Part shown: positions 1 to 54,996 of the stretch, in pieces | Layout of the letters: every line of letters starts with the position of its first letter | How positions within the stretch are numbered: position 1 is the stretch's first letter | Origin: a virus | Taxonomy: Duplodnaviria > Caudoviricetes | Length of the DNA: 54,996 nt | Virus record (IMG/VR): IMGVR_UViG_3300037424_001001 | Span: 1-54,996 of that record | Strand: one strand, 5' to 3' | Notes under the pieces: model-generated | Told to the model about the DNA's origin: nothing | Databases searched by the model: none | Seen by the model: the letters and a program-made list of their open reading frames with translations, nothing else | Program-made: the position numbers and the translations under genes

Positions 1-217
1 TCCCCTGTTCTGCGGCCTGTCGCCTAAGGTCGTTTAGCCTCGGGTCTTCATCTATAAGGCCTAAGGCGATCAAGGTCGAAAAAGGTGAAAGCTTGTTGCG
101 AACATCGGCGCAAAAATCAGATAACCCGTCAATTAAGAGGGAATTGCTACCGCCTGTGGTTCCCGAAGTGTACGTGGTATCAACATCCTTCAGCACAGTG
201 CATCTTTTCGTTTTCAT
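1..217 (-). CDS. Hypothetical protein, partial (starts inside attC1, runs off the left end)
   Basis: ATG at 217 preceded by AAGGGG. The frame MKTKRCTVLKDVDTTYTSGTTGGSNSLLIDGLSDFCADVRNKLSPF... is open to position 1. Confidence 0.45.
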   Translation of the reverse strand, partial: MKTKRCTVLKDVDTTYTSGTTGGSNSLLIDGLSDFCADVRNKLSPFSTLIALGLIDEDPRLNDLRRQAAEQG

Positions 218-250
218 AATCCGCAATCCCCTTATCTCTGATCGTTATCT
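119..250 (+). other. attC site 1 (132 bp)
   Basis: R'' AGATAAC 119-125; arms TAAGAGGGAATTGC / GCAATCCCCTTA; R' GTTATCT 244-250. Confidence 0.8.
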
Positions 251-544
251 GAGTAATGACGGATGGTAGTCGTCGCCGTAAATTTCCTTCGCTGCCTGTT
301 CTCTAGCGGAGCGCATTTCTTCTCGGCTTGCGTCTCTCCGACATGCCCACAGATGCCCAAATTTCTCTTCCATTAATTCCACGGCTCGGGCCTCCATCTG
401 AGCACACATATCATCGCTCTCGGAAAATCCCTCGTATAGTGGTTGTATTCGGGAATCTAGCCGGAAAAAATCATTCAAAATTTCTTCCGGCATATTGGCC
501 GCAGCCAAGATTAATGCTACCTCCATGCAATCATTTTTATTCAT
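245..544 (-). CDS. Cassette hypothetical protein (99 aa)
   Basis: GGAG SD between R'' and the ATG; TAA stop lies in R' GTTATCT. Confidence 0.8.
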   Translation of the reverse strand: MNKNDCMEVALILAAANMPEEILNDFFRLDSRIQPLYEGFSESDDMCAQMEARAVELMEEKFGHLWACRRDASREEMRSAREQAAKEIYGDDYHPSLLR

Positions 545-558
545 GGTGTCTCCAAATC

Positions 559-662
559 AGATAACAATGGGTTCGAGCCGACGTTCAACTTTCGTGTGAC
601 CCTGAAAAACTCGGTGGTCGGCCAGCGTCCCGTCGCGCTGGCTCAACCCTGATCCGGTAGAC
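559..662 (+). other. attC site 2 (104 bp), R' mutated (GGTAGAC)
   Basis: R'' AGATAAC; L'' GTTCGAGC vs L' GCTCAAC (extra C on the left arm); R' is GGTAGAC instead of GTTAGAC. Confidence 0.8.
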
Positions 663-878
663 GCAAGCTTTTTGCTCGCACCAGTTGAGGTCGAAATTTC
701 TCATGGCCTTGTCCGGCGTATCGCCGAACCCGGCAACGCCCTCTTGTAGATTCTCGCCATAGAGGGCGCACCACTGGTTACCGTCAACAAACAACCGTGG
801 TCGCAACAACAGGGATGGGGCGCTTTGGTCGCAGGCGTTGGCATACATCTGATTCCAATAATCTTGCTCGCAGGCCAT
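585..878 (-). CDS. Cassette hypothetical protein (DGNQWCALYGENLQEG motif), C-terminus extended into attC2
   Basis: SD GGAG. The expected TAA in R' reads TAC, so the ORF continues into attC2. Confidence 0.8.
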   Translation of the reverse strand: MACEQDYWNQMYANACDQSAPSLLLRPRLFVDGNQWCALYGENLQEGVAGFGDTPDKAMRNFDLNWCEQKACVYRIRVEPARRDAGRPPSFSGSHES

Positions 879-897
879 ATTCTCTCCTAAGATTTGC

Positions 898-985
898 GTC
901 TAACCCAAGATTTCAAGCCGGACGGAATAAAGGGTTTCCCTTCGATTCGGCGGCACACCGCCGCCGCTTAAATCTACCGTTAGGC
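898..985 (+). other. attC site 3 (88 bp)
   Basis: R'' GTCTAAC; L'' TTTCAAGC vs L' GCTTAAA; R' GTTAGGC. Confidence 0.9.
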
Positions 986-1159
986 GCTTCGATTACCACC
1001 AGTTTTGTCAATAACGATTGGGTCGTTGTGCTGCATGAGTAGCCTCCTGAAATGTTCTTGGTTGGTATATTCCGCGTCCGGGTCTATCCCATTGCGTAGA
1101 AAAAATAGGTCTTCAAGTTGCATTCCTGCTGCTTCTTCGTGGGCTTCTCTGTTGGTCAT
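980..1159 (-). CDS. Cassette hypothetical protein (59 aa, MTNREAHEE...)
   Basis: Start re-called to ATG 1159 with SD GGAG; stop in R'. Confidence 0.7.
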   Translation of the reverse strand: MTNREAHEEAAGMQLEDLFFLRNGIDPDAEYTNQEHFRRLLMQHNDPIVIDKTGGNRSA

Positions 1160-1180
1160 ATTCTCCACCTTGGTAAAATC

Positions 1181-1283
1181 GCCTAACAATAAAATAAACA
1201 CGGACTGAACACAGTCAGTGTTGCCCCGAATGGGGCGGTAGTTCGCCAGTAGCACGTCGCAGCCGGTTATTTTGGCGTTATGC
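1181..1283 (+). other. attC site 4 (103 bp)
   Basis: R'' GCCTAAC; arms AATAAACACGGACTG / CAGCCGGTTATT; R' GTTATGC. Confidence 0.88.
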
Positions 1284-1628
1284 CTTTTTTGCTCTGGCCT
1301 CTTGCAAATAGCGCGCATGGCTTCCGTACGTTTGCGCCACCCCTTCGCAATGGCTTTGCAGAGACCGCAACGCACGAGCAAGAGTCTCCCCCTCGGCTCT
1401 AGCCAGCCACTTCGCTTTTTTACCAAAACCGGCGCTTTTCACTTCGTAAACAGCTATTTCAAGCGGCTTTTCTCGGCGCTCAATCATCAACGTTGAAAGC
1501 CGATTGAACCCGCTCGACTGAATCCCCGTTGCCGACAAATATACTTCTGGATTGCCGGATTTATGGATTGTCCAGGTGTAGCCTGGCATGACCTTCTCTA
1601 ACTCTTTTCTGAATTCTGCTGAGTTCAT
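1278..1628 (-). CDS. Cassette hypothetical protein (116 aa)
   Basis: ORF fills the cassette and stops in R'. The flanks GTTATGCCTT / AAGGCATAAC are a 10-bp complement. Confidence 0.8.
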   Translation of the reverse strand: MNSAEFRKELEKVMPGYTWTIHKSGNPEVYLSATGIQSSGFNRLSTLMIERREKPLEIAVYEVKSAGFGKKAKWLARAEGETLARALRSLQSHCEGVAQTYGSHARYLQEARAKKA

Positions 1629-1653
1629 GACTTTTCCCTTTCTACCTCCGAAG

Positions 1654-1758
1654 GCATAACCATAAAATGCAGTCGGACCGAATAGTGCTTTGCTACTCTC
1701 GAAAATTTCAGCGGGTTTCCGTCAGTTCGTCGCGGTCCGCTGATCAAATGCGTTAGGC
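1654..1758 (+). other. attC site 5 (105 bp)
   Basis: R'' GCATAAC; arms ATGCAGTCGGACCG / CGGTCCGCTGAT; R' GTTAGGC. Confidence 0.9.
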
Positions 1759-1962
1759 ATCTGAAATAATGGCGTGGAGCCAATCATTTATGTCGCTCAT
1801 TCGGTCACAAAGCTCTCTGCATTTCTGTATTTGTGCATCCGCTCCGACTTCCCCCCTTTCTTTCAGCCGAGCAAACAGCCGCTCTAGGTCATCAATATCA
1901 CCAACACACTCGTTCAATAGTCTTTTAGATTCTTCCGCAGCCCTTTTGACAAGCATTGCCAT
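1753..1962 (-). CDS. Cassette hypothetical helical protein (69 aa, MAMLVKRAAEE...)
   Basis: Start re-called to 1962 with SD GAGGAG; stop in R'. Confidence 0.75.
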   Translation of the reverse strand: MAMLVKRAAEESKRLLNECVGDIDDLERLFARLKERGEVGADAQIQKCRELCDRMSDINDWLHAIISDA

Positions 1963-1985
1963 GTAAACTCTCCTCTGTGGTAAAT

Positions 1986-2072
1986 GCCTAACCACTAAAA
2001 TGAAGGCGGACGGTGAGCCACTGGTGTTATTACCTGCGCTCTACCGCCGCCGCTTATTTTTGACCGTTATGT
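1986..2072 (+). other. attC site 6 (87 bp)
   Basis: R'' GCCTAAC; arms AATGAAGGCGGACGG / CCGCCGCTTATT; R' GTTATGT. Confidence 0.88.
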
Positions 2073-2348
2073 GAAAGAAACATCCCCGTCCCAAACGAGT
2101 TTTTGGGGTTTGAATTGGGGGTTTAGCCACCGGTTGATATTTTCGCGGATCTTGCCGCCGTCGACAAATTCGGCATCTTCCGGTGCGACAAACTCGGCTT
2201 CGTAGTAGTAGCGGTTACCGGCATTTCGTCCGCAGGGTCTACGTAAAATCCGCGTCGGTTCCAACGTCACAGATTTAACTAGGTTTTGATATGAGTTGGC
2301 GGAGACATACTTCCGATCCTTTGTTGCATACGCAATGTTCAATTTCAT
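2067..2348 (-). CDS. Cassette hypothetical protein (93 aa, MKLNIAYATK...)
   Basis: Start re-called to 2348 with SD GGAGG; stop in R'. Confidence 0.75.
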   Translation of the reverse strand: MKLNIAYATKDRKYVSANSYQNLVKSVTLEPTRILRRPCGRNAGNRYYYEAEFVAPEDAEFVDGGKIRENINRWLNPQFKPQKLVWDGDVSFT

Positions 2349-2365
2349 TTCTGCCTCCGTGAAAC

Positions 2366-2470
2366 ACATAACCAAAAAATTAACGGGACCGAATACGCTA
2401 TTAGCTTCCCCACAATGGGGCGCTGCTCCCCGGGCCGTCCCGTCGCGGTCCCGTTATCATGGCGTTAGGC
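2366..2470 (+). other. attC site 7 (105 bp)
   Basis: R'' ACATAAC; arms TAACGGGACCG / CGGTCCCGTTA; R' GTTAGGC. Confidence 0.88.
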
Positions 2471-2598
2471 TACAAAATAGTGCGCCTCAGCAGCAAGAAC
2501 CACTCTGCAACGCTGCGCCCCGTGAAAAATATAATTGCGATTCGTACCGACTCAGACACCATCGCACCGACAAAAAACCAAGCAATCCCGCTTTTCAT
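2470..2598 (-). CDS. Small hydrophobic protein (42 aa), second gene of a two-gene cassette
   Basis: MKSGIAWFFVGAMVSESVRIAIIFFTGRSVAEWFLLLRRTIL; ATGA overlap with the upstream stop; its TAG abuts R'. Confidence 0.55.
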   Translation of the reverse strand: MKSGIAWFFVGAMVSESVRIAIIFFTGRSVAEWFLLLRRTIL

Positions 2599-2861
2599 TT
2601 GTGCGCCTTTTTGAAAATCACGCTGCAACCGTCGTTACGCCTTAACGTCCTACCGTCCGGAGTTTCAACCTCAAACGGCATGCACCGATGTTTTTCGCCA
2701 GAGCAATCTTTCCGCCAGTCACAAGCTCGGCAAATATTTCCGCCGTCTCTTGGCTTCGCATCGCTCTTTAGTTCCGCGAAATACCCCGGTGGCGCTTCTC
2801 GGGGGTCTATCCTCGGTTCGGTGTTTTCTGTAAATAGCGTCAACTGCATCTCCGTCTCCAT
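2595..2861 (-). CDS. Cassette Cys-rich hypothetical protein (88 aa)
   Basis: CRACDW...C...C motif; ORF lies within the cassette. Confidence 0.75.
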   Translation of the reverse strand: METEMQLTLFTENTEPRIDPREAPPGYFAELKSDAKPRDGGNICRACDWRKDCSGEKHRCMPFEVETPDGRTLRRNDGCSVIFKKAHK

Positions 2862-2876
2862 TTTTCACCTAAAAAC

Positions 2877-2983
2877 GCCTAACCAAAAGATGCAGGCGGA
2901 CCGAAATAGGGCTCTGCTGGTCTCGAAAATCTCAGCGGGTTGCGTCTACTCGCGTCGCGGTCCGCTGATCAAAAGCGTTAGGC
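2877..2983 (+). other. attC site 8 (107 bp), close relative of attC5
   Basis: R'' GCCTAAC; arms GATGCAGGCGGACCG / CGGTCCGCTGATC; R' GTTAGGC. Confidence 0.9.
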
Positions 2984-3568
2984 TCTCATGGGCATCAACA
3001 TCCCGTCACCATCGTCCCACTTGAAATAGTTGCCCTTTTCCGGCTCAGTCGGCGCCAGTTTCATCCCGGGCAACTCTTTCAGCATGGTGAGATAATGAGA
3101 CGAAAATCCGGTGCATCCAATTGCGATTCTCTTCGTCACAATCTTCCTTCCCGTTCCGATACAGCTTGAGCAAATTGTGGCATTGCCAGAAACGGAGCCA
3201 TCACCACCGCACGTCTGGCACTCGCACTCATATTCGTTGTAGTCATTTTCCAGCATAACCTCGCCGTCGCCGTCACACTCCGGACACTTTGAAGTTTTGC
3301 CGACCCCTTTGCAAACAGTGCAGGTTTCTGGTTCCGGCTGGGGAAAATCGGGTATTCCAGCCAGTGCGGCGACAATATCTGGACCAACACCGTCAAACAT
3401 GACGGCGGCTTTTTCATTCAAGGCGTCCCACTCCGGCACGTCGGCCAGCCGTGGCACTCTCACCAAAACATGACCATTGGTGGCGTACGAGTAGAGGCCA
3501 AACGAGAAGGGGCCGCACATCTTCGGGTGTTCTGGCTGAGAAAAGACGCTAAGTTTTTCTTGGTTCAT
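2978..3568 (-). CDS. Cassette protein with DnaJ-type CxxCxGxG zinc finger and beta-clamp-like motifs
   Basis: Four CxxCxGxG repeats; ATNGH, FSSHYL and C-terminal LMPMR motifs; stop in R'. Confidence 0.75.
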   Translation of the reverse strand: MNQEKLSVFSQPEHPKMCGPFSFGLYSYATNGHVLVRVPRLADVPEWDALNEKAAVMFDGVGPDIVAALAGIPDFPQPEPETCTVCKGVGKTSKCPECDGDGEVMLENDYNEYECECQTCGGDGSVSGNATICSSCIGTGRKIVTKRIAIGCTGFSSHYLTMLKELPGMKLAPTEPEKGNYFKWDDGDGMLMPMRA

Positions 3569-3590
3569 CGCTATGTCCTCCGTGATAAGA

Positions 3591-3695
3591 GCCTAACCAT
3601 ACGATCAAGCGGGACTGGCTCAACATGGGCGGTTCTCGATAAGGGCATCTGGTCGCAGCCATTCTGCGCCAGCCCCTTATCTCTGATCGTTAGAT
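3591..3695 (+). other. attC site 9 (105 bp)
   Basis: R'' GCCTAAC; arms GATCAAGCGGGACTGGC / GCCAGCCCCTTATC (VCR-like arms); R' GTTAGAT. Confidence 0.9.
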
Positions 3696-3923
3696 GCCCT
3701 GAATATCGGAAACATCGATCCATCTCTCTGCCTTGCTAAACAGATTGATGATTTTCACTCCACGTCCGGAGACACACAAAACCTCAGCATTGTCACACGC
3801 CTTCATGTTGCCCTTTTTGAAAACGATGACACTCCCAACGGTTAATGTGGCTGCAAGCATTTTCTCGGCTGTTCGTTCCACTTCGCGGGCCATCTTAAAT
3901 TGGGTCTTAATGTTATTGAGCAT
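3690..3923 (-). CDS. Cassette hypothetical protein (77 aa)
   Basis: SD AAGGAG; stop in R'. Confidence 0.75.
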   Translation of the reverse strand: MLNNIKTQFKMAREVERTAEKMLAATLTVGSVIVFKKGNMKACDNAEVLCVSGRGVKIINLFSKAERWIDVSDIQGI

Positions 3924-3944
3924 TTCGTTTCTCCTTGGCGTAGC

Positions 3945-4049
3945 ATCTAACCATCCAATTCAGCGAACGGAATTGGCTTGACTGCTCCTCGTTAAAATCT
4001 CGTTGATCCTCGCCCGGCCCGTCGCCGTGCGCTGATCGGGGCGTTTTCA
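3945..4049 (+). other. attC site 10 (terminal, R' = GTTTTCA)
   Basis: R'' ATCTAAC; L'' AATTCAGC vs L' GCTGATC; only the GTT of R' is conserved. Confidence 0.8.
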
Positions 4050-4292
4050 ATCCTCGGGGACAAAGACAAGGCGGGCGATCCGACACTTGCCGTAGGTGCC
4101 TTCGATGTACGCCTTTCGCTTCAAAATATCCGTCAAGTTTGCACTTTTGACGTACTGCTCAAAGACAAGGGGGCCACCGTCATCGTGAAACACCCTTCCT
4201 GCGATGTCCACAGGGCGGTCATTCTCTGCGACAACAACATAAATTTCATTCTCTGACCAGTGGTGCGTTGCCTCCTCCTTTTCTGCTTGGGT
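4047..4292 (-). pseudogene. 81-codon open frame lacking an N-terminal ATG, in frame behind the rusA stop
   Basis: TQAEKEEATHHWSENEIYVVVAENDRPV...RLVFVPED* directly follows the TAA at 4293-4295. Confidence 0.4.
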
Positions 4293-4691
4293 TTATTCCT
4301 CGAACGGGTGAATTTCCATGATGATGTGCGAATTGCCGGGGCTGATCCCTCCCCACCGGAAGTTCGTTCCGGCGATGATCTTCTTGTGGTCCTCCTTCAG
4401 CACCTTATACTCGACCAGGGCATCACAGGCGAACTTATCGGCAACCGAAAGGATGTTGTTGGTATCAAGCTGCCGGTTGTTTTCCCAAAACAGGCGATAG
4501 GTCAGCAGGTAGGGGGGCGGGAACGGGATCACTAGGCCGCGGTATTGAAGCATCTGCTCCTTGAAGGCGATCTTGGCCTTGTTGAGAACCTGGAAGTGAG
4601 CGGTTCGGTACGCGTTCAGGTTGACCCGGAATTCCTTCTTGGCCGAAACCCATACGACAATCGGAAGTTTCAGGCGAATCACGCTATCCAT
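4293..4691 (-). CDS. rusA: RusA-like Holliday junction resolvase
   Basis: LDTNN...DAL...EDH acidic motifs; size and position in the recombination module. Confidence 0.7.
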   Translation of the reverse strand: MDSVIRLKLPIVVWVSAKKEFRVNLNAYRTAHFQVLNKAKIAFKEQMLQYRGLVIPFPPPYLLTYRLFWENNRQLDTNNILSVADKFACDALVEYKVLKEDHKKIIAGTNFRWGGISPGNSHIIMEIHPFEE

Positions 4692-5113
4692 GCCGCGCCC
4701 CCCTCGTCAGTAAGGACCTGGATGCAGAAGATACCGAAGGCGGGGCACATCAGCGCGCCGGGGAGAAGGGGGGTAATGGCTCCGGCCTGGCTCAAGATTG
4801 CGATCTCCCCCATGGTCAGGCTTCGCGGCTGGCCGTAGTTCTCGCTCTCTTTCCCGGAAAGGATCGATTGCCAGTCCTCCGGGGCCTGCTCACCGTCGAT
4901 TCTGTCACCGACGGTCTTGCATGTGTCGCACAGAACCGGGGGCAACTTCCTTCTCCTTTCGTCGACATCGACCATAACGGTAGCCTCGCAGCCACATTTG
5001 AGGCAATATGTCGGCGCCTCCCGTAGCCAGTCCTTCGCCTTCGATTCCAGTTTCGGCATTGCCTCTACCCTCCCTTTCATAAAAAAGAATCCCTCCGAAT
5101 ATTGCACCTTCAC
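4679..5113 (-). CDS. Hypothetical protein with CxxC pairs
   Basis: Co-oriented ORF; start uncertain. Confidence 0.6.
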   Translation of the reverse strand: MKVQYSEGFFFMKGRVEAMPKLESKAKDWLREAPTYCLKCGCEATVMVDVDERRRKLPPVLCDTCKTVGDRIDGEQAPEDWQSILSGKESENYGQPRSLTMGEIAILSQAGAITPLLPGALMCPAFGIFCIQVLTDEGGAAWIA

Positions 5114-5172
5114 ATTTTCAATCGATGGCCGGGACCGATTGCCCCGGCCACCTCAGAAAATATCAAGAGCGG

Positions 5173-5907
5173 TTAGTTGATGGTAAAGGTGGGATTCTCC
5201 CGAAGACAAACTTCTTCATGTTTCAGGATAGCGGCCCGGATCTCCCGCTTCAGGGTCTTCTTGTCGCACCCCATGGCGTCCAGGTCAAACTTGACGCTGG
5301 TCATGATCTCGTCGGTGATCTGTGCCGAGATCGTTGCCGGGTCAGGCGTTCCGACCGTGGCGCCGGTTTCGTCCCTTTCGACGGTGACGATGTAGGGATA
5401 GGGTGTCGTGAAACCGGCCAGCGTCAACGACCCGGCGACATCCCGGACTTCACCGAGAGCTTCGAGAAGGTCGACATACCGCGTCACGGTAAAGACCTCG
5501 ATGTCCTTGGCCTCTCCTTCCGGGGCGAGAGCATCGACGGTTTCCTGCTCGTCGAGATTCAACTGACGCTCCCAGGGGTGGATTTTCTCGATTTCCACCG
5601 TCTCGTAGCTGTCGAGCCGGACCAGGCGTTTCTCGTTGCGGTCCCAGTCGTAGTGCCATTGGCAGTCGACGGGACGAGACTCGCGCCCTTCCCGGATTCT
5701 TGCGGCGAGATCCCCGGCGGTGGCGTCCTTGGCGTCGATCCTGCCCTTGAACTGCTTCTTGATCGTGTCGATCTCCAGTTCCAGATTGGTCTTGTCTTTC
5801 AACTCCTGCGCCAGTTTCTCGCCATAGTGCTGCTTTTCCTCGTTGGTCAAAACCACCAGTAATTCACGATTTTCGATCCCTCGAAGGGCCTGCTTGATGC
5901 CGCTCAT
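5173..5907 (-). CDS. Hypothetical phage protein (244 aa)
   Basis: SD AAGGA; typical codon usage. Confidence 0.75.
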   Translation of the reverse strand: MSGIKQALRGIENRELLVVLTNEEKQHYGEKLAQELKDKTNLELEIDTIKKQFKGRIDAKDATAGDLAARIREGRESRPVDCQWHYDWDRNEKRLVRLDSYETVEIEKIHPWERQLNLDEQETVDALAPEGEAKDIEVFTVTRYVDLLEALGEVRDVAGSLTLAGFTTPYPYIVTVERDETGATVGTPDPATISAQITDEIMTSVKFDLDAMGCDKKTLKREIRAAILKHEEVCLRENPTFTIN

Positions 5908-5937
5908 ATACTCTGTCCTTTCCTGTAACGTAGGTTG

Positions 5938-6795
5938 TTAACGGAAGTGCGAAGTCGTCGTGTCATCGACCCGGCACCCGAACTGCTCCAGATTCATACC
6001 CGCCTCGGCCAGCCCCTTGAGGATTTTGGCAACGCCTTCGACGGCTCCCGGGGGGATGATGCCATCGGCAACACCGCGGCACAGGGCCTTGATGTCGACG
6101 ACCTCGACGGTAACGGTCCTGCGCCCGACGACGCCCTTGGTCTTTGCTGCAGGCGGTGCCGCAGGTGCCGCAACCGGGGGAGGAGGCGCAGCGGCCCGAC
6201 GCTCGGCCTCCCGGCGCAGGTCTTCGGCGCGCTTCTGGTGACCGGCAATCTTCGCCTCGAGGATGGAGATCTGCGACCGCATCAGACTGGCCTCTTCGTC
6301 GCTCGTCTCGGGAGCTTCGAGTTGATCCCGCAGTTCGGCCAGGTGGGCAGAGTCGTCGCCGGCCTTGGCGAGAATGGCGCCGACCTTGCGCTCGGCAGCG
6401 GCAATGCGCTTGGCCTGCTCTTTTCTGGCCTCCTCGGCGGCGAGGCGTCTTTCTTCTTCCTCCCGGCGCTTCTCGGCCAGCAGGAAGACGTTGGCCGTGT
6501 CGGTGACAATTGTTTTCGCCTCGCCGAGCGGGTCGAGGACCTTCTTCTCCTGGGCGACGGCGATCTTGTGGGCGGCAAAGGCGGCGTCCTTGATCGGCTT
6601 GTGGTGCTCCTGCACGAACTTTATCCGCTCGTTGAGTTGTCTCACGAAATCCCGGGCAACCTCCAACATGGGGATGGTGGAGATCTGCAGGGCCCTTGCC
6701 TGGTCGACAATCGTCAAGGCCACCTGCTCCTGAAGCGGCTGCTCCTCGGGCAGGGCCGGCAGTACGATGGTTTTTCCCTCCGTGGTCTTTTTCAT
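5938..6795 (-). CDS. Coiled-coil phage protein (285 aa)
   Basis: SD GAGGAG; Glu/Ala/Arg-rich helices. Confidence 0.75.
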   Translation of the reverse strand: MKKTTEGKTIVLPALPEEQPLQEQVALTIVDQARALQISTIPMLEVARDFVRQLNERIKFVQEHHKPIKDAAFAAHKIAVAQEKKVLDPLGEAKTIVTDTANVFLLAEKRREEEERRLAAEEARKEQAKRIAAAERKVGAILAKAGDDSAHLAELRDQLEAPETSDEEASLMRSQISILEAKIAGHQKRAEDLRREAERRAAAPPPPVAAPAAPPAAKTKGVVGRRTVTVEVVDIKALCRGVADGIIPPGAVEGVAKILKGLAEAGMNLEQFGCRVDDTTTSHFR

Positions 6796-6829
6796 TCTGT
6801 CTATCTCCTCTTGCGGTTAAGTGTGCGGG

Positions 6830-7120
6830 TCAGGCCGGATCGATCGAGATGATCTTGTCGACGGTGATGGACCTCCAGCCGTTGGCCTCCGTGTCGAAGG
6901 CGGCAAACAGGTGGTCGGGCGTCGGGCGTCCGGGCCGGTCGGTTTCGTCCTTGTCCTGCGGCCGGAACTCCTCCGGGATGGTTTCCGGGTCTCTGGTGCA
7001 AAGCATGGTTCGGATCGTCCCGTCCTTTTTCTCGAAAACAACCTTGACCTTCTTGGCCGACGAGAAGTGTCCGGCGATTTCTTCCCGGGAGAACTTCTTT
7101 TTCTCCTCTTTTTCTTCCAT
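6830..7120 (-). CDS. WYL_2/SH3 beta-barrel protein
   Basis: VVFEKKDGTIRTMLCT...FDTEANGWRSI motif; start re-called with SD AAGGAG. Confidence 0.7.
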   Translation of the reverse strand: MEEKEEKKKFSREEIAGHFSSAKKVKVVFEKKDGTIRTMLCTRDPETIPEEFRPQDKDETDRPGRPTPDHLFAAFDTEANGWRSITVDKIISIDPA

Positions 7121-7142
7121 GGTGCGCTCCTTCCTCTCTGCC

Positions 7143-7778
7143 CTACAGGGCTTGGTGAAAATTGTGATTGAACAGCCTGCTCTGGAAATAATCCCAATCG
7201 CTTCCATTGTCGAGCGGGGTAAACTTGTAGGGGCCTTCCCCTTTCTTCGGCAGGCGCAGCTTGTAGCGGTTGATCAGCTTGCGCTCTCCTGTCTCCTCCC
7301 TGAATCCGACCTCATAGGCGGAGGTCTGCGGCCCGGTCAGGGTGCCGATACCTGTTTTAACGTCGACCAGTGCTAGGCGCTTGATCATCGGAAGGTAGGC
7401 CAGAATGTCCAGCGTTCCGGCATATCCGTATTTGGTGCTGCAAACCCGCTTCTCTACGGCGACGATCTCGGGCTTGTAGTCGGCCTGCCATTGCACCAGG
7501 GCCCGGACGCTGCTTTCAATGGCCTCGGGGTAGAAGATGGCATCAATACCATGGAGGAGTGCGAGTTCCATGACCTTATGCACGGCGCGCCCGTAGTCGC
7601 CTGCGGCTTCAACCGCATCGGCCGCCATGGCCTGCCCGGTGATGGTGTTGATGTAGAATGACAGATTTCCCCACTCCACCTTGATCAATTCCTTGAGGAT
7701 GCCAGTCACGCCAGGGATCGGGGCGCCGCGATAGCGGTAGGTATGACTGGCTTCGTCGAAGGTCAGTCCGTCTCTCAT
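7143..7778 (-). CDS. PD-(D/E)XK exonuclease (Cas4/lambda-exo-like)
   Basis: G..VH, E, YAGTLD, VDVKTG and Q..AY motifs. Confidence 0.8.
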   Translation of the reverse strand: MRDGLTFDEASHTYRYRGAPIPGVTGILKELIKVEWGNLSFYINTITGQAMAADAVEAAGDYGRAVHKVMELALLHGIDAIFYPEAIESSVRALVQWQADYKPEIVAVEKRVCSTKYGYAGTLDILAYLPMIKRLALVDVKTGIGTLTGPQTSAYEVGFREETGERKLINRYKLRLPKKGEGPYKFTPLDNGSDWDYFQSRLFNHNFHQAL

Positions 7779-8008
7779 GCTGCAGACTCCCGGCTGTTTT
7801 TTATCTCGACCAGCTTATCAATGGCCTTAATCCAGGTTGACGCCGTAACGTACGGATAGCCATGACAATAGACGAGGTGCTGATATTCAACGTTCCCGAG
7901 AAAGTCTTCCGTGATCTCCACCCTGATAGAGTGGTGTTCCCCTTTGGAAAACGCCTTGACCCGGCGCTTGGCCTCGCCGATGGAAATATCCCTCCCCTTT
8001 CTGCCCAT
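7775..8008 (-). CDS. Hypothetical protein (77 aa)
   Basis: SD GGAGG; ATGA coupling. Confidence 0.65.
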   Translation of the reverse strand: MGRKGRDISIGEAKRRVKAFSKGEHHSIRVEITEDFLGNVEYQHLVYCHGYPYVTASTWIKAIDKLVEIKNSRESAA

Positions 8009-8010
8009 GG

Positions 8011-8481
8011 TTATTTGCCTCCCTTGCGCCGGGCCAGTTCCCCGGTGAATGACGTTTCCTTGGGCTTGTCATAAGTCCCCGTCCCTGCGCAGTCCTTGCA
8101 GCGATCCGGAAGAATCTGGTACGCCATGCGGGCGACCCACCCCGTTCCTCCACACCGGCAGCAGACCCCGGGACGTGTGGCAATGAACAGCCAGCCGAGG
8201 GGCATCCGATCAACGATCTTGCGCGGCAACTGCCTGGCGATATCCCCGCGGTGCGCGCACAGCCCGAAGTGATTGGTGCGGGCAATCTCCCCGGAGAGCT
8301 CCACCCCGCCGAACGACTCCGAGTAAAAGGCCATGCACTCGATAACGCTTTCCTTGGGCCAGTCGGCATGAACGCGGATGTTGTTGACCTGGTGAAAGGT
8401 TCGCACCATGCCTTTGCTGTCGACGTTCAGCAGGCCGATGGCCTGCTCCATAGGGACGACAATGCGCTTCTCACCGGCCAT
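8011..8481 (-). CDS. Hypothetical protein with C-terminal CxxCxGxG zinc finger
   Basis: CCRCGGTG and CKDCAGTG. Confidence 0.65.
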   Translation of the reverse strand: MAGEKRIVVPMEQAIGLLNVDSKGMVRTFHQVNNIRVHADWPKESVIECMAFYSESFGGVELSGEIARTNHFGLCAHRGDIARQLPRKIVDRMPLGWLFIATRPGVCCRCGGTGWVARMAYQILPDRCKDCAGTGTYDKPKETSFTGELARRKGGK

Positions 8482-8483
8482 GA

Positions 8484-9434
8484 CTATCGGCCCTCCTTGT
8501 CGAGATATGCCTTCAGGTCGGCCAGCAGATCGACGGCTTCCGCATCGAACATACCGCGGATATCGTCGACGGTCATCTTGCGTTTGGCAATGATCGTCAG
8601 CAGGGCGTTCATTTCCCCTTCGACGCCGCCGCAGATGTGACCGAGGGTTTCCAGCAGGGCGTCCATGGGGGACGCCGTGTCGAACGGGGCTTGCTGATTC
8701 TGCTCGGGTTGCGGTTTCGGTTCCGGGTCCGGCGCCTTGCTTGCCGCCTTCGCCCGGGGTTTCGGCTCCGGCTTGGCCTGCGGCTTGAGGCCGACCTGCG
8801 CCTCGAGCGTTTCCGCCGGGGGCGTGACATCCACCATTCCCCTGGGCCCCACGTCAACCAGTTCGTCGACGGTCTGCATACCGAGGAGCCGTTCCGGGCA
8901 ATGGAGACGACCAAAGAAGGTGGCGGCTCGATAAGCAAACATGATAGCCGGCATGGTCTTCCACTTGCTGCCTTCCTTACTCAACCACCCTTCCTTTTCC
9001 ACCATGCCCCATTCGACCCATGGACCATAGACGGTCTTGCCAGAGGACTTGCGCACCGCAAAGGCGCGGACCTTGTAGTCCTTCCTGTGTGCATCTTCGC
9101 CGACAACCTCGTAGTCGAGAGAGTCGACAAAGAGTCCGCTGGAGTTGATCAGTGTGATGGCCAGCTTGGCCTCAATCCCCGGCTTGCCGTGAACGATGTA
9201 GCTGTTCTGCAGAAAGGGGAGGATGGCGACATCCATGCGCATCGCCATTTCGATAGAGATCATGCAGTTCTCGGGCTTTCCCTGGAACTGCTTCGGCACC
9301 AGTTCGCTCTTGGCAAAGAGCGTGGCAATCCGCCAGAGGTGGTCGAACCGTGCCGAGTCCATGAAGTTCGCGAAAGCTCCATCGTCAACGATGATGGCCT
9401 TCTGGTCCTGTTTTGCGAGATTCTTTTCCGTCAT
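8484..9434 (-). CDS. RecT-like single-strand annealing protein
   Basis: VPKQFQGKPENC...QNSYIVHGKP...SKWKTMP...CPE.LLG pattern; lies near the exonuclease. Confidence 0.75.
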   Translation of the reverse strand: MTEKNLAKQDQKAIIVDDGAFANFMDSARFDHLWRIATLFAKSELVPKQFQGKPENCMISIEMAMRMDVAILPFLQNSYIVHGKPGIEAKLAITLINSSGLFVDSLDYEVVGEDAHRKDYKVRAFAVRKSSGKTVYGPWVEWGMVEKEGWLSKEGSKWKTMPAIMFAYRAATFFGRLHCPERLLGMQTVDELVDVGPRGMVDVTPPAETLEAQVGLKPQAKPEPKPRAKAASKAPDPEPKPQPEQNQQAPFDTASPMDALLETLGHICGGVEGEMNALLTIIAKRKMTVDDIRGMFDAEAVDLLADLKAYLDKEGR

Positions 9435-9436
9435 GA

Positions 9437-9637
9437 CTATTTGTTCCTTTCCTTGGGATCAAACTCAACCTTATCGACCTTGGCCCACTTCACCCCCGTT
9501 ACGTCGATAGCCTGGAGGCGCAGATCGGTACGGCCGTAAGCCTGCCGAACGTCGATCACCTTCACCTTCACCTTGAAGCCGTCGGCAACCACCGTGCCGG
9601 TACGATCGATAAAACACCCGACTCCTGTTTCACTCAC
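9437..9637 (-). CDS. Small hypothetical protein (66 aa, GTG start)
   Basis: SD AGGAGG at 9645-9650; first gene after the promoter. Confidence 0.6.
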   Translation of the reverse strand: MSETGVGCFIDRTGTVVADGFKVKVKVIDVRQAYGRTDLRLQAIDVTGVKWAKVDKVEFDPKERNK

Positions 9638-9676
9638 TGAATCACCTCCTCTCGTTGTCTCTTCGCTGTTTTGGTA

Positions 9677-9705
9677 ACTATAGTTACAGGGAATAACTGT
9701 GTCAA
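9677..9705 (-). promoter_or_regulatory. Sigma70 promoter of the leftward early operon, overlapped by a palindromic operator
   Basis: TTGACA-17 bp-TATAGT; perfect palindrome GTAACTATAGTTAC at 9674-9687. Confidence 0.8.
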
Positions 9706-9718
9706 TAGAAAAATAAAC

Positions 9719-9754
9719 AAAAAAGGCCCCCGACGAAATAACGTCGGGGGCCTT
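9719..9754 (-). terminator. Intrinsic terminator after the lysis genes
   Basis: 13-bp stem AAGGCCCCCGACG / CGTCGGGGGCCTT with a U-tract on the minus strand. Confidence 0.85.
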
Positions 9755-9838
9755 CCTGTTCGTGCCCACGGAGGGGAGGTGCAGACTCGAAACAGAAGAT
9801 TCATTTAACCACCTGGCCGGTGGGTTCGCAACCCTTTT

Positions 9839-10342
9839 TTATTCGGGCAGACGCGCCATTTGATAATGGGGATGATCCGGCTTGCGCCACCGGCCGCCCC
9901 AGTCCAGCCCGACCAGTTCGCCGATTCCGCCGGCCTCTGCATAGTCGGGAATATCGTTGCCGTTGACGGAGACCTTCAGGTCCCAGTGTGCGGACCGCCG
10001 GCCGGAGCGCAGCAGAGCGATATCGAAAGCCCGGGAATATCCGTTGGGATCGTAGTCGGAGCGGGAGAGATCAATCGGCTGGGGGAAGTGGCGGCTCTTC
10101 ATCGTCCATGTGACGCAATACTCATTCTCGGCGGCACTCAGGGGGTACATGCCGACGGCCCGCCTCAGCACGTTCACCTCGACCAGGTTCCGACGCCCCT
10201 GGGCGTAGAGTGCGGCTTGTTCGTCGAGCGTTCGGACGGTACTGGTGACGATGTGGGCGATACCGGCCAGGGCCAACTGCTTTGAGAATTCGGCATAGAG
10301 GGGGAGGAGGAGGGGGTGGAGGCGCTTGATGTCTCGGCTCAT
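9839..10342 (-). CDS. Endolysin, M15 family (L-Ala-D-Glu peptidase-like)
   Basis: RT..EQAALYAQGR, SRH, AFD, WGG.W..PD.PH.Q motifs. Confidence 0.9.
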   Translation of the reverse strand: MSRDIKRLHPLLLPLYAEFSKQLALAGIAHIVTSTVRTLDEQAALYAQGRRNLVEVNVLRRAVGMYPLSAAENEYCVTWTMKSRHFPQPIDLSRSDYDPNGYSRAFDIALLRSGRRSAHWDLKVSVNGNDIPDYAEAGGIGELVGLDWGGRWRKPDHPHYQMARLPE

Positions 10343-10521
10343 GGCTTCTCCGTAATGCGATCGGTTCGAGGTGCGGATCCCTGTGTGACCTTGGCGTCGA
10401 TGTCGACCTTTTCCTTACACCCTTCCCGCTCGGTCCGGGCGGGATGTGGACCTTTGGCGTTTTTACACCAGGGCTCGAGGCCGAAAAAGCCGAAGTAGTA
10501 GCAGTTGCCGCAGAGCTTCAT
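10339..10521 (-). CDS. Small Cys-containing protein (60 aa)
   Basis: ATGA-coupled on both sides; CGNC motif. Confidence 0.55.
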   Translation of the reverse strand: MKLCGNCYYFGFFGLEPWCKNAKGPHPARTEREGCKEKVDIDAKVTQGSAPRTDRITEKP

Positions 10522-10898
10522 GAGGTGACAAGCCAGGCAATAATGACGGCGCTGAAAATGCCGGAAAGAAACCCGCCGAGCAGCGTCCAGCCTTTGATTG
10601 CCAACTTCCCCGGGGCGCTCTTGGCCGCCTCAAGGTCTTTACGGATTTCCTTGATCTCGATCCATTGCAGATCTTCCGACTTTGCAAGGGCCTGTATCTG
10701 TGTGGCGGCGATGGCTTGATCACGCATAAGGGTTGCCACCTCGTCGATCTTGGTAACGACTGTCGCCAGTTGAATCGCTATCGCAGGAAGGTCTACCGTC
10801 CTCTCTTCGAGTGATTCCACATCTTTCTCCAGTCTTCGCACCGGCCCGGCCTGGTGGCACGATTCGGGGGAATGCGAGAAGTTCGGTTGCTTGGCCAT
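10518..10898 (-). CDS. Coiled-coil protein with C-terminal TM helix (possible holin/lysis protein)
   Basis: C-terminal WTLLGGFLSGIFSAVIIAWLV; upstream of the endolysin. Confidence 0.6.
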   Translation of the reverse strand: MAKQPNFSHSPESCHQAGPVRRLEKDVESLEERTVDLPAIAIQLATVVTKIDEVATLMRDQAIAATQIQALAKSEDLQWIEIKEIRKDLEAAKSAPGKLAIKGWTLLGGFLSGIFSAVIIAWLVTS

Positions 10899-10919
10899 TC
10901 ATAGCCCTCCGGAAAAACA

Positions 10920-10965
10920 TAAAAGAAAAGGCCACCGTCCCCTTGCTTCCCGGGTTCGGTGGCCT
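10920..10965 (-). terminator. Intrinsic terminator downstream of the giant gene
   Basis: Stem AGGCCACCG / CGGTGGCCT followed by a U-rich tract on the minus strand. Confidence 0.6.
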
Positions 10966-10995
10966 CCTGTTCGGATCAGCCGTTCTGATATCGCC

Positions 10996-11024
10996 ATGTT
11001 ACAGAGCTTGCCGGGCTATCGCAA
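10996..11024 (-). promoter_or_regulatory. Putative promoter TTGCGA-N17-TAACAT
   Basis: Member of a recurring TTGCGA-N17 motif. Confidence 0.5.
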
Positions 11025-11027
11025 CCG

Positions 11028-14000
11028 CTAAAACGCGGCGCCGTATCGCTCGACGGCCAGTTTTTGCAGCCGATTCCGTTCGGCGTTGAGCTTGTCGACG
11101 CGGGACTGTTTCTCTTCCCGGGTCAGTTCCCTTGAGCTCCACACCAGGCGAATCCGGTTATTGATGTCCTGCAAACGCTTCTGCACTGCGGCCAGTTGAG
11201 GACGGGCCCGGAGCTTGGCCAGGTTCTCTCTGAGCATCGTGTCGGCGTCCTCCTTGCGTCCCCGCTTGCGATACTCCTTGATGGTGCTGTAGATCTTGGC
11301 CGTTTCGACGGTCATCTCGTAGAACTCGTTGCTGTACTTGGTGCTCCGCGGACTGTCCTCCCGCACAAAACGATTCAGCACAGGAATGTCCTGGACGCTC
11401 CCGGCGGGGATCTCCTCGGCGAGTCCTGTTTTTCTTAAAATAGCATCGGAGGCCATCAGGGCGTAGGTCGAAACCGCCGACGTATAGCCGTAGAGAAGAT
11501 GTCCTAGCCGCTTGGGACTGCGCAGGAAGGCCGGGGCGCTGTCGGGCATACCCTCGGCCAGCAGTCGGAGGCTTTCGCTTGTCCAGGGGTCATACTGGGC
11601 TTCAGGCTCCAACCGTTGGAGCCGTTGCGAGACAATCGGAGAGTCGGAGAAGAACGATTTGTTGGCCACTTCCTCGACGATGGGCTTGAACAATTGCGGA
11701 ATTGGATTGAAGGCGAATGTGTCGAGGAACATTTGCACCATGCGATTGACGAACATATCCCCTTCTTTTTCCCGGATCAGCTCCATCATCCGCTCGGGAA
11801 TGGTGGAGAATATCGCGCCGACTTCAAAGGGCTTGGGCATCCGGAAGTGACCGAAGGGGGTGAAGAAGTGCCAGTAGAGATCCTTGTCCCACTCGGGGAG
11901 GTCTTCGTAATCGGGATTGCCCATATTGATTGCGTAAAGCGCCAGGGTTGCGCCCGTCAGCATCAGCCCCTTGAGGGCAAAAGAGCGGGGGTTTTCCTTG
12001 ACACCGCGGTAAAGCCGGTCGAGGCCCTGAATCCTTGCATTCAAGAAAGGAACCGTCTGCACCATGAAGCGCATGACCGCGTAATCACCTGAGCGGGTGA
12101 AGTTGAGCGTATCCATGGCCTGGTAAGCGGCTTCGCCGATACTGCCCCCGGCTTTCAGGGTCTTGTCGAAGACCACCATGCGGTTTGCCGACTCGGTTGC
12201 GGCGCCGATCTTCTGGTAAAAACGCCATGCCTTGCGGGGGGAGTGCAGGACCGTATCCTTGAAGCGGGTCGACTCCATCGCCTTGACCTGATCGGCGATC
12301 ATATCCCGAGCCCCTTCTTTGCGCACATGATAGTACCCGCCGCCGCCGGCTCCGGCCGCCATCATGGCCATCAGCTTCTCGTCCTTGCCGAGGGCATTGA
12401 TGAATTCCTTGCCAGCATGAAGAAAGGGAATCATGTTGGTGTCCGTGACCACCCATGTCGAGAGGGTATCCCGGAGGAAGTTGGCCATCATGAAGGCCGG
12501 GTTGACGGTGACCGAATGGGTCAGGAGCTTCTTGGCCCCCTTCATCAGGGTCAGCATCCCGTCGGTTGTGGTCGGGCCCATGGCCGTCATGGAGCGCAGG
12601 AGCAGCGGATCATGCACCCGGAAATAGCGGGGCTTGCCGCCGGAGAGGACGGTGATCACGTCCGGGCCCTGCGGCGCCCACCGGGCAAGGAGCTTGCTCC
12701 AGGCGCTCAGTTCGCTGTCCATGAATTCACCGACGCCCAGGTGTCCGATCTCCGCCACGTTGCCCCAGCTTGTTTCGTTGTCGGGGAGAATGCCCGAGGC
12801 TTCGAGGGCCTTGCGGATCATGCTGTTCGGGACCATGACCGGCTTCCACGTTTTGCTGATCTCCTCGATGGCGCCTGTTCCCTCGGCCATGTCGACGATC
12901 CGCTGTGCTGCGATGTTTTTGAAGGAAGAATCGATCAGCTTGGCGGCGTTGAGAAGCATGTTCTCCATGACGTTGATCTTGCCGGCGCCGCCCTTGAGCC
13001 GCATGATTCCGCTTTTCTGGTTGGCGAGGCCGCGTTTCTTGAACGGGCCCTTGACGTTCTCCGCACCCTGGATGTCTTCGACCACCCGGTAAAAAGGCAC
13101 ATAGTCGTTCTTCGACCATTCGGCCCGGGCTTCTCCGTCGATAACGCCCGTTGCTTCGGCCAGGTCGAGGATCTTGTTGTTAAAGGTCTGGTACTCGTCA
13201 AAGATTTGACGGAAGAGCGGGTATTGCTGTTCGAGCGGGAGGAGAGCGTCAATCTGATCCTGGGTGAAATTGTTCTCCCGGCCTTCTTTGATCAGGCGAT
13301 TGGCGCGCACCGCTGCGGCCCATCCTTCCCACAGGCGCAAAAGGTTCCCGTCGGCGTGATTGGTCAGCGGGGCGAAGATGTCGGCAAAGCCTTTCCCGCT
13401 CTTGGCGTTTTCCAGATGGAAAGATCCGTTGCGGAAGAGCAGGGCGCCGCGGAGCATGACCGCGGCCATAACCGAATCGAGGTTTCTCGTCAGTCGGGCG
13501 GCCTTGCTCGGGGAGATTGAGGCGTCCATCACCTGCCCGAAAGTGTCCTCCTCGTAGCTTTCGATGGATGCAAAATCATCCATCATCCCCTGCCGTACCG
13601 CCAGAGGGTCCACCCTGGCCGTGAAGTTGTACAATATCGTTTTGGCGCGCTCCGCCCAGGTCATATCCGCCGAGGGAGTTGCCATGGTGGCGGCCAGGGC
13701 GGCTTCCTGTTCGGGGGTGCCGGTGGCGCGCTTGCGTTGAAAGGTCGGATAAACGCCCGGGGTCATGCCGGATTTTTTGAAGGCGTCAGGAGCCGTGACG
13801 GACATCTCCCTGTAGCTGCCTTCGACGGCGCCGGGTTCGACGTATTGGGAGAACTGCGTCTCCTGCGACCCGAGTACGCCGTCATACCCTTCCTGCTCCG
13901 CCTCCCGCTTGAAGGCTTCGATAGCACCTTCCGGCGTCGCGGCCCCCGAAAGGTCAGTGCCGACCCATCGCTGCCCGTTGAAGATAAGAAATCCGCCGTC

Positions 14001-17000
14001 CTCCATCATCTCCTCATAGCCGGAGTAGCTGGCGCTGCGCTCTTCCTGCGGGATGTCACGCCACGCCACGGCGCGGAGCGCGATGGACCCACCACCAGGT
14101 GTCCCGAGAACCACGTCCTCAAACTCAACGCTGTTCGCCGCGATCTCGTCGAGGACTTCCTGCTTAGTGTAAACCCCCTTGGCATCGAGTCCCGGGAGAA
14201 TGGTGGCGATTTCGTCGTCAGTGACCCCGTTGTTTTTCAGCATATTCTTGAGCGCAGGAGCAAGGATCTTCCCGCCGACCTTGTTCCGCACAACCTCTTC
14301 GAGCTTTGAGTAGAAGGCTTGCGGGGAGGAAAGCGGTCCACGCTGTTCCGTGACATTGCCAGGACCATACGGCCGCCGGCCGGACACCGGACCGCCTCCG
14401 CCGAGGGTGCGTTTCCCCCGGGCGATCATCGCCACCAGATCGGCGTCGGTGTATTTCCATGCGGTGAAGCCGTTCTTGACCAGCCACGTCTTGATTGCCT
14501 CGACGGCGCGCTGGATCAGCCTCGGGCGCTCGTTACGCTCGGCCACCCGGGCAAGGACTTCCTCCGCAGCCTTGAGGCGCTGCAGCTTGTCGGTCAGGTC
14601 GAACTTGTAATCCTTGGCGACTTCCTGCATTCGGGCCGGGAAGGCCAGCGCCACTTGATTGAGTACCGGGATAATGTCGGCGCCCAACAGGGACCGGGGG
14701 CCGATATGACCGTACCCTTCGTGGAAGACGGCGCGCTGCAGATCTCCGGCAGAAGAGAACTGGTCGGCCACTAGGTAAATGTCGCGGCCGGTTGTCTCGT
14801 CCAGCAGTGCCTTGATTGCCTGCTCCCCGTTCATGGTCCCGTTCATGGCGGCCGCCTTCAGGTGCGGGGGCAGCCCTTCGGTATTCGGCACCACATGGAA
14901 GGAGATCGAGGAGGGGAACGCCTGAACCGGGCGGGCAATGGCCTTTTCTGCGGCAGCAATCGACATGCCGGGACCGGTGGCGCCGCGAGAGAAGGTTGCA
15001 CCAGGGCCTTCGCGCAAAGACTCAATCCCTGATGGGACCTCCGACTTGATCGGCATGACGTAGCCGACGACGGAATCTTTCGAGAAAATAGCGAGGGGGT
15101 TGTCTTTCCCTCCGTCATTCGTCTGCTTAAATGTCGCATCAGGGTACAGGTTCAAGATCAGGTCGTAATATTTGGCGTCAATGGGAGAGCCCTTGTCAAA
15201 CCAGATCCTTTTTTGCGTGTCGTTTTCAATAAAACCAATGACCTTGATGCTTTCCGTCGGCGAATAGTTTTTGGGGAAAAACTCCATGTCGATGTCGGAG
15301 ATAGGTTGACGCAACTGCTCTTCGAGTTTTGCCGGAGGCTTCCCTTCCAGCAGGTAATGGCCGTTGGAAAAAGCGGTCTTGCCGTTCATCGTGCCACGGA
15401 AAAGGGTGCGCGATCCGGGCATATTGGTGTTATTCGATTTTGTAACCTGAGCCCACTTGACGGGTTTGGCCTTGTATTTCAGGATTGACAGGCCGTCCTC
15501 TGCCGTCCTGCCCTCGTCGGGGTCCGCCGGGCGGCGATCTTGTTGCGAAAGGACAGAGATGTGCGCATCAGACTCCGGGATCTCGGGTTCTTTCTTTTCT
15601 TTCACCACAACTTCGGGGGCGTCAAACTCCCGGTCGTCATAGATCCGCATCCCCTGATCGTCCATGATCTCGTTGTAGGGGATAGCAACTTGGCCCCTCT
15701 CGTCGGAGGCCATGACGAACCATCCCGCGCTCGCCCAGCGATGGCCGGAAACGGTGAAGGTGGTATCTCCCCACACCACGTCGGTATCGACCGGGGCGCC
15801 GTTGCGCAACCAGGCCGGGGGCGGTACGGGGTTGGCTTCCATGTCAGAGGTGATGTCATGCACCAGTTCCTTCATGGCTTCCAGTTCGGTCTGCCGGCCA
15901 AAGGTCTCTTTGGAGATCTCATCCAGGCGCAGAAGGGAAGACTCAAACTCGGAGACTTTGCCCCGGGTACGATCTGTTGAACCGACAACTCCGCGGATAG
16001 CTGCCTCAAGGCTGGCGAGGCTCGACTTGTGTGACTGGACTTCGTGACTTCCGTTCGCGCCCTGGATTTCGGCTTTCAGTATTGCCTCTTCGCCGAGTTT
16101 GGGAAAAGAAGCCCTTACGGGGAAACCGTAGATGGTCCCGACTGCGACATTGTTGTCACCGATACGGACGTTTTTTTGGATAAACTTTGCAATGGCCTCG
16201 TCGGCATCCTTGCGGGTGGCGTAGTTCTTCCCGTTGATGTTGGCGGTAAAGGTCAGCATCGCCGTTTTGATCTTGGCGAGAATACCGTTCTCTCCGTCCA
16301 TAATTGCAAGACGCTCTTTCCCGCTGGCAATATCCCGGGTCAGGGTCTTGATCGTGGACTTGGCCTCAACGACGGCCTGTGTGTGCATCCGCTCCCGGCG
16401 CTGCAGGTGCTCGACCTTCTTCCGGGCTTTTTCGAGCAAGAGGATTCGCGGATCACCGGCGGCGTTGGCGAAGGTGTCGAGAATGTCGTTTTCCTCCTCG
16501 GCGGCTCCGTCGCCTTCGATCACTCGAATGTCATCGTTGGCGGTGAGGAATGCCTTGATGAATTTTGACTTGATGGCGAGAATTTGCCAACGGCGCCCGT
16601 CGAGACGATCGGTCAGGTAGCGGTACTCGAGAACGGTATTCCATTGGTTCCCCTGGCGGTGGCCGCGGCCGTTGCGCTGTTCCAGGTCCCCGGGCATGTA
16701 GGGGGCGTCCATGTGGTGCATGGCCCGGAGGTTCTTCTGCATATTGACCCCGACTCCGAGAGACTGGGTACTGCCGAAGACAATGCGGATCTCGGCGCGG
16801 TTCATCTTCTCGGAGATCTCCGCCCGCTTCTGTTTGCTGGTGCTGCCGTCGACTACTGCAATCTGTTCCCGGGGGATACCGGCCTGCACCAGGCGCTCAA
16901 CCATATCGTGAACGGTGGAGAAGACCTTGTAGCTCTGCGAGGTTTTATTCCCCGCAGAACCGACCGACCGTGTTGCCGTTCTTCCGAGTCCGCTGTTGGT

Positions 17001-20000
17001 AAAGACCGCCTGACAAGCGAGGTCATTGGAATGGTAGACCTCAAGAAGGTTCTTGATGGCGCGGGACGCCTTGCTGCTCGGTTCGTCAGGGACCTTCCCC
17101 TCTTGCCCGGCCAGTTTCTCGCCGTTGAGCAACCGGACATCGAAGGAGGCTTTGCCGGCCAGCCCTTCGGTGATGATCGGCGACTCCGGCCCGCCGGCGG
17201 CCATGGTCGCCTTGCGCTCTCTGCCGGACATCCCCCGCCAGGTTCTCGCGTAGCCCTGCAGGGTTTTGAATTCGGCGAGTTGCTGCACCGACATGTCGGC
17301 GTTGTCGGCAATCACCTTTTTGTACGGGCGGTCCATGGCGTTTTCGGAACGGCCGTTTTCCAGTTCGATTCGTTCTGATTCCGTCAGGGTCTTGTCGGAC
17401 AGGACCTTGCCGTTCTCGGTTTTGCGCGGGACCATTTCCGGCATGTTCTCGGAAAAGACCACATCCATGTACTGGCCGAACATGCGGCGCAGTTCCGGGA
17501 CGTTGATGAACGAGGCCAGGCGAACCACCGCTTCATATTCCGCTGCGGCGTTCAGTTCGACATCCTGAACCTCGGCGGCGAAGGAGCCAAACCATCCATC
17601 CCAACTATTCAGGCCGACATCCCGCATTTCATCTTCCATCAGGTAGCGCATCTGGTGGAAAACCTCGACGAGGGTATTGGTGATCGGCGTACCAGTGAAG
17701 GTATGGACGTTGCCGCCGCCGTTGTTGGCCCGGACATAGCTCGTCAGGAAGCGCAGCGCGATAGATCGGGAAGAGGTCTGTGCGTTGAGGCCCTTCATTC
17801 GCATCTTCGTGGAGAAGGGCGGCTTTTTGAATTCATGGGCCTCGTCGACGATGATCATGTCGATGCCCAACTCCTCGAAGGGGATGGCCGTCTCGCGGCT
17901 CGACCGCTGTGACGCCTTGTCGATGGAGGTGATAATCGCATTGCGGACCCGGACAAGATCCTTGGCCGTTGGGGACCGGAGCTTTTTCAGTTCCTCCGGA
18001 TCGTTGAGCATACTGTCGTCCCAGTGAACGCCATCCTCTTCGGCGGCTTCCCGGGCTTCCTGCTCCAGAAGATCAAGCTCTTCCTGTGCCATGGCCTGCA
18101 GGGTTTCCCGGGTCAGGGACAGGCGATCGATCAGCGAGTGCGGCATAACAATCAGGTCCCAGTCGTCATTGGCGATCTGCCGGAGTTTCACGTCAATGCT
18201 GTCGGGGGACAGGTTGTCGATGTAGAGAAGGGCCGCCCCGGGGTACATGGCCTGAATCTCGTTCTTCACCGTGGCGCTGTTGGCGTTGTGCGCTAAAAGA
18301 AGAGGCTTGCGGGCGATACCGTAGCGGCGAGACTCAATGGCCAGCCCGCCGATCGTGAAGGTCTTGCCGGTTCCGACCTGGTGCGCGTACAGGCCCTTGC
18401 GGGTGACGAGTCCCCGCCAGATAGCGTCGGCCTGGTGCTTGCGCATGTTCAGCGGTCCGTTCCCGAATTCAAGCGCCATCCCCTCGAACTTCAAAAAGGA
18501 CCCGTCATATTCCGGCTTTGCCCAGGCGTTACGGGCCTCGTTGTATTCCCGCTCCAGAACAATGCGCCGCTCGGGATCGGACCATACCCAGGTCTGAAAC
18601 TCTTCGCGGATTTTGGCGATACGCTCGTTGACCTCGGCGGTGGCTGTTTCGTCAACCACCATGTTCTTATTTTCGTCAGGGTGACGAATGGTCATCACCT
18701 GATTGCCGAGGGCGTAGGAAACGAGGCTCTTGAATTTGGCGAACTTGCTGCCGAATCCGGCTTCCGCTTCTGCCCGGTAGTTGAAGTCCGACGACAGGCG
18801 CAGCTTCCAGCGGCCGGCGATGAATTCGACCTTGACCTTTGCTGTGTCCTCTTTCGACAGGTTGAGCATGTGGCCAACGTAGGTGGCATAGACCTCGGGC
18901 GGGGTCCAGGTGGCGCCGAACTGCACCTCGATCTTGTGGTAGGGGATATCCTGCGGGATGACGCGCTTCAGGGCCTCGACGTTGCGGACCATGTGAGCGT
19001 TGCCGTCCTTGACTGCGGCCTCCGCTTCCCGGAGTTTTTCCCGGACATTGCCGGCAAGATAGAGATCGGTCGGGGTAATGTCGTGATCGATCGTCTCATA
19101 GGCGGCCCCGGATTCAACCAGGGACTTGCGGACTGCATCCTTGTCGGTTTTGGCAAGGGTCGCAATCTGCTCAAGGGTCGGGCTGACCTGCCCGTTACGG
19201 GCAAGGACAAAGGCATCCTCTACGCTCGGGTTGTCCTGGCGGGGCTTCGGTCGCATGGTGCTTTGCGAAAGAATCTTTGCCGGGCGGGTCTTGCCGTCGG
19301 GGCCTTCGATCTCAAGGGCGGCCAGTGCCGGGTAGAAAGGGTCGGTGACCCGCTTCAGGTACTTCATGCCGAAGCTGTCATTGAATCCGCTATGGTTCTT
19401 GGTGAAGGCGTCGTACTGCTTTTTCAACTCCTTCCGTGCGGCGGTGGCCTCTTCGCCGGCGCGCTCGACCTTGATCAGTTCCGCATACGCCTTACGCATG
19501 GCGATCAGGTCGCGCAACTGCGTCTCGCGGTTGGCCGTCTCAGCCTTGCCCTTGACGACGTAGGCCACAACCTGGTGCGCTGGCGCCAGGTGCTCACCGG
19601 AAACAACAAACAGGCCATCCTTGGTTTCGGTCAGCGCGCCCTCGCGGTCGTCGGTATGATTGGCGATGTAGGAGATCTGTTTGGTGCGGACATCCGGCTT
19701 GAAGGCGTCGACGGGAACAACCTCGATCATTTCGTCCAAGCGCGCCCGGATGTTCTGCGGGCGGGTGACGATCAGGCCGGGGCGGGCACTGATGGTGCCG
19801 TGTCCGAAGTCGACGGTGCCGAGAACGTGGCGGGGGTTTTCGTGGTAATACTTGTTGAGGAGAACAGGCGTCCCGCTCGGGGTGTTGAAGGGTTCGGATC
19901 CAATCCAGCTATCCGAAACGATGCCGAGGGGCTGGTCACGCTTGCGCAGGATGATGATGTCGGTCACTACGGCGGTGCCGGCGTATTCCTTGAACGCTCC

Positions 20001-23000
20001 AGAGGGGAGACGAAAGGCGGCGATCAGTTCGCCCTTCTGCGCCATGGCGCGCCGGGAGGACTTATCCACCTTGTCCATGGTGCCGTGCGAAGTGATACCG
20101 ATCACGATACCGCCAGTGCGCACCTGGTCGAGGGACTTGAGAAAGAAATAATCGTGCAGAACGGGATTGAGTTTGTTGTAACGGCGATCCGCCGGCCGCA
20201 TGGAGTCAAAGGGCCAGTTGCCGATTACCACGTCATAGAAGTTGTCCGGGGTTTTGGAAGTCTCATATCCCTTGATCGAGATATTGGCGCCGGGATAAAG
20301 CATCTTGGCCATGCTGCCGGTCAACTCGTCAAGCTCGATGCCGGTCAACTGGCTGCGGGTCTTCAGGTCGAGGGGCATCATGCCGAAGAAGTTACCGATA
20401 CCCATGGCCGGCTCGAGAACCTTGCCGCCGGTGAAGCCCATCCGGGCGATCATCGACCACATGGCCAGAACGGTTGGCGGATCGGTGTAGTGGGCGTTCA
20501 GGATGGACCGCTGCGCGCTCTCCCATTCGGACTGGCCGAGGCTGTCACGGAGCCAAGTGTCACGCGCTTCCCATCCATCCTTGGGCGAAGGGCGGGACCA
20601 GGACCCGTTAAAGAGCTCCTGCCCGAAAGATCCCCATCCGGTATAGCCGGCAAGGGTCGCCTGCTCTTCGGCGGTCGGGTCGCGGTATTCGTCTCGAAGT
20701 TGGTGGTAGAGTTCGATGGCGTCGCGGTTCTTGTTGAATCGGGCAACAGGAGAACCGCCGACGATCTGCTCCGGGTCGGCTACATGGAATAGACTTCCTC
20801 TTCCGACTGATCCGGGCCGAGCATCAACCAGTTCGCTTCCGCCTGCTCCTGTGCGTCCGTCAGGGGCATTCCCCCCTTCTGCAGGCTGTCGCTCTCCCGC
20901 CACATTTGTTCCTGGAGGACGAACGCCAGTTTTTCCGTCAGGAGTTGGCGTTGCAAATCCCGGTACATTTCCGTCCGGTTTGCTTTCCAGTCCGACAGAA
21001 TCCGGCGATGCAGGTCCTTGTTGTGAAGCAGGTCCTCGTCCGCCTTCATCTCCCTGAACTGGCTGTCCACCCATTCCCGGAACTTCTTGTCCGGCGGCAC
21101 CTTCGTCATTCGTTCGGGCTTCGTCATGGCTCCCCTCCTTGATGTCCAGTATATCCTTGATGTCAATGGCGTCAACTACCGACTCCGGGTCCATCCCGGC
21201 ACGGTCCAATCCCGGCCAGTTACGGGCGGCTGAGTACCAGGCTTTGAAGTAGGGACTCAACTTCTCCGCAGCATCGCCGAGGTGGCTTGCCATGGCTTTG
21301 CTGAATTTCACAAAAGACCGGGCCCCGGCTTCAACGTGATAAACGGCAAGCTCGGCGCCGAGCATCAGGAGTTCAGGATCGACGCCGGCCGTCAGGGTAC
21401 TGACTTTGGCCCGGAGTTTTGCGGCCAGTTCTTCGGCCCGGTCCTTGGTCACCAGTTTGTTGTCGGTACCGTACCCTTGAGGCAGGGCCTTGGCGGGGGC
21501 GTTCGCTGCCGGGGCTGAAACCGCGGTCTGATCCGTGCCTACGCTTGGCAGGACGGGCGATTGTGCAGGCGCTTCCGGTTTTGCTACCACATTCGAGGGG
21601 GCAGCGCCGGGCATCTTGGTCCCGCCTCCGTTGCTGGTGTAGAAGGCGTCGGAGTAGGTTTTAAGCTGCTCGTCGCTGACGTTGACCGCTGCGGCATGGG
21701 CGGCGGCGACATCCACCCCTTGGCTGACGGAGTATTTCAACTCGTCGACGGTGGCCTTGCGGTATGCGTCCTTGTAGGCGATGGCAAAGTTTTGGTTATC
21801 GCTTCCGGGGGCAACGGCCTTGAGCTTCCCGTCTTTAGCCAGGCGATCAGCTACCCGTCCAAAGAAGACACCCTTTTCCATGACGGGCTTGGTGTTCGCG
21901 GGGGCAGCTTCGGGGCTTTCCTTGAGGATCTGTTCCGACAGTTCACCGACCGTGAGCGTTCCATCTGCCCACCGGTTCGCGCCTTTGGTGCCATAGGGGT
22001 CTTTCGTGGTGGCCTTGCGATACATGAAGACCATGCCGGAGGCGTTCGGCTTCATGCCAGGCATTCCGCTGGCTTCAGTAATGGTGAGATAGATCCCGCT
22101 ACCGTCAGGACGAAGCAGGGAGATTGAAGCGTCGCCGGGGCCGGAAACACCTGATTGATTGATATTGACCTTGCCGTCCCATGACAAGTGTTTTTTGAGG
22201 GCGTTCAGGAAGGTTTTTGCGTCATTGAGATATTCGCGCTTCGTCTCGCCGTCGTTGTGCCATCCGTCGATATTCTTGACGCCGTAATCGTCGCGCAGGG
22301 TGCGGAGTTCACCTCCAGCCTTGGCCTTCTGTGCCGCAACCTTCGCCTTGTACTTCTCTATCGGCTTGACTACTTCCGGGGCGGAACCTTCTTCTTGTCC
22401 GACTTCGCTTTCTTCTCCAGTTCCGCTTTCAGTTTCTCCGGAGGTGTCTTGTCCAGGCCGAGCCGCTTCAACCGTTTTTCCATCGACATTGCTGATACCC
22501 TCCTTTGCGAGTTTCGCCAGGGCGGTACGGCCGTCGGCCGCCTCGATCACCCTGTCGACGCTATCGTGTGCGCTAAATTCCGTGACGCCGGAATAGATAC
22601 CGATCCCGGGACTACCACCCTTCGGATTATAAATTTCGCTCAATCCCTGTTTCTTGGCGTAGGCATTGATCTTGGCCCCGGTTTTTTCCAGTATACCACG
22701 AAGTTCTGATTCCGTTGAATCGGGGGCGATTACGCCAAACTCGTCGCCGCCTTTCCGGAAAACCTGCACCCCGGGGAAGTTCTCCTTCATGTCGTCGTTG
22801 ATGATCTCGGCGATGGCGCGCACATGAGCATCCGCCTTGGCATTGGCGCCCATGTGCTTATTCAGCCCGCCGAGGTTACGCAGGTCGATGTCAGCATAGG
22901 CGAAGGCCCGGCCGCTCTCCTTGTGGGCGAACCAGGCACGATCAAGGGAAGGCCGGTGATAGTCGACCTTCTGCAGGCCGGTCACCGGATCAGGCTGCCG

Positions 23001-25358
23001 GACCAGGGTGCGGCGCTCGTTCATCAGGTCGCTGTGCAGTTCGCTGTCTTCGGCAATCCCTCCAGCTTTGAGCTTATCAGCAAGGGCTTTTTCGTGGATC
23101 TCCGCCTCGCTCATAAAGGGGGCGGCCGGTTTCTTCCCTTCCGGGGCAAAGATCTTGCGCGCATGTTCCCGGGCGAAGGTATCGATCGTGGTCTTGTCGC
23201 CGTACTTGGCATCCACCGCGGCGATGGAGCCAAGCGCGGCCACCTTGTCCTGAACGAAAGCAACCTGGTCGGAGGTTAGTCCCGGTACTCCGGTCCCTCC
23301 CGTCTCTCCTCCGCCGGGCTTTCCTTCGGGAATTCCCTTCGCTGCATCCCCGGACACCCGCACTCCGGCATCATCATTCCCTCGTCCTGCTTCTTGGGAA
23401 AGTCCCGCATCTGGCCCGACATTGGTTTCATTGGTGGCTGCTCCTTCTGTGAAAGGGACGTTCTGATCTACGGGTTTGGTCGGGTCGTAAGTCTTCCTCC
23501 ATGCCTTAAAGTCTTCCATCGGCATTTCGGTGACGGCACCGACCCGGCTTTCCCCGGTCTTATCGTAATTGGAAAGATAGGTCATGCGGGCGCCCTGCTC
23601 AAACTTCGGACCCATGACAACCTTGTGCTCGTCAAACTTCCCTGTTTTCGGGTCGATCTGGTCGACGATAAAAACGGACTCGGCCGACGAAGCACCAGGG
23701 GTCAAAAAGACATCGAGCTTGGACGGCTTGCCTCCTTCAATCCCGCCCTTGGTCCCCCTGATATACCCGTAATGGGCGGTCATCTTCGTCTGCCACTTCT
23801 TCCCGCCGGTTTCCTTGTCCTTGCGGATAGATCCGATCGGGTTCTCGATGGAGATGTCGAGGCCCTGAACCTTGTGGTGACCGAGCTTGGCGTTCTTGCC
23901 GATCTGATCATTGGTCGGGTCGGGGAGATCGTTCACCGGGGAAGAGGCTGCGGTGTGCGCGGCCAGGTCCATTTCGAGGTCGGCGATTTCCTGCTCCTCG
24001 TCGACGACGGTCGGCTGTTCCTGCTCGACGGGGGTCTCCTGAGCGACCTCTTCCGTCATCCCCTGGGCCTGAACGGGGGCGACCGGAACCGGCTGCACCG
24101 CGGCAACAGCTTCCTCGATCACGCTGGCGGCAACCTCCCGGGGCGCCGATTGTTCGCCGGCCGGTTCGGGGTCGGTCTGAATCTCGGTCAAGGGTCTCCC
24201 GGTGGCAAGGTCCGTCTCGCCTTCGAAAGGAGCGAAGTTTCCGTTGGCTCCGCGCATCTTGCGCAGCATGGCCCGGGTCTGGCTTTGCTCCTGCTCGGCG
24301 GCGATCCGCTTCTTCTCGGCGTCAGGAAGGGCTTCCCATTCGGCCTGTAGCGCCTTGGCTTCGGCACTCCCGCCGACCTTGTTGATCATGACGCTGCCGC
24401 CGCCCATGAGCGTTGACTGCAGGACGGTGACCAGGGCGGTGTCCACCTGATCCTGGAAATGGGCATCGCTCACCCAGTAATCGACGGTGCTGCCGATCCG
24501 CTGATTCAAGGGGGCGTCGTTTTCGGTAAAGAAAGCGTCGGCGCCGTTCTGCAGAGCCGTGGCGATATGTTCGGTGACCAACTCCGCGCCGTAGTATTCC
24601 GCCAGTTTTCGAACCAGCCGCTTCGTCCCCGGCTTGAAGAGCTCGAAGAGTTTCCCCATCGGGACCCTTTCGGTCAATCCCTCGACGGCGCCCTGCCACA
24701 CGGCGTTGACGGCCGACTGGTTGACCGACTTCCCGTCGGCCCGGTTCTCTCCGTATTTCTGCCCTCCGGTCATCGTCCCCATGATGCCGAGGCCGAGGGC
24801 CGGGTTGACGGCACTGATCGTCAGGGTAGGGACCATCTGCATCATCGACTCGGCGGCCATGGCGGAGATCTCACCGCCCTTGGTCTTGAACGGGTTCTCC
24901 TTCTCCACCAGATCGTGAATCATCTTGCCTTCGGCGTAGAGATCCTTCCCCTTCTGGATATAGGGGGACTGGATGCCCGGGTCGCGGCGCCACTCCTCCG
25001 GGCCCGTCTGCGCCAACTTCTGATCCATCTCGCCGAGAAACTGTGCGGCACCGCCGAGGGACTGTTCCATGGCGGAGATCCCCCGGGCGCCGTAGGTCTT
25101 CGCCAAGTTCGGCACGTCGTTCAGGGCAAACTCAGGCCAGTCGTTGACCAGAACGTCGGCGGCTTTGGCGAAGAATCCCGGGCCTTCCGGTTCCGGATCC
25201 AGGCCCATCTCGGGCGCCGGGGCTCTTTTCGGAAGGGACAGCCCGGTCGCCGGGTATTCGGCCGACAGAGCGTCGAGTTCGTCAAGGGAGAATTCTTTCG
25301 TCTTTGCCGCGGGGATCTTGCTTTCGATGGCGTCGAGGTCGTCACTGGTAAAAGGCAT
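11028..25358 (-). CDS. Giant polyvalent (DarB-like) virion protein, 4776 aa
   Basis: PPase-like domain (~23500-23890); GGDEF motif (22737-22751); N6-MTase motifs EPAMGIG and GNWPF; SNF2 motifs HQVGTGKT, DEAH (17835-17846) and QRNGR; HEGYGH (14706-14723); LPD38-like C-terminus; follows the ejection-protein genes. Confidence 0.9.
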   Translation of the reverse strand: MPFTSDDLDAIESKIPAAKTKEFSLDELDALSAEYPATGLSLPKRAPAPEMGLDPEPEGPGFFAKAADVLVNDWPEFALNDVPNLAKTYGARGISAMEQSLGGAAQFLGEMDQKLAQTGPEEWRRDPGIQSPYIQKGKDLYAEGKMIHDLVEKENPFKTKGGEISAMAAESMMQMVPTLTISAVNPALGLGIMGTMTGGQKYGENRADGKSVNQSAVNAVWQGAVEGLTERVPMGKLFELFKPGTKRLVRKLAEYYGAELVTEHIATALQNGADAFFTENDAPLNQRIGSTVDYWVSDAHFQDQVDTALVTVLQSTLMGGGSVMINKVGGSAEAKALQAEWEALPDAEKKRIAAEQEQSQTRAMLRKMRGANGNFAPFEGETDLATGRPLTEIQTDPEPAGEQSAPREVAASVIEEAVAAVQPVPVAPVQAQGMTEEVAQETPVEQEQPTVVDEEQEIADLEMDLAAHTAASSPVNDLPDPTNDQIGKNAKLGHHKVQGLDISIENPIGSIRKDKETGGKKWQTKMTAHYGYIRGTKGGIEGGKPSKLDVFLTPGASSAESVFIVDQIDPKTGKFDEHKVVMGPKFEQGARMTYLSNYDKTGESRVGAVTEMPMEDFKAWRKTYDPTKPVDQNVPFTEGAATNETNVGPDAGLSQEAGRGNDDAGVRVSGDAAKGIPEGKPGGGETGGTGVPGLTSDQVAFVQDKVAALGSIAAVDAKYGDKTTIDTFAREHARKIFAPEGKKPAAPFMSEAEIHEKALADKLKAGGIAEDSELHSDLMNERRTLVRQPDPVTGLQKVDYHRPSLDRAWFAHKESGRAFAYADIDLRNLGGLNKHMGANAKADAHVRAIAEIINDDMKENFPGVQVFRKGGDEFGVIAPDSTESELRGILEKTGAKINAYAKKQGLSEIYNPKGGSPGIGIYSGVTEFSAHDSVDRVIEAADGRTALAKLAKEGISNVDGKTVEAARPGQDTSGETESGTGEESEVGQEEGSAPEVVKPIEKYKAKVAAQKAKAGGELRTLRDDYGVKNIDGWHNDGETKREYLNDAKTFLNALKKHLSWDGKVNINQSGVSGPGDASISLLRPDGSGIYLTITEASGMPGMKPNASGMVFMYRKATTKDPYGTKGANRWADGTLTVGELSEQILKESPEAAPANTKPVMEKGVFFGRVADRLAKDGKLKAVAPGSDNQNFAIAYKDAYRKATVDELKYSVSQGVDVAAAHAAAVNVSDEQLKTYSDAFYTSNGGGTKMPGAAPSNVVAKPEAPAQSPVLPSVGTDQTAVSAPAANAPAKALPQGYGTDNKLVTKDRAEELAAKLRAKVSTLTAGVDPELLMLGAELAVYHVEAGARSFVKFSKAMASHLGDAAEKLSPYFKAWYSAARNWPGLDRAGMDPESVVDAIDIKDILDIKEGSHDEARTNDEGAAGQEVPGMGGQPVQGDEGGRGPASQQGPASPDSVGLESKPDGNVPGFATPTPDGKTGVRPPGTNVAGERQPAEGGNAPDGRTGAGGSELVDARPGSVGRGSLFHVADPEQIVGGSPVARFNKNRDAIELYHQLRDEYRDPTAEEQATLAGYTGWGSFGQELFNGSWSRPSPKDGWEARDTWLRDSLGQSEWESAQRSILNAHYTDPPTVLAMWSMIARMGFTGGKVLEPAMGIGNFFGMMPLDLKTRSQLTGIELDELTGSMAKMLYPGANISIKGYETSKTPDNFYDVVIGNWPFDSMRPADRRYNKLNPVLHDYFFLKSLDQVRTGGIVIGITSHGTMDKVDKSSRRAMAQKGELIAAFRLPSGAFKEYAGTAVVTDIIILRKRDQPLGIVSDSWIGSEPFNTPSGTPVLLNKYYHENPRHVLGTVDFGHGTISARPGLIVTRPQNIRARLDEMIEVVPVDAFKPDVRTKQISYIANHTDDREGALTETKDGLFVVSGEHLAPAHQVVAYVVKGKAETANRETQLRDLIAMRKAYAELIKVERAGEEATAARKELKKQYDAFTKNHSGFNDSFGMKYLKRVTDPFYPALAALEIEGPDGKTRPAKILSQSTMRPKPRQDNPSVEDAFVLARNGQVSPTLEQIATLAKTDKDAVRKSLVESGAAYETIDHDITPTDLYLAGNVREKLREAEAAVKDGNAHMVRNVEALKRVIPQDIPYHKIEVQFGATWTPPEVYATYVGHMLNLSKEDTAKVKVEFIAGRWKLRLSSDFNYRAEAEAGFGSKFAKFKSLVSYALGNQVMTIRHPDENKNMVVDETATAEVNERIAKIREEFQTWVWSDPERRIVLEREYNEARNAWAKPEYDGSFLKFEGMALEFGNGPLNMRKHQADAIWRGLVTRKGLYAHQVGTGKTFTIGGLAIESRRYGIARKPLLLAHNANSATVKNEIQAMYPGAALLYIDNLSPDSIDVKLRQIANDDWDLIVMPHSLIDRLSLTRETLQAMAQEELDLLEQEAREAAEEDGVHWDDSMLNDPEELKKLRSPTAKDLVRVRNAIITSIDKASQRSSRETAIPFEELGIDMIIVDEAHEFKKPPFSTKMRMKGLNAQTSSRSIALRFLTSYVRANNGGGNVHTFTGTPITNTLVEVFHQMRYLMEDEMRDVGLNSWDGWFGSFAAEVQDVELNAAAEYEAVVRLASFINVPELRRMFGQYMDVVFSENMPEMVPRKTENGKVLSDKTLTESERIELENGRSENAMDRPYKKVIADNADMSVQQLAEFKTLQGYARTWRGMSGRERKATMAAGGPESPIITEGLAGKASFDVRLLNGEKLAGQEGKVPDEPSSKASRAIKNLLEVYHSNDLACQAVFTNSGLGRTATRSVGSAGNKTSQSYKVFSTVHDMVERLVQAGIPREQIAVVDGSTSKQKRAEISEKMNRAEIRIVFGSTQSLGVGVNMQKNLRAMHHMDAPYMPGDLEQRNGRGHRQGNQWNTVLEYRYLTDRLDGRRWQILAIKSKFIKAFLTANDDIRVIEGDGAAEEENDILDTFANAAGDPRILLLEKARKKVEHLQRRERMHTQAVVEAKSTIKTLTRDIASGKERLAIMDGENGILAKIKTAMLTFTANINGKNYATRKDADEAIAKFIQKNVRIGDNNVAVGTIYGFPVRASFPKLGEEAILKAEIQGANGSHEVQSHKSSLASLEAAIRGVVGSTDRTRGKVSEFESSLLRLDEISKETFGRQTELEAMKELVHDITSDMEANPVPPPAWLRNGAPVDTDVVWGDTTFTVSGHRWASAGWFVMASDERGQVAIPYNEIMDDQGMRIYDDREFDAPEVVVKEKKEPEIPESDAHISVLSQQDRRPADPDEGRTAEDGLSILKYKAKPVKWAQVTKSNNTNMPGSRTLFRGTMNGKTAFSNGHYLLEGKPPAKLEEQLRQPISDIDMEFFPKNYSPTESIKVIGFIENDTQKRIWFDKGSPIDAKYYDLILNLYPDATFKQTNDGGKDNPLAIFSKDSVVGYVMPIKSEVPSGIESLREGPGATFSRGATGPGMSIAAAEKAIARPVQAFPSSISFHVVPNTEGLPPHLKAAAMNGTMNGEQAIKALLDETTGRDIYLVADQFSSAGDLQRAVFHEGYGHIGPRSLLGADIIPVLNQVALAFPARMQEVAKDYKFDLTDKLQRLKAAEEVLARVAERNERPRLIQRAVEAIKTWLVKNGFTAWKYTDADLVAMIARGKRTLGGGGPVSGRRPYGPGNVTEQRGPLSSPQAFYSKLEEVVRNKVGGKILAPALKNMLKNNGVTDDEIATILPGLDAKGVYTKQEVLDEIAANSVEFEDVVLGTPGGGSIALRAVAWRDIPQEERSASYSGYEEMMEDGGFLIFNGQRWVGTDLSGAATPEGAIEAFKREAEQEGYDGVLGSQETQFSQYVEPGAVEGSYREMSVTAPDAFKKSGMTPGVYPTFQRKRATGTPEQEAALAATMATPSADMTWAERAKTILYNFTARVDPLAVRQGMMDDFASIESYEEDTFGQVMDASISPSKAARLTRNLDSVMAAVMLRGALLFRNGSFHLENAKSGKGFADIFAPLTNHADGNLLRLWEGWAAAVRANRLIKEGRENNFTQDQIDALLPLEQQYPLFRQIFDEYQTFNNKILDLAEATGVIDGEARAEWSKNDYVPFYRVVEDIQGAENVKGPFKKRGLANQKSGIMRLKGGAGKINVMENMLLNAAKLIDSSFKNIAAQRIVDMAEGTGAIEEISKTWKPVMVPNSMIRKALEASGILPDNETSWGNVAEIGHLGVGEFMDSELSAWSKLLARWAPQGPDVITVLSGGKPRYFRVHDPLLLRSMTAMGPTTTDGMLTLMKGAKKLLTHSVTVNPAFMMANFLRDTLSTWVVTDTNMIPFLHAGKEFINALGKDEKLMAMMAAGAGGGGYYHVRKEGARDMIADQVKAMESTRFKDTVLHSPRKAWRFYQKIGAATESANRMVVFDKTLKAGGSIGEAAYQAMDTLNFTRSGDYAVMRFMVQTVPFLNARIQGLDRLYRGVKENPRSFALKGLMLTGATLALYAINMGNPDYEDLPEWDKDLYWHFFTPFGHFRMPKPFEVGAIFSTIPERMMELIREKEGDMFVNRMVQMFLDTFAFNPIPQLFKPIVEEVANKSFFSDSPIVSQRLQRLEPEAQYDPWTSESLRLLAEGMPDSAPAFLRSPKRLGHLLYGYTSAVSTYALMASDAILRKTGLAEEIPAGSVQDIPVLNRFVREDSPRSTKYSNEFYEMTVETAKIYSTIKEYRKRGRKEDADTMLRENLAKLRARPQLAAVQKRLQDINNRIRLVWSSRELTREEKQSRVDKLNAERNRLQKLAVERYGAAF
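20780..21127 (-). CDS. Nested +1-frame ORF (115 aa, helical) inside the giant gene
   Basis: SD AAGGAGGGGAG before the ATG. The sequence is protein-like while the host frame is a Gly/Pro-rich linker. Confidence 0.7.
   Translation of the reverse strand: MTKPERMTKVPPDKKFREWVDSQFREMKADEDLLHNKDLHRRILSDWKANRTEMYRDLQRQLLTEKLAFVLQEQMWRESDSLQKGGMPLTDAQEQAEANWLMLGPDQSEEEVYSM
22370..22489 (-). CDS. Nested +1-frame ORF (39 aa, Lys-rich) after the GGDEF domain
   Basis: SD AAGGAGG; MSMEKRLKRLGLDKTPPEKLKAELEKKAKSDKKKVPPRK. Confidence 0.5.
   Translation of the reverse strand: MSMEKRLKRLGLDKTPPEKLKAELEKKAKSDKKKVPPRK
23276..23431 (-). CDS. Nested +1-frame ORF (51 aa) after the PPase-like domain
   Basis: SD AAGGAG; MKPMSGQMRDFPKKQDEGMMMPECGCPGMQRREFPKESPAEERREGPEYRD. 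Confidence 0.4.
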   Translation of the reverse strand: MKPMSGQMRDFPKKQDEGMMMPECGCPGMQRREFPKESPAEERREGPEYRD

Positions 25359-25393
25359 TGTGCCTCCTGGAGGGAGAAGTGATCAGAACTGCA

Positions 25394-26509
25394 TTACATT
25401 CCGCGGCCGTGGGACGACTGCATGGGCGGGCCAGATTGAGGGACAAGCCCCCTCCCGTTTGCCTTCTGCTCGAGAAAGGCCCGAAGCTCGGCGCGCTTCT
25501 CGGGGGAGAGGAGGCGCACGGTGTAGGCCCTGCCTCCGGGATTTTCGTTCAGGCTGGCAACGACCTCCTCGACGGGGGTGTCGTTCAGGGTTTCGGCATC
25601 CTTGAACATGGCAACCGCCTTGCGGGGGTCCTTTTCGTTGCTCTGGTTCTTCCAGAAACCGAGGAAGGAGTTGACCCGTTCCGGATCGAGGATCGACACC
25701 ACCTTGCCGGTCAGGTCGTCCACCTGCGTGTCTCCCAACATGGCCTGAACGTCTTCGGGGAGATTGGTATATAGGTGCTTGTCGGCATCATCCCCTTCGC
25801 CCCCTTTGGCCTTCCTGGCGTTGGCGGCCTTGACGTTCTCGAGGTCGATATCGGCCTTGGCCTTGAACTTCTCCTTGGCCAGCGGGTCGACTTTTTCGAC
25901 CGGATCGCCGGGGCGGGCAATGCCGTAGCCGGCGAAGAGGTCGTGCATCTCCCCGACAAAAGCATCAGGAGAGAGCGCCACCACCTCGTCACTGCCTTCC
26001 GAGGTCCGATTGCGGGTCAGGACCCCAGTCCCGCCGTCCTTGCGGCGCAGACGGAAGGTGATCTTCTCCCCGTCGCCGGTCTTGAAAGGGACGACCTCGA
26101 GGAGCGGGTTTTCCGGATCCACGTCCGGACTGTCTCCGAGATAGGCGCGGGTCATGTCCATCTGATTGCCGATATCGGCGATAGTGGCGCGGTCCCACTT
26201 GTCGGGGGTCTTCAGATTCCCCTTATTGTCATAGATGGCCTGATTGAAGCGGAGGGCCTGCTGCTGCGCCTTGCGCTGCTCCCGCTGGAAAGACACCTCG
26301 TCCTGGTTGGTATTGAATGCCTGCTCGGCCCGGGCGTTCTGCTCCGTCGCCATGCCCTGGCTGAACCGGGTGTTCTCCTGTTCCCGCATGTCCCGCTTTT
26401 CGGCAAGGTCCATGCGCCGGTTGTCCGACTTGATACCGTGGGCCACCTGAAGTCCGGCCAGAATGCCCCTTGCTGCTCCACCCACTGCTCCACCACTTTT
26501 AAGCGACAT
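25394..26509 (-). CDS. Internal virion/ejection protein (371 aa)
   Basis: Start re-called (MSLKSGG, SD GGAGG); Gly/Ala N-terminus then coiled coil; position. Confidence 0.65.
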   Translation of the reverse strand: MSLKSGGAVGGAARGILAGLQVAHGIKSDNRRMDLAEKRDMREQENTRFSQGMATEQNARAEQAFNTNQDEVSFQREQRKAQQQALRFNQAIYDNKGNLKTPDKWDRATIADIGNQMDMTRAYLGDSPDVDPENPLLEVVPFKTGDGEKITFRLRRKDGGTGVLTRNRTSEGSDEVVALSPDAFVGEMHDLFAGYGIARPGDPVEKVDPLAKEKFKAKADIDLENVKAANARKAKGGEGDDADKHLYTNLPEDVQAMLGDTQVDDLTGKVVSILDPERVNSFLGFWKNQSNEKDPRKAVAMFKDAETLNDTPVEEVVASLNENPGGRAYTVRLLSPEKRAELRAFLEQKANGRGLVPQSGPPMQSSHGRGM

Positions 26510-26520
26510 CGTTTCCTCCG

Positions 26521-27099
26521 TTAGCTGGTCGCGGCAACACCGGCACCAAGGCCGATCGCTCCGCCAATCACTGCGCCCCATGGTCCGCCAACCGTTGCCC
26601 CCGTCGCTACGCCCGTCATTGCCGAGCCGGCGATAGTGTTGTTTTTGCCCTGAGCAATCTGGTCGTTTGTGGCGTCCCGCTCGTTCCGGCGCCGGGCGGC
26701 GTCCAGCATCCCCTGTTCGGCCGAGCTTGCCATCCCGCGGCCGAGGCGCGCCATATCGACGGAGGTATTCACATCCCGCTCGAAGCCCATGGCCCGCACG
26801 TTATCGGATGTCTCACCCTGAGCCAGCGCCTCGCGGATCTGGCTACGGCGATCCTCGAAGGCTTTTTCTTCTTCGCTGCGCATGTCGCCGTACCGCTGGC
26901 GGAAGTCGGCGGTGGAGTTTCGCCCCGCCTGGAAGCCACTGGTGACCATCCCCTTTGCTTCGGCGATCTGGCGATTAATGGCTCCGGTGCTGAACAGGTC
27001 ACCAAAAACCTGATCCTCGACCGGGCCGGCAGTATCAAGGTAGAACTGATACTTCTCCCGGGTGAGAGCGGCGGCTTGTCGGTCTTCGGATGTCGCCAT
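26521..27099 (-). CDS. Internal virion/ejection protein with C-terminal glycine zipper
   Basis: GATVGGPWGAVIGGAIGLGAG. Confidence 0.7.
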   Translation of the reverse strand: MATSEDRQAAALTREKYQFYLDTAGPVEDQVFGDLFSTGAINRQIAEAKGMVTSGFQAGRNSTADFRQRYGDMRSEEEKAFEDRRSQIREALAQGETSDNVRAMGFERDVNTSVDMARLGRGMASSAEQGMLDAARRRNERDATNDQIAQGKNNTIAGSAMTGVATGATVGGPWGAVIGGAIGLGAGVAATS

Positions 27100-27166
27100 G
27101 CGGGGCTCCTTTTTCTTTTTGGCGTTATTCTACGGGGAAGAGATCTTTGGCGGTGAGCTTGCCGGG

Positions 27167-27718
27167 TCAGCTCTTGGCGGGGATTGAACCAATACCGAAA
27201 CCGACGGCGGTTCCTGCGGCCTCTCCCCATCCGGCAGCGGCATCGGCATCGGCCATACTGCGGGCGAGATCTCCCTGGCCGGTGATATCGCCCTGCATCC
27301 CGTAGGACTTCATGGTTTGCGCTTCGATTTCGCGTCCGGTGGCAATCACGTTCTTGCCGAGTTCCCGGCGCTGCGTCTCCCGCTGCTGCAGGACATTGGT
27401 TCCGCCGGCGCCCATGGCCTCACCCTGAGTGTCGCCGGTTTCGGCAATGCGGTCGGAGACGGCGCCGCTGTTCGGGTTGATGCCCCGGGAAGTGGCATTC
27501 TTGACGATCCCGCTGCGGCCGTCTTTGAAGGCGACGGCGGCGTCCGATCCGACCTGAGAAAGCTCATTCTCCCGGCGGAGAGTTTTGTCCGTAGCGATAT
27601 TGGCCAGAACCTTCTCACTGGGGAGGAACTTTTCCTTGGCGTGGGCCCACTGCTTTACAGCGATCTCCTGCCCGGCCTTCTCCGCCTCGGTCGCTTCAAC
27701 CTCGTCATTTTTGCCCAT
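27167..27718 (-). CDS. Internal virion/ejection protein (183 aa)
   Basis: Start re-called (MGKNDEVE); Gly/Ala-rich C-terminus. Confidence 0.65.
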   Translation of the reverse strand: MGKNDEVEATEAEKAGQEIAVKQWAHAKEKFLPSEKVLANIATDKTLRRENELSQVGSDAAVAFKDGRSGIVKNATSRGINPNSGAVSDRIAETGDTQGEAMGAGGTNVLQQRETQRRELGKNVIATGREIEAQTMKSYGMQGDITGQGDLARSMADADAAAGWGEAAGTAVGFGIGSIPAKS

Positions 27719-28116
27719 CAAAGAGTCCTTTCGTAGACAATGCGGTCGATCTTCCAGCCCCCGCGGCGCTCGAATCCGCGACGGGTCGAATCCATCCGCA
27801 GGGAATAACATCCGTCGCTGCGGGCAATCTTCTCGACGGCGGCCATGAATTTGCCCTGAGCATCGGAATCGGGACACCAAGCGGCAATGATGGTCGCTAT
27901 CTGCTTTTCCCGGGGGAACGAAATCATTCCCTTCTGCAGGATGATGAAACCAGGGGATCCGTCGCCGGCCATGAACAGGCTGGCCCTGCCGTTTTCGACA
28001 AGGCGGAAAACGTCCTCGGGCATCCATTCGGCGCCGCTTTCGGCAACGATCTCGGCCAGGCCCTTGCGGACCATTTCCCAATTTTCGCGGATGTCGGAGA
28101 CAACAAGAATCTTCAT
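27718..28116 (-). CDS. GNAT-fold head/tail assembly protein
   Basis: GFIIL...AR..GC......STRRGFER pattern; located between nozzle and ejection genes as in podoviruses. Confidence 0.6.
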   Translation of the reverse strand: MKILVVSDIRENWEMVRKGLAEIVAESGAEWMPEDVFRLVENGRASLFMAGDGSPGFIILQKGMISFPREKQIATIIAAWCPDSDAQGKFMAAVEKIARSDGCYSLRMDSTRRGFERRGGWKIDRIVYERTL

Positions 28117-28122
28117 GTGGTC

Positions 28123-28151
28123 ACATTACAGGTTATCCCGCGGTTTCGCTA
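28123..28151 (-). promoter_or_regulatory. Putative promoter TAGCGA-N17-TAATGT (leaderless transcript)
   Basis: The -10 ends 6 nt before the ATG at 28116; no SD. Confidence 0.45.
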
Positions 28152-28167
28152 CCGTTTTGCGTCAGGA

Positions 28168-28911
28168 TCAGAAGGCGATAGCGGAGAGGAGACGCCAGGT
28201 CGTGCCGTTGTCGATGGTCGCCAGGTCGAACCAGTGCGTCTTGCTCACCTCGATGACCGGCGGCGTGATGCCGGCGGGCCAGGTCACGACGGGGACGACG
28301 GAACCGGAAACGAGAATCAGCGTCATGCGCGAGACGTTGCGCCCCGAAGGGACATCGGTGAAGGAGAGGGTGCAGTCCACTGAACCAAGGGTCAGTTCGG
28401 CATGACCGTAGGGGATGGGGATGGCGCCGCCGGCACTTCCGTCGGCTGCATCGGCGAGGGTCGGGGGGAGGGCATGGGCCGATGCCGCATGATCAACGGC
28501 CGTCGTGATATCGGTCTGCTCCTCGACCGTCGTTCCGTGCTGAGTCGCTGTATGGTCGGCAAGGCCGTGGTCTCCATGGTCGAAGGCCGCGACGGTCGCA
28601 CCGATATCGCCGTCCACCAGCACGTCGGCATGACTCGTTTCGTTGATGGCGGTGTTGTCGGCATTGGTCGGAGCGTGAGTAGAAAGGGCATGTGTATCGC
28701 CACTGGAGGCAATCCGAACCACCTTGGTAATGACCTGCTGCACGTCGGCGGGAACGGAGTTGGCCGCGGCGCCGACCGCGTTACCGGTAGCAACCCCCCC
28801 GGCGGAGCCCATGCGCTGAAACCACAACCGCACTTCGTCGATGGCCTTGCGGAGTTCCTGCGGCGTCGGATTGGACGAAAGGCTCTGAATGGTCGGAGGT
28901 TTGACGCTCAT
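28168..28911 (-). CDS. Putative tail-associated protein (His-rich middle)
   Basis: Coupled to the nozzle gene; C-terminal V.WP...FDL.T.D.G..W fiber-like domain. Confidence 0.55.
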   Translation of the reverse strand: MSVKPPTIQSLSSNPTPQELRKAIDEVRLWFQRMGSAGGVATGNAVGAAANSVPADVQQVITKVVRIASSGDTHALSTHAPTNADNTAINETSHADVLVDGDIGATVAAFDHGDHGLADHTATQHGTTVEEQTDITTAVDHAASAHALPPTLADAADGSAGGAIPIPYGHAELTLGSVDCTLSFTDVPSGRNVSRMTLILVSGSVVPVVTWPAGITPPVIEVSKTHWFDLATIDNGTTWRLLSAIAF

Positions 28912-31568
28912 ATCTTCTGGATCTCCTCCATCGTTTCGGCAATCGCCACCGACTGGACTTCGCTTGTGCCCTCCAGGGCCAGCCGGTAGCGGTTATTCTT
29001 CTCTTCGCCGGCCAGCCAGAAGGGTTCGCCGTCGAGGATCGGCTGTTCGTGTTTCAGTGTCGCCCCGGCGTAGACCCGCAGGGTGATGTCGTCGTAATCG
29101 ACGGCTTCGACCTTGGCGCAAACCATGTTGACCGGCGATGGCAAAATATACTCCTTGGCCTCCCACTGGTAGGTGAGTCTGCCTGCTCCGGTGTTCCACC
29201 GGATGATCTCCCCGTCGACGACCAGATAGAGGCTGTCGGTTGTTTCGTCGGACCAGGCGGCTGTCGCGTGGAGGTCCAACGTCTGCCAGGGGGCAAGCTC
29301 GTTGTCCGGATCGACGACAAAGCCGCCCCTTGTCACCCCGTTATCCCAGAAGCCGTAGTAGCGGCCATCGTGAACCACCCCGAGGATAGAGGAGGGATTG
29401 AACAATCGCCACGTCTCCCGGTCGATCAGAGGGCGTGAGAGGAGATCGGCAAAGCCCGGGCCGACCCCGGCGATACCGTCCGGAGCGGCGAACATGACGA
29501 TGCCGCCGGACACGGCGACACTGCGGGTGCTCTCACAGGTCTGCTTGAGCTCGAAGAAGTCCGGACCCATGGCGGCCGGATCGGAACCAGTGAGAAGCTG
29601 CGGCCGTCCGCCGGGGAGCAGCACGACAATGGAAGAGCCGAAGGCTCCGATTGCCGCCGGTTCTTCGACGTAGGCGTAGCGTTGCGCCAGCGGCCAGGCG
29701 TGAAGCTGGTAGGGGACGCTGATCAGGACTTCCTTCCCGCTGATCCCGGCAGCGGCCCCGTTGGGTAGCAGAAGCAGATTGCGCAGATCGTTCGGAGGGG
29801 AAAGCCAGTTCTCGCTGACCAGTAGGGGCTGTACCGGCAGATCGGAGCCGGTCACGGTGTCGGAGAAGAGTGTTTCGCCGACCTCCACCTCGCCGACGCG
29901 GTAGAGCTCACCGGAGAGAGATCTGTAGATACGAACATGGGTGAGACTGGCAGGATTCCCGGCTGCAGGTTGGCATGCGGAAAGATCCAGGGTCGCCTCC
30001 TGGTCGAGAAAGGCGGAGACGATGGAGGAGATGTCGCCGGGGGCGCCTTCTTCGGTGATGCCGTTGATCGTTCGGGCGAAGGTCGCAAGGTAAAAGCGGT
30101 CGGAGAGTTCAGCAAAGTTTCCGGTAGCACCGCCTATGACAACGAGGCTTTCCACCTCCTCGTTATATTCGACACCGGAGGTGTGCTTGACGTGGATAAT
30201 GTCGCCGTTTGTGACCATCCCTGGCTCGGTCGTAAAAGGGGACAAGTTGATCGAATATTCTCCTACCTCGATGCGAATTGGTGTTGGAAAATCAAGGCCA
30301 GAAACAACAAACGGCTGTGAAATTGCAAAAGCTGAAGGCTGCACGTTTAAAAGTGGCTCAAAGGTAGGTGGTGTTGCAAATTGTGCTTCTTCGTTTGGGA
30401 GACATGTCCTAGTGGTAAATGTCCCAGGAATACCTCCGATAATTAATGTGGCAACAGTTTCAGCGTCATAGGCAGCCGATGATTTAACTCTCACATGAAC
30501 GACATCACCGTTTCCGCAGGTAAACAGAGATCCAAAGTCAGTCGTAAATAATCCAGGAGTTGAAACGTTGCCTACCGGTCCATAAGTCACAGTACCTGCC
30601 GGATAAGTGAATTGGGTGCTACCAACGGCGGCCTCTCCACCAACAATACTTATGGCTACACCACTATAAGTATCGAGTCCAGATACTGTGAATGGTGGGA
30701 AGTAAATCCAAGCATCAATGGGTTGGTTTGTTTTTGATTCGCCACCAAAGACATCTGGTGCAATGTCTATAACGCCGGCCGAGATTACAGTGGTAAAGGT
30801 TGTCAGATATCCGCCTACCGTCACGTTGGTTGTCGTAACAAGCCCTGCAGTATGCTTACATAGGTTACAAATAACCAACCTGTCGCCATTGGCAACCTTC
30901 CCGATAGTCGTAACATTTTCCTTGCCATTGATAAAAAAAGTGGGGTAGTACCCATCAACGGAAGTCCTGACAACAGAAATATCTGCAGTAGAATTCAGTC
31001 CAGTGATAATAACTTCTTCTGAATACATTCGCAGAATATCAAAACCCATGGCTCCAAGACTGGCACCATAGCGAGTATTAATCTTGGAGGCAAAAACAAA
31101 GGGATCAGGGGAGGTATCTTGCGCTATACCGCTCCAGACTTTTGATTTAAATGTCCCGGTGGTCTGTCCCGTCAAAACCGCACTCGGCGCGCCAGGCACC
31201 GGAATAGCCAGGGGGATACTGCCTATTGGATAGTCCGTCCCGCCGCCCATGGTCGCCATGGTCGCGTCGGTGAACCGCGGAACGTCGGTGCCGGTGAAAT
31301 AAACACGCTTCTGCGTGTCGGCCGCCAGGGGAGACTTAACGACGTGAACGTCCTCCGGCCAGTGGAACCAGGACGTGTCGTTAAAAAGGAAGATGCTCTT
31401 GATCGGCCCGGCCTTGGTTGGCGTCCAAATGTCCTCGGTGTCGCGCAGAGAGCGTAGGTTTCCCGACAGAAGATCGCAGTTCTGCGCTACCCGCGCCATG
31501 TTGGAGGGAAGCAGGTTTTCTGCCACTCGCGGGATAGATCCGCCGAACTTCTCTTGACGAATATACAT
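28908..31568 (-). CDS. Tail nozzle / DNA stabilization protein with inserted Ig-like repeats
   Basis: F.G..PR N-terminus; S.PYQ.HAWP beta-propeller-type C-terminal half; position after the adaptor. Confidence 0.7.
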   Translation of the reverse strand: MYIRQEKFGGSIPRVAENLLPSNMARVAQNCDLLSGNLRSLRDTEDIWTPTKAGPIKSIFLFNDTSWFHWPEDVHVVKSPLAADTQKRVYFTGTDVPRFTDATMATMGGGTDYPIGSIPLAIPVPGAPSAVLTGQTTGTFKSKVWSGIAQDTSPDPFVFASKINTRYGASLGAMGFDILRMYSEEVIITGLNSTADISVVRTSVDGYYPTFFINGKENVTTIGKVANGDRLVICNLCKHTAGLVTTTNVTVGGYLTTFTTVISAGVIDIAPDVFGGESKTNQPIDAWIYFPPFTVSGLDTYSGVAISIVGGEAAVGSTQFTYPAGTVTYGPVGNVSTPGLFTTDFGSLFTCGNGDVVHVRVKSSAAYDAETVATLIIGGIPGTFTTRTCLPNEEAQFATPPTFEPLLNVQPSAFAISQPFVVSGLDFPTPIRIEVGEYSINLSPFTTEPGMVTNGDIIHVKHTSGVEYNEEVESLVVIGGATGNFAELSDRFYLATFARTINGITEEGAPGDISSIVSAFLDQEATLDLSACQPAAGNPASLTHVRIYRSLSGELYRVGEVEVGETLFSDTVTGSDLPVQPLLVSENWLSPPNDLRNLLLLPNGAAAGISGKEVLISVPYQLHAWPLAQRYAYVEEPAAIGAFGSSIVVLLPGGRPQLLTGSDPAAMGPDFFELKQTCESTRSVAVSGGIVMFAAPDGIAGVGPGFADLLSRPLIDRETWRLFNPSSILGVVHDGRYYGFWDNGVTRGGFVVDPDNELAPWQTLDLHATAAWSDETTDSLYLVVDGEIIRWNTGAGRLTYQWEAKEYILPSPVNMVCAKVEAVDYDDITLRVYAGATLKHEQPILDGEPFWLAGEEKNNRYRLALEGTSEVQSVAIAETMEEIQKI

Positions 31569-31569
31569 G

Positions 31570-32250
31570 TCAGATAATCTCCGGATAGACTCTGTGGCGG
31601 TAGCTGGTGTTTCCTCGCAAGGCGTTGATCAGGGCCTCGCTGGTGCCTGTGCGGAAACGGCGCATGTGAAAATCGGAAAGGGGTAGGTCGGTCCACGCCT
31701 TCTTGCTCATGGAGAAGAGTTTCCCCAAAACGCCGCTGACGATCACCCCCTCATAGTCGTTGAGGACCCGGCTGTCGCCCCAGGGGGACAGGAGCGTCGG
31801 GCACAGGACGGCCTCAATTTGCAGTTCCCCGCCGGCAGCCGCGACATTGGGCACCGGATAGAGCCCGATTCTCTGCGGCGTCGGATGCAGGAAATACCGC
31901 GGCTGATTTCCCGAGGCGGCGTTGACCGGGCGGCGGACCATTGGCGCCAAGGGGGTGCTGTTGATCCAGGCCCGGTTGACGGCAAAGACTTCGTACCCGG
32001 CAGGGGAAACCATCGGGTATTCCGCCTGCCCGTCGACCATGATCACGGCCTCAAGCTCCTCAATGTGCGCCTGCGCCTTCTGGCAAAAGGTCCGCGTGAT
32101 GTCAAGCAGTGCCTTTTCGATCATCGGGTCCGGGCAACTGGGAACCTCCGGGGAGATCAGTGGGATCATACTGGCGAAGAGGCGGAAGGTCGCCGTGTCC
32201 GCTGGCGGGACTGGTATTGGAATGTCCGACGACTGCAGGATGATGGTCAT
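31570..32250 (-). CDS. Head-tail adaptor / tail tubular protein A-like
   Basis: P.CPDPMI...FC, G..EY and LYPVP motifs. Confidence 0.65.
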   Translation of the reverse strand: MTIILQSSDIPIPVPPADTATFRLFASMIPLISPEVPSCPDPMIEKALLDITRTFCQKAQAHIEELEAVIMVDGQAEYPMVSPAGYEVFAVNRAWINSTPLAPMVRRPVNAASGNQPRYFLHPTPQRIGLYPVPNVAAAGGELQIEAVLCPTLLSPWGDSRVLNDYEGVIVSGVLGKLFSMSKKAWTDLPLSDFHMRRFRTGTSEALINALRGNTSYRHRVYPEII

Positions 32251-32274
32251 GGTATCCGCCTTTCGTTATTATCT

Positions 32275-32382
32275 TTAAAGCACCTGATAGTTGTACCCGA
32301 CGCCGATGGTCCACTTTTTTGCGCTGCACAGGTAGGGTTCGAGGCGCAATCCTTCATGGAAAATCAATAGTTTTTTAATCAT
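32275..32382 (-). pseudogene. Truncated GH24 (T4-type) lysozyme N-terminus, 35 aa
   Basis: MIKKLLIFHEGLRLEPYLCSAKKWTIGVGYNYQVL* matches HEG.R..PY.C...TIG.G.N. Confidence 0.75.
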
Positions 32383-32445
32383 GGGATCGCCTTTCTATCA
32401 CTGTTGATTATTGCCCTGTACCGCGCCGATTGCTTTGGCACCAAT

Positions 32446-34635
32446 TTACAGATTGCCCTCACTAACCCATGTACCTGGTGTTCCTGCCACTGTGCAAACC
32501 CACGCTTTGGGTTGACCGACAGTCGGAGACGTATTGACAACCCTGTCCCCTACAGCCCATGTGTTAGCCGAAGGTGCAGCGTTCCATGCTGGTAGCGGGT
32601 TAGCTTGCCGGGTTTGTTGAAAGGCAGCGCTGAAAATGTTATAAACCGCGCCACCGGCTAAAGCTGGGTTTGCCACCGCCAAGACCAGCCCAATATTGGC
32701 AGATCCACCCGGCGTAATAAATGGGACAGAAACCGAATCGGGGTTTCTGTTAATAGGCAGTTGCAGTTCTTTGACGGAGGCTCCCCATGTTCTCGCTACA
32801 AAGTCCCAATAAGCGGAGTTTGTGTAGTCGTAAATTTGCAATAACAAGGGACTGCCGTCTTCATCTGCAGACCCGTTCATATACTCGATTACTGCATAAA
32901 ATTGCGTACTGGCAGGCATTGCGTAATGTGTCTGCGTCAGCGATACCGTAAACGCCGGGCTGGCGGCCATGGTGAATTTGGCAGAATACTGGGAATGCGT
33001 CTGCGGGCGAAGTAGACGGCTAGAGTCTGCCGTTATCGTGCCGCTTCCCCCAGGGGTTGAGTGACTCCATCCGGTAAACACTCCCGCTGCAAAGACGTTA
33101 AACGATTGATTTGCTGTTAATCTTTCACGGGCAGTGCGCTTAATCTCTTTGTAAACTGTGTTGATTCCATAATCGACCACCGCTGTCAGATCATAGGAAT
33201 CCATTTGGCTTATATCGGTAAGGTAGGCCATCGACCCAAGATGAAAATATTTATTGGTGTCGGAAAAATCATGGATCTTGCCTGAAAATTTGGTATTTCT
33301 GGCGTAATCAATATCTATAATCCCGGTTGTTCTAACCGTTTTGTTTACCGTATCGGTGCTGTAAATATTGGTATTGTCGAATTTGGTGCCGGAGTCGTCG
33401 CGTATTCTGATGGATGGTTCGCCCCCGGTGCCGTTCGCTTCGAGCCAGCAATTGACAAACGAGTGCCCGCCCGCCGCGTTTAGTATCTGCGATGTCGGCA
33501 GGAAAGCCCCACTATATTGCCCGTCAATGTCAATGCCGATTCCGACAGTGTTTTCAATGTTGCAGCCAATGAAAGTGTTGCCTACTCCTCGATTAAGGAT
33601 GATCCCTTTGCCAGCCCCGGCTCTAAACTTACAGGCCATAAAGGTATTATTGTTGGAATACTGGTTTAGCGCAGCATTGCCAGAAATTTTCATTCCCGTG
33701 ACGGATGCACTCTGGACATCTACATTGTTGAACGTGTTCCAAATCGTATTGTACAGCTCAAGACCTGTCCCGACGCTTTCGATATGAACATTTTCAATGT
33801 AGTTGTGCCCTCCAAGGTTCACCTTAATGCCCGATCCTGTTGCACCCACTGCCGTAATCGCTCCGATTGAAATATCAGATACACGATTCCTTCCGGACAA
33901 TTCCAAGACGGTCTGGGTGTTATCAGTGGTGGAAAGTTGAGTACTGCCAAACCACGTATTTCCTTGCCCTTGCAAAGAGACACCGATAGGGAGGACGATG
34001 GTGTCGTTAATCCATATTATTCCGGAAGGGAGAGTGACCTTACCACCGCCCCCGGCCATAGCCTGCACAGCAGCAATCGTCGCACGAATTGCTGTGACGT
34101 TGACGGTGGCTTTAGACTGGTCGTTTCCTGCTGCAACACCAAACATAAGGACATTAATAGGGCCCCCTGTCTCTGTCACCCACGCCGCACTCCCATCCCC
34201 ACCAGTCGGCACGATGATCGACCCGCCATCATCTGGCTCCACCCCGGTTTCAGCCGTGTAATAGCCAACAGCTTTCCCATCCACCCACCGCCGTACCGGC
34301 CCCCCGCCGCCATCCCCAGCCTCGTAGTAGCCGAGGGGCTGCACAGCCGACCGCCCCGGTGAACCGGTGATCAGCCGCAGATCGGCGATGGTGTCGACTC
34401 TGTGGATGATCCCGCTGGCAGCCGTACCGACTTCGATGCTGCCGGTTGAGATAGAGTCGACCGTGGACACACCATTGACGGTCAAATCGTTGGTGGTGGT
34501 GGTGCCATTGACGGTCAAATCGTTGGTTTCAACGGCGGTCGCCTTGAATGGAGCGGTCGCCGACCATCCGGAAATGGGGAGAACAAGGGTCAACGCCAGT
34601 GCAGCAAACGACAGAATGCGAGTGAAACGGTACAT
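32446..34635 (-). CDS. Tailspike / depolymerase with right-handed beta-helix
   Basis: TIADLR...GYY..GDGGGG; NV..FG; Asn-rich coils; C-terminal WVCTVAGTPGTW; lower GC. Confidence 0.8.
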   Translation of the reverse strand: MYRFTRILSFAALALTLVLPISGWSATAPFKATAVETNDLTVNGTTTTNDLTVNGVSTVDSISTGSIEVGTAASGIIHRVDTIADLRLITGSPGRSAVQPLGYYEAGDGGGGPVRRWVDGKAVGYYTAETGVEPDDGGSIIVPTGGDGSAAWVTETGGPINVLMFGVAAGNDQSKATVNVTAIRATIAAVQAMAGGGGKVTLPSGIIWINDTIVLPIGVSLQGQGNTWFGSTQLSTTDNTQTVLELSGRNRVSDISIGAITAVGATGSGIKVNLGGHNYIENVHIESVGTGLELYNTIWNTFNNVDVQSASVTGMKISGNAALNQYSNNNTFMACKFRAGAGKGIILNRGVGNTFIGCNIENTVGIGIDIDGQYSGAFLPTSQILNAAGGHSFVNCWLEANGTGGEPSIRIRDDSGTKFDNTNIYSTDTVNKTVRTTGIIDIDYARNTKFSGKIHDFSDTNKYFHLGSMAYLTDISQMDSYDLTAVVDYGINTVYKEIKRTARERLTANQSFNVFAAGVFTGWSHSTPGGSGTITADSSRLLRPQTHSQYSAKFTMAASPAFTVSLTQTHYAMPASTQFYAVIEYMNGSADEDGSPLLLQIYDYTNSAYWDFVARTWGASVKELQLPINRNPDSVSVPFITPGGSANIGLVLAVANPALAGGAVYNIFSAAFQQTRQANPLPAWNAAPSANTWAVGDRVVNTSPTVGQPKAWVCTVAGTPGTWVSEGNL

Positions 34636-34649
34636 TTTAAACCTCCTTG

Positions 34650-35207
34650 TTATCCGATGCGGTTCCAGGCGGAAACGCCGTCAGGGGAAAACTCCATGAA
34701 TTCGCCGGGCATGTTCGAGTCGTAACTGACCGCCTCACCTTCGACCGTTTCTCCGGGCTGCGGGGTATGCAGCACAAGATTGGCCGTAGCATCGATCTTC
34801 TTGCATCGGAGCCTGCGGGCCGAGGCCGAGGCGGCAGAAAGGAAGACGATGGAGACGGGACCGGTCGTGCAGTCCTCGATGATCTCGGCGTCCCCGACCT
34901 GCACCGAGTAGGGCGATTCAGCAGCGGTCACGACGACGCGCCGGCCGTCTCCGGCCCGCACATTCGACACTTCGGCGGGGAGATCAAAGCCGGCCTTCGA
35001 GACGACGAGATCATAGAGACCGCCGACGAGGTAGAGGGTGAAGCCGCCGCTGGCGTTGGTGGCCTGCGGGTTGGCTACCGGGGTTACCCCGTCGGCCTGG
35101 TACAGGCTGGCCGGGGACCCATCCTTGTTATTGACCTGGACGAGAGCGTCGGAGACGGGCGCTCCGTTGCTGTCCAGCACGGTGTCGCTGTAGGGAAAAA
35201 CGATCAT
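34650..35207 (-). CDS. Tail fiber/tailspike adaptor-like protein
   Basis: ASLYQADG...NPQATNASGGF...G.YDL head-binding-like motif. Confidence 0.55.
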   Translation of the reverse strand: MIVFPYSDTVLDSNGAPVSDALVQVNNKDGSPASLYQADGVTPVANPQATNASGGFTLYLVGGLYDLVVSKAGFDLPAEVSNVRAGDGRRVVVTAAESPYSVQVGDAEIIEDCTTGPVSIVFLSAASASARRLRCKKIDATANLVLHTPQPGETVEGEAVSYDSNMPGEFMEFSPDGVSAWNRIG

Positions 35208-35226
35208 AGGGCCTCCGGGAAAGCGT

Positions 35227-35682
35227 TTAGAGAAAGGCAGTCAGGTCGACCTCGAGAGGCCGGGGAGCGACAAGCAGGGGCTTTTTGTGAACCGGATCGG
35301 CAGCACCGGCGGCGCACTTACGAACCGCCCGTAGCCAGAGCCGGGCCCGCCACTTCCACATGCCGTCCTCGACGCAGATTCGATAAAGTTCCTGGTCGGC
35401 AATATCGCGGGCATCGATCGGCAGAAGCTCTGCACGGAGAAGCTGATAGAGGGCATCGTGAACAAGAGATCCGCGGATTGACGACGGGGTGTCAAACGTC
35501 GGGCCGCTCGGGCCGTCCCAGGCGTAGCCGCTACGGATAATCAATTCCCCTTCGGGCGTCAACGTGATGAATTCGGTTGACCGGCCCATCGCGTAACACA
35601 GAGGGACCTTCTCCGTATATGTTGCCGCAAGCTGATACTTGTATCCGGCCCGGTACGCGACTCTCCGTTGCATGGCAGTCAT
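35227..35682 (-). CDS. DUF1353-like protein
   Basis: GYAWDGPSGP...SLVHDALY...AD motif. Confidence 0.7.
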   Translation of the reverse strand: MTAMQRRVAYRAGYKYQLAATYTEKVPLCYAMGRSTEFITLTPEGELIIRSGYAWDGPSGPTFDTPSSIRGSLVHDALYQLLRAELLPIDARDIADQELYRICVEDGMWKWRARLWLRAVRKCAAGAADPVHKKPLLVAPRPLEVDLTAFL

Positions 35683-35951
35683 CCCTTCTCGTTCACTTTT
35701 TGCCGCAGTTCTTCGACCAACTTGCGGAGATCATCATATTCCTGGGACTCCTGCGCTCGGAGGTAGGTCATCAGGACAATGACCCCCGGTAGGGCCCACA
35801 CCTTCGGGTCGGAACTCAGGGCGGCAGAAACGACAGACGGCCAGTCGATTCCCGAATTCTCGAGAACGCTGGCCGCCGTGTCAATGCCCGGGATCAGAAC
35901 GGCCAGGGCAGCAATAATCCCCTTGCGATAGGTCAAAAGAGTCTTCCCCAT
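35679..35951 (-). CDS. Small membrane protein (holin-like)
   Basis: Two hydrophobic segments and a charged C-terminus. Confidence 0.5.
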   Translation of the reverse strand: MGKTLLTYRKGIIAALAVLIPGIDTAASVLENSGIDWPSVVSAALSSDPKVWALPGVIVLMTYLRAQESQEYDDLRKLVEELRQKVNEKG

Positions 35952-35954
35952 GGA

Positions 35955-36419
35955 CTACCTTCCCGCAGCGGAGATGTCGATCATGGCGTCCTGCCGGCTG
36001 AGGTGCAATCGAATCAGCGCCAGGTCGCAGTCGGAAACGAGATTCGGATTTGTCAGCGCCTCGATGTCGGGGCCGACCAGGTAGAGAGTTGCACCGGCAA
36101 GGGTGTTTGCAATCTGCACCTTGTCCAGGACCAGAGAGACGAGCCGGGCATAGGTAATACCTCCGGTCGCTTCGATGCTTTTCCGGATATCGGAAATGAC
36201 CTTGTGGGCATCATCCGCCGAATATCCCTTGACGTTCTGCAGAGCGGTGAACTGGACGACGAGGAGCCCCCGGTCGAGCGCCTGGGGGTTGGGAATCTGG
36301 TTGAGGATGAACGAGGACTCGTTAACGCACTCGGCCGGCGGAACAAAGGGCGTCGCGGCGCAGGCAGAAAGAGAGAAGAGCATGACGGCAGCAAGGATGT
36401 ATCCGGCGAGTCGCTTCAT
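35955..36419 (-). CDS. Lipoprotein (154 aa)
   Basis: MKRLAGYILAAVMLFSLSAC lipobox; SD AAGGAG. Confidence 0.7.
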   Translation of the reverse strand: MKRLAGYILAAVMLFSLSACAATPFVPPAECVNESSFILNQIPNPQALDRGLLVVQFTALQNVKGYSADDAHKVISDIRKSIEATGGITYARLVSLVLDKVQIANTLAGATLYLVGPDIEALTNPNLVSDCDLALIRLHLSRQDAMIDISAAGR

Positions 36420-36586
36420 TGTGTAACTCCTTTTTCTAGTTCGGTTCGAGTTTGACCAGTCTGGAGGCAAGGTTCATGTCCCCTCAAGCAGTGGCAGGGG
36501 TAACAAGAGGGGTCCCGATATCGTTCCTTGCATCCGAGAACGCAGCAACGATGCTCAGTCGTGACGTTACAAAAACAGACAGGCAT
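36416..36586 (-). CDS. Cys-rich small protein (56 aa, 9 Cys)
   Basis: SD GAGGAGGG; ATGA-coupled to the lipoprotein gene. Confidence 0.55.
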   Translation of the reverse strand: MPVCFCNVTTEHRCCVLGCKERYRDPSCYPCHCLRGHEPCLQTGQTRTELEKGVTQ

Positions 36587-36599
36587 CCCTTCCCTCCTC

Positions 36600-37298
36600 T
36601 TATCTGGTGGCCTGCTGGGTCTGTCCGGAGACGCCAAGCATCTGCAGTGCCTCCTTGCGGTGATACGCGGAGCGGCCGAGATCGCCGCCGACCGCTTTTT
36701 GCCAACCGAAATACAGGGACAGGTGGATGACGGCATTGATGAAGTTGTCCGACAGCGGAAACAGCATCTCCTCGCCGAGGGCCACGGCCGCAGGGTATTC
36801 CCCTTGGAGAACTCGAACATAGTGTGGCCCGAGGATCGGCTGGGGAGGCCAAACCTGAAACCGGCGGGGCGTCCGGGGATCAATGATGTAGTTCCGCACG
36901 ATTCCCGACATGGGATCTCCCCGCCAACCGGGTCGGGTCAGGTCCATATCCATCTCGTCGACCGGCCGCGGAGCCGCGCCGAGGGTTGCCCCGTCGGCGC
37001 CGAGGTTGCAAACGATTCGAGAGAGATAAACACCGCCCTCGCCAAGGACCTGTTCGGTGCCCTTGGACAACTGCAGCGAACGCACCTGGAGAAAAGCGTC
37101 CGGGCGCAGGTCGATGCACTCTCGCAGGGCGGCGTTGAGGTTGACGATGTGCTGTGTCGCAGTCCATCGGACCTTGGCGACATCCTGCAGAACAACAGCA
37201 ACCTGGGCAACAACATCGTCAACCAGAACCCCGGAAATGGCGGTGTATGGTGCGGTTGCAACGGGCGGCGGCTCCGGTGCCTGCAGAATGATCGTCAT
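36600..37298 (-). CDS. Head-tail adaptor-like virion protein
   Basis: LQD...RW...LN.A......RPDA...F.VWPP pattern. Confidence 0.65.
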   Translation of the reverse strand: MTIILQAPEPPPVATAPYTAISGVLVDDVVAQVAVVLQDVAKVRWTATQHIVNLNAALRECIDLRPDAFLQVRSLQLSKGTEQVLGEGGVYLSRIVCNLGADGATLGAAPRPVDEMDMDLTRPGWRGDPMSGIVRNYIIDPRTPRRFQVWPPQPILGPHYVRVLQGEYPAAVALGEEMLFPLSDNFINAVIHLSLYFGWQKAVGGDLGRSAYHRKEALQMLGVSGQTQQATR

Positions 37299-37311
37299 CG
37301 TCTACGCCCCC

Positions 37312-37773
37312 TTATCCCTGTTCCTGCTGGCGCTGGTATTCGGCAAAAGCGAAATCCCGCTCGGCCGCCGAAACGGCATGACCGACCGCCTTGGACAGTT
37401 TGGCCGGAACGGGTACGCCGCCGACGGTGAAGTCGGTAGCGGGGTCCAGTGTGCCGATCGCTTCGACCAGCAGGGTCAGTTCGTTGGGGTCGAGAGTTAC
37501 ACCCGTCGCCTCATTGACTTTCGTCCCCGCCTTTGCGGAAAGAAACTCGTCGGAGTCGCCGCCGGAGACCGAAGGGAGAGTGGGCGCCTTGGGAGCAACG
37601 GGGTCGGTGGGCGCCGAGGTATCGAACAGATCTGGACGCTTGAGGCGCAGAACAGCTTCGGGGCAATCGATCAGCTTGAGCTTGTTCATGCCCTTGATCA
37701 TCAACTCGGTGGCGTTGAAGACCTGATCGTTCTCGGGGTTATACAGAAAACGGGTTTGCTTTTTCATGGTCAT
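37312..37773 (-). CDS. Hypothetical virion-associated protein
   Basis: SD AAGGAG; FT..G.P....LS..VG motif. Confidence 0.6.
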   Translation of the reverse strand: MTMKKQTRFLYNPENDQVFNATELMIKGMNKLKLIDCPEAVLRLKRPDLFDTSAPTDPVAPKAPTLPSVSGGDSDEFLSAKAGTKVNEATGVTLDPNELTLLVEAIGTLDPATDFTVGGVPVPAKLSKAVGHAVSAAERDFAFAEYQRQQEQG

Positions 37774-37801
37774 CTCCTTGAGGTGGGTGGCTTTCGCCTT
37801 T

Positions 37802-38374
37802 TTACCACTGGGTTTTGAACGTCACGACATTGAAGACATTGTTGGCCGTCGCCGCGGCCGCCAGTGTCACGGTGAGAATCCCCTTTTCGCTGGTAGCCGT
37901 TCCGCCGCTGGTGTAGGCCGTGAAGTCGGCAGAACTGGTCCCGACAAGGGTCACGGTATTGGCGTCGACCACCGTCACTTGCCAGAGCTTGCTGTTCAAC
38001 TCGACCGTGCCGACGACACCGGCAATCCACACGCGGTCCCCGGTCGCCAGGCCGTGAGCGGTCATGGTGAGGGAAACCGGGTCGGTGGTGCTCAGGGTCG
38101 CGGCGGTAATCGTCGGAGCGAGAACGGAGAGGGCCACGCTGTCGATCAACTGATCCTGATTGCTGGTCGGGTAGACGCCGACCACGGTTGCCCCCTTGCC
38201 GAGGGTCACCAGGGCAGGAGAGGCGCCGACGGTCTGACCGGCCAGCACCGTGACGGCAGAGGTGATCAGCGGAGAAGTGCCGAAGTTGACACGACCGAGG
38301 CTTTCGGCCATGGACGAACCGGCGAAGAGGAGGCAGAGAAGAAGGGTCAGAAGACAAGACTTGAATCGGATCAT
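37802..38374 (-). CDS. Putative capsid decoration protein with FCCH-like beta domain and signal-peptide-like N-terminus
   Basis: AHGLATGDRV.I.GV.G..ELN...AYTSGG; directly after the capsid gene. Confidence 0.6.
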   Translation of the reverse strand: MIRFKSCLLTLLLCLLFAGSSMAESLGRVNFGTSPLITSAVTVLAGQTVGASPALVTLGKGATVVGVYPTSNQDQLIDSVALSVLAPTITAATLSTTDPVSLTMTAHGLATGDRVWIAGVVGTVELNSKLWQVTVVDANTVTLVGTSSADFTAYTSGGTATSEKGILTVTLAAAATANNVFNVVTFKTQW

Positions 38375-38423
38375 GGGAAGCTCCTTGAATCGAAAGTTGA
38401 TGTTCCTCCGTGGGATTTCTTGT

Positions 38424-38453
38424 AAAAGTCCGGTCCCTCAGCGGGACCGGACT
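38424..38453 (-). terminator. Terminator after the major capsid gene
   Basis: Stem AGTCCGGTCCC / GGGACCGGACT with a short U-tract. Confidence 0.65.
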
Positions 38454-38471
38454 CCGTTCTACGGGTGAGGC

Positions 38472-39530
38472 TTAGACCTCGATGCAGGTACGAACCAGGG
38501 CGGGGGGATTGGCCACCTTGAAGCCGAAGACGTTCAGCCCGCGCATGGCGCTACCGAAGGTCCGCTCGAGCTTGGGCAGGTAGTCGAGCTCGGTAATCTG
38601 GCTGGCGAAGGTAATCGCGGCATTGGTGCCCGCAATGGCCTGCCAGGAGACCTTGGCCGTACCGCCATCGGTGACCTTGGCCAGGTTGTTCGAGGTGTAG
38701 AGGGTGAACCGATCGATCACCCCGAGGCGCCCGTTGCGCAGGATGGACGTTCCGTCGCCGGAGATCGAAGCATCCTTGAGGTCGGACTTTTTGATCTTGC
38801 CGCAGACGGCAGGGGGAAGAACGACCCACCGGCCGGTTTCCGGAACGTTCTGTTCGTCCAGAACGGTGCCCATGTCGACGATCAGGTCGAGGATGGTGTC
38901 CTTGGTGACCGCCAGGGGGGCCGCCTCGGTGCCGAGGTTGATGTTGCCGCTGTCGGCGCCGGCCGTTGCGCCCTGATTGGCGGCGGCGGCTCCGGCATAG
39001 ACTCCGCCGAGGACCACGCGGTCGATGGCAATCTTCATCTGTTCGGACGCATCGGCCGCCCAGATGTCCATGAGATTGACATCCGACTGCTTCTCCTCGA
39101 TCTTGTCGACTTTGAAGGCGAAGATCTTGGCGTAGTCGACGGTCATGTCGACAAGCAGCGACTCCAGGTCCTCGTAAACGATGGTATCGCCGATTTCGTA
39201 ATCGGAGATCGTCACGTCGGGACGCTGACGGATGTGGATGGTATTGCCCTTGGCCTTGATCTCGCCTTCGTAGTCGGTATTGGCGATCATGCCGAAAACG
39301 GTTGCGGCGTAGAACTTTTCCAGGAGCTTTCCGGACCAGAGCTCGGGGATGAAGACACCGGCCCGGGTCGTCGGGTAAGCGCCTGCGCCGTAAATAGCGG
39401 GGTTGTCGGCCGAGATGGCGACACCGGCAAAAAGAACGCCGCCCTCGCCGTAGCCGCAGAGCGCGCAAAACGCCCCGACGAGAAGAAAGGCCCACTGGCG
39501 GCCGGTGAAGAAGCTAAAAAGGTTTTTCAT
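38472..39530 (-). CDS. Major capsid protein
   Basis: FIPELWS...NTDYEGEI...G.TI.I, LDEQNVP..GR, RGL.VFG.KV motifs; follows the scaffold. Confidence 0.9.
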   Translation of the reverse strand: MKNLFSFFTGRQWAFLLVGAFCALCGYGEGGVLFAGVAISADNPAIYGAGAYPTTRAGVFIPELWSGKLLEKFYAATVFGMIANTDYEGEIKAKGNTIHIRQRPDVTISDYEIGDTIVYEDLESLLVDMTVDYAKIFAFKVDKIEEKQSDVNLMDIWAADASEQMKIAIDRVVLGGVYAGAAAANQGATAGADSGNINLGTEAAPLAVTKDTILDLIVDMGTVLDEQNVPETGRWVVLPPAVCGKIKKSDLKDASISGDGTSILRNGRLGVIDRFTLYTSNNLAKVTDGGTAKVSWQAIAGTNAAITFASQITELDYLPKLERTFGSAMRGLNVFGFKVANPPALVRTCIEV

Positions 39531-39548
39531 GGCAGGATCTCCTTGTTT

Positions 39549-40541
39549 TTAGCCAGGAGTGATTCGCCCGTCGCGCTGTGCGGCAAAGATGTCGCTCTCC
39601 AAGGCAGCGGCCTGTTCGGGCGAATAGAAACACTTCTGCCCGATGGAGAGCTTTCTTTTTTCCGCATAGAACGCTGCGACTTCACTCTGGCGATATTGAC
39701 GTTTTTCGGGGGCCGCATTACCGCCGCCGCCGGAATTGCCGGGCAGAACAATCTGACCGGCGCCGGGGGTGACGTGCTGCGCGCCGCCGGCCTCGGATTT
39801 TTTGAACTCGGTGAGGATGCTGTTGACGAGGGTCGCCTTGCGGCTATTCATGCCGCGCTGCAGGGCCTCGTCGTACGTCTCTTCCATGGTCGGGGGCATC
39901 AGGTTCAGCAACCATGCCTTCCACCGAAGATTCACCTCCTGCCAGTCGGGATGCGCGCCATTGACGGCAGCCCAAAAGTCCCGTTCGATCTCCTCTTTTT
40001 TCCCCTGCGCGACGCCTTGAACCTGCTCCTGGAGAGGAGCAACCTGGCTCTGAACGAAGGCGCGCATTTGCTCGGCGTATTCCGGCGAGACTTCATCACG
40101 GAAAAACTGCAGGGCCTCGTCTCCTTTGGCCGCGGTGGCCTGGGCCTGCTGCTTGAGGCGCTGGTTTTCCGCCATCAGTTCCTTGTTCGCCGTGTGAAGC
40201 GCCGGGACTTCCCGATCATACTTTCCTCGCAGGGTATTCAGGCTTTGGGTCACCTGCTGCAAGGATGCCTGCATTTGAGCGAGATCCCCCTGGGGAGAAG
40301 CGGGGCGCTGCTGCTCAACGGCAAGCGGGGCAAAAGGAGCGGTTACGGGTGCCGGCGGGGCCGGAGGCAAGGTTGCTGCCTCGGGAGCGGCCGGCGCAAC
40401 AGGCGCAGGGGGAGCGGGTGCTTCGACAGTCGGGGCAGGCGCGGCCGGCTTTGCGGTGTCGCCCTGCTGGAGATACGCCTGTCTTGCAGCTTCGCCCTTT
40501 GCGAGTTGCTTCTTGACTGAGGATGGAATCGGTGTGCTCAT
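39549..40541 (-). CDS. Capsid scaffolding protein
   Basis: Pro/Ala-rich N-terminus, coiled coil, HPDW motif, C-terminal A..DGRI. Confidence 0.75.
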   Translation of the reverse strand: MSTPIPSSVKKQLAKGEAARQAYLQQGDTAKPAAPAPTVEAPAPPAPVAPAAPEAATLPPAPPAPVTAPFAPLAVEQQRPASPQGDLAQMQASLQQVTQSLNTLRGKYDREVPALHTANKELMAENQRLKQQAQATAAKGDEALQFFRDEVSPEYAEQMRAFVQSQVAPLQEQVQGVAQGKKEEIERDFWAAVNGAHPDWQEVNLRWKAWLLNLMPPTMEETYDEALQRGMNSRKATLVNSILTEFKKSEAGGAQHVTPGAGQIVLPGNSGGGGNAAPEKRQYRQSEVAAFYAEKRKLSIGQKCFYSPEQAAALESDIFAAQRDGRITPG

Positions 40542-40555
40542 GGTGCTCCTTCCAG

Positions 40556-40652
40556 GGGCCGGCTTTACGGTCTCCCTTTTTGTGGCCGGGCCGACTTCAC
40601 GGTCTCCGTCCTGTTGTTGTGGCCACCGTACCGGGCCGGCTTTACGGTCTCC
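40556..40652. repeat. Three 20-bp direct repeats in the scaffold leader
   Basis: GGGCCGRCTTYACGGTCTCC at 40556, 40588 and 40633. Confidence 0.85.
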
Positions 40653-40659
40653 GTGGTGG

Positions 40660-40710
40660 AAAAAAGAAAAAGCCGGCAGTATCAGGGGATAATTCCCTGA
40701 TTCCGCCGGC
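40660..40710 (-). terminator. Possible terminator/attenuator upstream of the scaffold gene
   Basis: GCCGGC..ATCAGGG / CCCTGAT..GCCGGC stem with a U-tract on the minus strand. Confidence 0.5.
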
Positions 40711-40864
40711 CTCTTATTCAGATAAACCGGGTGGTGCTATAATGTGCCGTCTCTCCGGCTGTCACGCCTGCATCCAGGGGCGTTCCCTCGGGGGGTTTTT
40801 CTAATAATCCCTGATAATCAGGGCTTTCGCAACAAGTTTCAGCAAGCAGGCGCGATTGCCGGTT

Positions 40865-41158
40865 CTAGTTCAGACGTTCAATGGTTTTGCCGTCGTCGTT
40901 CATCAGGTAGATTGTCGTGTCGGCAATGATGTGCCGGGGGTTATTGTCCTTGTCCCGAAACGCAACCAAGACCATCTGCTTGTCGACCGGATCGTCGACC
41001 GGAACGATCCCACGCTCGAACCATTCGACAGTAACCTCGTCGGGGGTGTCGTCGCTGTTGAACTTCGATCTCAGCCCCACATGGGACTGAACCTCGGAGG
41101 CTCCGTCATAAAAGCGCCAACTCTCCGTGTTGCCCGTACCCTTCACCTTGATTATCAT
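40865..41158 (-). CDS. Hypothetical protein (97 aa)
   Basis: C-terminal IYLMNDDGKTIERL; SD GAGG. Confidence 0.7.
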   Translation of the reverse strand: MIIKVKGTGNTESWRFYDGASEVQSHVGLRSKFNSDDTPDEVTVEWFERGIVPVDDPVDKQMVLVAFRDKDNNPRHIIADTTIYLMNDDGKTIERLN

Positions 41159-41201
41159 GTCTGCCTCTCTTTCTGTTTGTCTGCTGCCTGCCTGCTGAAA
41201 G

Positions 41202-41375
41202 CTATTTGTTGTCCAAAGAAATTTGTTCAGTGCTGTGATACTCGAGCTTGCGCGGCTGCCCGGCGGCGAAATGAACGATCACGCTGCCATTGCATCCCTG
41301 GGCGGCGTACTGCTGCAGCTTGAGCATCAGCGTCGCCATGACGGCATCGTTGGCCTTATTGGCAGGCCCACTCAT
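41202..41375 (-). CDS. Small hypothetical protein (57 aa)
   Basis: ATGA-coupled; G.NGSV.VHF..G motif. Confidence 0.55.
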   Translation of the reverse strand: MSGPANKANDAVMATLMLKLQQYAAQGCNGSVIVHFAAGQPRKLEYHSTEQISLDNK

Positions 41376-41677
41376 CGCGGCCATCCGTCAACAAGGGGTG
41401 CCGGCGGGCGGGCCGGTCCGGCGCTGGTCGTTGTGACTTTAGCCTCTCCGGTTTCCGAGGCTTTGGCCAGGTCGATCAGGTTGGCCAGTTCGGTACGGCG
41501 CCCGTTGGCGTGATAAAGGGCATCCCCGAACATCTTGCGCGTAACCGCATCAAGGGCCGAAAGCCGGCGCGTCAGGAACGCAAAAAAGATTTTTCCATCA
41601 TGATCACACATCAACCGCGACATGGCGTCGATCTCTTCGGTGGTCGCCTTGTCCGGCGAGAGGCCGTCCTGACTCAT
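41372..41677 (-). CDS. Post-portal small protein
   Basis: DGKIFF...NGRR; coupled to the portal stop. Confidence 0.65.
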   Translation of the reverse strand: MSQDGLSPDKATTEEIDAMSRLMCDHDGKIFFAFLTRRLSALDAVTRKMFGDALYHANGRRTELANLIDLAKASETGEAKVTTTSAGPARPPAPLVDGWPR

Positions 41678-43881
41678 TGACCACCCCCCGCATGGAAGAG
41701 GCTCGTATCGGTTCCACCTGCCGGGCGGCCGCTGGCATCAGTGGCTTGCGACATGGGCGCCGGGGGCGCTGCGGGCGGTGGTGACTGTTGCCCGGGCTGC
41801 GTCTGCTGTCCGGGTTGGGCCGGCACCTGCCGAGACTGATTGTTTTTCGGGTCGACGATTGGAGCGGTTATCCCGCCCATAATCACCTCTTCAACCGGAA
41901 TGTCGGCGGCTTTCAGCACCGACTTCAGGAGATTGGCCCGACCCTCAAGGCCGGTAATCTGGATGTCGGTCGGGTTGTTAGTCTGCGCCAGAATCTCCTT
42001 GCGGCGAATCAGAAGTTGTTCCTTGATCAGCAGTTCGCTCGAGCCGAAGACCTTGACCTCCAGGTCGCCCTTGATGGTCTGGTCGGGGTTGTGCAGCATT
42101 TCATGGACGTACATCCGGTGGACATAATCCTGGATAGCCTCGTCGATATTGCGCACCACGTTTTTAATTCCGCGGGCGGCGGCATTCATCAGCATCGACA
42201 AACCGGAGGCGGTATCTCCGGCGCCGCCGACAGATTCGGAGCCGTGAGCATAGGCCGGAACGCCGCTGTGCTCGTCGGCCAGTTGTGCGACGTAGGTCAG
42301 GACACCTATCAGGGCATTTGCCGTCAGGGGTACGCTGAAAAACTGAATCGGGGCCTGATTGCTGCCAGCCATATCGTCGGTGGTCAGGTAGACCTTGCCC
42401 GGGTAAACCTGGCCGGGGACCTCTCCGGGCGCCAGGCGGTCAACCATTTCCTGAATCAGGGGTGAGGCCGACATGGCGGCGTTGTTGATCACCGACCGAT
42501 AGAGCATATTGCCGGCGTCGGCGTCATGCTTGATGGACTGCGGGATACCGCGGCCCCAAAAGCCGTCGGGGTTGGTCATCATCGAGGCGACGGAGTAGGG
42601 GCGATGGTTGAGCGGGTGCGGGTTGAGTGTGACATAGACGAGATGCCGGCCGATCAGGATGCCGACGATCTCGTATTCCTTGGTCAGGTCTTCGACCCCG
42701 GGGATATTCCAGTCAACCAGGAGGCTTCCCGGCACGGACAGGTAGCACTCCAAGCCGTCAATCTTCGTCGTGTCATAAGAGGAGAGTTGGCTGATGTTGC
42801 GGATCCGGTCGACCTCGCCGTCAGTCCACAGCCATTCCCGCAATCCGCCGGAGCGGTGTTCATAAAGAACGGCGTCGATGGCCTCCTTGCGATATCCGGG
42901 GACCCCTTTCATCTGCTCGAGTTCTCGCCGCGTGTAGCGGGTGCGCTCGATCAGGTCGCCGTCATTGGGCCCGGTCGAGTCGGCAGAGGGGTAGATGTTC
43001 AGGGGATTGACGCGGCGGGTTTCCAGCCGAAGCTTGCCGGCACGATCCGGAAGGTAGTTCCCCTTGCCGTCCTTCTTCCAACTGAGTTGCGTCACGAACC
43101 GACCGACGGGGCCCTTGAGGATGGCACAATGGTAGGTCACGATGTCGTCGATGAAGTCGCGGAGGGCAATCTGAAACCCCCCGGCGTCCAGCTTGTCGGA
43201 GATAACCCGCTGCATCTTCTCTGCGGCCGCTTTGGCCTGCGCCATCTCGGAATCTGACAGCCTGGCCTCGGCAATAACCAGGGCCTCCTCGATCACACCG
43301 CGCAGTGCGTTGAGGTCGACAGGCTGGCCGGTCTGCTGCTCGGCAATAACGGCCTGGTTGATTGCGGCCTCGCGGACTTGTTCCTGAAGACGGATCCGTT
43401 CGACGGGCGAGAGTTCGGGCGAGACGGAGGGGCGCATACCGTAAGGCAGTTGCCCGGGGTGAATCATCACGTCTTCGATCCACGCCTTGGCCGTCCGACA
43501 TTTTGTTTCGGTCATGCCAAGGTAGGCTTCACTTCCCCCTGCTGCCCGGATCTGCGCCAGTTTCTCGGGGGAGTATTCCCCCTTCCTCATTCTGGCCGAT
43601 TCGATCATTTCCGTCTCGATGGAGACCTTCGACCGTTTGGCCGACTCCCACCGGCCGCGGGCATAGGAAACGAGTTCCGGCATCAACTGAGGAGCGTTGG
43701 AATGTGCCATTTGCTGCTGGCGGAGACGTTCATTTGCTTCAGGGGAGATGATGCGGACCAGGCCAGAGGAGGAGACGCCTCCGGAGGGTGGTGCAGCGGA
43801 GGGCATAGGCGGGGATTGCATTGCCGCTGACCCCGGGAGGGGATCGGGTGGCCTGGTTGTCATGCCTATTCCTTGGCTCAT
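41674..43881 (-). CDS. Portal protein
   Basis: ~735 aa; NP.NIYP, FWGRG.P and TASG.SML motifs; start re-called to MSQGIG. Confidence 0.9.
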   Translation of the reverse strand: MSQGIGMTTRPPDPLPGSAAMQSPPMPSAAPPSGGVSSSGLVRIISPEANERLRQQQMAHSNAPQLMPELVSYARGRWESAKRSKVSIETEMIESARMRKGEYSPEKLAQIRAAGGSEAYLGMTETKCRTAKAWIEDVMIHPGQLPYGMRPSVSPELSPVERIRLQEQVREAAINQAVIAEQQTGQPVDLNALRGVIEEALVIAEARLSDSEMAQAKAAAEKMQRVISDKLDAGGFQIALRDFIDDIVTYHCAILKGPVGRFVTQLSWKKDGKGNYLPDRAGKLRLETRRVNPLNIYPSADSTGPNDGDLIERTRYTRRELEQMKGVPGYRKEAIDAVLYEHRSGGLREWLWTDGEVDRIRNISQLSSYDTTKIDGLECYLSVPGSLLVDWNIPGVEDLTKEYEIVGILIGRHLVYVTLNPHPLNHRPYSVASMMTNPDGFWGRGIPQSIKHDADAGNMLYRSVINNAAMSASPLIQEMVDRLAPGEVPGQVYPGKVYLTTDDMAGSNQAPIQFFSVPLTANALIGVLTYVAQLADEHSGVPAYAHGSESVGGAGDTASGLSMLMNAAARGIKNVVRNIDEAIQDYVHRMYVHEMLHNPDQTIKGDLEVKVFGSSELLIKEQLLIRRKEILAQTNNPTDIQITGLEGRANLLKSVLKAADIPVEEVIMGGITAPIVDPKNNQSRQVPAQPGQQTQPGQQSPPPAAPPAPMSQATDASGRPAGGTDTSLFHAGGGQ

Positions 43882-43921
43882 CGTTACCTCGTCGCGGGTG
43901 TGGGGATTGCAAATTACTCTG

Positions 43922-43950
43922 ACAGTATGGATTTTCAGCGGGTTTCGCAA
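43922..43950 (-). promoter_or_regulatory. Promoter for the morphogenesis operon, TTGCGA-N17-TACTGT
   Basis: Exact 17-bp spacing in an AT-rich divergent region. Confidence 0.6.
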
Positions 43951-43997
43951 CTAAAAATCAAAAAAGAGTCCCTGTGTGTTTTTTTGTAATTTTATTG

Positions 43998-44026
43998 TTG
44001 CGAAGATTTCAGGGGGCCGACATTAT
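43998..44026 (+). promoter_or_regulatory. Divergent promoter TTGCGA-N17-CATTAT
   Basis: Upstream of the RHH gene and replication operon. Confidence 0.55.
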
Positions 44027-44052
44027 GGTGACATGAAAGGAGGTGGTGAAAA

Positions 44053-44226
44053 ATGGGCAGAGAAGTAGACGAGTGGATGACGATTCCGATCCGAAAAGAT
44101 TTGCACCGCGCAATGAAACAGAAGGCTCTCGATGAAGGCAAGAAACTGATTCATTTGATGGATGAGGTTCTTGTTGATGCGTTGAATTTCAAGGAGGTCA
44201 GAAGTGGCAAGAATCAGGACAATTAA
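44053..44226 (+). CDS. Ribbon-helix-helix (Arc/CopG-like) regulator, 57 aa
   Basis: SD AAGGAGGT; TIPIRKDLHRAMKQKALDEGKKLIHLMDEVL. Confidence 0.7.
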   Translation: MGREVDEWMTIPIRKDLHRAMKQKALDEGKKLIHLMDEVLVDALNFKEVRSGKNQDN

Positions 44227-44968
44227 ACCGGAGTTTTGGACCTCGGAGGAAATCATGGAGATTTCCAGGGATGCCAGACTGTTGTTTATTGGTCTCTGGA
44301 ATTTCTCGGACGACGGAGGAAATCATCCGGCCAGTGAGAAGACGCTGAAGGCGGAAATCTTTCCCGCCGACGAGGATATAAATTCGTCGACCATTCGACG
44401 AATGATCGACGAACTGTCGACGAATGGTCTGATCGTCACCTACGAATCGCCCGAAGGTAAAATGTACTGGCATGTTACCGGATGGAAACACCAGAAGATA
44501 GATAAGCCAAATGTCAAATATCCGACATACATCCCGGGAACGGAAATTCAACCAGTTAGATATGAATTCGACGAGCGTTCGTCGAATGATCGTCGAATGA
44601 TCGTCGACGAGTCGTCGAAAGGTCGACTACCATTCACCCCCGTAAGGGAAGGGAAGGGAAGGGATATAGAAGGGAAAGACCTTAACCTAGGGGGGGAGGA
44701 TGTAATTAACAACGAAGGGCTGCAGCATTTCAAAAAACTCCATCTCGACACCTGCGGACTTGCAACCGTCCCCCCCCTCAAAATCATTCAGGCGATTCTG
44801 GACAAAGGCACAGACCCGCAGCGGATCGAGGATGTCTACCAACTCTGCGGCGGAGATCATCAGCGATATCGACAACGAAACATTACCGAACGGCTGCAGT
44901 CCTTGAGGGACGAGGTGTTCATTGACCTGGATATCAGCGAATTCACACCGGAGTGGGTGCCAACATGA
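44204..44968 (+). CDS. Phage replication initiator
   Basis: MARIRTIKPEFW...ARLLFIGLW...DD.G...W.HQKI.KP. Confidence 0.8.
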   Translation: MARIRTIKPEFWTSEEIMEISRDARLLFIGLWNFSDDGGNHPASEKTLKAEIFPADEDINSSTIRRMIDELSTNGLIVTYESPEGKMYWHVTGWKHQKIDKPNVKYPTYIPGTEIQPVRYEFDERSSNDRRMIVDESSKGRLPFTPVREGKGRDIEGKDLNLGGEDVINNEGLQHFKKLHLDTCGLATVPPLKIIQAILDKGTDPQRIEDVYQLCGGDHQRYRQRNITERLQSLRDEVFIDLDISEFTPEWVPT

Positions 44969-45474
44969 AAAGAGAAGAGTTCGACCATTACCTCGGAGTT
45001 ATCCACAAATATTACGGGAAAGCCTACCCTCATGAGGCCATAGCCCGGGCCTGGCCAAACATCAAGGAGGAGGAAGGCAAGGCGTTGATGCTGGCCTGTG
45101 ACCGGATCATCCTCGAGAACTCCCTGCACATGCCGCCGATCCAACGGTTCATCGACCTGGTGAAGCAGGAAGGCGCGAAGATCAGCAAGGCTGTGATCCT
45201 CGAACGGGAAGACCAGACCGCCCAGGAGAAACGGGAAATGGCAGAGGCGCAACGCAAGGCGTTCAGTCAAGATTCCGGACTCGGGAAAATGTCCATGCTG
45301 CTGATCTTGCCGCTGCTGTCTGGCAAAATAACCCGCAAGACCTTTCTGGAGGGGCTTCGACACCTCGACACTAAATTTCCCCGGGCTGGGTTTGCAACGG
45401 AAGGCTCGAAGATGCAGCTTTATTACGAGAAGCAGGGATTGAGCCTGGACAAATGCCCCGGCGGCGGGGCGTGA
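44965..45474 (+). CDS. Hypothetical protein (possible helicase loader)
   Basis: ATGA-coupled to the initiator. Confidence 0.55.
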   Translation: MKREEFDHYLGVIHKYYGKAYPHEAIARAWPNIKEEEGKALMLACDRIILENSLHMPPIQRFIDLVKQEGAKISKAVILEREDQTAQEKREMAEAQRKAFSQDSGLGKMSMLLILPLLSGKITRKTFLEGLRHLDTKFPRAGFATEGSKMQLYYEKQGLSLDKCPGGGA

Positions 45475-45475
45475 T

Positions 45476-46414
45476 ATGACGAAGGTAGGGGCTTACTACA
45501 ACGAAATCGACCCACAGGCGGCCGCCTGGCTGCGGGAGTTGATCCGCTGCGGGCTGATCGCCGACGGCGAGGTGGACGAGAGGAGCATCGAGGATGTCGT
45601 ACCAACTGAGCTTGTGGGATTCACCCAGTGCCATTTCTTCGCCGGAATCGGAGGTTGGTCCCTTGCCCTGCGACGTGCTGGCTGGGAGGACTCCCGCCCC
45701 GTCTGGACTGGTTCCTGCCCCTGCCAACCTTTCAGCGCGGCAGGCAAGGGAGGCGGGTTTGCTGACGAGCGGCACCTATGGCCCGCTTTCTATCACCTTA
45801 TCGAGCAGCACCGCCCTGCAGTCGTCTTTGGAGAGCAGGTTGCGGCAAAGGCTGTCGAGCCGTGGATCGACCTTGTACAAGCTGACATGGAAGCCCTGGG
45901 TTATGCCTTCGGGTGTGTTGCGTTCCCGTCTGCGGGGGTCGGTGCTCCGCACATCCGAGACCGAGCGTACTGGGTGGCCGACGCCGAAGGCTTCCGAGGC
46001 GGGTCCGGACTACGCGATAGCCGACCGGCCGACCAGCGGCGGGATATCTCTGCCGACGGCGGCGGCGTTGTCGGGATGGCCGACGCCGATGGCGGGGACC
46101 CCCGCGCAGAAAGGGTACAACGAAGCGGGGAATACGGATGCGCCTCGAAAGACAGTGGCGCTCTGCGGGGCGCAGATAAAGGGTCACGGTTTGGCGCTGG
46201 ACCCCGAATGGAGCGGCCCGGCCCGACTCTTAGCATCTGGCGAGATGCTGACTGGCTCTTCTGCCGGGATGGAAAGTGGAGGCCAGTTGAGTCCGGCACA
46301 TTCCCGCTGGCTCATGGGATACCCGCCCGAGTGGGACGCCTGCGCGGCTACGGCAATGCCATCAACGTTGAAGCGGCGAGAGTCTTCATCGAAGCCTACC
46401 AAATGGGTTGTTAA
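45476..46414 (+). CDS. C5 cytosine DNA methyltransferase, alpha-like chain
   Basis: FFAGIGG (I), GSCPCQPFS (IV), EQV (VI), PHIRDR (VIII) and GYGNAI (X). Confidence 0.9.
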
Positions 46415-46418
46415 GTGA
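45594..46418 (+). CDS. Alternative-frame MTase partner chain (WPTP repeats, motif IX-like)
   Basis: 274-aa open +1 frame with SD; two GWPTP repeats; [18 protein letters not shown]. Confidence 0.65.
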
Positions 46419-46666
46419 TGAAAACAAAAAGCATCCCGACCAATAATCTCGGCCAGAACATGGCCCGAATTCGCAAGGAAGAGCGGTTGTCCACCGACGG
46501 CATGGCCTACCTTTGCGGGGTGTCGCGGATGACCATCTACAACATCGAGGCAGGCATCAAGGGGACGACGGTCCCCCTGCTTCTTAAAATCTGCACCATC
46601 CTGGAGAGGTCCCCAAACGAGCTTTTGGGATGGCCGGAAACGCCGACAGTCGACGCCCAAATTTGA
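46415..46666 (+). CDS. XRE-family HTH regulator
   Basis: IRKE..LS...MA...GVSR.TI..IE.G. Confidence 0.85.
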
Positions 46667-46852
46667 CCTGTACGGTTTTACCCACACCATCCCCTGTCTG
46701 TCGGGGTGATCGTGGTGCTTGTATGTCATTCTGTTCCAATGGCGCATGTTTTAAGTCGACATCATCACCGCTATTCGAGGGCAATTAACCACAATACCAA
46801 CCCGGGGAGGTTTTTTAAGCCAGCCGGGGAATGAAAAACGAAAGGGGAAATT

Positions 46853-47128
46853 ATGGTTCAAGTCGGACTGTCGTACGGTTTGACCTCGGCGGAGACCAAG
46901 GAGCTTGAGGGGATACTAGAGGAGGTTATCAAGGAGTTACTGCGCGGAGACGCCAAATATGGGCCTCACCCGGGGCCGATGCGGGCGTTCGGCGCACTGC
47001 GCAACGAATTCAACGAACTGCAAACGGAACTCGAGGCCGAGAACGGAACGCCGAAGTCCATCCGGGCCGAAGCCCGGCAGGTGGTGGCCATGGGGATTAA
47101 GGGGATGCGCGATGCCTGGAAAGGGTAA
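46853..47128 (+). CDS. MazG-like nucleotide pyrophosphohydrolase
   Basis: L.NEF.EL..E...R.EA.QV.AM. Confidence 0.55.
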   Translation: MVQVGLSYGLTSAETKELEGILEEVIKELLRGDAKYGPHPGPMRAFGALRNEFNELQTELEAENGTPKSIRAEARQVVAMGIKGMRDAWKG

Positions 47129-47402
47129 AAAGCCGACTGTATTGGCGATCAAGAGGACGGATAAATCGCGGGACTGTCGTGACTGGACAGTGGTCGAGGC
47201 TTTAAAGGAAACCATCCGGAGCATCGAGGACGGAGAGACGGAGGCTCCGGAAATGGTCTACGTCGCACTTCGGTGCAAGGACGCCGAGAATCAAAACCTC
47301 GTCTATTACCGGTGGTTTACCGCTGGTGCGACAAACATGGAACTGTCGGGTTTACTCACCCAACATCTTCACCGGCTCTGTATGCCGGCCAGGGAGGAAT
47401 GA
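47112..47402 (+). CDS. Hypothetical protein (paralog A)
   Basis: Start re-called (MPGKGKK). Confidence 0.6.
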   Translation: MPGKGKKPTVLAIKRTDKSRDCRDWTVVEALKETIRSIEDGETEAPEMVYVALRCKDAENQNLVYYRWFTAGATNMELSGLLTQHLHRLCMPAREE

Positions 47403-47704
47403 TGGACCACGAAAAGTTCAAGTATGGGGGGAAAATGGGGGTCAACGCTCCTCCTATCAACCTGGCCGAGCGCAAGCAGGATGCCCGCCTGTGGTCCCCG
47501 CTGGACATGCTGCGGTCGGTCACCGGGGAAATGCAGAACACCGGGACCTACCAGGGGCAGAAGATCACGAAGGCCGTGGTGATCCTCTACTCGGAGGGAA
47601 AAAATAGAAATGTTGCCGTAATCCAGTCGGGATGTTCGATGCTTGAACTGCAGGGGTTGTTCCGGTTTGCCGAACAGACCGTGGATGGAGCAATAAAGGG
47701 ATAG
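47399..47704 (+). CDS. Hypothetical protein (paralog B)
   Basis: Start re-called (MMDHEK); SD GGAGG. Confidence 0.6.
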   Translation: MMDHEKFKYGGKMGVNAPPINLAERKQDARLWSPLDMLRSVTGEMQNTGTYQGQKITKAVVILYSEGKNRNVAVIQSGCSMLELQGLFRFAEQTVDGAIKG

Positions 47705-47716
47705 TCTTTTCTACTC

Positions 47717-47742
47717 GCCCGGGCCCTTCGGCCCGGGCTTTC
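47717..47742 (+). terminator. GC hairpin between convergent operons
   Basis: GCCCGGGCC-CTTC-GGCCCGGGC-TTT. Confidence 0.6.
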
Positions 47743-47816
47743 GGTTGCGCCAACCCCTTCCAAGATCTAATCGCAACACCCTTCCTCGGTTCAGGGCTTA
47801 CCGTTTTGAAAATCGG

Positions 47817-48275
47817 TCAAAAACTTCCCTTCGTGCATTGCAGCCGCTTGATCTCGTTGAAGGCCAAGATCACACCCTGTTTCTCGGCTGAGGACCCCCC
47901 GGGGTAGCTCTGCAGCATGTCCCCGACGGACCGCAGGGCATCGTCAAGCGTCGCCCCTTCCTGCTCATACTTCGGGCAGATGAAAACCCCGACGATCCGC
48001 TGCCAGATGGTCCGGCCGGAGAAGTAATTGATCTGGCGGTAGAGCGTCCGGAGTTGTTGCGTCGACTGCTCGAGGGCTTTATTCTGCGCCAACTGGATCT
48101 GCCGCATTTTCAGGCCCGTCTCGGCGGCCAGTCGGGGAGTATTGGGGATTGTGGTCATGCCCAGGCCGCTGCAGAGATTGACCAGGCACTCCCAGGAGGT
48201 GATCAGCTTCATGGTTTTGCCGGCGGGCGGTGCAGGACGGAGCGGGTTGACGGTGTTCTCGGCTGTTTTTTTCAT
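47817..48275 (-). CDS. Hypothetical protein (152 aa)
   Basis: SD AAGGAG. Confidence 0.6.
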   Translation of the reverse strand: MKKTAENTVNPLRPAPPAGKTMKLITSWECLVNLCSGLGMTTIPNTPRLAAETGLKMRQIQLAQNKALEQSTQQLRTLYRQINYFSGRTIWQRIVGVFICPKYEQEGATLDDALRSVGDMLQSYPGGSSAEKQGVILAFNEIKRLQCTKGSF

Positions 48276-48310
48276 GGAAGTCTCCTTGTTGGATTGTCAC
48301 GTTTCCCGAA

Positions 48311-48619
48311 CTACTGTTTGCGCCACCCTCTCGATATCACCTCAACCTCACCGCAGAGTTTGCATCGACGGAGAGCCGACAGTTCTTCCTTCTTGAATTG
48401 TGCGATGGAAAGATCTTCCTCTATCCACCAGTGCCCATACTGGCGACAAATCGCCCCGGACTTGGCCAGGGGTTCGACCCGATTGTCCCAGTCGGTGCAA
48501 AAGCCGGACACCAGTTCCTGCACTATCACCCTATCACTGCCGGAGAGGGCCGACGCCGACAAAGGTAGCGCCAAAGATAAGATCAACATGACCGCGAATG
48601 CCAAGCGAAACCTTTTCAT
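48311..48619 (-). CDS. Hypothetical secreted protein
   Basis: Signal peptide MKRFRLAFAVMLILSLALPLSASA; SD GGAGG. Confidence 0.6.
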   Translation of the reverse strand: MKRFRLAFAVMLILSLALPLSASALSGSDRVIVQELVSGFCTDWDNRVEPLAKSGAICRQYGHWWIEEDLSIAQFKKEELSALRRCKLCGEVEVISRGWRKQ

Positions 48620-48686
48620 GATGCCTCCCGTTAAATTTGCGATGCCAGATAAAGAATCACGGCGATAAAATAGACCGTCCAGCCGT

Positions 48687-49001
48687 TCATTGGGACTCCT
48701 TGAAGACCAGCTTCCGCATGTCCTCGAGGTGATACTTCACCGACGCCAGTTGTCCGGCGCTCCCTTCCCCTTCGCTCGGGCGGTAGCCGCAGCGCCAGAG
48801 GTTGTCCATAAACTCCTGCGCAGCGAGAGGGTCGAGGGTGAAGGTCGGAACGAAGAACTCGCCCTCGGGAAGCTCCTTGAACAATAAGGGTTCGGCCATA
48901 CTGAACCGGCCATTGAGAGAGGAGACGCCGCCGATGACGACCTGGACGCTCTTGCTCCAGGGCTCCAACTGCATGTGGACCTTCATGCCGGGCTTGTTCA
49001 T
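48687..49001 (-). CDS. Hypothetical phage protein (104 aa)
   Basis: AQ.FMD.LW.CG.RPSEG...HLEDMR; start re-called. Confidence 0.65.
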   Translation of the reverse strand: MNKPGMKVHMQLEPWSKSVQVVIGGVSSLNGRFSMAEPLLFKELPEGEFFVPTFTLDPLAAQEFMDNLWRCGYRPSEGEGSAGQLASVKYHLEDMRKLVFKESQ

Positions 49002-49189
49002 GCCACCACCATCCTTTCCAGTTTCCGCAGGCGCATCCTGAACGACCGGGCCTCGCTGGCCCGCACCCTCGCCAATGCCTCCGACTGCAGCCGTCGCTGA
49101 TTCATTGCCGCAAGTTGCACGGACACCTGCTCGACCTCGGCGCGGACCGCCGCCAACTCCTTCCTCCTGATAAGCGCAAAGCCAAACAT
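48998..49189 (-). CDS. Small coiled-coil protein (63 aa)
   Basis: Coupled to the terL stop. Confidence 0.55.
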   Translation of the reverse strand: MFGFALIRRKELAAVRAEVEQVSVQLAAMNQRRLQSEALARVRASEARSFRMRLRKLERMVVA

Positions 49190-51321
49190 TAGATCCTCCC
49201 TCCCCACCCGACGCCGGGCGGAACGACGTGCTGCACGGTGGCGACCGATCGCGCCGCCGGCAACTGTTGACGAACAAACCCGGCCATGGCCCGAGTCAAT
49301 GCCCGCTCTGAAGTAAATCCGAGGTCGATAAACGTGCCGCCCTCGTCGTCCTTCCTGAATCCGATTAGTTCCCGGAGCGTGTCGGCGTCCTTGATGCCGT
49401 GGCCACCGGCTCTGACCTCTGTTGCAAGCTGCCCTATCAGGGCATCGATGTTCCGCAGGGCCGCAAAGCCGTACATTCTTGTCGACCCGGGGCGGCCGGT
49501 GCGCGCCTCGGTCGGGATCTCGGCATAGACCCGCTTGTACCGCTTAAGGACGTGAGCAATCAGCGTTTCCCCTTCCTTCTCCCGGTGGATCACCGCCCAG
49601 GCGCCGTTATACCGCAGGCCGATCCAGCCAATGACCTCGGCGAACTGCTCCAAGGGGATATTCTTCTGTGACCAAAGAGCAACCTGGCGCCCGGTCTGCC
49701 GCTCGATCACGGTAATGGTGCTGGCTCCAATGGGGTTTTGCTGCCCCATGATGCCCATAACGTAGGTGCCGCCGGGCCCCGGCTCTTCCCATGACAGAAG
49801 CTCTCCGGCTTCTTGGTTGAGAATAACGTGGCCGGCCGCCATGCTGTATCGGGTCAGCGGTGTCGGGCAAGATGCAATGATCGCCTCTGAAACGTCCATG
49901 GAATCGTCTCCTCGTTTGGTCTGCACCCTGTAGCGGGCTTCATCGTAGGGATGATCTTCGGATGCGGTATCAACGTCGTCAATCTTCCGTAGGTCTCGGG
50001 GTAAGACCGGGATTGTGCGGATAGCGTGAGTGCAATGGTCGAAGAAGAACATTCCGGGGTTCTCCATCGGCAGGCCCTCAAGCAGCGTCAGCCCGGCAGC
50101 AAGGTAGCCGCGGAAGATCTCCAGGCCGTTGATTCTCGACCCAGGGCCCTTGTCGCAGGAGTAGAAGAGCGGGATGCCGACGGCCTCGTTCATCTTTTGG
50201 GCAATCGTCTTGCCATCGATCACCGCGAAAATCTGCGAGTCTGCAGGCCCGGGGCGCACTCTGCCGGTCCAACCAAACTCTTTTTCACGCGATACGATGC
50301 CCTTAGCGATGTCTTCGGAGATCATTTTGCAGCCCTGATTGGCCTTTCCGTTCCATCCGTACCACTCCTGTATACGGAAAAGCGTCCCTTTCGGCCATTG
50401 TCGGCCATCCGGGAGCGCGTTGCCGTCGCTCTCAGCCCACCAGCCGACACTGAAGGGGTGAGAGGACCCCCAGTCGAAGGTACGATCGATGCGCCAGTCG
50501 GGCGGAATCTTGAACGGCATAAGGACGTGGGTGTCGTGATCCCACACATCGTCCACCGCTCCGCCGGCTACGATATCCCAGTCACCGTCACGCATGGCCT
50601 TGACCAGGGCTGGAGTGCCGAGGCCCTGGAGTCGGGTTTCGTAGTCGGGATCTCCTTCGAGGAGCTTTTGATTGTCGTCGAGCCTGGCAGGAATATACTG
50701 CCGCAGGAATCCCCCCTCCTCCTTTGGTGTGCGCCAGAGTTCCCCAAAAGGAGCCGCAGAGACAAACGTCCCCTTGACCCAAGTATGCCCGACGTTTCCC
50801 GGGTTCGACCCGCACAGTATCCGGGGGAACTGGCCGGCGAACTGTTGCGGGACTGTGACGCCGACCATACGGACGCGACCTCTCAGGTAACGATAGACGG
50901 ACTCCAAAAACAGGGTGAGCTCGTCGATCAGCAGAACGTGGATCTCGGCGCCGTGATAGTTATAAACGTCTTTTTCGTGCTGGCAGTGGCAAAGGTGAAC
51001 CGCCGACCCGTTGGCAAAAGCGATCCGCGGATCGGTCCCGGACATGACCAGGCGGACCCTCTTCTTCCGCACCAGGGGAGCAAGAAGGTTCGGAAAGCTG
51101 GTCGGGCCCTCGAAGTGGTTCTTGATTAAGTCGGGCATCTTCCGGCGGAACAGGTAGATTTGCAACCCGGGGATGCCGAGGCACCAGATAATCGCGGCCA
51201 CGCGCATGAGGTGGCTTTTACCTCCGCCTGCCGCACCCCCGTACAAAAGCTCTGTCGCCGGGGTTAAAAACGCCTCGGCCTGTTTCGGCTGCAGTTCCAT
51301 GAGAAGATCGACTTTTGCCAT
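49189..51321 (-). CDS. terL: Terminase large subunit with C-terminal extension
   Basis: GGAAGGGKS Walker A, LLIDEL Walker B, SNPG, FDWG and DH.YD; start re-called to MAKVDLL. Confidence 0.92.
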   Translation of the reverse strand: MAKVDLLMELQPKQAEAFLTPATELLYGGAAGGGKSHLMRVAAIIWCLGIPGLQIYLFRRKMPDLIKNHFEGPTSFPNLLAPLVRKKRVRLVMSGTDPRIAFANGSAVHLCHCQHEKDVYNYHGAEIHVLLIDELTLFLESVYRYLRGRVRMVGVTVPQQFAGQFPRILCGSNPGNVGHTWVKGTFVSAAPFGELWRTPKEEGGFLRQYIPARLDDNQKLLEGDPDYETRLQGLGTPALVKAMRDGDWDIVAGGAVDDVWDHDTHVLMPFKIPPDWRIDRTFDWGSSHPFSVGWWAESDGNALPDGRQWPKGTLFRIQEWYGWNGKANQGCKMISEDIAKGIVSREKEFGWTGRVRPGPADSQIFAVIDGKTIAQKMNEAVGIPLFYSCDKGPGSRINGLEIFRGYLAAGLTLLEGLPMENPGMFFFDHCTHAIRTIPVLPRDLRKIDDVDTASEDHPYDEARYRVQTKRGDDSMDVSEAIIASCPTPLTRYSMAAGHVILNQEAGELLSWEEPGPGGTYVMGIMGQQNPIGASTITVIERQTGRQVALWSQKNIPLEQFAEVIGWIGLRYNGAWAVIHREKEGETLIAHVLKRYKRVYAEIPTEARTGRPGSTRMYGFAALRNIDALIGQLATEVRAGGHGIKDADTLRELIGFRKDDEGGTFIDLGFTSERALTRAMAGFVRQQLPAARSVATVQHVVPPGVGWGGRI

Positions 51322-51962
51322 TACGCCTTCGCGTCCTTGAGCGAGAATACCTTGTTGCCAGCGTTCACTTGGATCTTGGCGCCGTCGCACCCCTGCAGCA
51401 TCAGAACCACCTTAGCGTCTCCATCGTCCTCTTCATCGGCCTTCCAGGTTCCAAGATGACGCCCAAGCAATTCGAGGTTGGCCTTCTTGTCGCTCATCTT
51501 GATCTTGATCCGGCGGATGTTCCGGGCGGCAGCTCCCTTGCCTTCGACGATCTCGTCAACCTGAATTTCCGTCAGAGCCGCAAGTTGCTCCTTGCTGGCC
51601 TTGCTCAGGTCAACATAGGCGCTGCCGTCGGGTTGAATCACCATGAAGTCGGCGATATTGGCAAACGCCATTTTGGCGAGTTCTTCAAGTACCATATCTG
51701 ACGTTATGTTGGTCCGCTTCGACCGTTCTCCCATCGCCTTAGCGATTTCGGCTTTAACCCTGTCATGGCCTGTCAGTCTTATTCCTTGTCTTTCTGCGGA
51801 CTTCTCGCTGTATCCCGAACGAATCGCAGCCCTAGTGGCGTTCAGATCGATCAGATATTCCTGAACGAAGAGGGCTTGCCTTGGGGTAAGGTCTGCCCCC
51901 GATGTTCTTAATTCGGACATTTCGGGCAATTTTTCGGACACTGGCCGGACATTCTCAGACAT
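51321..51962 (-). CDS. terS: Terminase small subunit
   Basis: LTPRQALFVQEYLIDLNATRAAIRSGYS...LELLGRHLG. Confidence 0.92.
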   Translation of the reverse strand: MSENVRPVSEKLPEMSELRTSGADLTPRQALFVQEYLIDLNATRAAIRSGYSEKSAERQGIRLTGHDRVKAEIAKAMGERSKRTNITSDMVLEELAKMAFANIADFMVIQPDGSAYVDLSKASKEQLAALTEIQVDEIVEGKGAAARNIRRIKIKMSDKKANLELLGRHLGTWKADEEDDGDAKVVLMLQGCDGAKIQVNAGNKVFSLKDAKA

Positions 51963-52116
51963 TCACCCTCCTTTTTGTCACAAATCACCAGTAAACCGTA
52001 CAGGTCCCGGACATTTATCGCACCGTTAAAATGTAAAATATCGGTTGATTATCGTAACTGTTGTGATATTGTTACACATCGTTTAATTTCCCATTACAGG
52101 CAAACAAGGAGGAGAC

Positions 52117-52263
52117 ATGATGTATCGACTGGCAGAGAAGAAGACCGTTCAGGACACACTCGACAATATTGTCGATTGGGAGACAAGACAGGCGTTGGCC
52201 GAGATTGATGGACGGGCAGGGGAAAGGGTCCTCCGTGCTGCCGTGACTGGTATTGACGCATGA
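52117..52263 (+). CDS. Small hypothetical protein (48 aa)
   Basis: SD AAGGAGGAG; first gene after an AT-rich promoter region (TTGATT...TATTGT). Confidence 0.55.
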   Translation: MMYRLAEKKTVQDTLDNIVDWETRQALAEIDGRAGERVLRAAVTGIDA

Positions 52264-52424
52264 AGAGGGGGGAATTCGGTCGGGATCGTAAGTGGCAGGC
52301 AAAGACACCCGAAACCCTTGCCCAGGAGTTTGAGATCTACCTTGCGTATGCCGACGATGGCAACGGGGTGGATATCACGACAGGCGGACCCATGGCCACG
52401 TTTGACGAGTGGCTGGCAAGGTAA
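52260..52424 (+). CDS. Small hypothetical phage protein (54 aa)
   Basis: ATGA-coupled; ADDG.G.D.TTG.P..TFDEWL. Confidence 0.6.
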   Translation: MKRGEFGRDRKWQAKTPETLAQEFEIYLAYADDGNGVDITTGGPMATFDEWLAR

Positions 52425-52443
52425 CCCACAAAGGAGAAGCAGG

Positions 52444-53459
52444 ATGACGAAGGAAGAGAGAAGAAGCCGCGGTCTGTACTGGGACCGGGCCTGGAAGCTG
52501 GTCGAGGGTTGCACCAAGGTGTCCGCCGGCTGTGACAATTGTTGGAGTGAGTCGGAGACGGCCATGCGCTCGAATCATCCGAACGGAAAGATTCGACTCC
52601 GGGCAAGGGACGTTGTTGTTGAAACCAGTGTCACTGGATCACTCAGGGAGGGGACTGCAACGGGGCATGAGTGCCTTACCGGCTTCAACGGGCGGATTGT
52701 CTTGCGTGATGATAACCTGTCCCTCCCGCTGCGCACGAAGAAGCCGACCGTGTTTTCGATCTGGAACGATCTCTATCATGAGGACGTGCCTGACTCCTTT
52801 CGCGACCGCGCTTATGCCGTGATGGCGCTGTGCCCGCAGCATACGTTCCTAGTGCTGACCAAACGGGCGGAGCGGATGGCGGAGTATTTTGCTGACCAGA
52901 CACCAAGGGCAGCATGGCGCATTCAGGAAGCTGGAAAACGAATGCTGGACGCGCAATATTTCGGTTTTGAATATCCAATCCCGAACGCATGGCACGGTGT
53001 CACCGTTGAGGATCAACAGCGGGCCGACGAGCGCATTCCCTACCTCCTGGCAGTCCTCGGGAAACGGTTCCTCTCCATCGAACCAATGCTCGGGCATATC
53101 GATCTCTCGGGTTATCTCGGAGGTGCTTACTACTCGGCCAATACCGGGGCGGGCGAACCGAACTACAATTTCGGGATTGACGCGGTTCTCCTCGGCGGAG
53201 AGTCGGGTCCCCATGCCCGCCCGATGAACCCGACCTGGGCGCGATCAGTGCGGGACCAGTGTGCCATTGCTGGTGTCCATTTTGTTTTAAACAAAATGGA
53301 GAGTGGGTATCCGTAAGCGAAGTTGCTGGCGCTGGCAATCATTTCCACTTTCCGACCGGAGAGACCGTTCGCCGGGTCGGCAAGAAAAAAGCCGGGCGCA
53401 CTCTTGACGGCCGGACGCATGACGATCTCCCCTGGGACGAAAAGGAGGCTGCACAGTGA
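52444..53459 (+). CDS. Gp37/Gp68 (DUF5131) family protein, frameshifted near the C-terminus
   Basis: GCTKVSAGCDNC, DLYH, LTKR, SIEP.L and GGESG motifs. The conserved FKQ.G...AGR.LDGR tail lies in the -1 frame after ~53277. Confidence 0.8.
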
Positions 53460-53866
53460 ACAAACTCACGCTTTACAACACATTGGACTTGCTTGAAGTC
53501 CTGCAAGGCGTCATCAGTCCGGCGCTCTACGCTGGCATGGAAGACGCAGGAATCACCGAACAGGAAATCATCATCGAGATCCGGGACCTTCACCTTGGCA
53601 GCCGGCAAGGGCTGGACGCGGCTCCGGCTGATCCGCCGACGTGGAGGGCTGTCACGGTCGAGCACTACGGCCTGCGGGTGCTGTCCCGGATTATCGGAGC
53701 GATGTCCACCAAGGGGGGCAAGAGTATCAACCTGGCGGTGCCCCTGGGCCAGAACGGCGACATGCGGCGAATCATCGAGGCCGTTGACAAGGCGATCTCA
53801 AATCTTGACCTGACCGATCAAGTCTTTGCTGCCCATCGGGCGAAGGAGCAAGATGATGTTGGTTGA
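53456..53866 (+). CDS. Hypothetical protein (136 aa)
   Basis: GTGA-coupled; SD AAGGAGG. Confidence 0.6.
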   Translation: MNKLTLYNTLDLLEVLQGVISPALYAGMEDAGITEQEIIIEIRDLHLGSRQGLDAAPADPPTWRAVTVEHYGLRVLSRIIGAMSTKGGKSINLAVPLGQNGDMRRIIEAVDKAISNLDLTDQVFAAHRAKEQDDVG

Positions 53867-54020
53867 CTTCCATTGCACCGATTCCAAATGCCACTTCAGT
53901 TTCAAGAGAGTCCATCCCGACAACGCCATGGAGCCTTACCCTGCCTGCCCCAAGTGTGACAGGGTTCATACAGTGATCAGAATGGATGAGGAGTGTTGCG
54001 CGACATGTCAGGACGAATGA
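53853..54020 (+). CDS. Zinc-ribbon small protein
   Basis: DFHC...C...CPKC; SD AAGGAG. Confidence 0.55.
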   Translation: MMLVDFHCTDSKCHFSFKRVHPDNAMEPYPACPKCDRVHTVIRMDEECCATCQDE

Positions 54021-54172
54021 CAACCGAGGAACTGCGCGTAGAGATCAAGCAAATCAAGAATCCGGTGACGCTGCGCTCTCTTATGGGGATGATCTCCGGG
54101 ATGTTGGGGCGGGGGTCGATCTCTCCTGAGCATCAGAAGAAGATGCAGGAGGGCAGGAAGAAAGCCAAATGA
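54017..54172 (+). CDS. Small basic protein (51 aa)
   Basis: ATGA-coupled; MTTEELRVEIKQ...KKAK. Confidence 0.5.
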   Translation: MTTEELRVEIKQIKNPVTLRSLMGMISGMLGRGSISPEHQKKMQEGRKKAK

Positions 54173-54185
54173 GAAGGAAAGGAGT

Positions 54186-54225
54186 AAAAAAGAAAGCCCC
54201 CTGGAGCAATCCGGGGGGCCTTTTT
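54186..54225. terminator. Bidirectional intrinsic terminator
   Basis: GCCCCCTGGA-GCAA-TCCGGGGGGC flanked by A- and T-tracts, between convergent genes. Confidence 0.8.
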
Positions 54226-54226
54226 G

Positions 54227-54643
54227 TCATTTCTCCGCCATTGCCTTTTCTCTGGCCAACGCTCGAGCCTTCGGCCAGGATCCCAACCGGGCGTAGACCG
54301 TGCCGATATTGTAGTGTGCATTGCGGTTGAACTCCCGGGTGGTCCTGTACTTCACGACCTCGGCCAGCAGTTGCTCGTCGGTAACGCGCCGATCACCCAA
54401 ACGACGCCTGTTTGCCGCTCCTCGGGAGGGGTGTCCAACGCTTCGGCACTCGGGAAGCATTTCCTTTCGGGGGACAAACAGGTGATCAATATCCATTCTT
54501 TTGCAAAATCCCCGCAAGGTTTTCCTGTGAATCCCCAACGCCTCGGCGGTCATTGCTCTACTGCACCGCATCCCGGCATAATGTTCGACCGCCTGGCGCA
54601 GGCTGCCGTACTCCTCACGGATTTTCTTTATCTTTGATGTCAC
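54227..54643 (-). CDS. HTH-containing protein
   Basis: TAEALGIHRKTLR. Confidence 0.6.
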   Translation of the reverse strand: MTSKIKKIREEYGSLRQAVEHYAGMRCSRAMTAEALGIHRKTLRGFCKRMDIDHLFVPRKEMLPECRSVGHPSRGAANRRRLGDRRVTDEQLLAEVVKYRTTREFNRNAHYNIGTVYARLGSWPKARALAREKAMAEK

Positions 54644-54851
54644 TGTCTACCTCCTTGCATTTACCGGCGCAAACGACCATCAGGCGCTTCTTGTCCAGAC
54701 TACGAATCAAAAAGTCCTTGCTGCCGTTCCTGATCGAGTTGAATGTGGCACGATGTTCCCAAGTTTCCCCGCGGAATTTCACCTTGACCATCAGTACCCC
54801 CTGGGTGACAAATTGCGCTGATATGACGGCAACCGTACTATCAGATATCAC
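54615..54851 (-). CDS. Hypothetical protein
   Basis: Co-oriented ORF; start uncertain. Confidence 0.5.
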   Translation of the reverse strand: MISDSTVAVISAQFVTQGVLMVKVKFRGETWEHRATFNSIRNGSKDFLIRSLDKKRLMVVCAGKCKEVDSDIKDKENP

Positions 54852-54870
54852 GGTTGCCGTCTATTCCCTG

Positions 54871-54996
54871 TTAGGGTGATTCGGGGCCTTTCAGCCGCTC
54901 GTACAATTCCAGCCAGGCAAAGACAATCGGCGGTGGCCTGCGAGCGTTTTTCGTCCCCTCGGCTTCCCACCCTTGCCAGGTCGCGTAAGGGGTGCC
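54871..54996 (-). CDS. HTH (XRE-like) protein, partial
   Basis: GTPYATWQGWE...RRPP; runs off the right end. Confidence 0.55.
   Translation of the reverse strand, partial: GTPYATWQGWEAEGTKNARRPPPIVFAWLELYERLKGPESP

What the first reader, a model, noticed from the sequence alone, without database searches (positions are those of the whole stretch)
119..4049. A phage carries its accessory genes as an integron-type attC cassette array
Seen: ten attC-like sites at 119, 559, 898, 1181, 1654, 1986, 2366, 2877, 3591 and 3945, each 87-132 bp with R''/L''/L'/R' boxes. All nine complete cassettes start with an R' complementary to their own R'', often beyond 7 bp (GTTATGCCTT/AAGGCATAAC, GTTAGGCTCT/AGAGCCTAAC, GTTAGATGC/GCATCTAAC); one carries a single mismatch. 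The R'' and R' within one assembled site usually mismatch. Known: this is the signature of cassettes assembled by IntI recombination at G|TT, and integrons are normally described from chromosomes, plasmids and transposons. Inference: the phage uses cassette recombination, probably with a host IntI because none is in the window, to gain, lose and reorder small early genes. The cargo looks like phage genes rather than typical bacterial cassette genes.
Basis: partly seen in the sequence, partly recalled or inferred. Interest (0 to 1): 0.95.

Follow-up and report, generated by a model that had tools for sequence, protein, structure and literature searches.

The report
Mirror-image integron cassettes in a phage
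This sediment phage keeps ten small genes between integron-type DNA hairpin sites, all facing the opposite way to bacterial integron genes, and three of these units recur in other DNA with edges at the predicted cut point, likely moved by an integron integrase such as those that other phages with the same hairpins encode themselves.

Summary
Confirmed: ten attC sites at 119-4049 in a podovirus-like phage contig (93% complete, no tyrosine recombinase). (1) Polarity: every attC top strand is +, while the cargo genes lie on -, in line with the phage early operon. Bacterial and published phage arrays scored the same way are sense. (2) Enzyme: other phage contigs carry near-identical attC sites (96-99% in one) next to their own full-length intI and a conserved attI-like site, with the same reversed cargo. 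Cassettes 0, 3 and 8 recur elsewhere with edges at G|TT. The contig's right end holds another cassette junction without intI, so the contig is probably opened inside the array and the integrase is probably supplied in trans, by a phage or the host. Phage attC clusters are published (Qi 2023); nine paper searches found no description of the mirrored layout or of phage IntI clades. The scan noted this pattern before on other DNA (180 notes). The leftmost kilobase may come from a minority variant. No recombination was tested. New variant of a known kind.

The parts
1..244 (+). Cassette 0, cut by the contig end (about 63 bases missing); its ORF (- strand, 92 aa in L138) starts at 217 inside its own attC
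   Evidence: L138 holds the whole unit, 97.6% identical, starting at a G|TT complementary to R'' 119 and diverging at 249
119..250 (+). attC 0 (132 bp), top strand +, crossover G|TT at 244
   Evidence: CM E=0.0034
245..544 (-). Cassette 1 ORF, 99 aa, unknown function; stop codon in R'
   Evidence: no PHROG or NCBIfam hit, only a sub-cut-off Pfam match
559..662 (+). attC 1 (104 bp) with GGT instead of GTT at 656; predicted recombination-dead at this junction
   Evidence: the same letters stand in an X1 contig covering 220-699 with 0 differences; 89% relative in intI-bearing L066
585..878 (-). Cassette 2 ORF; 73 aa up to R', read on to 97 aa because the changed R' no longer holds a stop
   Evidence: 73-77-aa members in its cluster; 32-residue match (69%) to a gene in a plain operon of virus Blf4
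898..985 (+). attC 2 (88 bp), three extra bases on the R''-L'' arm, G|TT at 979
   Evidence: CM E=7e-7
980..1159 (-). Cassette 3 ORF, 59 aa; stop in R'
   Evidence: same unit in L022 from 978, 96%; contigs in X2, X3, X6 start at 978
1181..1283 (+). attC 3 (103 bp), G|TT at 1277
   Evidence: CM E=6e-4
1278..1628 (-). Cassette 4 ORF, 116 aa; stop in R'
1654..1758 (+). attC 4 (105 bp), G|TT at 1752
   Evidence: CM E=0.033; 80% relative in intI-bearing L007
1753..1962 (-). Cassette 5 ORF, 69 aa; stop in R'
   Evidence: contigs in X2, X3, X6 cover 1751/1752-2069, R' to R'
1986..2072 (+). attC 5 (87 bp), G|TT at 2066
   Evidence: CM E=5e-5
2067..2348 (-). Cassette 6 ORF, 93 aa; stop in R'
2366..2470 (+). 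attC 6 (105 bp), one extra base in L'', G|TT at 2464
   Evidence: 96% identical site in intI-bearing L018/L063
2595..2861 (-). Cassette 7 main ORF, 88 aa, Cys-rich; ends 131 bp before R' (a 52-aa frame at 2470-2628 follows)
   Evidence: 69% homolog is the cassette gene next to attI-intI in L066
2877..2983 (+). attC 7 (107 bp), G|TT at 2977
   Evidence: CM E=2.5e-4
2978..3568 (-). Cassette 8 ORF, 196 aa, CxxC zinc-finger-like (phrog_37414); stop in R'
   Evidence: unit 2976-3695 is 98-99% identical in L001 and L002 with other neighbours; nearest Atlas cluster 88% viruses
3591..3695 (+). attC 8 (105 bp), three extra bases, G|TT at 3689
   Evidence: CM E=1.3e-8; travels with the ORF on its left
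3690..3923 (-). Cassette 9 ORF, 77 aa; stop in R'
3945..4049 (+). attC 9 (105 bp), last site; G|TT at 4043 followed by a non-canonical R' that overlaps the stop of phage ORF 4047-4211 (likely the founding insertion point)
   Evidence: 99% identical site in intI-bearing L018/L063; X1 and X3 contigs run from 4016 into the backbone
4047..9434 (-). Phage early operon upstream of the cargo genes: RusA-like resolvase, WYL_2 protein, exonucleases, RecT-like annealing protein
9677..9705 (-). Sigma-70-type promoter match (11 of 12), just after a terminator at 9720-9757; likely drives the early operon and the cassette genes
   Evidence: consensus match only
54870..54996 (+). Further cassette junction G|TT at 54870 and the 3' part of a - strand HTH-type cassette gene, cut by the contig end; likely the attI-side end of the same array
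   Evidence: 12-bp R' identical to the junctions of the same cassette in L007 (after attI) and L003 (after attC); similarity starts at G|TT
54826..54862 (.). Perfect 12-bp inverted repeat just left of that junction; decayed attC, attI relic or operator
   Evidence: z -4.5; not hit by the phage attI profile or the attC model

Best explanation
This is an array of ten integron attC sites in a phage whose cargo genes lie on the strand opposite to the attC top strand and are likely transcribed from the phage's early promoter; the units are likely cut out and inserted at G|TT by an integron integrase that is absent from this contig and most likely comes from phages of the same cassette pool that encode their own IntI. 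Shown: sites, polarity, gene geometry (start 14-27 bp from R'', stop inside R'), cassette-precise sharing, and complete intI-attI-like-attC layouts with reversed cargo in other phage contigs. Inferred: the attC bottom strand folds when single-stranded and recombines by ordinary IntI chemistry. In complete phage integrons intI is the last gene of the operon, so new cassettes would enter at the promoter-far end. This phage or its ancestor would have founded the array by insertion at a GTT beside a phage stop codon (4043), and now depends on an integrase in trans. The reversed polarity would leave phage cassettes silent in host integrons and host cassettes silent in the phage array.
For: Polarity: extra bases lie on the arm carrying AAC on + in 10 of 10 sites, which defines the top strand (PMC5027507, passages); 7 of 7 CM hits at E<0.05 are on +; the shared unit in L001/L002 is the ORF plus the attC on its right. 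Controls: Holophaga array 24 sense, 4 anti, 1 none of 29, or 20/4/5 unclear without RBS weighting; published phage arrays 3 sense, 1 unclear of 4. Viral loci: 32 antisense, 12 unclear, 4 sense of 48 distinct cassettes in 19 of 132 loci; window 7 antisense, 2 unclear of 9. Mobility: cassettes 8, 3 and 0 recur with edges at G|TT; run X2 has no backbone cover at 4201-6000 yet holds single cassettes starting at R'. Phage IntI: 9 of 9 proteins tested pass the TIGR02249 cut-off (332-416 bits against 265), keep the R-H-R-H-Y residues and the IntI insertion, lie in contigs with terminase, portal or Gam genes, and have a conserved site whose TAAC lies 58-59 nt before the intI start. 6 of 10 window sites have 80-99% relatives in contigs with an intact or broken intI.
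Against: No recombination or transcript was measured. The contig has no intI (0 matches to PF00589 at E<=1) and no match to the phage attI profile, so the link to phage IntI is by shared sites and cargo only. Of ten other array-bearing contigs searched for TIGR02249 or PF00589 plus five, most are fragments; among them G007 (91% complete) has no tyrosine recombinase and G001 has a broken intI, so many arrays may simply be frozen. Host IntI can act on phage attC sites (PMC9892861). Unconstrained folding gives the full R-paired hairpin as minimum-energy form in only 4 of 10 bottom strands, z -0.5 to -2.7. The link between the two contig ends is inferred, not bridged (searches found nothing). 4 of 48 viral cassettes scored sense without RBS weighting.
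Confidence: 0.65

Rival explanations
1. The working enzyme is the host's chromosomal IntI; phage-encoded integrases play no part for this array.
For: No integrase in a 93%-complete contig; IntI1 recombines five of six phage attC sites tested (PMC9892861); one complete-looking array-bearing phage has no tyrosine recombinase (G007).
Against: An exact 20-letter pattern for the 119/3591 site family matched only 2 places in 185,579 prokaryote genomes, one outside any array and one in a sense array of another site family; no plasmid match; near-identical sites stand beside phage intI genes. Only one site family was tested in genomes and the host is unknown.
Confidence: 0.2
2. The phage has its own attI and intI in the roughly 4 kb that are missing, so it is a complete mirror-image integron.
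For: CheckV 93%, linear, cut inside cassette 0; other phages have intI exactly on this side of the array.
Against: The right contig end already shows a cassette junction in the same polarity followed by two short genes and a terminator, not intI; if both ends join, the gap lies within the array.
Confidence: 0.1
3. The sites are repeats shuffled by homologous recombination (the phage has a RecT-like annealing protein), not by an integrase.
For: RecT-like gene at 8484-9434; site families recur at high identity; run X1 holds a hybrid site joining 142 to 3652.
Against: In three phages the shared cassette 8 is preceded by three unlike attC sites and identity starts one base before G|TT; R'/R'' complementarity follows cassette, not site.
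Confidence: 0.03
4. Bases 1-4049 are host DNA or a misassembly joined to a phage.
For: G+C 0.51 against 0.59 in the adjoining operon; in X1 a contig at backbone depth has another 876-bp neighbour left of 976, and 220-699 has depth 10 against 34-41, so the leftmost kilobase may come from a minority variant or another phage.
Against: X1 pieces 976-2069, 2040-2457, 2884-3683 and a 28,388-bp contig from 4016 have 0 differences and depth 34-41 (only 28 letters of that contig lie left of the G|TT at 4043); cargo is antisense, unlike host arrays; the same design occurs inside many viral contigs.
Confidence: 0.02

Closest known systems
CALINs in phage genomes (Qi et al. 2023, PMC9892861; main text read, supplements not)
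   Same: Clusters of attC sites without intI in phages, small ORFs between them, sites shown there to recombine with IntI1.
   Different: The paper reports 17 CALINs and describes TJE1 and PH101 as typical bacterial-style arrays; TJE1's one scorable cassette is sense in my test. Here cargo is antisense, in line with the phage operon, and belongs to a pool shared with phages that encode IntI. The word 'opposite' does not occur in its main text.
Complete integrons in phages M16-3, Va_90-11-286_p16 and P1 (Qi et al. 2023)
   Same: intI, attI and attC array inside a phage record; intI opposite to the attC top strand.
   Different: Their cargo is opposite to intI, as in bacteria (14 of 14 whole CDS upstream in M16-3, 4 of 5 in p16), and the paper treats them as captured host integrons. 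The phage integrons found here have cargo and intI on one strand, and their IntIs are under 50% identical to those.
Sedentary chromosomal integrons (IntI, attI, Pc, attC)
   Same: attC anatomy (R''/L''/L'/R', one to three extra bases, 87-132 bp), crossover at G|TT, stop codon inside an R box.
   Different: Gene polarity reversed; stop lies in R' instead of R''; no Pc needed; mixed attC families rather than one.
SALINs and attG insertion (Loot et al., bioRxiv 10.1101/2022.09.11.507474; passages read)
   Same: IntI inserts cassettes at GWT sites outside att sites and they can be read from resident promoters; the last site here ends in a non-canonical R' beside a phage stop codon.
   Different: Described for bacterial genomes and sense cassettes; does not explain reversed cargo.
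Inverted-integrase integrons (Spirochaetota type; passages in PMC9668308 and PMC13323075)
   Same: intI and cargo genes on one strand.
   Different: There intI is flipped relative to attC and cargo stays sense; here intI versus attC is regular and the cargo is flipped.

Membership tests
attC site | R'' (RYYYAAC-like) and R' (GTTRRRY-like) core boxes, 57-141 bp apart | tested here: met
   10 of 10 have TAAC at R''; 8 of 10 have GTTA at R' (656 is GGT, 4043 is GTTT); 87-132 bp
attC site | Extra-helical bases on one arm, first one in L'' | tested here: met
   10 of 10 on the left arm of +; three-base pattern with 6-bp stem at 898, 1181, 1986, 3591 as described in PMC5027507
attC site | Match to an attC covariance model | tested here: inconclusive
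   Own model from 15 Holophaga sites: 7 of 10 at E<0.05, 1 at E=2, 2 missed; IntegronFinder's model not available
attC site | Bottom strand recombined by IntI | not testable with these tools
   Needs a recombination assay
integron gene cassette | Unit from G|TT to G|TT moves as a whole; R' complements own R'' | tested here: met
   8 of 9 at 7/7; cassettes 0, 3, 8 shared with edges at G|TT
integron gene cassette (canonical) | ORF on the attC top strand, read from Pc | tested here: not met
   RBS-led ORFs on - in all complete cassettes; RBS-blind test 7 antisense, 2 unclear, 0 sense of 9
complete integron | intI gene beside the array | tested here: not met
   0 PF00589 matches at E<=1 in the 93%-complete contig; about 4 kb unseen
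complete integron | attI site | tested here: inconclusive
   Profile of nine phage attI-like segments has no hit in the window; a junction with a hairpin lies at 54826-54876
CALIN | At least two attC sites, no neighbouring intI | tested here: met
   10 sites, no intI in the contig; subject to the missing part
IntI (for the related phage enzymes) | TIGR02249 above cut-off, catalytic residues and IntI insertion | tested here: met
   9 of 9 tested pass; invariant R138, H271, R274, H297, Y306 and the insertion in the alignment (residue roles recalled)

The most novel reading that the evidence does not exclude
Phages of several unrelated types run their own mirror-image integron system: dedicated IntI lineages expressed as the last gene of an early operon, an attI just before the intI ribosome site, and a phage-only pool of reversed cassettes that is shut off from host integrons by polarity and is made from ordinary phage accessory genes, offering a natural system in which to study how cassettes are born. 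This array is an integrase-less client of that system.
Probability: 0.4. Interest if true: 0.9.

Novelty: new variant of a known kind. Interest (0 to 1): 0.75.

Why it matters
Integrons are taught as bacterial devices whose strand choice exists to place genes in line with the Pc promoter. Here the same sites serve a phage with every gene reversed, and other phages carry their own integrases in that layout. If right, phages have adapted the integron as a gene-swapping device for their small early genes, which would explain part of phage mosaicism by a site-specific route. Reversed cassettes would be silent in host integrons, a testable barrier between two gene pools. Cargo families also occur in plain phage operons without attC, which makes the open question of how cassettes form approachable by comparison.

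Tried and rejected
Rfam: 0 matches in the window. No terminal repeat at the contig ends. No close relative of the phage backbone: RusA gave 1 locus at 40%, the 138-aa right-end protein none, TerL 80 loci with best 75%, none with an IntI hit and 5 with one to three scattered detector hits. A right-end pattern found nothing in metagenome contigs, so the two ends could not be bridged. Cargo function: no informative Pfam, PHROG, NCBIfam or PADLOC match except phrog_37414 and a sub-cut-off DnaJ-type zinc-finger match for cassette 8. No DNA match in plasmids; only a 74-bp match to virus Blf4 in cultured phages. The first folding script placed two R' boxes wrongly, and one search used G positions off by one for two sites; one search has the corrected values. 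A mixed alignment of Holophaga, Shewanella and Vibrio sites misaligned the arms and was dropped for a Holophaga-only model. Virus Rctr41k has intI in line with upstream genes but its three attC hits lie downstream and sense, so it is not a mirror array, and 'upstream genes in line with intI' alone is no proof. L081 is a canonical array (7 sense, 1 anti, 2 unclear). Gaps in contig cover were not used as evidence of absence for single cassettes. The IntI tree is a quick search with an unresolved backbone, so no claim is made on the number of origins. The host is not identified; one IntI cluster of the clade is labelled Geopsychrobacter, a weak hint only.

Full report
Setting. The window is a whole virus record of 54,996 bp, linear, 93% complete by CheckV, without terminal repeats. 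It encodes terminase subunits, an SU10-type portal and adaptors, a major head protein, a 4,776-aa DarB-like protein, an endolysin, and an early operon on the - strand (RecT-like protein, exonucleases, RusA) that runs toward the array (63 ORFs scanned). A sigma-70-type promoter match (11 of 12) at 9705-9677 heads this operon (consensus match only). No tyrosine recombinase is present (0 matches to PF00589 at E<=1). The 14 runs holding a share of 0.20 or more of the words are sediment or soil metagenomes.

All ten sites are found at the stated places by a detector that requires an unpaired base three letters into L''; 100 shuffles give at most 1 site. R' complements its own R'' at 7 of 7 bases in 8 of 9 cassettes, and only 2 of 362,880 re-pairings score as well. 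The one mismatch lies in the crossover triplet at 656 and also removes the stop codon of that cassette's ORF; an X1 contig carries the same letters. A covariance model from 15 chromosomal sites of a Holophaga genome, which has a full IntI, finds 7 of 10 sites at E<0.05 with exact ends, one at E=2, and misses two.

Polarity is reversed. Nivina et al. (PMC5027507, passages) place the extra-helical bases on the arm that carries AAC on the top strand. In all ten sites this arm is the left one on +. The ORFs with ribosome sites are on -, start 14-27 bp from R'' and in 7 of 9 cassettes stop inside R'; the ORF of cassette 0 starts inside its own attC. Natural variation agrees: the unit shared with L001 and L002 is the ORF plus the attC on its right, 98-99% identical, with three unlike sites on the left and identity ending just after the right G|TT. 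Controls scored the same way are sense: Holophaga 24 sense, 4 antisense, 1 none of 29, or 20, 4 and 5 unclear without ribosome-site weighting; TJE1, M16-3 and p16 give 3 sense and 1 unclear of 4. Viral loci give 32 antisense, 12 unclear and 4 sense of 48 distinct cassettes in 19 of 132 loci; with ribosome-site weighting on the earlier set, 35 antisense and 2 sense (five duplicate loci left out). These loci were fetched with this window's site patterns and an IntI fragment, so the counts are not a survey of phages.

Cassettes move. Cassette 3 recurs in L022 from 978 and cassette 0 in a metagenome contig, from its own G|TT to 249, with another neighbour. Of 4 runs laid, X2 has no cover over 4201-6000 but holds pieces 978-1157, 1752-2069, 2463-2911 and 2976-3636; X3 holds 2977-3689 inside a longer contig. 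In X1, possibly the source sample, pieces 976-2069, 2040-2457, 2884-3683 and a 28,388-bp contig from 4016 match without differences at depth 34-41. The piece from 976 has 876 other letters on its left, and 220-699 has depth 10. So the leftmost kilobase of the window may belong to a minority variant or be an assembly path through one. The join at the right end is covered by only 28 letters left of G|TT.

The enzyme. Searching five array-bearing records for TIGR02249 showed a broken intI in a 97%-complete phage (G001), between the array and the terminase genes, in line with the cargo. Its open frame retrieved 180 confirmed stretches in viral contigs, of which the best 80 were kept. All 9 full-length proteins tested pass the curated cut-off and the alignment keeps the catalytic residues and IntI insertion (roles recalled). 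Upstream of intI a conserved 60-bp segment follows a TAAC 58-59 nt before the start codon; in L058, L059, L063, L066 and L067 that TAAC box is matched by a 9-12-bp complementary R'' upstream, in L070 by only 6 bp. Of 49 distinct viral IntI rows, 31 have upstream genes in line with intI, 0 opposite and 18 undetermined by a crude count; 19 of the 31 also have an attC upstream on the other strand. One undetermined row (L081) is canonical. The closest enzymes form a clade of 22 rows (SH-aLRT 99, quick tree) and 37 clusters at 62-94% identity before a drop to 60% or less (8,000 candidates scored). Six of the window's ten sites have relatives in contigs with intact or broken intI: 96% and 99% in L018/L063, 89% in L066, 80% and 84% in L007, 86% in L006. 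Cassette 7's gene has a 69% homolog next to attI-intI in L066. By contrast one site-family pattern hit 2 places in 185,579 prokaryote genomes, neither an array of this family. Five further array contigs, 10-34% complete, had no IntI, nor did five searched for PF00589 apart from one distant phage integrase.

The other contig end. The last 127 bp hold the 3' part of an HTH-type gene on - whose homologs are cassette genes in L003 and L007, and the 12 letters from G|TT at 54870 are identical to the junctions there. In L007 this cassette follows attI-intI; in the window it follows a 12-bp hairpin, two short genes and a terminator. The simplest reading is a circular map opened inside the array, with no intI at its attI side. 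This link is inferred; two searches to bridge it found nothing.

Cargo. No function could be assigned. Cassette 8's nearest Atlas cluster is 88% viral, and homologs of cassettes 8 and 2 lie in plain operons without detectable attC in L068, L072 and virus Blf4. In 14 of 18 other loci the last detected site has no matching R'' within 1.6 kb to its right, and its R' usually closes a reading frame, which fits founding by insertion at a GTT beside a phage stop codon, as attG insertion would allow (bioRxiv 10.1101/2022.09.11.507474, passages).

Mechanism. Shown: anatomy, polarity, cassette-precise sharing, phage-encoded IntI in the same layout. Inferred: ordinary IntI chemistry on the folded bottom strand; expression of all cargo from the upstream phage promoter; entry of new cassettes at the promoter-far end; silence of these cassettes in host integrons; an integrase supplied in trans for this phage. 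I put 0.65 on the whole reading, 0.2 on host IntI alone, 0.1 on an own intI in the gap, 0.05 on homologous recombination or misassembly of the whole array.

Novelty. Qi et al. 2023 (PMC9892861; main text read, supplements not read) report 3 complete integrons and 17 CALINs in 10,705 phage genomes and recombination of five of six phage attC sites by IntI1; they do not describe reversed cargo. Known inverted-integrase integrons flip intI, not the cargo (PMC13323075 and PMC9668308, passages). Nine searches of an open-access library found no description of mirror arrays or phage IntI clades; subscription papers are mostly missing from it. A myxobacterial virus preprint was checked by passages and is not relevant. 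The scan's own notes report antisense arrays in at least 175 other genomes and phage integrons with the same layout; none concerns look-alikes of this stretch. I noted the polarity and the phage IntI before reading the respective notes; they are unchecked and are not used as support. Verdict: new variant of a known kind, interest 0.75.

Noticed in passing
L006:7391-7983 (G001): Phage intI whose first seven codons are followed, out of frame, by the C-terminal half: a decayed phage integron that still has attI and eight cassette units.
   Followed up: partly
L007:4690-5240: The HTH cassette carries two genes and an A+T-rich promoter-like stretch, and ends in a copy of the attI core instead of an attC.
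   Followed up: no
window 54826-54862: Perfect 12-bp inverted repeat 8 bp left of a cassette junction; phage attI-like sites also have a short inverted repeat near the junction.
   Followed up: partly
window 2369 joined to 1 (run X3, record 19): A contig joins cassette 6 to position 1 with about 43 letters between, too few for the rest of cassette 0 plus an attC; letters not shown.
   Followed up: no
window 142 joined to 3652 (run X1): A hybrid attC combining arms of the 119 and 3591 families with 37 other letters between; site families may exchange arms.
   Followed up: no
window 44204-48668: A + strand block with replication initiator, two overlapping methylase-like frames and an HTH regulator lies between terL and the portal gene, an unusual place.
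   Followed up: no
window 11028-25358: 4,776-aa DarB-like polyvalent protein with inorganic pyrophosphatase, GGDEF, helicase and LPD38 domains.
   Followed up: no
window 49189-51390: TerL is 733 aa; most relatives match only residues 1-470, and the C-terminal part matches separate PHROGs, suggesting an added domain.
   Followed up: no
L219 (virus Rctr41k) 4680-9433: GenBank phage with an IntI-like gene annotated as xerD and three attC-like sites downstream on the same strand with sense genes.
   Followed up: partly
L017:6697-14690: Four short units in the Holophaga chromosomal array scored antisense; they look like repeated gene-less cassettes.
   Followed up: no

Follow-up and report, generated by a model that had tools for sequence, protein, structure and literature searches.

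A cassette array at one end of a phage contig

The window, by which we mean the whole 54,996-nt stretch of viral DNA analysed here, carries ten co-oriented attC sites at 119-4049, all with their top strand on the plus strand, and nine complete cassettes between them. The genome is podovirus-like. The array forms the downstream end of a minus-strand operon, following the genes for RecT, an exonuclease and RusA, and is co-directional with these upstream phage genes; the backbone gene transcribed immediately before it encodes a RusA-like resolvase (4293-4691, minus strand; phrog_1682, E 5e-22). We found no integrase or tyrosine recombinase on this 93%-complete contig, so the locus is not a complete integron (an IntI recognised by TIGR02249 plus an attI). 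Ten sites within 4 kb and no integrase nearby make it a CALIN, for which at least two co-oriented attC are expected.

The core boxes of attC sites are defined by the consensus RYYYAAC for R'' and GTTRRRY for R'. A passage of PMC5027507 quotes the same consensus. R'' ends in TAAC in all ten sites of the window and R' starts with GTT in nine, the exception being E1 with GGT; the strict 7-mer consensus is held by most sites. Between these inverted boxes lies an imperfect hairpin whose extrahelical bases are confined to the L'' arm. Arm alignments place one unpaired left-arm base in E1, two in E4 and E7 and three in E3 and E8; by eye, E0 and E2 have three each, and in E5, E6 and E9 the arm alignment is less clear. 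Because RNAalifold on a MAFFT alignment returned only 5 pairs, we supplied the consensus structure by hand. With two left-arm bulges it pairs 78.2% of the cells, against 28-43% when it is slid, and none of 500 shuffles reached 78.2%. From these sites we built a covariance model, R1, which is biased to their family.

All ten sites lie on the plus strand and range from 87 to 132 nt. E0 (119-250), the leftmost in the contig, is 132 nt long with a long loop, matches R1 at 115-254 (25.4 bits) and has a right arm similar to that of E8. It is followed by E1 (559-662; 52.7 bits), with its degenerate R'; E2 (898-985; 88 nt, 56.5 bits), of a short type that recurs in E5 (1986-2072; 60 bits); E3 (1181-1283; 82.8 bits); and E4 (1654-1758; 107 bits), which has a right-arm 20-mer in common with 4 other viral contigs. 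Next come E6 (2366-2470; 87.5 bits), E7 (2877-2983; 105.6 bits), E8 (3591-3695; 77.7 bits) and the last site, E9 (3945-4049; 78.2 bits), whose R', GTTTTCA, adjoins the phage backbone. E9 and E6 are near-identical to the first and second attC, respectively, of a phage integron, G014. Between neighbours, the R' of one site and the R'' of the next match at a mean of 6.4 of 8 variable positions, compared with 3.5 of 8 for the R''/R' pair of a single site. When metagenomes were scanned for the E4/E7 arm, the sole match was the contig from which one viral record derives. An Rfam search of the window gave nothing at gathering scores, and to our knowledge attC is absent from Rfam as a family; a default-seed repeat search of the window gave nothing useful.

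The other end of the contig (54869-54996, minus strand) holds a GTTAGGG junction and the 3' part of an ORF ending at its TTA, with 22 of 41 amino acids identical to the first-cassette ORF next to intI in the viral record G006. Judged by this similarity, it is probably the same array resumed beyond the contig break, at its intI-proximal end. A circular join of the contig ends was considered separately and rejected: the reading frame breaks at the join and the end ORF lacks its N-terminal part, so the two ends do not adjoin.

Cassette genes and their strand

The preliminary description of this DNA had placed every cassette ORF on the minus strand, and all nine complete cassettes indeed have a minus-strand ATG ORF with an SD, the start codon lying 14-25 nt from R''. 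It had also put the SD just inside R''; the SD does adjoin R'', but on the cassette side, outside the box. Among the three longest plus-strand ORFs of each cassette, a single one has an SD (1790-1966), and it is not the longest. In seven of nine cassettes the preceding R' supplies the TAA stop as its TTA, at each of the positions that had been proposed (245, 980, 1278, 1753, 2067, 2978 and 3690); under a random frame (p = 1/3) the chance of at least seven such stops is 0.008. The layout along the plus strand is therefore TTA, minus-strand ORF, SD and R''-L''-loop-L'-G. In a canonical cassette the ORF is on the attC top strand with attC downstream, as our controls have it; here all nine are on the bottom strand. 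Since the genes are on the minus strand and the attC top strand is plus, the genes are antisense to attC and their mRNA carries the bottom-strand, recombinogenic site.

Two ORFs depart from the R' stop. c2 (585-878, 97 aa) extends 24 codons into E1 because the R' stop is lost: its in-frame codon at 657-659 is TAC, where an intact GTT would yield TAA. c7 (2595-2861, 88 aa) stops outside R' and is followed by a spacer of ~125 nt. The others, likewise on the minus strand, are c1 (245-544, 99 aa, ATG with GGAG, ending in the R' of E0 and without a family match), c3 (980-1159, 59 aa, ATG with GGAG), c4 (1278-1628, 116 aa), c5 (1753-1962, 69 aa), c6 (2067-2348, 93 aa, with two homologs apart from the window's own protein), c8 (2978-3568, 196 aa, Cys-rich, matching phrog_37414 over its full length) and c9 (3690-3923, 77 aa). 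c4 is a conserved hypothetical protein with 310 homologs at E <= 1e-3, and its family is an ordinary attC-less gene in both cultured Pseudomonas phage loci examined. A family search left seven of the nine ORFs without a match, and eight of the nine proteins were unmatched in the other viral loci compared; c8 was found in phage contigs L061 and L062.

Cassette c8 shows the mobile unit. The segment 2976-3695, c8 plus E8, is 98.8% identical to L061 and 97.8% to L062, with unrelated flanks; the homologous stretch runs from the G|TT in the R' of E7 into the GTTA in that of E8, and ORF and site move as one cassette. Public contigs terminate at R' boxes or bridge them. c8 (2977-3689) lies inside longer contigs of runs X3 and X4, c5 sits behind a different attC in X4, and c2 is joined in X3 to a version of E1 with the intact GTT. 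At least three array contexts contain one and the same cassette. G|TT cassette junctions in several contexts, together with IntI beside related arrays, are indirect hints of IntI recombination via the folded bottom strand. IntI would move cassettes by the usual bottom-strand G|TT reaction, the enzyme being phage-encoded in the relatives and perhaps encoded by the host or a co-infecting phage in the present case.

Is this gene strand general among viral cassettes? The survey of ORF polarity suggested in the preliminary description found family matches for antisense ORFs alone in viral cassettes (9 of 43, against 0 of 26 sense) and for sense ORFs alone in bacterial ones (13 of 32, against 0 of 30 antisense). 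All 9 PHROG matches in viral cassettes outside L087 are antisense. In a test of the flanks, viral sites had a minus-strand start with SD by R'' in 25 of 36 cases and a stop at the TTA of R' in 19 of 36; bacterial sites had a plus-strand stop by R'' in 39 of 66 and a TAA inside R'' in 22 of 66. A plus-strand stop near R'' also occurs at 19 of 48 sites in IntI-linked viral loci. An ORF coverage test left 8 of 18 cassettes unclear, with both strands open in several, and called 1 of 34 antisense in the bacterial set. A strict SD test of both ends returned neither strand for 31 of 51 viral and 29 of 34 bacterial cassettes, SD motifs being weak in the bacterial set.

Phage-encoded integrases and alternative readings

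The mirror-image layout recurs in more than 20 other viral contigs, and the proposal of a distinct phage-type cassette class whose mRNA equals the bottom strand is supported by several independent tests and extends to these contigs. Two viral records, G006 and G014, encode an IntI above the TIGR02249 cut-off with an adjacent attI. In G014 the attI G|TTA, where the first ORF ends, is 56 nt away from the start of intI, and no attC separates this ORF from intI; in phage-borne integrons the attI-nearest ORF lacks an attC 3' of it. Read in the direction of transcription, these integrons run cassettes, attI, intI, terminase, portal (intI, TerL, portal at 7 loci); the same design was found between phage genes in G011 and G013. 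Because the related arrays lie beside a phage IntI, directly upstream of terminase and portal, their cassettes are read towards intI. Our IntI tree holds few bacterial rows. The integrase of L067 was tried as an IntI and rejected as not being one. Some IMG/VR arrays are canonical (L087, L082). Cargo in viral cassettes includes DNA methyltransferases (as in L081), a Gam-like protein, a PAPS-reductase-like protein and an HD hydrolase. The earlier account had not foreseen that arrays of this kind are part of phage-encoded integrons, which carry an IntI of their own beside terminase.

Among 1-6000 we found no sigma-70-like promoters (3.8 expected). The idea that the cassettes would be silent from Pc and expressed in the phage operon fits the anatomy, because the array is promoterless and co-directional with the upstream genes, and the relatives' cassettes are read towards intI. 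Transcription would enter from the phage operon and run towards intI, not outward from Pc.

The antisense reading depends on attC polarity, and a misjudged polarity would turn the cassettes into ordinary sense ones with a stop in R'' and the minus strand as attC top. R boxes by themselves are symmetric, a stop within the TAAC box is also a canonical habit (the 22 of 66 bacterial sites above), and folding energies do not favour the minus strand, the bottom-strand fold being the more stable at 4 of 10 window sites; as bona fide bacterial sites give the same lack of bias (35 of 66), folding energy is uninformative for polarity. R1, run on the window as the covariance-model check that had been proposed, assigned attC to the plus strand, with no minus-strand match at E <= 1. 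In the bacterial genomes G001 and G003, respectively, it placed 15 of 15 matches on the plus strand beside a minus-strand intI and 15 of 15 on the minus strand beside a plus-strand intI, that is, 30 of 30 on the canonical strand. In 22 viral IntI loci, 48 of 48 matches were opposite to intI and 47 of 48 upstream of it. R1 missed 3 of 7 attC in class 1 integrons, and its 4 matches there with E < 0.001 were all on the resistance-gene strand, just downstream of qacG2, aac(6')-Ib4, aac(6')-Ib3 and aadA5. Its polarity thus matches the IntI geometry of 24 integrons as well as the class 1 resistance cassettes. The extra bases sit on the left arm, the mobile unit c8 is bounded by plus-strand R' boxes and not by R'', and G014 lacks an attC between its first ORF and intI. 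These four lines of evidence bear out the plus-strand assignment; a polarity error is already contradicted and very improbable. Least probable of all is that the minus-strand ORFs are not the genes and that real genes lie on the plus strand or the cassettes are gene-less. The unclear calls in the coverage test and the ORFs without family matches leave room for it, against which stand the SD and ATG on the minus strand of every cassette, the one SD among plus-strand candidates, the c8 and c4 matches and the antisense PHROG matches.

Host DNA is another conceivable source: the array could be a bacterial CALIN on a prophage flank, or a mis-assembly. Its position at the contig end and its lower GC (~50% versus ~60% in the phage) are compatible with a host flank or a chimera; attC repeats are points at which assemblies break, and one related record is flagged as a provirus. 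We consider this highly unlikely, since the cassette genes are contiguous and co-directional with RusA, a 28-kb public contig covers 4016-5200 and beyond, the same design lies between phage genes or beside TerL and portal elsewhere, and the right end carries a cassette-like junction. Moreover, we found this attC subtype in viral contigs and in none of the genomes of 185,579 bacterial species. It is improbable, too, that the hairpins act chiefly in the transcript, as attenuators, processing sites or stabilisers between cistrons, and are relics or mimics of attC no longer recombined. The contig has no integrase, and a run of at least four A just after R'', which is a U-tract after the hairpin on the coding strand, is found at 16 of 64 viral sites versus 4 of 65 bacterial ones. 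Yet the number of terminators in a simple scan did not exceed chance, identical cassettes recur in different arrays and break off exactly at G|TT, arrays of this kind have IntI encoded next to them, and an RNA role could coexist with recombination.

Implications and relation to known integrons

We therefore read 119-4049 as a genuine integrase-less cassette array in a phage genome, with genes antisense to attC in a design that is standard among a broad set of phage-borne integrons (probability about 0.8). Antisense-cassette arrays beside a phage IntI, upstream of terminase and portal, are new here; we found no published description of them. A wider proposal, which we hold tentatively and at slightly less than even odds, is a widespread undescribed class of phage mirror integrons: a phage-lineage IntI directly upstream of terminase, the array upstream in the same operon, and a pool of bottom-strand genes recruited from ordinary phage genes, exchanged between unrelated phages, recombination-compatible with bacterial integrons yet separated from them at the level of expression, and shuffled perhaps fastest during phage replication, as a turnover engine for accessory and anti-defence genes. 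Cassette genesis at phage gene junctions may contribute, the only hint being the attC-less c4 family genes in Pseudomonas phages.

attC sites are known to fold at replication forks. With the gene co-oriented with replication and transcription, the bottom strand would lie on the lagging-strand template and the non-template strand, a placement that would favour attC folding and rapid cassette turnover during infection. Phage arrays offer a natural setting in which to test how folding and recombination of attC depend on its strand context with respect to transcription and replication. The two cassette pools would share recombination chemistry but be isolated in expression, because each would be silent in the other's platform; an expression barrier between them is predicted. 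Phages may possess site-specific swapping of small accessory genes, with their own IntI in some lineages.

How do these arrays compare with known systems? They share with bacterial integrons and CALINs the R''/R' boxes, the L''-arm extra bases, co-oriented sites, G|TT boundaries, an R' tail that fits the next R'', one short promoterless ORF per cassette and the attC length (87-132 nt here), and the phage relatives share the same IntI-attI-attC geometry. Unlike in bacterial integrons, the phage ORFs are all on the bottom strand with the stop in R' rather than R'', and the array sits inside a phage operon, transcribed towards intI/attI and not away from Pc. Vibrio superintegrons contain scattered reverse-oriented cassettes with their own promoters, for example toxin-antitoxin cassettes. 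These too have ORFs antisense to attC, a minority in bacterial arrays (1 of 34 in our coverage test), whereas the phage arrays are antisense throughout, promoterless and SD-coupled. A passage of PMC5027507 treats the fixed sense orientation of cassette genes to attC, by which expression from Pc is ensured, as an integron design rule. Phage arrays violate this rule systematically. It appears to be the direction in which the platform is transcribed, and not recombination chemistry, that sets cassette polarity, and a pipeline that expects ORFs on the attC strand would call phage cassette genes wrongly or overlook them.

Qi et al. 2023 (PMC9892861) describe CALINs without integrase in virulent phages, with 2-4 sites each, phage attC that IntI1 can recombine, and complete phage integrons that are fragments of bacterial ones. 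Integrase-less attC clusters and methyltransferase cargo (here in L081) are common to both sets; we found no mention there of ORFs antisense to attC or of a phage-lineage IntI next to terminase. In the inverted integron-integrase group (Treponema and others), as set out in a section of Cury et al. 2016 (PMC4889954), the direction of intI is also that of the cassette genes, just as in the related viral integrons. The viral integrons nevertheless fall outside that group: their intI is opposite to attC at all 48 sites, and in phages it is the ORFs that are flipped relative to attC.

Structure and top strand of the attC sites

Ten imperfect palindromes, the attC sites E0 to E9, lie on the + strand between window positions 119 and 4049, each 87-132 nt long. 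The 3' end of the R'' core box reads TAAC in all ten, and the R' core box starts with GTT in nine, E1 having GGT. When the left arm was aligned, site by site, to the reverse complement of the right arm, the unpaired bases were on the left arm in every clean alignment: E1 has a single one, E4 and E7 have two each, and E3 and E8 have three. E0 and E2 each have three extra left-arm bases as judged by eye from the sequence, and the arm alignment is less clear in E5, E6 and E9. Nivina et al. describe three extrahelical bases, spaced by 3 bp, in VCR2 and attCoxa2, and place them near the inner box L'' (PMC5027507). The structure was tested on an alignment of the nine clear window sites and four viral relatives. 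A structure drawn by hand, with two bulges on the left arm, pairs 78.2% of cells, versus 28-43% after a slide of 1-3 columns; it was equalled by 0 of 500 shuffles, and changes on both sides occur at seven pairs. Rfam gave no match. Right after R'', the spacers of E3-E7 carry a run of four or more A, which in coding-strand RNA becomes a U-tract behind the hairpin. Such runs are found at 16/64 viral vs 4/65 bacterial sites, and a role as attenuator or RNA 3' end is possible.

Since the R boxes are symmetric, polarity was tested in four further ways. R1, a covariance model built from the + strand of the window sites, was run on integrons whose geometry is fixed by the integrase. With a degenerate right-arm pattern, 24 loci were located in bacterial genomes spanning eight phyla, and two of the genomes behind them, G001 and G003, have IntI above the TIGR02249 cut-off. 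All 15 R1 matches in G001 are on + with intI on -, and all 15 in G003 are on - with intI on +, which is the canonical divergent layout. Plasmid class 1 integrons gave four R1 matches at E < 0.001, all on the gene strand and immediately downstream of qacG2, aac(6')-Ib4, aac(6')-Ib3 and aadA5; the model missed the attC sites of blaIMP-4, catB3 and dfrA17, and two matches with E > 3 fell elsewhere.

The boundaries of cassette c8 bear on the same question. Two other viral contigs contain window 2976-3695 (c8 and E8), with identities of 98.8% and 97.8% and with unrelated flanks; the homologous stretch opens at the E7 R' G|TT and stops within the GTTA of the E8 R'. Because homology breaks at R' boxes, the mobile unit is an ORF plus the attC that precedes it when read in the direction of the ORF. 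Taking the minus strand as attC top predicts instead a c8 unit bounded by R'' boxes (2883-3597), which is not what is seen. Contigs of four public sediment runs (X1-X4) show the same modularity: c8 (2977-3689) sits inside longer, otherwise unlike contigs in X3 and X4, c5 (1751-2069) lies behind a different attC in X4, and window 976-2069 follows another cassette and an E9-like attC in X1. Public assemblies of these runs fragment at attC sites and offer alternative neighbours for c2, c3-c5 and c8. Parts of the array (window 1-5200) are present in 24 metagenome runs on sediment or soil, which belong to 23 studies.

In G014, a viral record with its own IntI, the intI-proximal ORF has its end at the attI G|TTA. 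No attC separates this point from the start codon of intI, which is 56 nt away, and the first cassette starts with the reverse complement of the next attC's R'' tail. Over 8 variable positions, each R' agrees with the R'' of the following site at 6.4 on average, and the two boxes within a site agree at 3.5; the former agreement is expected of one-by-one cassette insertion and alone gives no polarity. The bottom-strand fold is the more stable at 35/66 bacterial and 4/10 window sites, and folding energy gave no information on the strand. As judged from sequence comparison, the window + strand is the attC top strand and the genes lie on the bottom strand. The preliminary description had assigned the top strand to +, and R1 against IntI geometry, the class 1 integrons, the c8 boundaries and the G014 first cassette all bear it out.

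Cassette genes and their genomic setting

Each of the nine complete cassettes has a minus-strand ATG ORF of 59-196 aa with a Shine-Dalgarno sequence (SD), its start codon 14-25 nt from R''. Among the three longest plus-strand candidates per cassette, an SD precedes only one, 1790-1966, which is not the longest. The TAA stop is the TTA of the preceding R' in 7/9 cassettes (probability of at least 7/9, 0.008 at p = 1/3), at the very positions that the preliminary description had listed for its claim that R' supplies the stop. In c2, the ORF extends 24 codons into E1 (585-659), whose R' is at 656-662. The c2 frame reads TAC at 657-659; with an intact GTT this codon would be TAA, so one T-to-G change removed both crossover triplet and stop, and this mutation probably freezes two cassettes together. 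A public contig has the c2 cassette behind an intact GTT.

The c8 product matches phrog_37414 end to end (E 7e-26), c6 has two homologs besides the window's own protein, and c4 has 310 at E <= 1e-3, the best 120 listed being 56-77% identical. In Pseudomonas Hollowayvirus phages, c4 homologs are tightly packed ordinary genes without attC; the best R1 score there was 8 bits, over the two loci, out of three, that were examined. These attC-less homologs are consistent with cassette recruitment from phage genes and do not indicate the route. A search for sigma-70-like promoters in window 1-6000 found 0, vs 3.8 expected.

The window is an entire IMG/VR virus record, linear, 54,996 bp long and with a CheckV completeness of 93%, and PHROG matches mark a tailed, podovirus-like phage: small and large terminase, portal/adaptor, major head protein, internal virion protein, endolysin, RecT, exonucleases and RusA. 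One 4776-aa ORF (11028-25358, -) lies within the structural region. No PF00589 match, and hence no tyrosine recombinase, was found in the window. GC is 0.50-0.51 over positions 1-4000, vs 0.56-0.63 over most of the remainder; a second low-GC stretch (30001-34000, 0.50-0.53) holds the internal virion protein and a 729-aa tail-fibre-like gene, and has no attC match. The array lies downstream of RusA in the window and of a phrog_947/RusA-like gene in G011 and G013, and the E9 R' abuts the phage backbone. Other array-bearing phages have few or no proteins in common with the window; G011 is of temperate type and has only cassette c8 in common with it.

At the right end, a GTTAGGG lies at 54869, and next to it is the 3' portion of a minus-strand ORF whose stop is the TTA of that GTTAGGG and which is identical at 22/41 aa to the first-cassette ORF adjoining intI in G006, another viral record with its own IntI. 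From these two features, the array probably crosses the contig break and continues at the right end. The contig ends, when compared, do not join up directly, and this phage has no intI past the 54869 junction.

Cassette polarity in viral and bacterial arrays

Identical scripts were applied to phage and bacterial cassettes, which were called antisense when the ORF runs opposite to the attC top strand and sense when it runs along that strand. The bacterial set held 66 R1 matches, five in L015 and L016 being dropped as regions also within L037 and L039; the first viral set held 36 matches in 12 loci, with L042 dropped as near-identical to L041 and with identical rows for L054 and L058. A minus-strand start with SD beside R'' flanks 25/36 viral vs 4/66 bacterial sites, and a stop exactly at the TTA of R' 19/36 vs 6/66. 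A plus-strand stop by R'' occurs at 4/36 vs 39/66 and a TAA inside R'' at 3/36 vs 22/66. By cassette coverage, bacteria gave 25 sense, 1 antisense and 8 unclear, and viruses 8 antisense, 8 unclear and 2 'sense', both artefacts of start-codon choice. A strict both-ends test yielded 19 antisense, 0 sense, 1 both and 31 neither in viruses vs 0 antisense, 5 sense and 29 neither in bacteria (Fisher p = 2e-5).

Homology by strand makes no assumption about start codons. Among 79 viral cassette ORFs compared with PHROGs (E <= 1e-4), those outside L087 matched in 9/43 antisense and 0/26 sense cases, and those of L087 in 2/5 sense and 0/5 antisense. Among 62 bacterial cassette ORFs, Pfam matches were 13/32 sense and 0/30 antisense. 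The survey proposed in the preliminary description, scoring ORF polarity at phage attC sites against bacterial integrons, returned mainly antisense viral and mainly sense bacterial cassettes by both flank and homology tests. The E4/E7 attC subtype was found in viral contigs only and in none of 185,579 bacterial species genomes, with a pattern that would have matched.

Among the bacterial loci, one ~85-nt attC is nearly identical across MAGs of eight phyla (L005-L028). L017, L019, L021, L025 and L027 also have the upstream cassette end in common; its ORF is 200 aa in four, and in L025 matches OmdA/YdeI. Together these features suggest a cassette of very wide distribution. In a Planctomycetia MAG (L030 and L037; G001:C1:1965591-1966578), the IntI match falls in two adjacent pieces (profile 1-115 and 116-315), suggesting a frameshift or assembly error.

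Phage-encoded integrons and known systems

IntI scored above the cut-off in 2/10 other array-bearing viral records, G006 and G014. Searching IMG/VR with the G014 IntI gave 148 relatives; 80 were kept, of which 31 were full-length or nearly so at >=38% identity. Of these 31 loci, 22 contained R1 sites, 48 in total, all of them opposite to the intI strand and 47 upstream of intI. The flank test classed 13 of the 22 loci as antisense-leaning, 4 as tied and 4 as sense-leaning (L087, L082, L086 and L073), with 1 no call. The identifier of L087 is that of an isolate genome, and the locus probably represents a bacterial integron. Antisense arrays occur across several IntI clades in a tree with few bacterial rows.

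Seven loci, whose IntI proteins are 43-100% identical to the G014 IntI, have on one strand the array, attI, intI, an optional gene of ~200-260 aa, large terminase (phrog_15) and portal (phrog_21). The intI gene is directly upstream of the terminase and portal genes in L068, L073, L074, L076, L079, L080 and L094; the last, low in GC and clear-cut, has a 262-aa ORF between attC and intI, co-directional with intI. Beside intI in G006 (L044, 5403-5957), two minus-strand ORFs, with no proper attC between them, lie between copies of a 12-nt direct repeat that ends in GTTA, an arrangement resembling a cassette with an attI-like site on either side. Cargo of other phage cassettes (L041, 287-997 and 1123-1617; L081, 1387-2220 and 3959-4213) comprises a PAPS-reductase-like protein, an HD phosphohydrolase, DNA methyltransferases and a Gam-like protein, which are typical phage accessory or anti-restriction functions.

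For these arrays, the sequences establish attC anatomy, polarity and gene strand, the modularity of cassettes joined at G|TT and, in relatives, linkage to IntI. IntI would recombine the cassettes via the attC bottom strand, and they may be expressed by read-through from the phage operon, towards intI. Phage and bacterial platforms would each leave the other's cassettes silent. Work on attC describes folding on the lagging-strand template, and the inverted polarity may therefore expose the recombinogenic strand during phage replication and transcription.

CALINs, attC clusters without integrase, and a few integrons have been reported in phages by Qi et al. 2023 (PMC9892861), the main-text parts of which, supplements aside, make no mention of antisense cassettes. 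In the literature covered, which lay mostly outside subscription journals, we met no account of phage integrons whose cassette polarity is inverted. As set out in Cury et al. 2016 (PMC4889954), the known inverted group has IntI oriented the same way as attC; the IntI-linked viral arrays described here differ from it in that the orientation of IntI is not that of attC.

Follow-up and report, generated by a model that had tools for sequence, protein, structure and literature searches.

Predicted small genes nested in the +1 frame of linkers within a giant phage polyvalent-protein gene

The giant polyvalent-protein gene of a ~55-kb phage contains, in the linker that precedes its DarB-like methylase, a genuine nested gene with its own start (ORF3), as judged from conservation among homologous loci; its product is predicted. 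A second ORF in the linker behind the GGDEF domain (ORF2) also appears from its sequence to be a conserved +1-frame nested gene, with thinner evidence that consists of one comparator phage and one strain variant. The third (ORF1) is a candidate only. All three ORFs lie wholly inside the same-strand giant gene in another reading frame. The sequence analyzed, hereafter the window, is the whole stretch of 54,996 nucleotides, and the positions of the features within it are listed in Table 1.

Inspection of the neighboring genes showed that the giant is the closing gene of the virion-structure module, with genes for the terminase, portal, major head protein, and internal virion protein upstream and genes for an endolysin and RecT downstream. 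Pfam matches in the giant were InPase, GGDEF, ResIII/SNF2/Helicase_C, and LPD38, and the PHROG match was to DarB-like antirestriction proteins (1880 bits), with the methylase homology beginning at aa 1527. LPD38 is a marker of polyvalent proteins. Since the giant combines several unrelated effector or enzyme domains and an LPD domain in one ORF, it is a polyvalent protein by its domain architecture. By analogy, it is putatively carried in the virion and injected together with the DNA; this is based on the gene context and on the homologue gp69 of phage JC1, for which mass spectrometry of virions detected 51 unique peptides (PMC9144972, Table 6).

Table 1. Positions of the giant gene, its domains, and the nested features in the window
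Feature	Position	Strand	Remarks
Giant polyvalent-protein gene	11028..25358	minus	Single ORF 25358-11028, 4,776 aa
InPase domain of giant	23493..23897	minus	aa 488-622, Pfam E 4e-37
ORF1	23276..23431	minus	51 aa, +1 frame, led by GAAGGAG; candidate only
GGDEF domain of giant	22503..22991	minus	aa 790-952, Pfam E 3e-08
SD of ORF2, AAGGAGG	22499..22505	minus	9 nt ahead of ATG
ORF2	22370..22489	minus	39 aa, predicted +1-frame nested gene; shortened relative to a 78-aa copy in a related phage
Helical 'UP' domain of giant	21141..21491	minus	aa 1290-1406, without Pfam family
Sigma-70-like promoter match TTGACG-16-TATACT	21148..21175	minus	Just upstream of ORF3 SD
SD of ORF3, AAGGAGG	21134..21140	minus	6 nt ahead of ATG; giant frame reads K-E-G
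ORF3	20780..21127	minus	115 aa from ATG, 131 codons stop to stop; end coordinate includes stop
DarB-like methylase/helicase module	15825..20780	minus	Pfam and PHROG; homology begins at the stop base of ORF3
LPD38 domain of giant	11376..11915	minus	aa 4482-4661, Pfam E 5.6e-41, 141 bits versus cut-off of 27

An earlier note on this DNA had proposed three same-strand ORFs in the +1 frame of the giant, each led by a Shine-Dalgarno (SD) sequence and each coinciding with a linker at a domain boundary that reads like off-frame sequence. These observations were all confirmed. The three ORFs are offset by one base relative to the giant ORF, and AAGGAG precedes each ATG (starting at positions 23446, 22505, and 21140 for ORF1, ORF2, and ORF3) with a spacing of 9, 9, and 6 nt, the last counted after AAGGAGG. 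There are no other AAGGAG-led ATGs within the giant gene. When the giant was shuffled 300 times among synonymous codons, a mean of 0.5 AAGGAG-led ORFs of at least 39 aa was obtained, and the probability of at least three was 0.013. The length of the ORFs is by itself no evidence, as open stretches in the +1 frame of the giant reach 118, 131, and 152 codons. ORF1 follows the InPase domain (aa 643 to 695), ORF2 follows the GGDEF domain (aa 957 to 997), and ORF3 precedes the methylase (aa 1411 to 1527). The residues G, P, A, E, D, R, S, T, and Q make up 77 to 85% of these linkers, compared to 59% of the whole protein.

The codon usage of the linkers differs between the two frames. The GC3 of the giant frame is 0.33 to 0.45 over the three linkers compared to 0.74 overall, while the GC3 of the +1 frame there is 0.77 to 0.80. 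By log-likelihood, the +1 frame over giant aa 1421 to 1520 is coding-like (-3.8 to -4.0), and the giant frame is off-frame-like (-4.25 to -4.5). The synonymous-only scores of the +1 and giant frames were +0.17 and -0.32 for ORF3, +0.17 and -0.15 for ORF2, and +0.04 and -0.17 for ORF1; composition accounts for part of the +1 codon signal in the short ORFs, as every G-first codon of the linker places a G in the third position of a +1 codon. In 39-codon windows, the +1 frame outscored the giant frame at the three ORFs and at two other short spots only.

These features might also be produced by chance, with the ORFs resulting from the purine-rich coding of Gly/Glu-rich linkers and the +1 frame being open by luck. 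AAGGAG encodes Lys-Glu or Glu-Gly in the giant frame, with 8 of its 10 occurrences in phase 0, i.e., as Lys-Glu, and an ATG is formed by His-Asp, Asp-Gly, or Asn-Glu codon pairs. The +1 open stretches of 118 to 152 codons are found elsewhere in the giant as well, and certain SD-led +1 ORFs of relatives are by-products of a conserved T-D-G motif in the giant frame. Once ORF3 is taken as real, two further ORFs versus 0.5 expected are not significant (Poisson estimate of ~0.09). ORF1 also counts on this side: no homologue was found among proteins of 28 to 90 aa or in the loci, and no equivalent after InPase was found in 17 relatives or in L080, the phage used as the comparator for ORF2. ORF1 appears to be low complexity in both frames, and nothing supports it beyond its own codon signature. 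However, the giant-frame GC3 is normal in other linkers (aa 400 to 470) and in the post-InPase linkers of the 17 relatives, indicating that low GC3 is not general to linkers. Chance is furthermore refuted for ORF3 by its family, nesting, start, and selection and for ORF2 by frame-specific conservation, as described below, and we regard it as improbable.

A slightly less probable explanation is that translation pauses at the rare linker codons and at the SD-like motifs to allow domain folding, with the ATGs and open +1 frames being incidental; ORF1 would be the main case, with the shortened ORF2 as a possible second. That ribosomes pause at SD-like sequences within genes has been proposed in the literature, and the three sites are located exactly at domain boundaries, where the codons of the giant frame are rare (GGA for 16% of Gly, ACT for 6% of Thr, and CAA for 22% of Gln). 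However, pausing does not explain the conserved +1 protein sequence, the conserved ATG spacing, or the confident fold predicted for ORF3, and the signature is missing from other linkers.

The ORF3 family comprised 109 cluster representatives at an E value of ≤1e-3, with lengths of 68 to 275 aa apart from two multi-stretch matches. A homologue of ORF3 was present in 72 loci including the window, and in 65 of these it was nested in the +1 frame inside an open giant frame. The nested arrangement was found in 42 of 47 clusters at 90% identity and in 22 of 26 clusters at 50% identity, where the cluster counts are not independent events as the loci share kinship. The probability of the giant frame being open by chance over such a length was 0.13 on average. 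An ATG was located 16 to 60 codons (mostly 30 to 42) upstream of a conserved Trp in all 46 ORF3 clusters, and an SD-like core preceded it in 38 of the 46 cluster representatives, compared to 12.5% of random +1 spans. The SD, ATG, and open frame, for which the earlier note had proposed a check in homologous linkers, are therefore kept in the case of ORF3. The gap between the stop of ORF3 and the methylase homology had a median of 54 nt. The sigma-70-like match upstream of the ORF3 SD in the window is probably not a general feature, judging from the sequences compared: 1 such match was observed versus 0.7 expected in 3.3 kb, and a comparable internal promoter ahead of ORF3 was found in only 2 of 40 relatives.

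Selection on the two frames was compared over ORF3, as had also been proposed. Purifying selection acted on the ORF3 frame, while none was detectable on the linker in the giant frame. Among homologues, the amino acid identity amounted to 0.43 for the frame of ORF3, compared to 0.31 for that of the giant and 0.34 for the third frame. Accepted changes per possible change amounted to 0.364 for changes silent in ORF3 only, 0.154 for changes silent in the giant only, and 0.191 for those silent in neither. The purifying selection persisted to identities of 25 to 50%, with the start and the frame retained. A similar pattern was found among near-identical strains, in which 10 of 11 variants outside the ORFs were silent in the giant frame. 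Of the 5 variants within ORF3, none was silent in the giant frame, and 3 were silent in ORF3. Besides keeping the giant frame open, selection at ORF3 is confined to the ORF3 frame.

AlphaFold predicted a confident fold of five helices for the ORF3 protein (pLDDT of 82.6 and pTM of 0.70). The protein of the window had no family matches in Pfam, PHROGs, NCBIfam, or PDB sequences, and no family was matched by more than 2 of the 76 aligned ORF3 members. The P1 Dar accessory proteins Ulx and DdrA were rejected as relatives (hhalign probability of 0.1% for both). A search of the ESM Atlas with the homologue P0003 yielded weak TnpV-like rows below the bar of the service (feature score of 0.82 and TM of 0.57 to 0.61), and Pfam TnpV had no match among the 76 family members. 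ORF3 adjoins the methylase in 42 of 42 embedded clusters whatever the upstream domain, which varies, and this points toward one suggestion of the earlier note, namely that the ORFs may encode cognate inhibitors or chaperones of adjacent toxic domains. Our best guess is that the ORF3 product would partner the adjoining DarB-like module, for example by acting as its dedicated chaperone, by helping to package it, or by restraining its activity inside the producing cell.

For ORF2, a protein search provided one comparable phage, L080; close relatives of giant aa 560 to 1010 were found neither in viral contigs nor in metagenome contigs. The L080 counterpart is in the +1 frame and is 78 aa long, compared to 39 aa in the window, which suggests that the ORF2 of the window is a truncated version of this longer nested gene. 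In the +1 frame, 26 of 35 residues (74%) were identical, compared to 17 of 35 in the giant frame. The differences were distributed as 7, 8, and 16 over the first, second, and third codon positions of ORF2, and 15 changes were silent in ORF2 alone versus 4 in the giant frame alone. The AAGGAGG and ATG of ORF2 are kept in L080, and the single variant in ORF2 among near-identical strains was silent in ORF2 only. A ribbon-helix-helix fold considered for the longer L080 homologue was dropped, having no Pfam or PDB support. The other two nested ORFs of L080 had no similarity to ORF1 or ORF3.

The earlier note had suggested that the ORFs might be relics of an operon that was fused by reading through its small genes. 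The fusion part fits ORF3 and ORF2, which have normal codon usage and constraint in the small-gene frame, with an atypical giant frame under no detectable amino acid constraint. The relic part, according to which the nested ORFs have been decaying since the fusion captured them and are no longer made or needed, is very doubtful in general and unlikely for ORF3. It is consistent with the halved length of ORF2 in the window, with a frameshifted copy of ORF3 in the relative L047, and with the low-complexity appearance of ORF1. In contrast, ORF3 is under purifying selection over 42 embedded clusters and has its own SD and ATG, and strain variants spare the ORF3 protein in 3 of 5 cases and the linker never. 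The first 35 residues of ORF2 are likewise conserved in the +1 frame of L080, with the changes concentrated at the third codon positions of ORF2.

The least probable explanation is that ORF3 is part of the giant through a sequencing or mutational frameshift pair or through programmed frameshifting, giving either an N-terminal product that ends in ORF3 or an ORF3-methylase product. Five ORF3 clusters were not nested, and in 3 of these the ORF3 domain was joined in frame behind the UP domain; such in-frame UP-ORF3 fusions were found in two Psychrobacter clusters and in proteins P0034, P0047, and P0069, so that evolution may have run in either direction. In protein P0011, the N-terminal part of ORF3 runs into the giant-frame linker and the methylase start. 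However, the identical offset in 65 loci from many samples indicates that sequencing error is not the cause, none of the 109 family matches was a giant with an in-frame ORF3 domain, a +1-frame stop 1 to 4 codons upstream of the conserved ATG in 7 clusters leaves no room to shift in, the ATG and SD of ORF3 are conserved, and no slippery heptamer was seen by eye near either end of ORF3 in the window. A gene ahead of a stand-alone ORF3 homologue in L035 was initially considered to be hsdR, an assignment that was dropped as it had no Pfam match.

Our preferred model, which we consider highly probable as a whole, is one of nested, active genes and of linkers that are the out-of-step reading of these genes. 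The giant would be a virion-module polyvalent protein in which some of the disordered stretches between domains arise from reading older, small genes in the -1 frame. These genes would still be active, with ribosomes initiating at their own SD and ATG within the long late mRNA and producing separate small proteins. Ribosomes already translating the giant would pass over this DNA shifted by one base and make a featureless tether rich in G, P, A, D, E, and R. No RNA run containing this stretch was found, and RNA would in any case not distinguish the two frames. The linkers thus appear to be younger read-through frames over older small genes. The fusion may have occurred by read-through in the frame that takes the G/C-rich third position of the small genes as its first codon position; stop codons are rare in such a frame. 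A broader but tentative proposal is that polyvalent giants are compressed operons of effector-plus-partner pairs, one per linker, made by frame-shifted read-through, in which each nested protein is the cognate chaperone or inhibitor of the adjoining domain and keeps it ejection competent or silent until injection. We counted for this possibility the three nested ORFs found here and the three different ones in L080, together with a methylase-linked nested ORF in the giants of Lessievirus-, Pavtokvirus-, and Lastavirus-type phages.

The arrangement resembles the embedded Rz/Rz1 spanin genes of lambda-like phages, in which a small gene that has its own ribosome-binding site and start is contained, in the +1 frame, within a larger same-strand gene, and both products come from one late mRNA. 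PMC9144972 reports the embedded spanin class for phage JC1 as well. The nested ORFs here, known from their sequence, are similarly same-strand, in the +1 frame, and equipped with their own SD and ATG. In contrast to Rz/Rz1, the host gene here is a 14-kb polyvalent gene of the virion module, the overlapped stretch of its protein is a disordered tether without sequence constraint, and several different nested genes per giant are possible. The ORF3 protein is moreover predicted to be soluble and helical rather than a lipoprotein and has no homology to Rz1. Polyvalent proteins such as P1 DarB and the DarB-like giants of Bcep22-like phages have the same many-effector architecture and place in the virion module (Iyer et al. 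2017, PMC5512222); that text contains none of the words "overlap," "frameshift," or "linker" and thus does not cover nested genes. The predicted nested genes also resemble viral overprinting as described in PMC8227390 and PMC3494269, where translation uses two frames of a single DNA stretch, of which one has typical codons and a folded product and the other is atypical and disordered. However, overprinting as described there usually creates a new accessory protein in the new frame, whereas the apparently newer frame here links two older proteins into one giant as a tether, with the older frame persisting as the nested gene.

Homologues of ORF3 are also present, unannotated, in cultured phages. 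Four out of 91 phage records were inspected, and homologues were found in Pseudomonas phages USP_18/25, Erwinia phage PEp14, and Klebsiella phage SopranoGao, and Bcep22 has an ORF at the position equivalent to ORF3. Other candidate nested ORFs were noted in the relatives L005, L007, L019, L030, L040, and L056. Between a fifth and a quarter of the genome is occupied by DarB-like giants in several studied phage groups, among them Bcep22-like phages, PEp14-like phages, Lastavirus phages, and Pseudomonas phages USP_18/25, and the annotation shows each giant as one gene.

With a conserved protein concealed in the tether ahead of the methylase, the antirestriction module would have an unrecognized component. 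The proteomes of these phages were presumably searched against annotated proteins only, in which case the ORF3 product would have been missed, and knock-outs or truncations of the giant would have struck two genes together. Gene callers that forbid nested genes would overlook real genes in phage giants. The giant would also be a natural example of a disordered linker made by the out-of-frame reading of an existing gene without loss of the intervening gene.

Three short ORFs, here called ORF1 to ORF3, lie inside the giant gene of this phage on the same strand, and all three are offset by +1 from its reading frame (the giant frame), as the earlier note had read from the sequence. Its further observations also held. 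AAGGAG precedes every ATG, by 9 nt in ORF1, 9 nt in ORF2, and 6 nt (as AAGGAGG) in ORF3. ORF1 follows the InPase domain, ORF2 follows the GGDEF domain, and ORF3 precedes the methylase. The overlapped stretches, described there as linkers resembling off-frame sequence, are 77 to 85% G/P/A/E/D/R/S/T/Q, compared to 59% for the giant overall. They cover giant residues 643 to 695, 957 to 997, and 1411 to 1527, respectively, and methylase homology in the window giant begins exactly where ORF3 ends. No other AAGGAG-led ATG occurs within the giant. Synonymous-codon shuffles gave an expectation of 0.5 such ORFs of at least 39 aa, with a probability of 0.013 for three or more. Open length by itself is little evidence, since open +1 runs of 118 and 152 codons also occur in the giant. 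A sigma-70-like promoter match (21148-21175, minus strand; 10/12) ends 21 nt before the ORF3 ATG and is not kept in relatives.

Features of the giant gene, with nested ORFs of the window and of the related contig L080; scores use synonymous choice only
Feature	Location	Strand	Description	+1-frame score	Giant-frame score
Giant gene	25358-11028	-	single open frame, 4,776 codons		
InPase domain	aa 488-622	-	Pfam		
GGDEF domain	aa 790-952	-	Pfam		
ResIII/SNF2/Helicase_C	aa 2304-2903	-	Pfam		
LPD38 domain	aa 4482-4661	-	Pfam		
ORF1	23431-23276	-	51 aa	+0.04	-0.17
ORF2	22489-22370	-	39 aa	+0.17	-0.15
ORF3	21127-20780	-	115 aa	+0.17	-0.32
L080 nested ORF	4573-4776	+	67 aa; SD-led, +1, low-GC3 linker		
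L080 nested ORF	5179-5556	+	125 aa; SD-led, +1, low-GC3 linker		

The codon signal was examined with a codon model fitted to the remainder of the giant. Over giant aa 1421 to 1520 the +1 frame scored as coding-like (-3.76 to -4.00) and the giant frame as off-frame-like (-4.25 to -4.49), and GC by giant-frame codon position was about 0.8/0.65/0.3, compared to 0.62/0.43/0.74 for the whole gene. The +1 frame outscored the giant frame in 4.6% of 4,737 windows of 39 codons each; these lie at the three ORFs and at two short spots (21632-21587 and 15641-15593, minus strand), and no SD-led ATG was found at the 21587-21632 spot. Because the linkers are rich in G-first codons, G at the +1 third position arises automatically, and the low giant-frame GC3 (0.33 to 0.45) alone is independent of amino acid composition. 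GC3 is normal in other linkers of the giant (aa 400 to 470) and in the linkers that follow InPase in 17 relatives.

ORF3 is a real gene. Among 1.84 billion representatives, 109 relatives were found at an E value of ≤1e-3, 40 of them at ≤1e-10. Their lengths are 68 to 275 aa, except for two long proteins matched in 7 to 9 short stretches, and none of the 109 is a giant with the ORF3 domain in frame. In a first set of 25 loci, fetched via the methylase and the upstream domain, 19 had an ORF3 homologue, each time in the +1 frame, directly before the methylase domain, and with the giant frame open. Further loci were fetched via the ORF3 family (20 from bacterial genomes and 31 viral, several sharing contigs with the first set), and the GenBank phage USP_25 was added. 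Homologues were nested in 65 of 72 loci, the window included, corresponding to 42 of 47 clusters at 90% identity and 22 of 26 at 50% identity. The chance of this frame being open over the ORF3 length in ordinary coding sequence of the same giants is 0.13 on average (median, 0.095). An ATG lies 16 to 60 codons (mostly 30 to 42) upstream of a conserved Trp in all 46 clusters, one anchorless cluster being omitted, and 38 of the 46 have an SD-like core before an ATG, compared to 12.5% of random +1 spans. The SD, ATG, and open frame of ORF3 are conserved in homologous linkers, one of the two points by which the earlier note would have judged its reading. In seven clusters a +1-frame stop lies 1 to 4 codons upstream of the ATG, which rules out ribosome entry by a shift from the giant frame. 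An AlphaFold2 model of ORF3 (76-sequence alignment) has five helices, with a mean pLDDT of 82.6 and a pTM of 0.70.

Selection in the two frames, a check proposed in that note, also favors ORF3. Among 18 sequences with 91 ungapped columns, after removal of two near-duplicates, the ORF3 frame had an identity of 0.43, the giant frame 0.31, and the unused frame 0.34. Pairwise comparison of the 42 nested clusters yielded 99 pairs at 55 to 97% identity, in which acceptance per possible change was 0.364 for changes silent in ORF3 only, 0.154 for those silent in the giant frame only, and 0.191 for those altering both proteins; changes silent in the giant only were accepted no more often than those altering both. 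Near-identical strains, represented by contigs from other sediment metagenome runs, gave 17 variants in 20700-23500, at depths of about 3 to 6, so that individual calls may be errors. Of 11 variants outside the ORFs, 10 were silent in the giant frame. ORF3 contains five, of which three are silent in ORF3 and none in the giant frame. Both frames appear to be in use: the nested frame carries the information and has its own start, and the giant frame need only stay open.

GGDEF domains are absent from all relatives in the first locus sets. A protein search gave P0113, a 4,388-aa giant with 63% identity over the GGDEF region, and its contig, L080, has AAGGAGG, an ATG, and then a 78-aa +1 ORF after this domain. 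The first 35 residues of this ORF are 74% identical to ORF2, with 26 residues equal in the ORF2 frame versus 17 in the giant frame over the 35 codons. The 31 base differences fall 7/8/16 by ORF2 codon position, and in this single pair 15 changes are silent in ORF2 only versus 4 in the giant only. The lone strain variant that falls in ORF2 leaves the ORF2 protein unchanged and alters the linker. ORF2 of the window ends at 39 aa, without the second half of its L080 counterpart. For ORF1 no homologue was found, none of 17 relatives nor L080 has an SD-led +1 ORF after InPase, and no strain variants fall inside it; ORF1 is a candidate nested gene only. The nested SD-led +1 ORFs of the L080 giant number three, in three low-GC3 linkers; the two besides the ORF2 homologue match no Pfam family and do not resemble ORF1 or ORF3. 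Relatives contain more candidates, some of which are by-products of conserved giant-frame motifs. Two different giants (L005:5225-5398 and L027:9643-9753, plus strand) have similar basic +1 ORFs starting MA(R/S)KPLKPSK in Ala/Gln/Pro-rich linkers, with a +1 GC3 of 0.91 to 0.92 versus 0.37 to 0.50 in the giant frame; both frames are alike, so selection is not assignable to either.

In all 42 nested clusters the methylase homology starts, in the giant's frame, at query residue 1 or 2, and its median distance downstream of the ORF3 stop is 54 nt (range, -18 to 270). The nearest upstream domain was of the window aa 995-1240 type in 17, UP (the helical domain of giant aa 1290 to 1406, without a Pfam family) in 13, not recognized in 10, and a distant InPase in 2. 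Since the methylase adjacency is fixed and the upstream neighbor variable, ORF3 is tied to the DarB-like module, the methylase/helicase part of the giant, and not to its upstream neighbors. The five non-nested clusters all lack a downstream methylase. Stand-alone copies occur in Rhodoblastus (L031) and in a Pseudomonas MAG (L035), the latter next to umuC-like and resolvase genes, and L047 has a frameshifted copy. In four Psychrobacter genomes (L034, L036, L038, and L041) a protein of about 390 aa has a UP-like domain followed in frame by the ORF3 domain as its C terminus. The fusion gene (L036:3137-4309, plus strand) lies between an MmeI-type restriction-modification enzyme and MotA/MotB-like (Zorya-like) genes, and the neighborhood looks like a defense island. 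The in-frame fusion also occurs in library proteins P0034, P0047, and P0069. P0011 (161 aa) runs from the ORF3 start through giant-frame linker into the start of the methylase domain; it reflects either natural fusion or an assembly error. These non-nested forms show that the ORF3 protein can work alone and hint at a connection to the UP domain; they fit more than one order of events for the ancestral arrangement.

Among loci with about 40% methylase identity, five of six (L022 to L026) have an 89- to 115-aa +1 ORF in the ORF3 position, and L021 has none there. The five have a GC3 of 0.7 to 0.8 versus 0.3 in the giant frame and weak similarity to the ORF3 profile (E, 0.002 to 0.03) in the same motif register. 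Among cultured phages, four of the 91 GenBank phage records that contain the methylase domain were inspected. Bcep22, PEp14, and SopranoGao each have an SD-led +1 ORF of 105 to 108 aa that stops shortly before the methylase domain and lies under one annotated giant CDS, and Atu_ph08 has no SD-led +1 ORF there. The ORFs of PEp14 and SopranoGao match the ORF3 profile (E, about 1e-6 for a nominal 1,000 sequences), and that of Bcep22 falls short of significance. The Bcep22 ORF (AY349011; L081:854-1177), unannotated, 107 aa, and led by AAGGAGG, lies inside gp75 between the UP and methylase domains, with a GC3 of 0.88 to 0.90 versus 0.40 for the overlapped giant frame and 0.94 for the methylase part. 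In USP_25 and USP_18, clear ORF3 homologues lie within the "hypothetical protein" CDS vBPaeMUSP25_31.

Literature on polyvalent proteins and overlapping genes, on embedded genes or overprinting in bacteriophage, and on DarB with embedded frames gave no description of such genes within our coverage. The words "overlap," "frameshift," and "linker" are absent from the available text of Iyer et al. 2017 (PMC5512222), and the giant is unmentioned in the available genome section of the USP_18/25 paper. The accessible part of the JC1 paper (PMC9144972) uses "embedded" of Rz1 only and, on Dar accessory homologues, says that none are known in these phages.

The window record (54,996 bases; estimated completeness, 93%) has terminase, portal, major head protein, tail fibre, and internal virion protein genes upstream of the giant, with which the structural module ends, and endolysin and RecT genes downstream. 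The giant matches "DarB-like antirestriction" in PHROGs (1,880 bits) and is a polyvalent protein as that class is defined in the available text of Iyer et al. 2017 (PMC5512222). Precomputed domains of library protein P0001 place PF28554 and PF28555 on it; both are newer than the Pfam release scanned, so some "unknown" domains may already be named. An 803-codon open frame antisense to the methylase region (18381-20792, plus strand) is probably a by-product of high coding-strand GC3. The phage has a second methylase, a 312-aa DNA methyltransferase (45476-46414, plus strand; phrog_363; E, 1e-85).

The tether may have arisen as ribosomes translating an upstream gene began to continue through the small gene in its -1 frame; the first position of each codon there is the G/C-rich third position of the small gene, which makes T-initial stop codons rare. 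Such read-through would have joined upstream effector domains to the DarB-like protein, and the nested proteins would be made from late mRNA together with the giant. From its fixed adjacency, our best guess is that the ORF3 product is a partner of the DarB-like module, a prediction from gene arrangement under which it could act as a chaperone, a packaging helper, or a brake.
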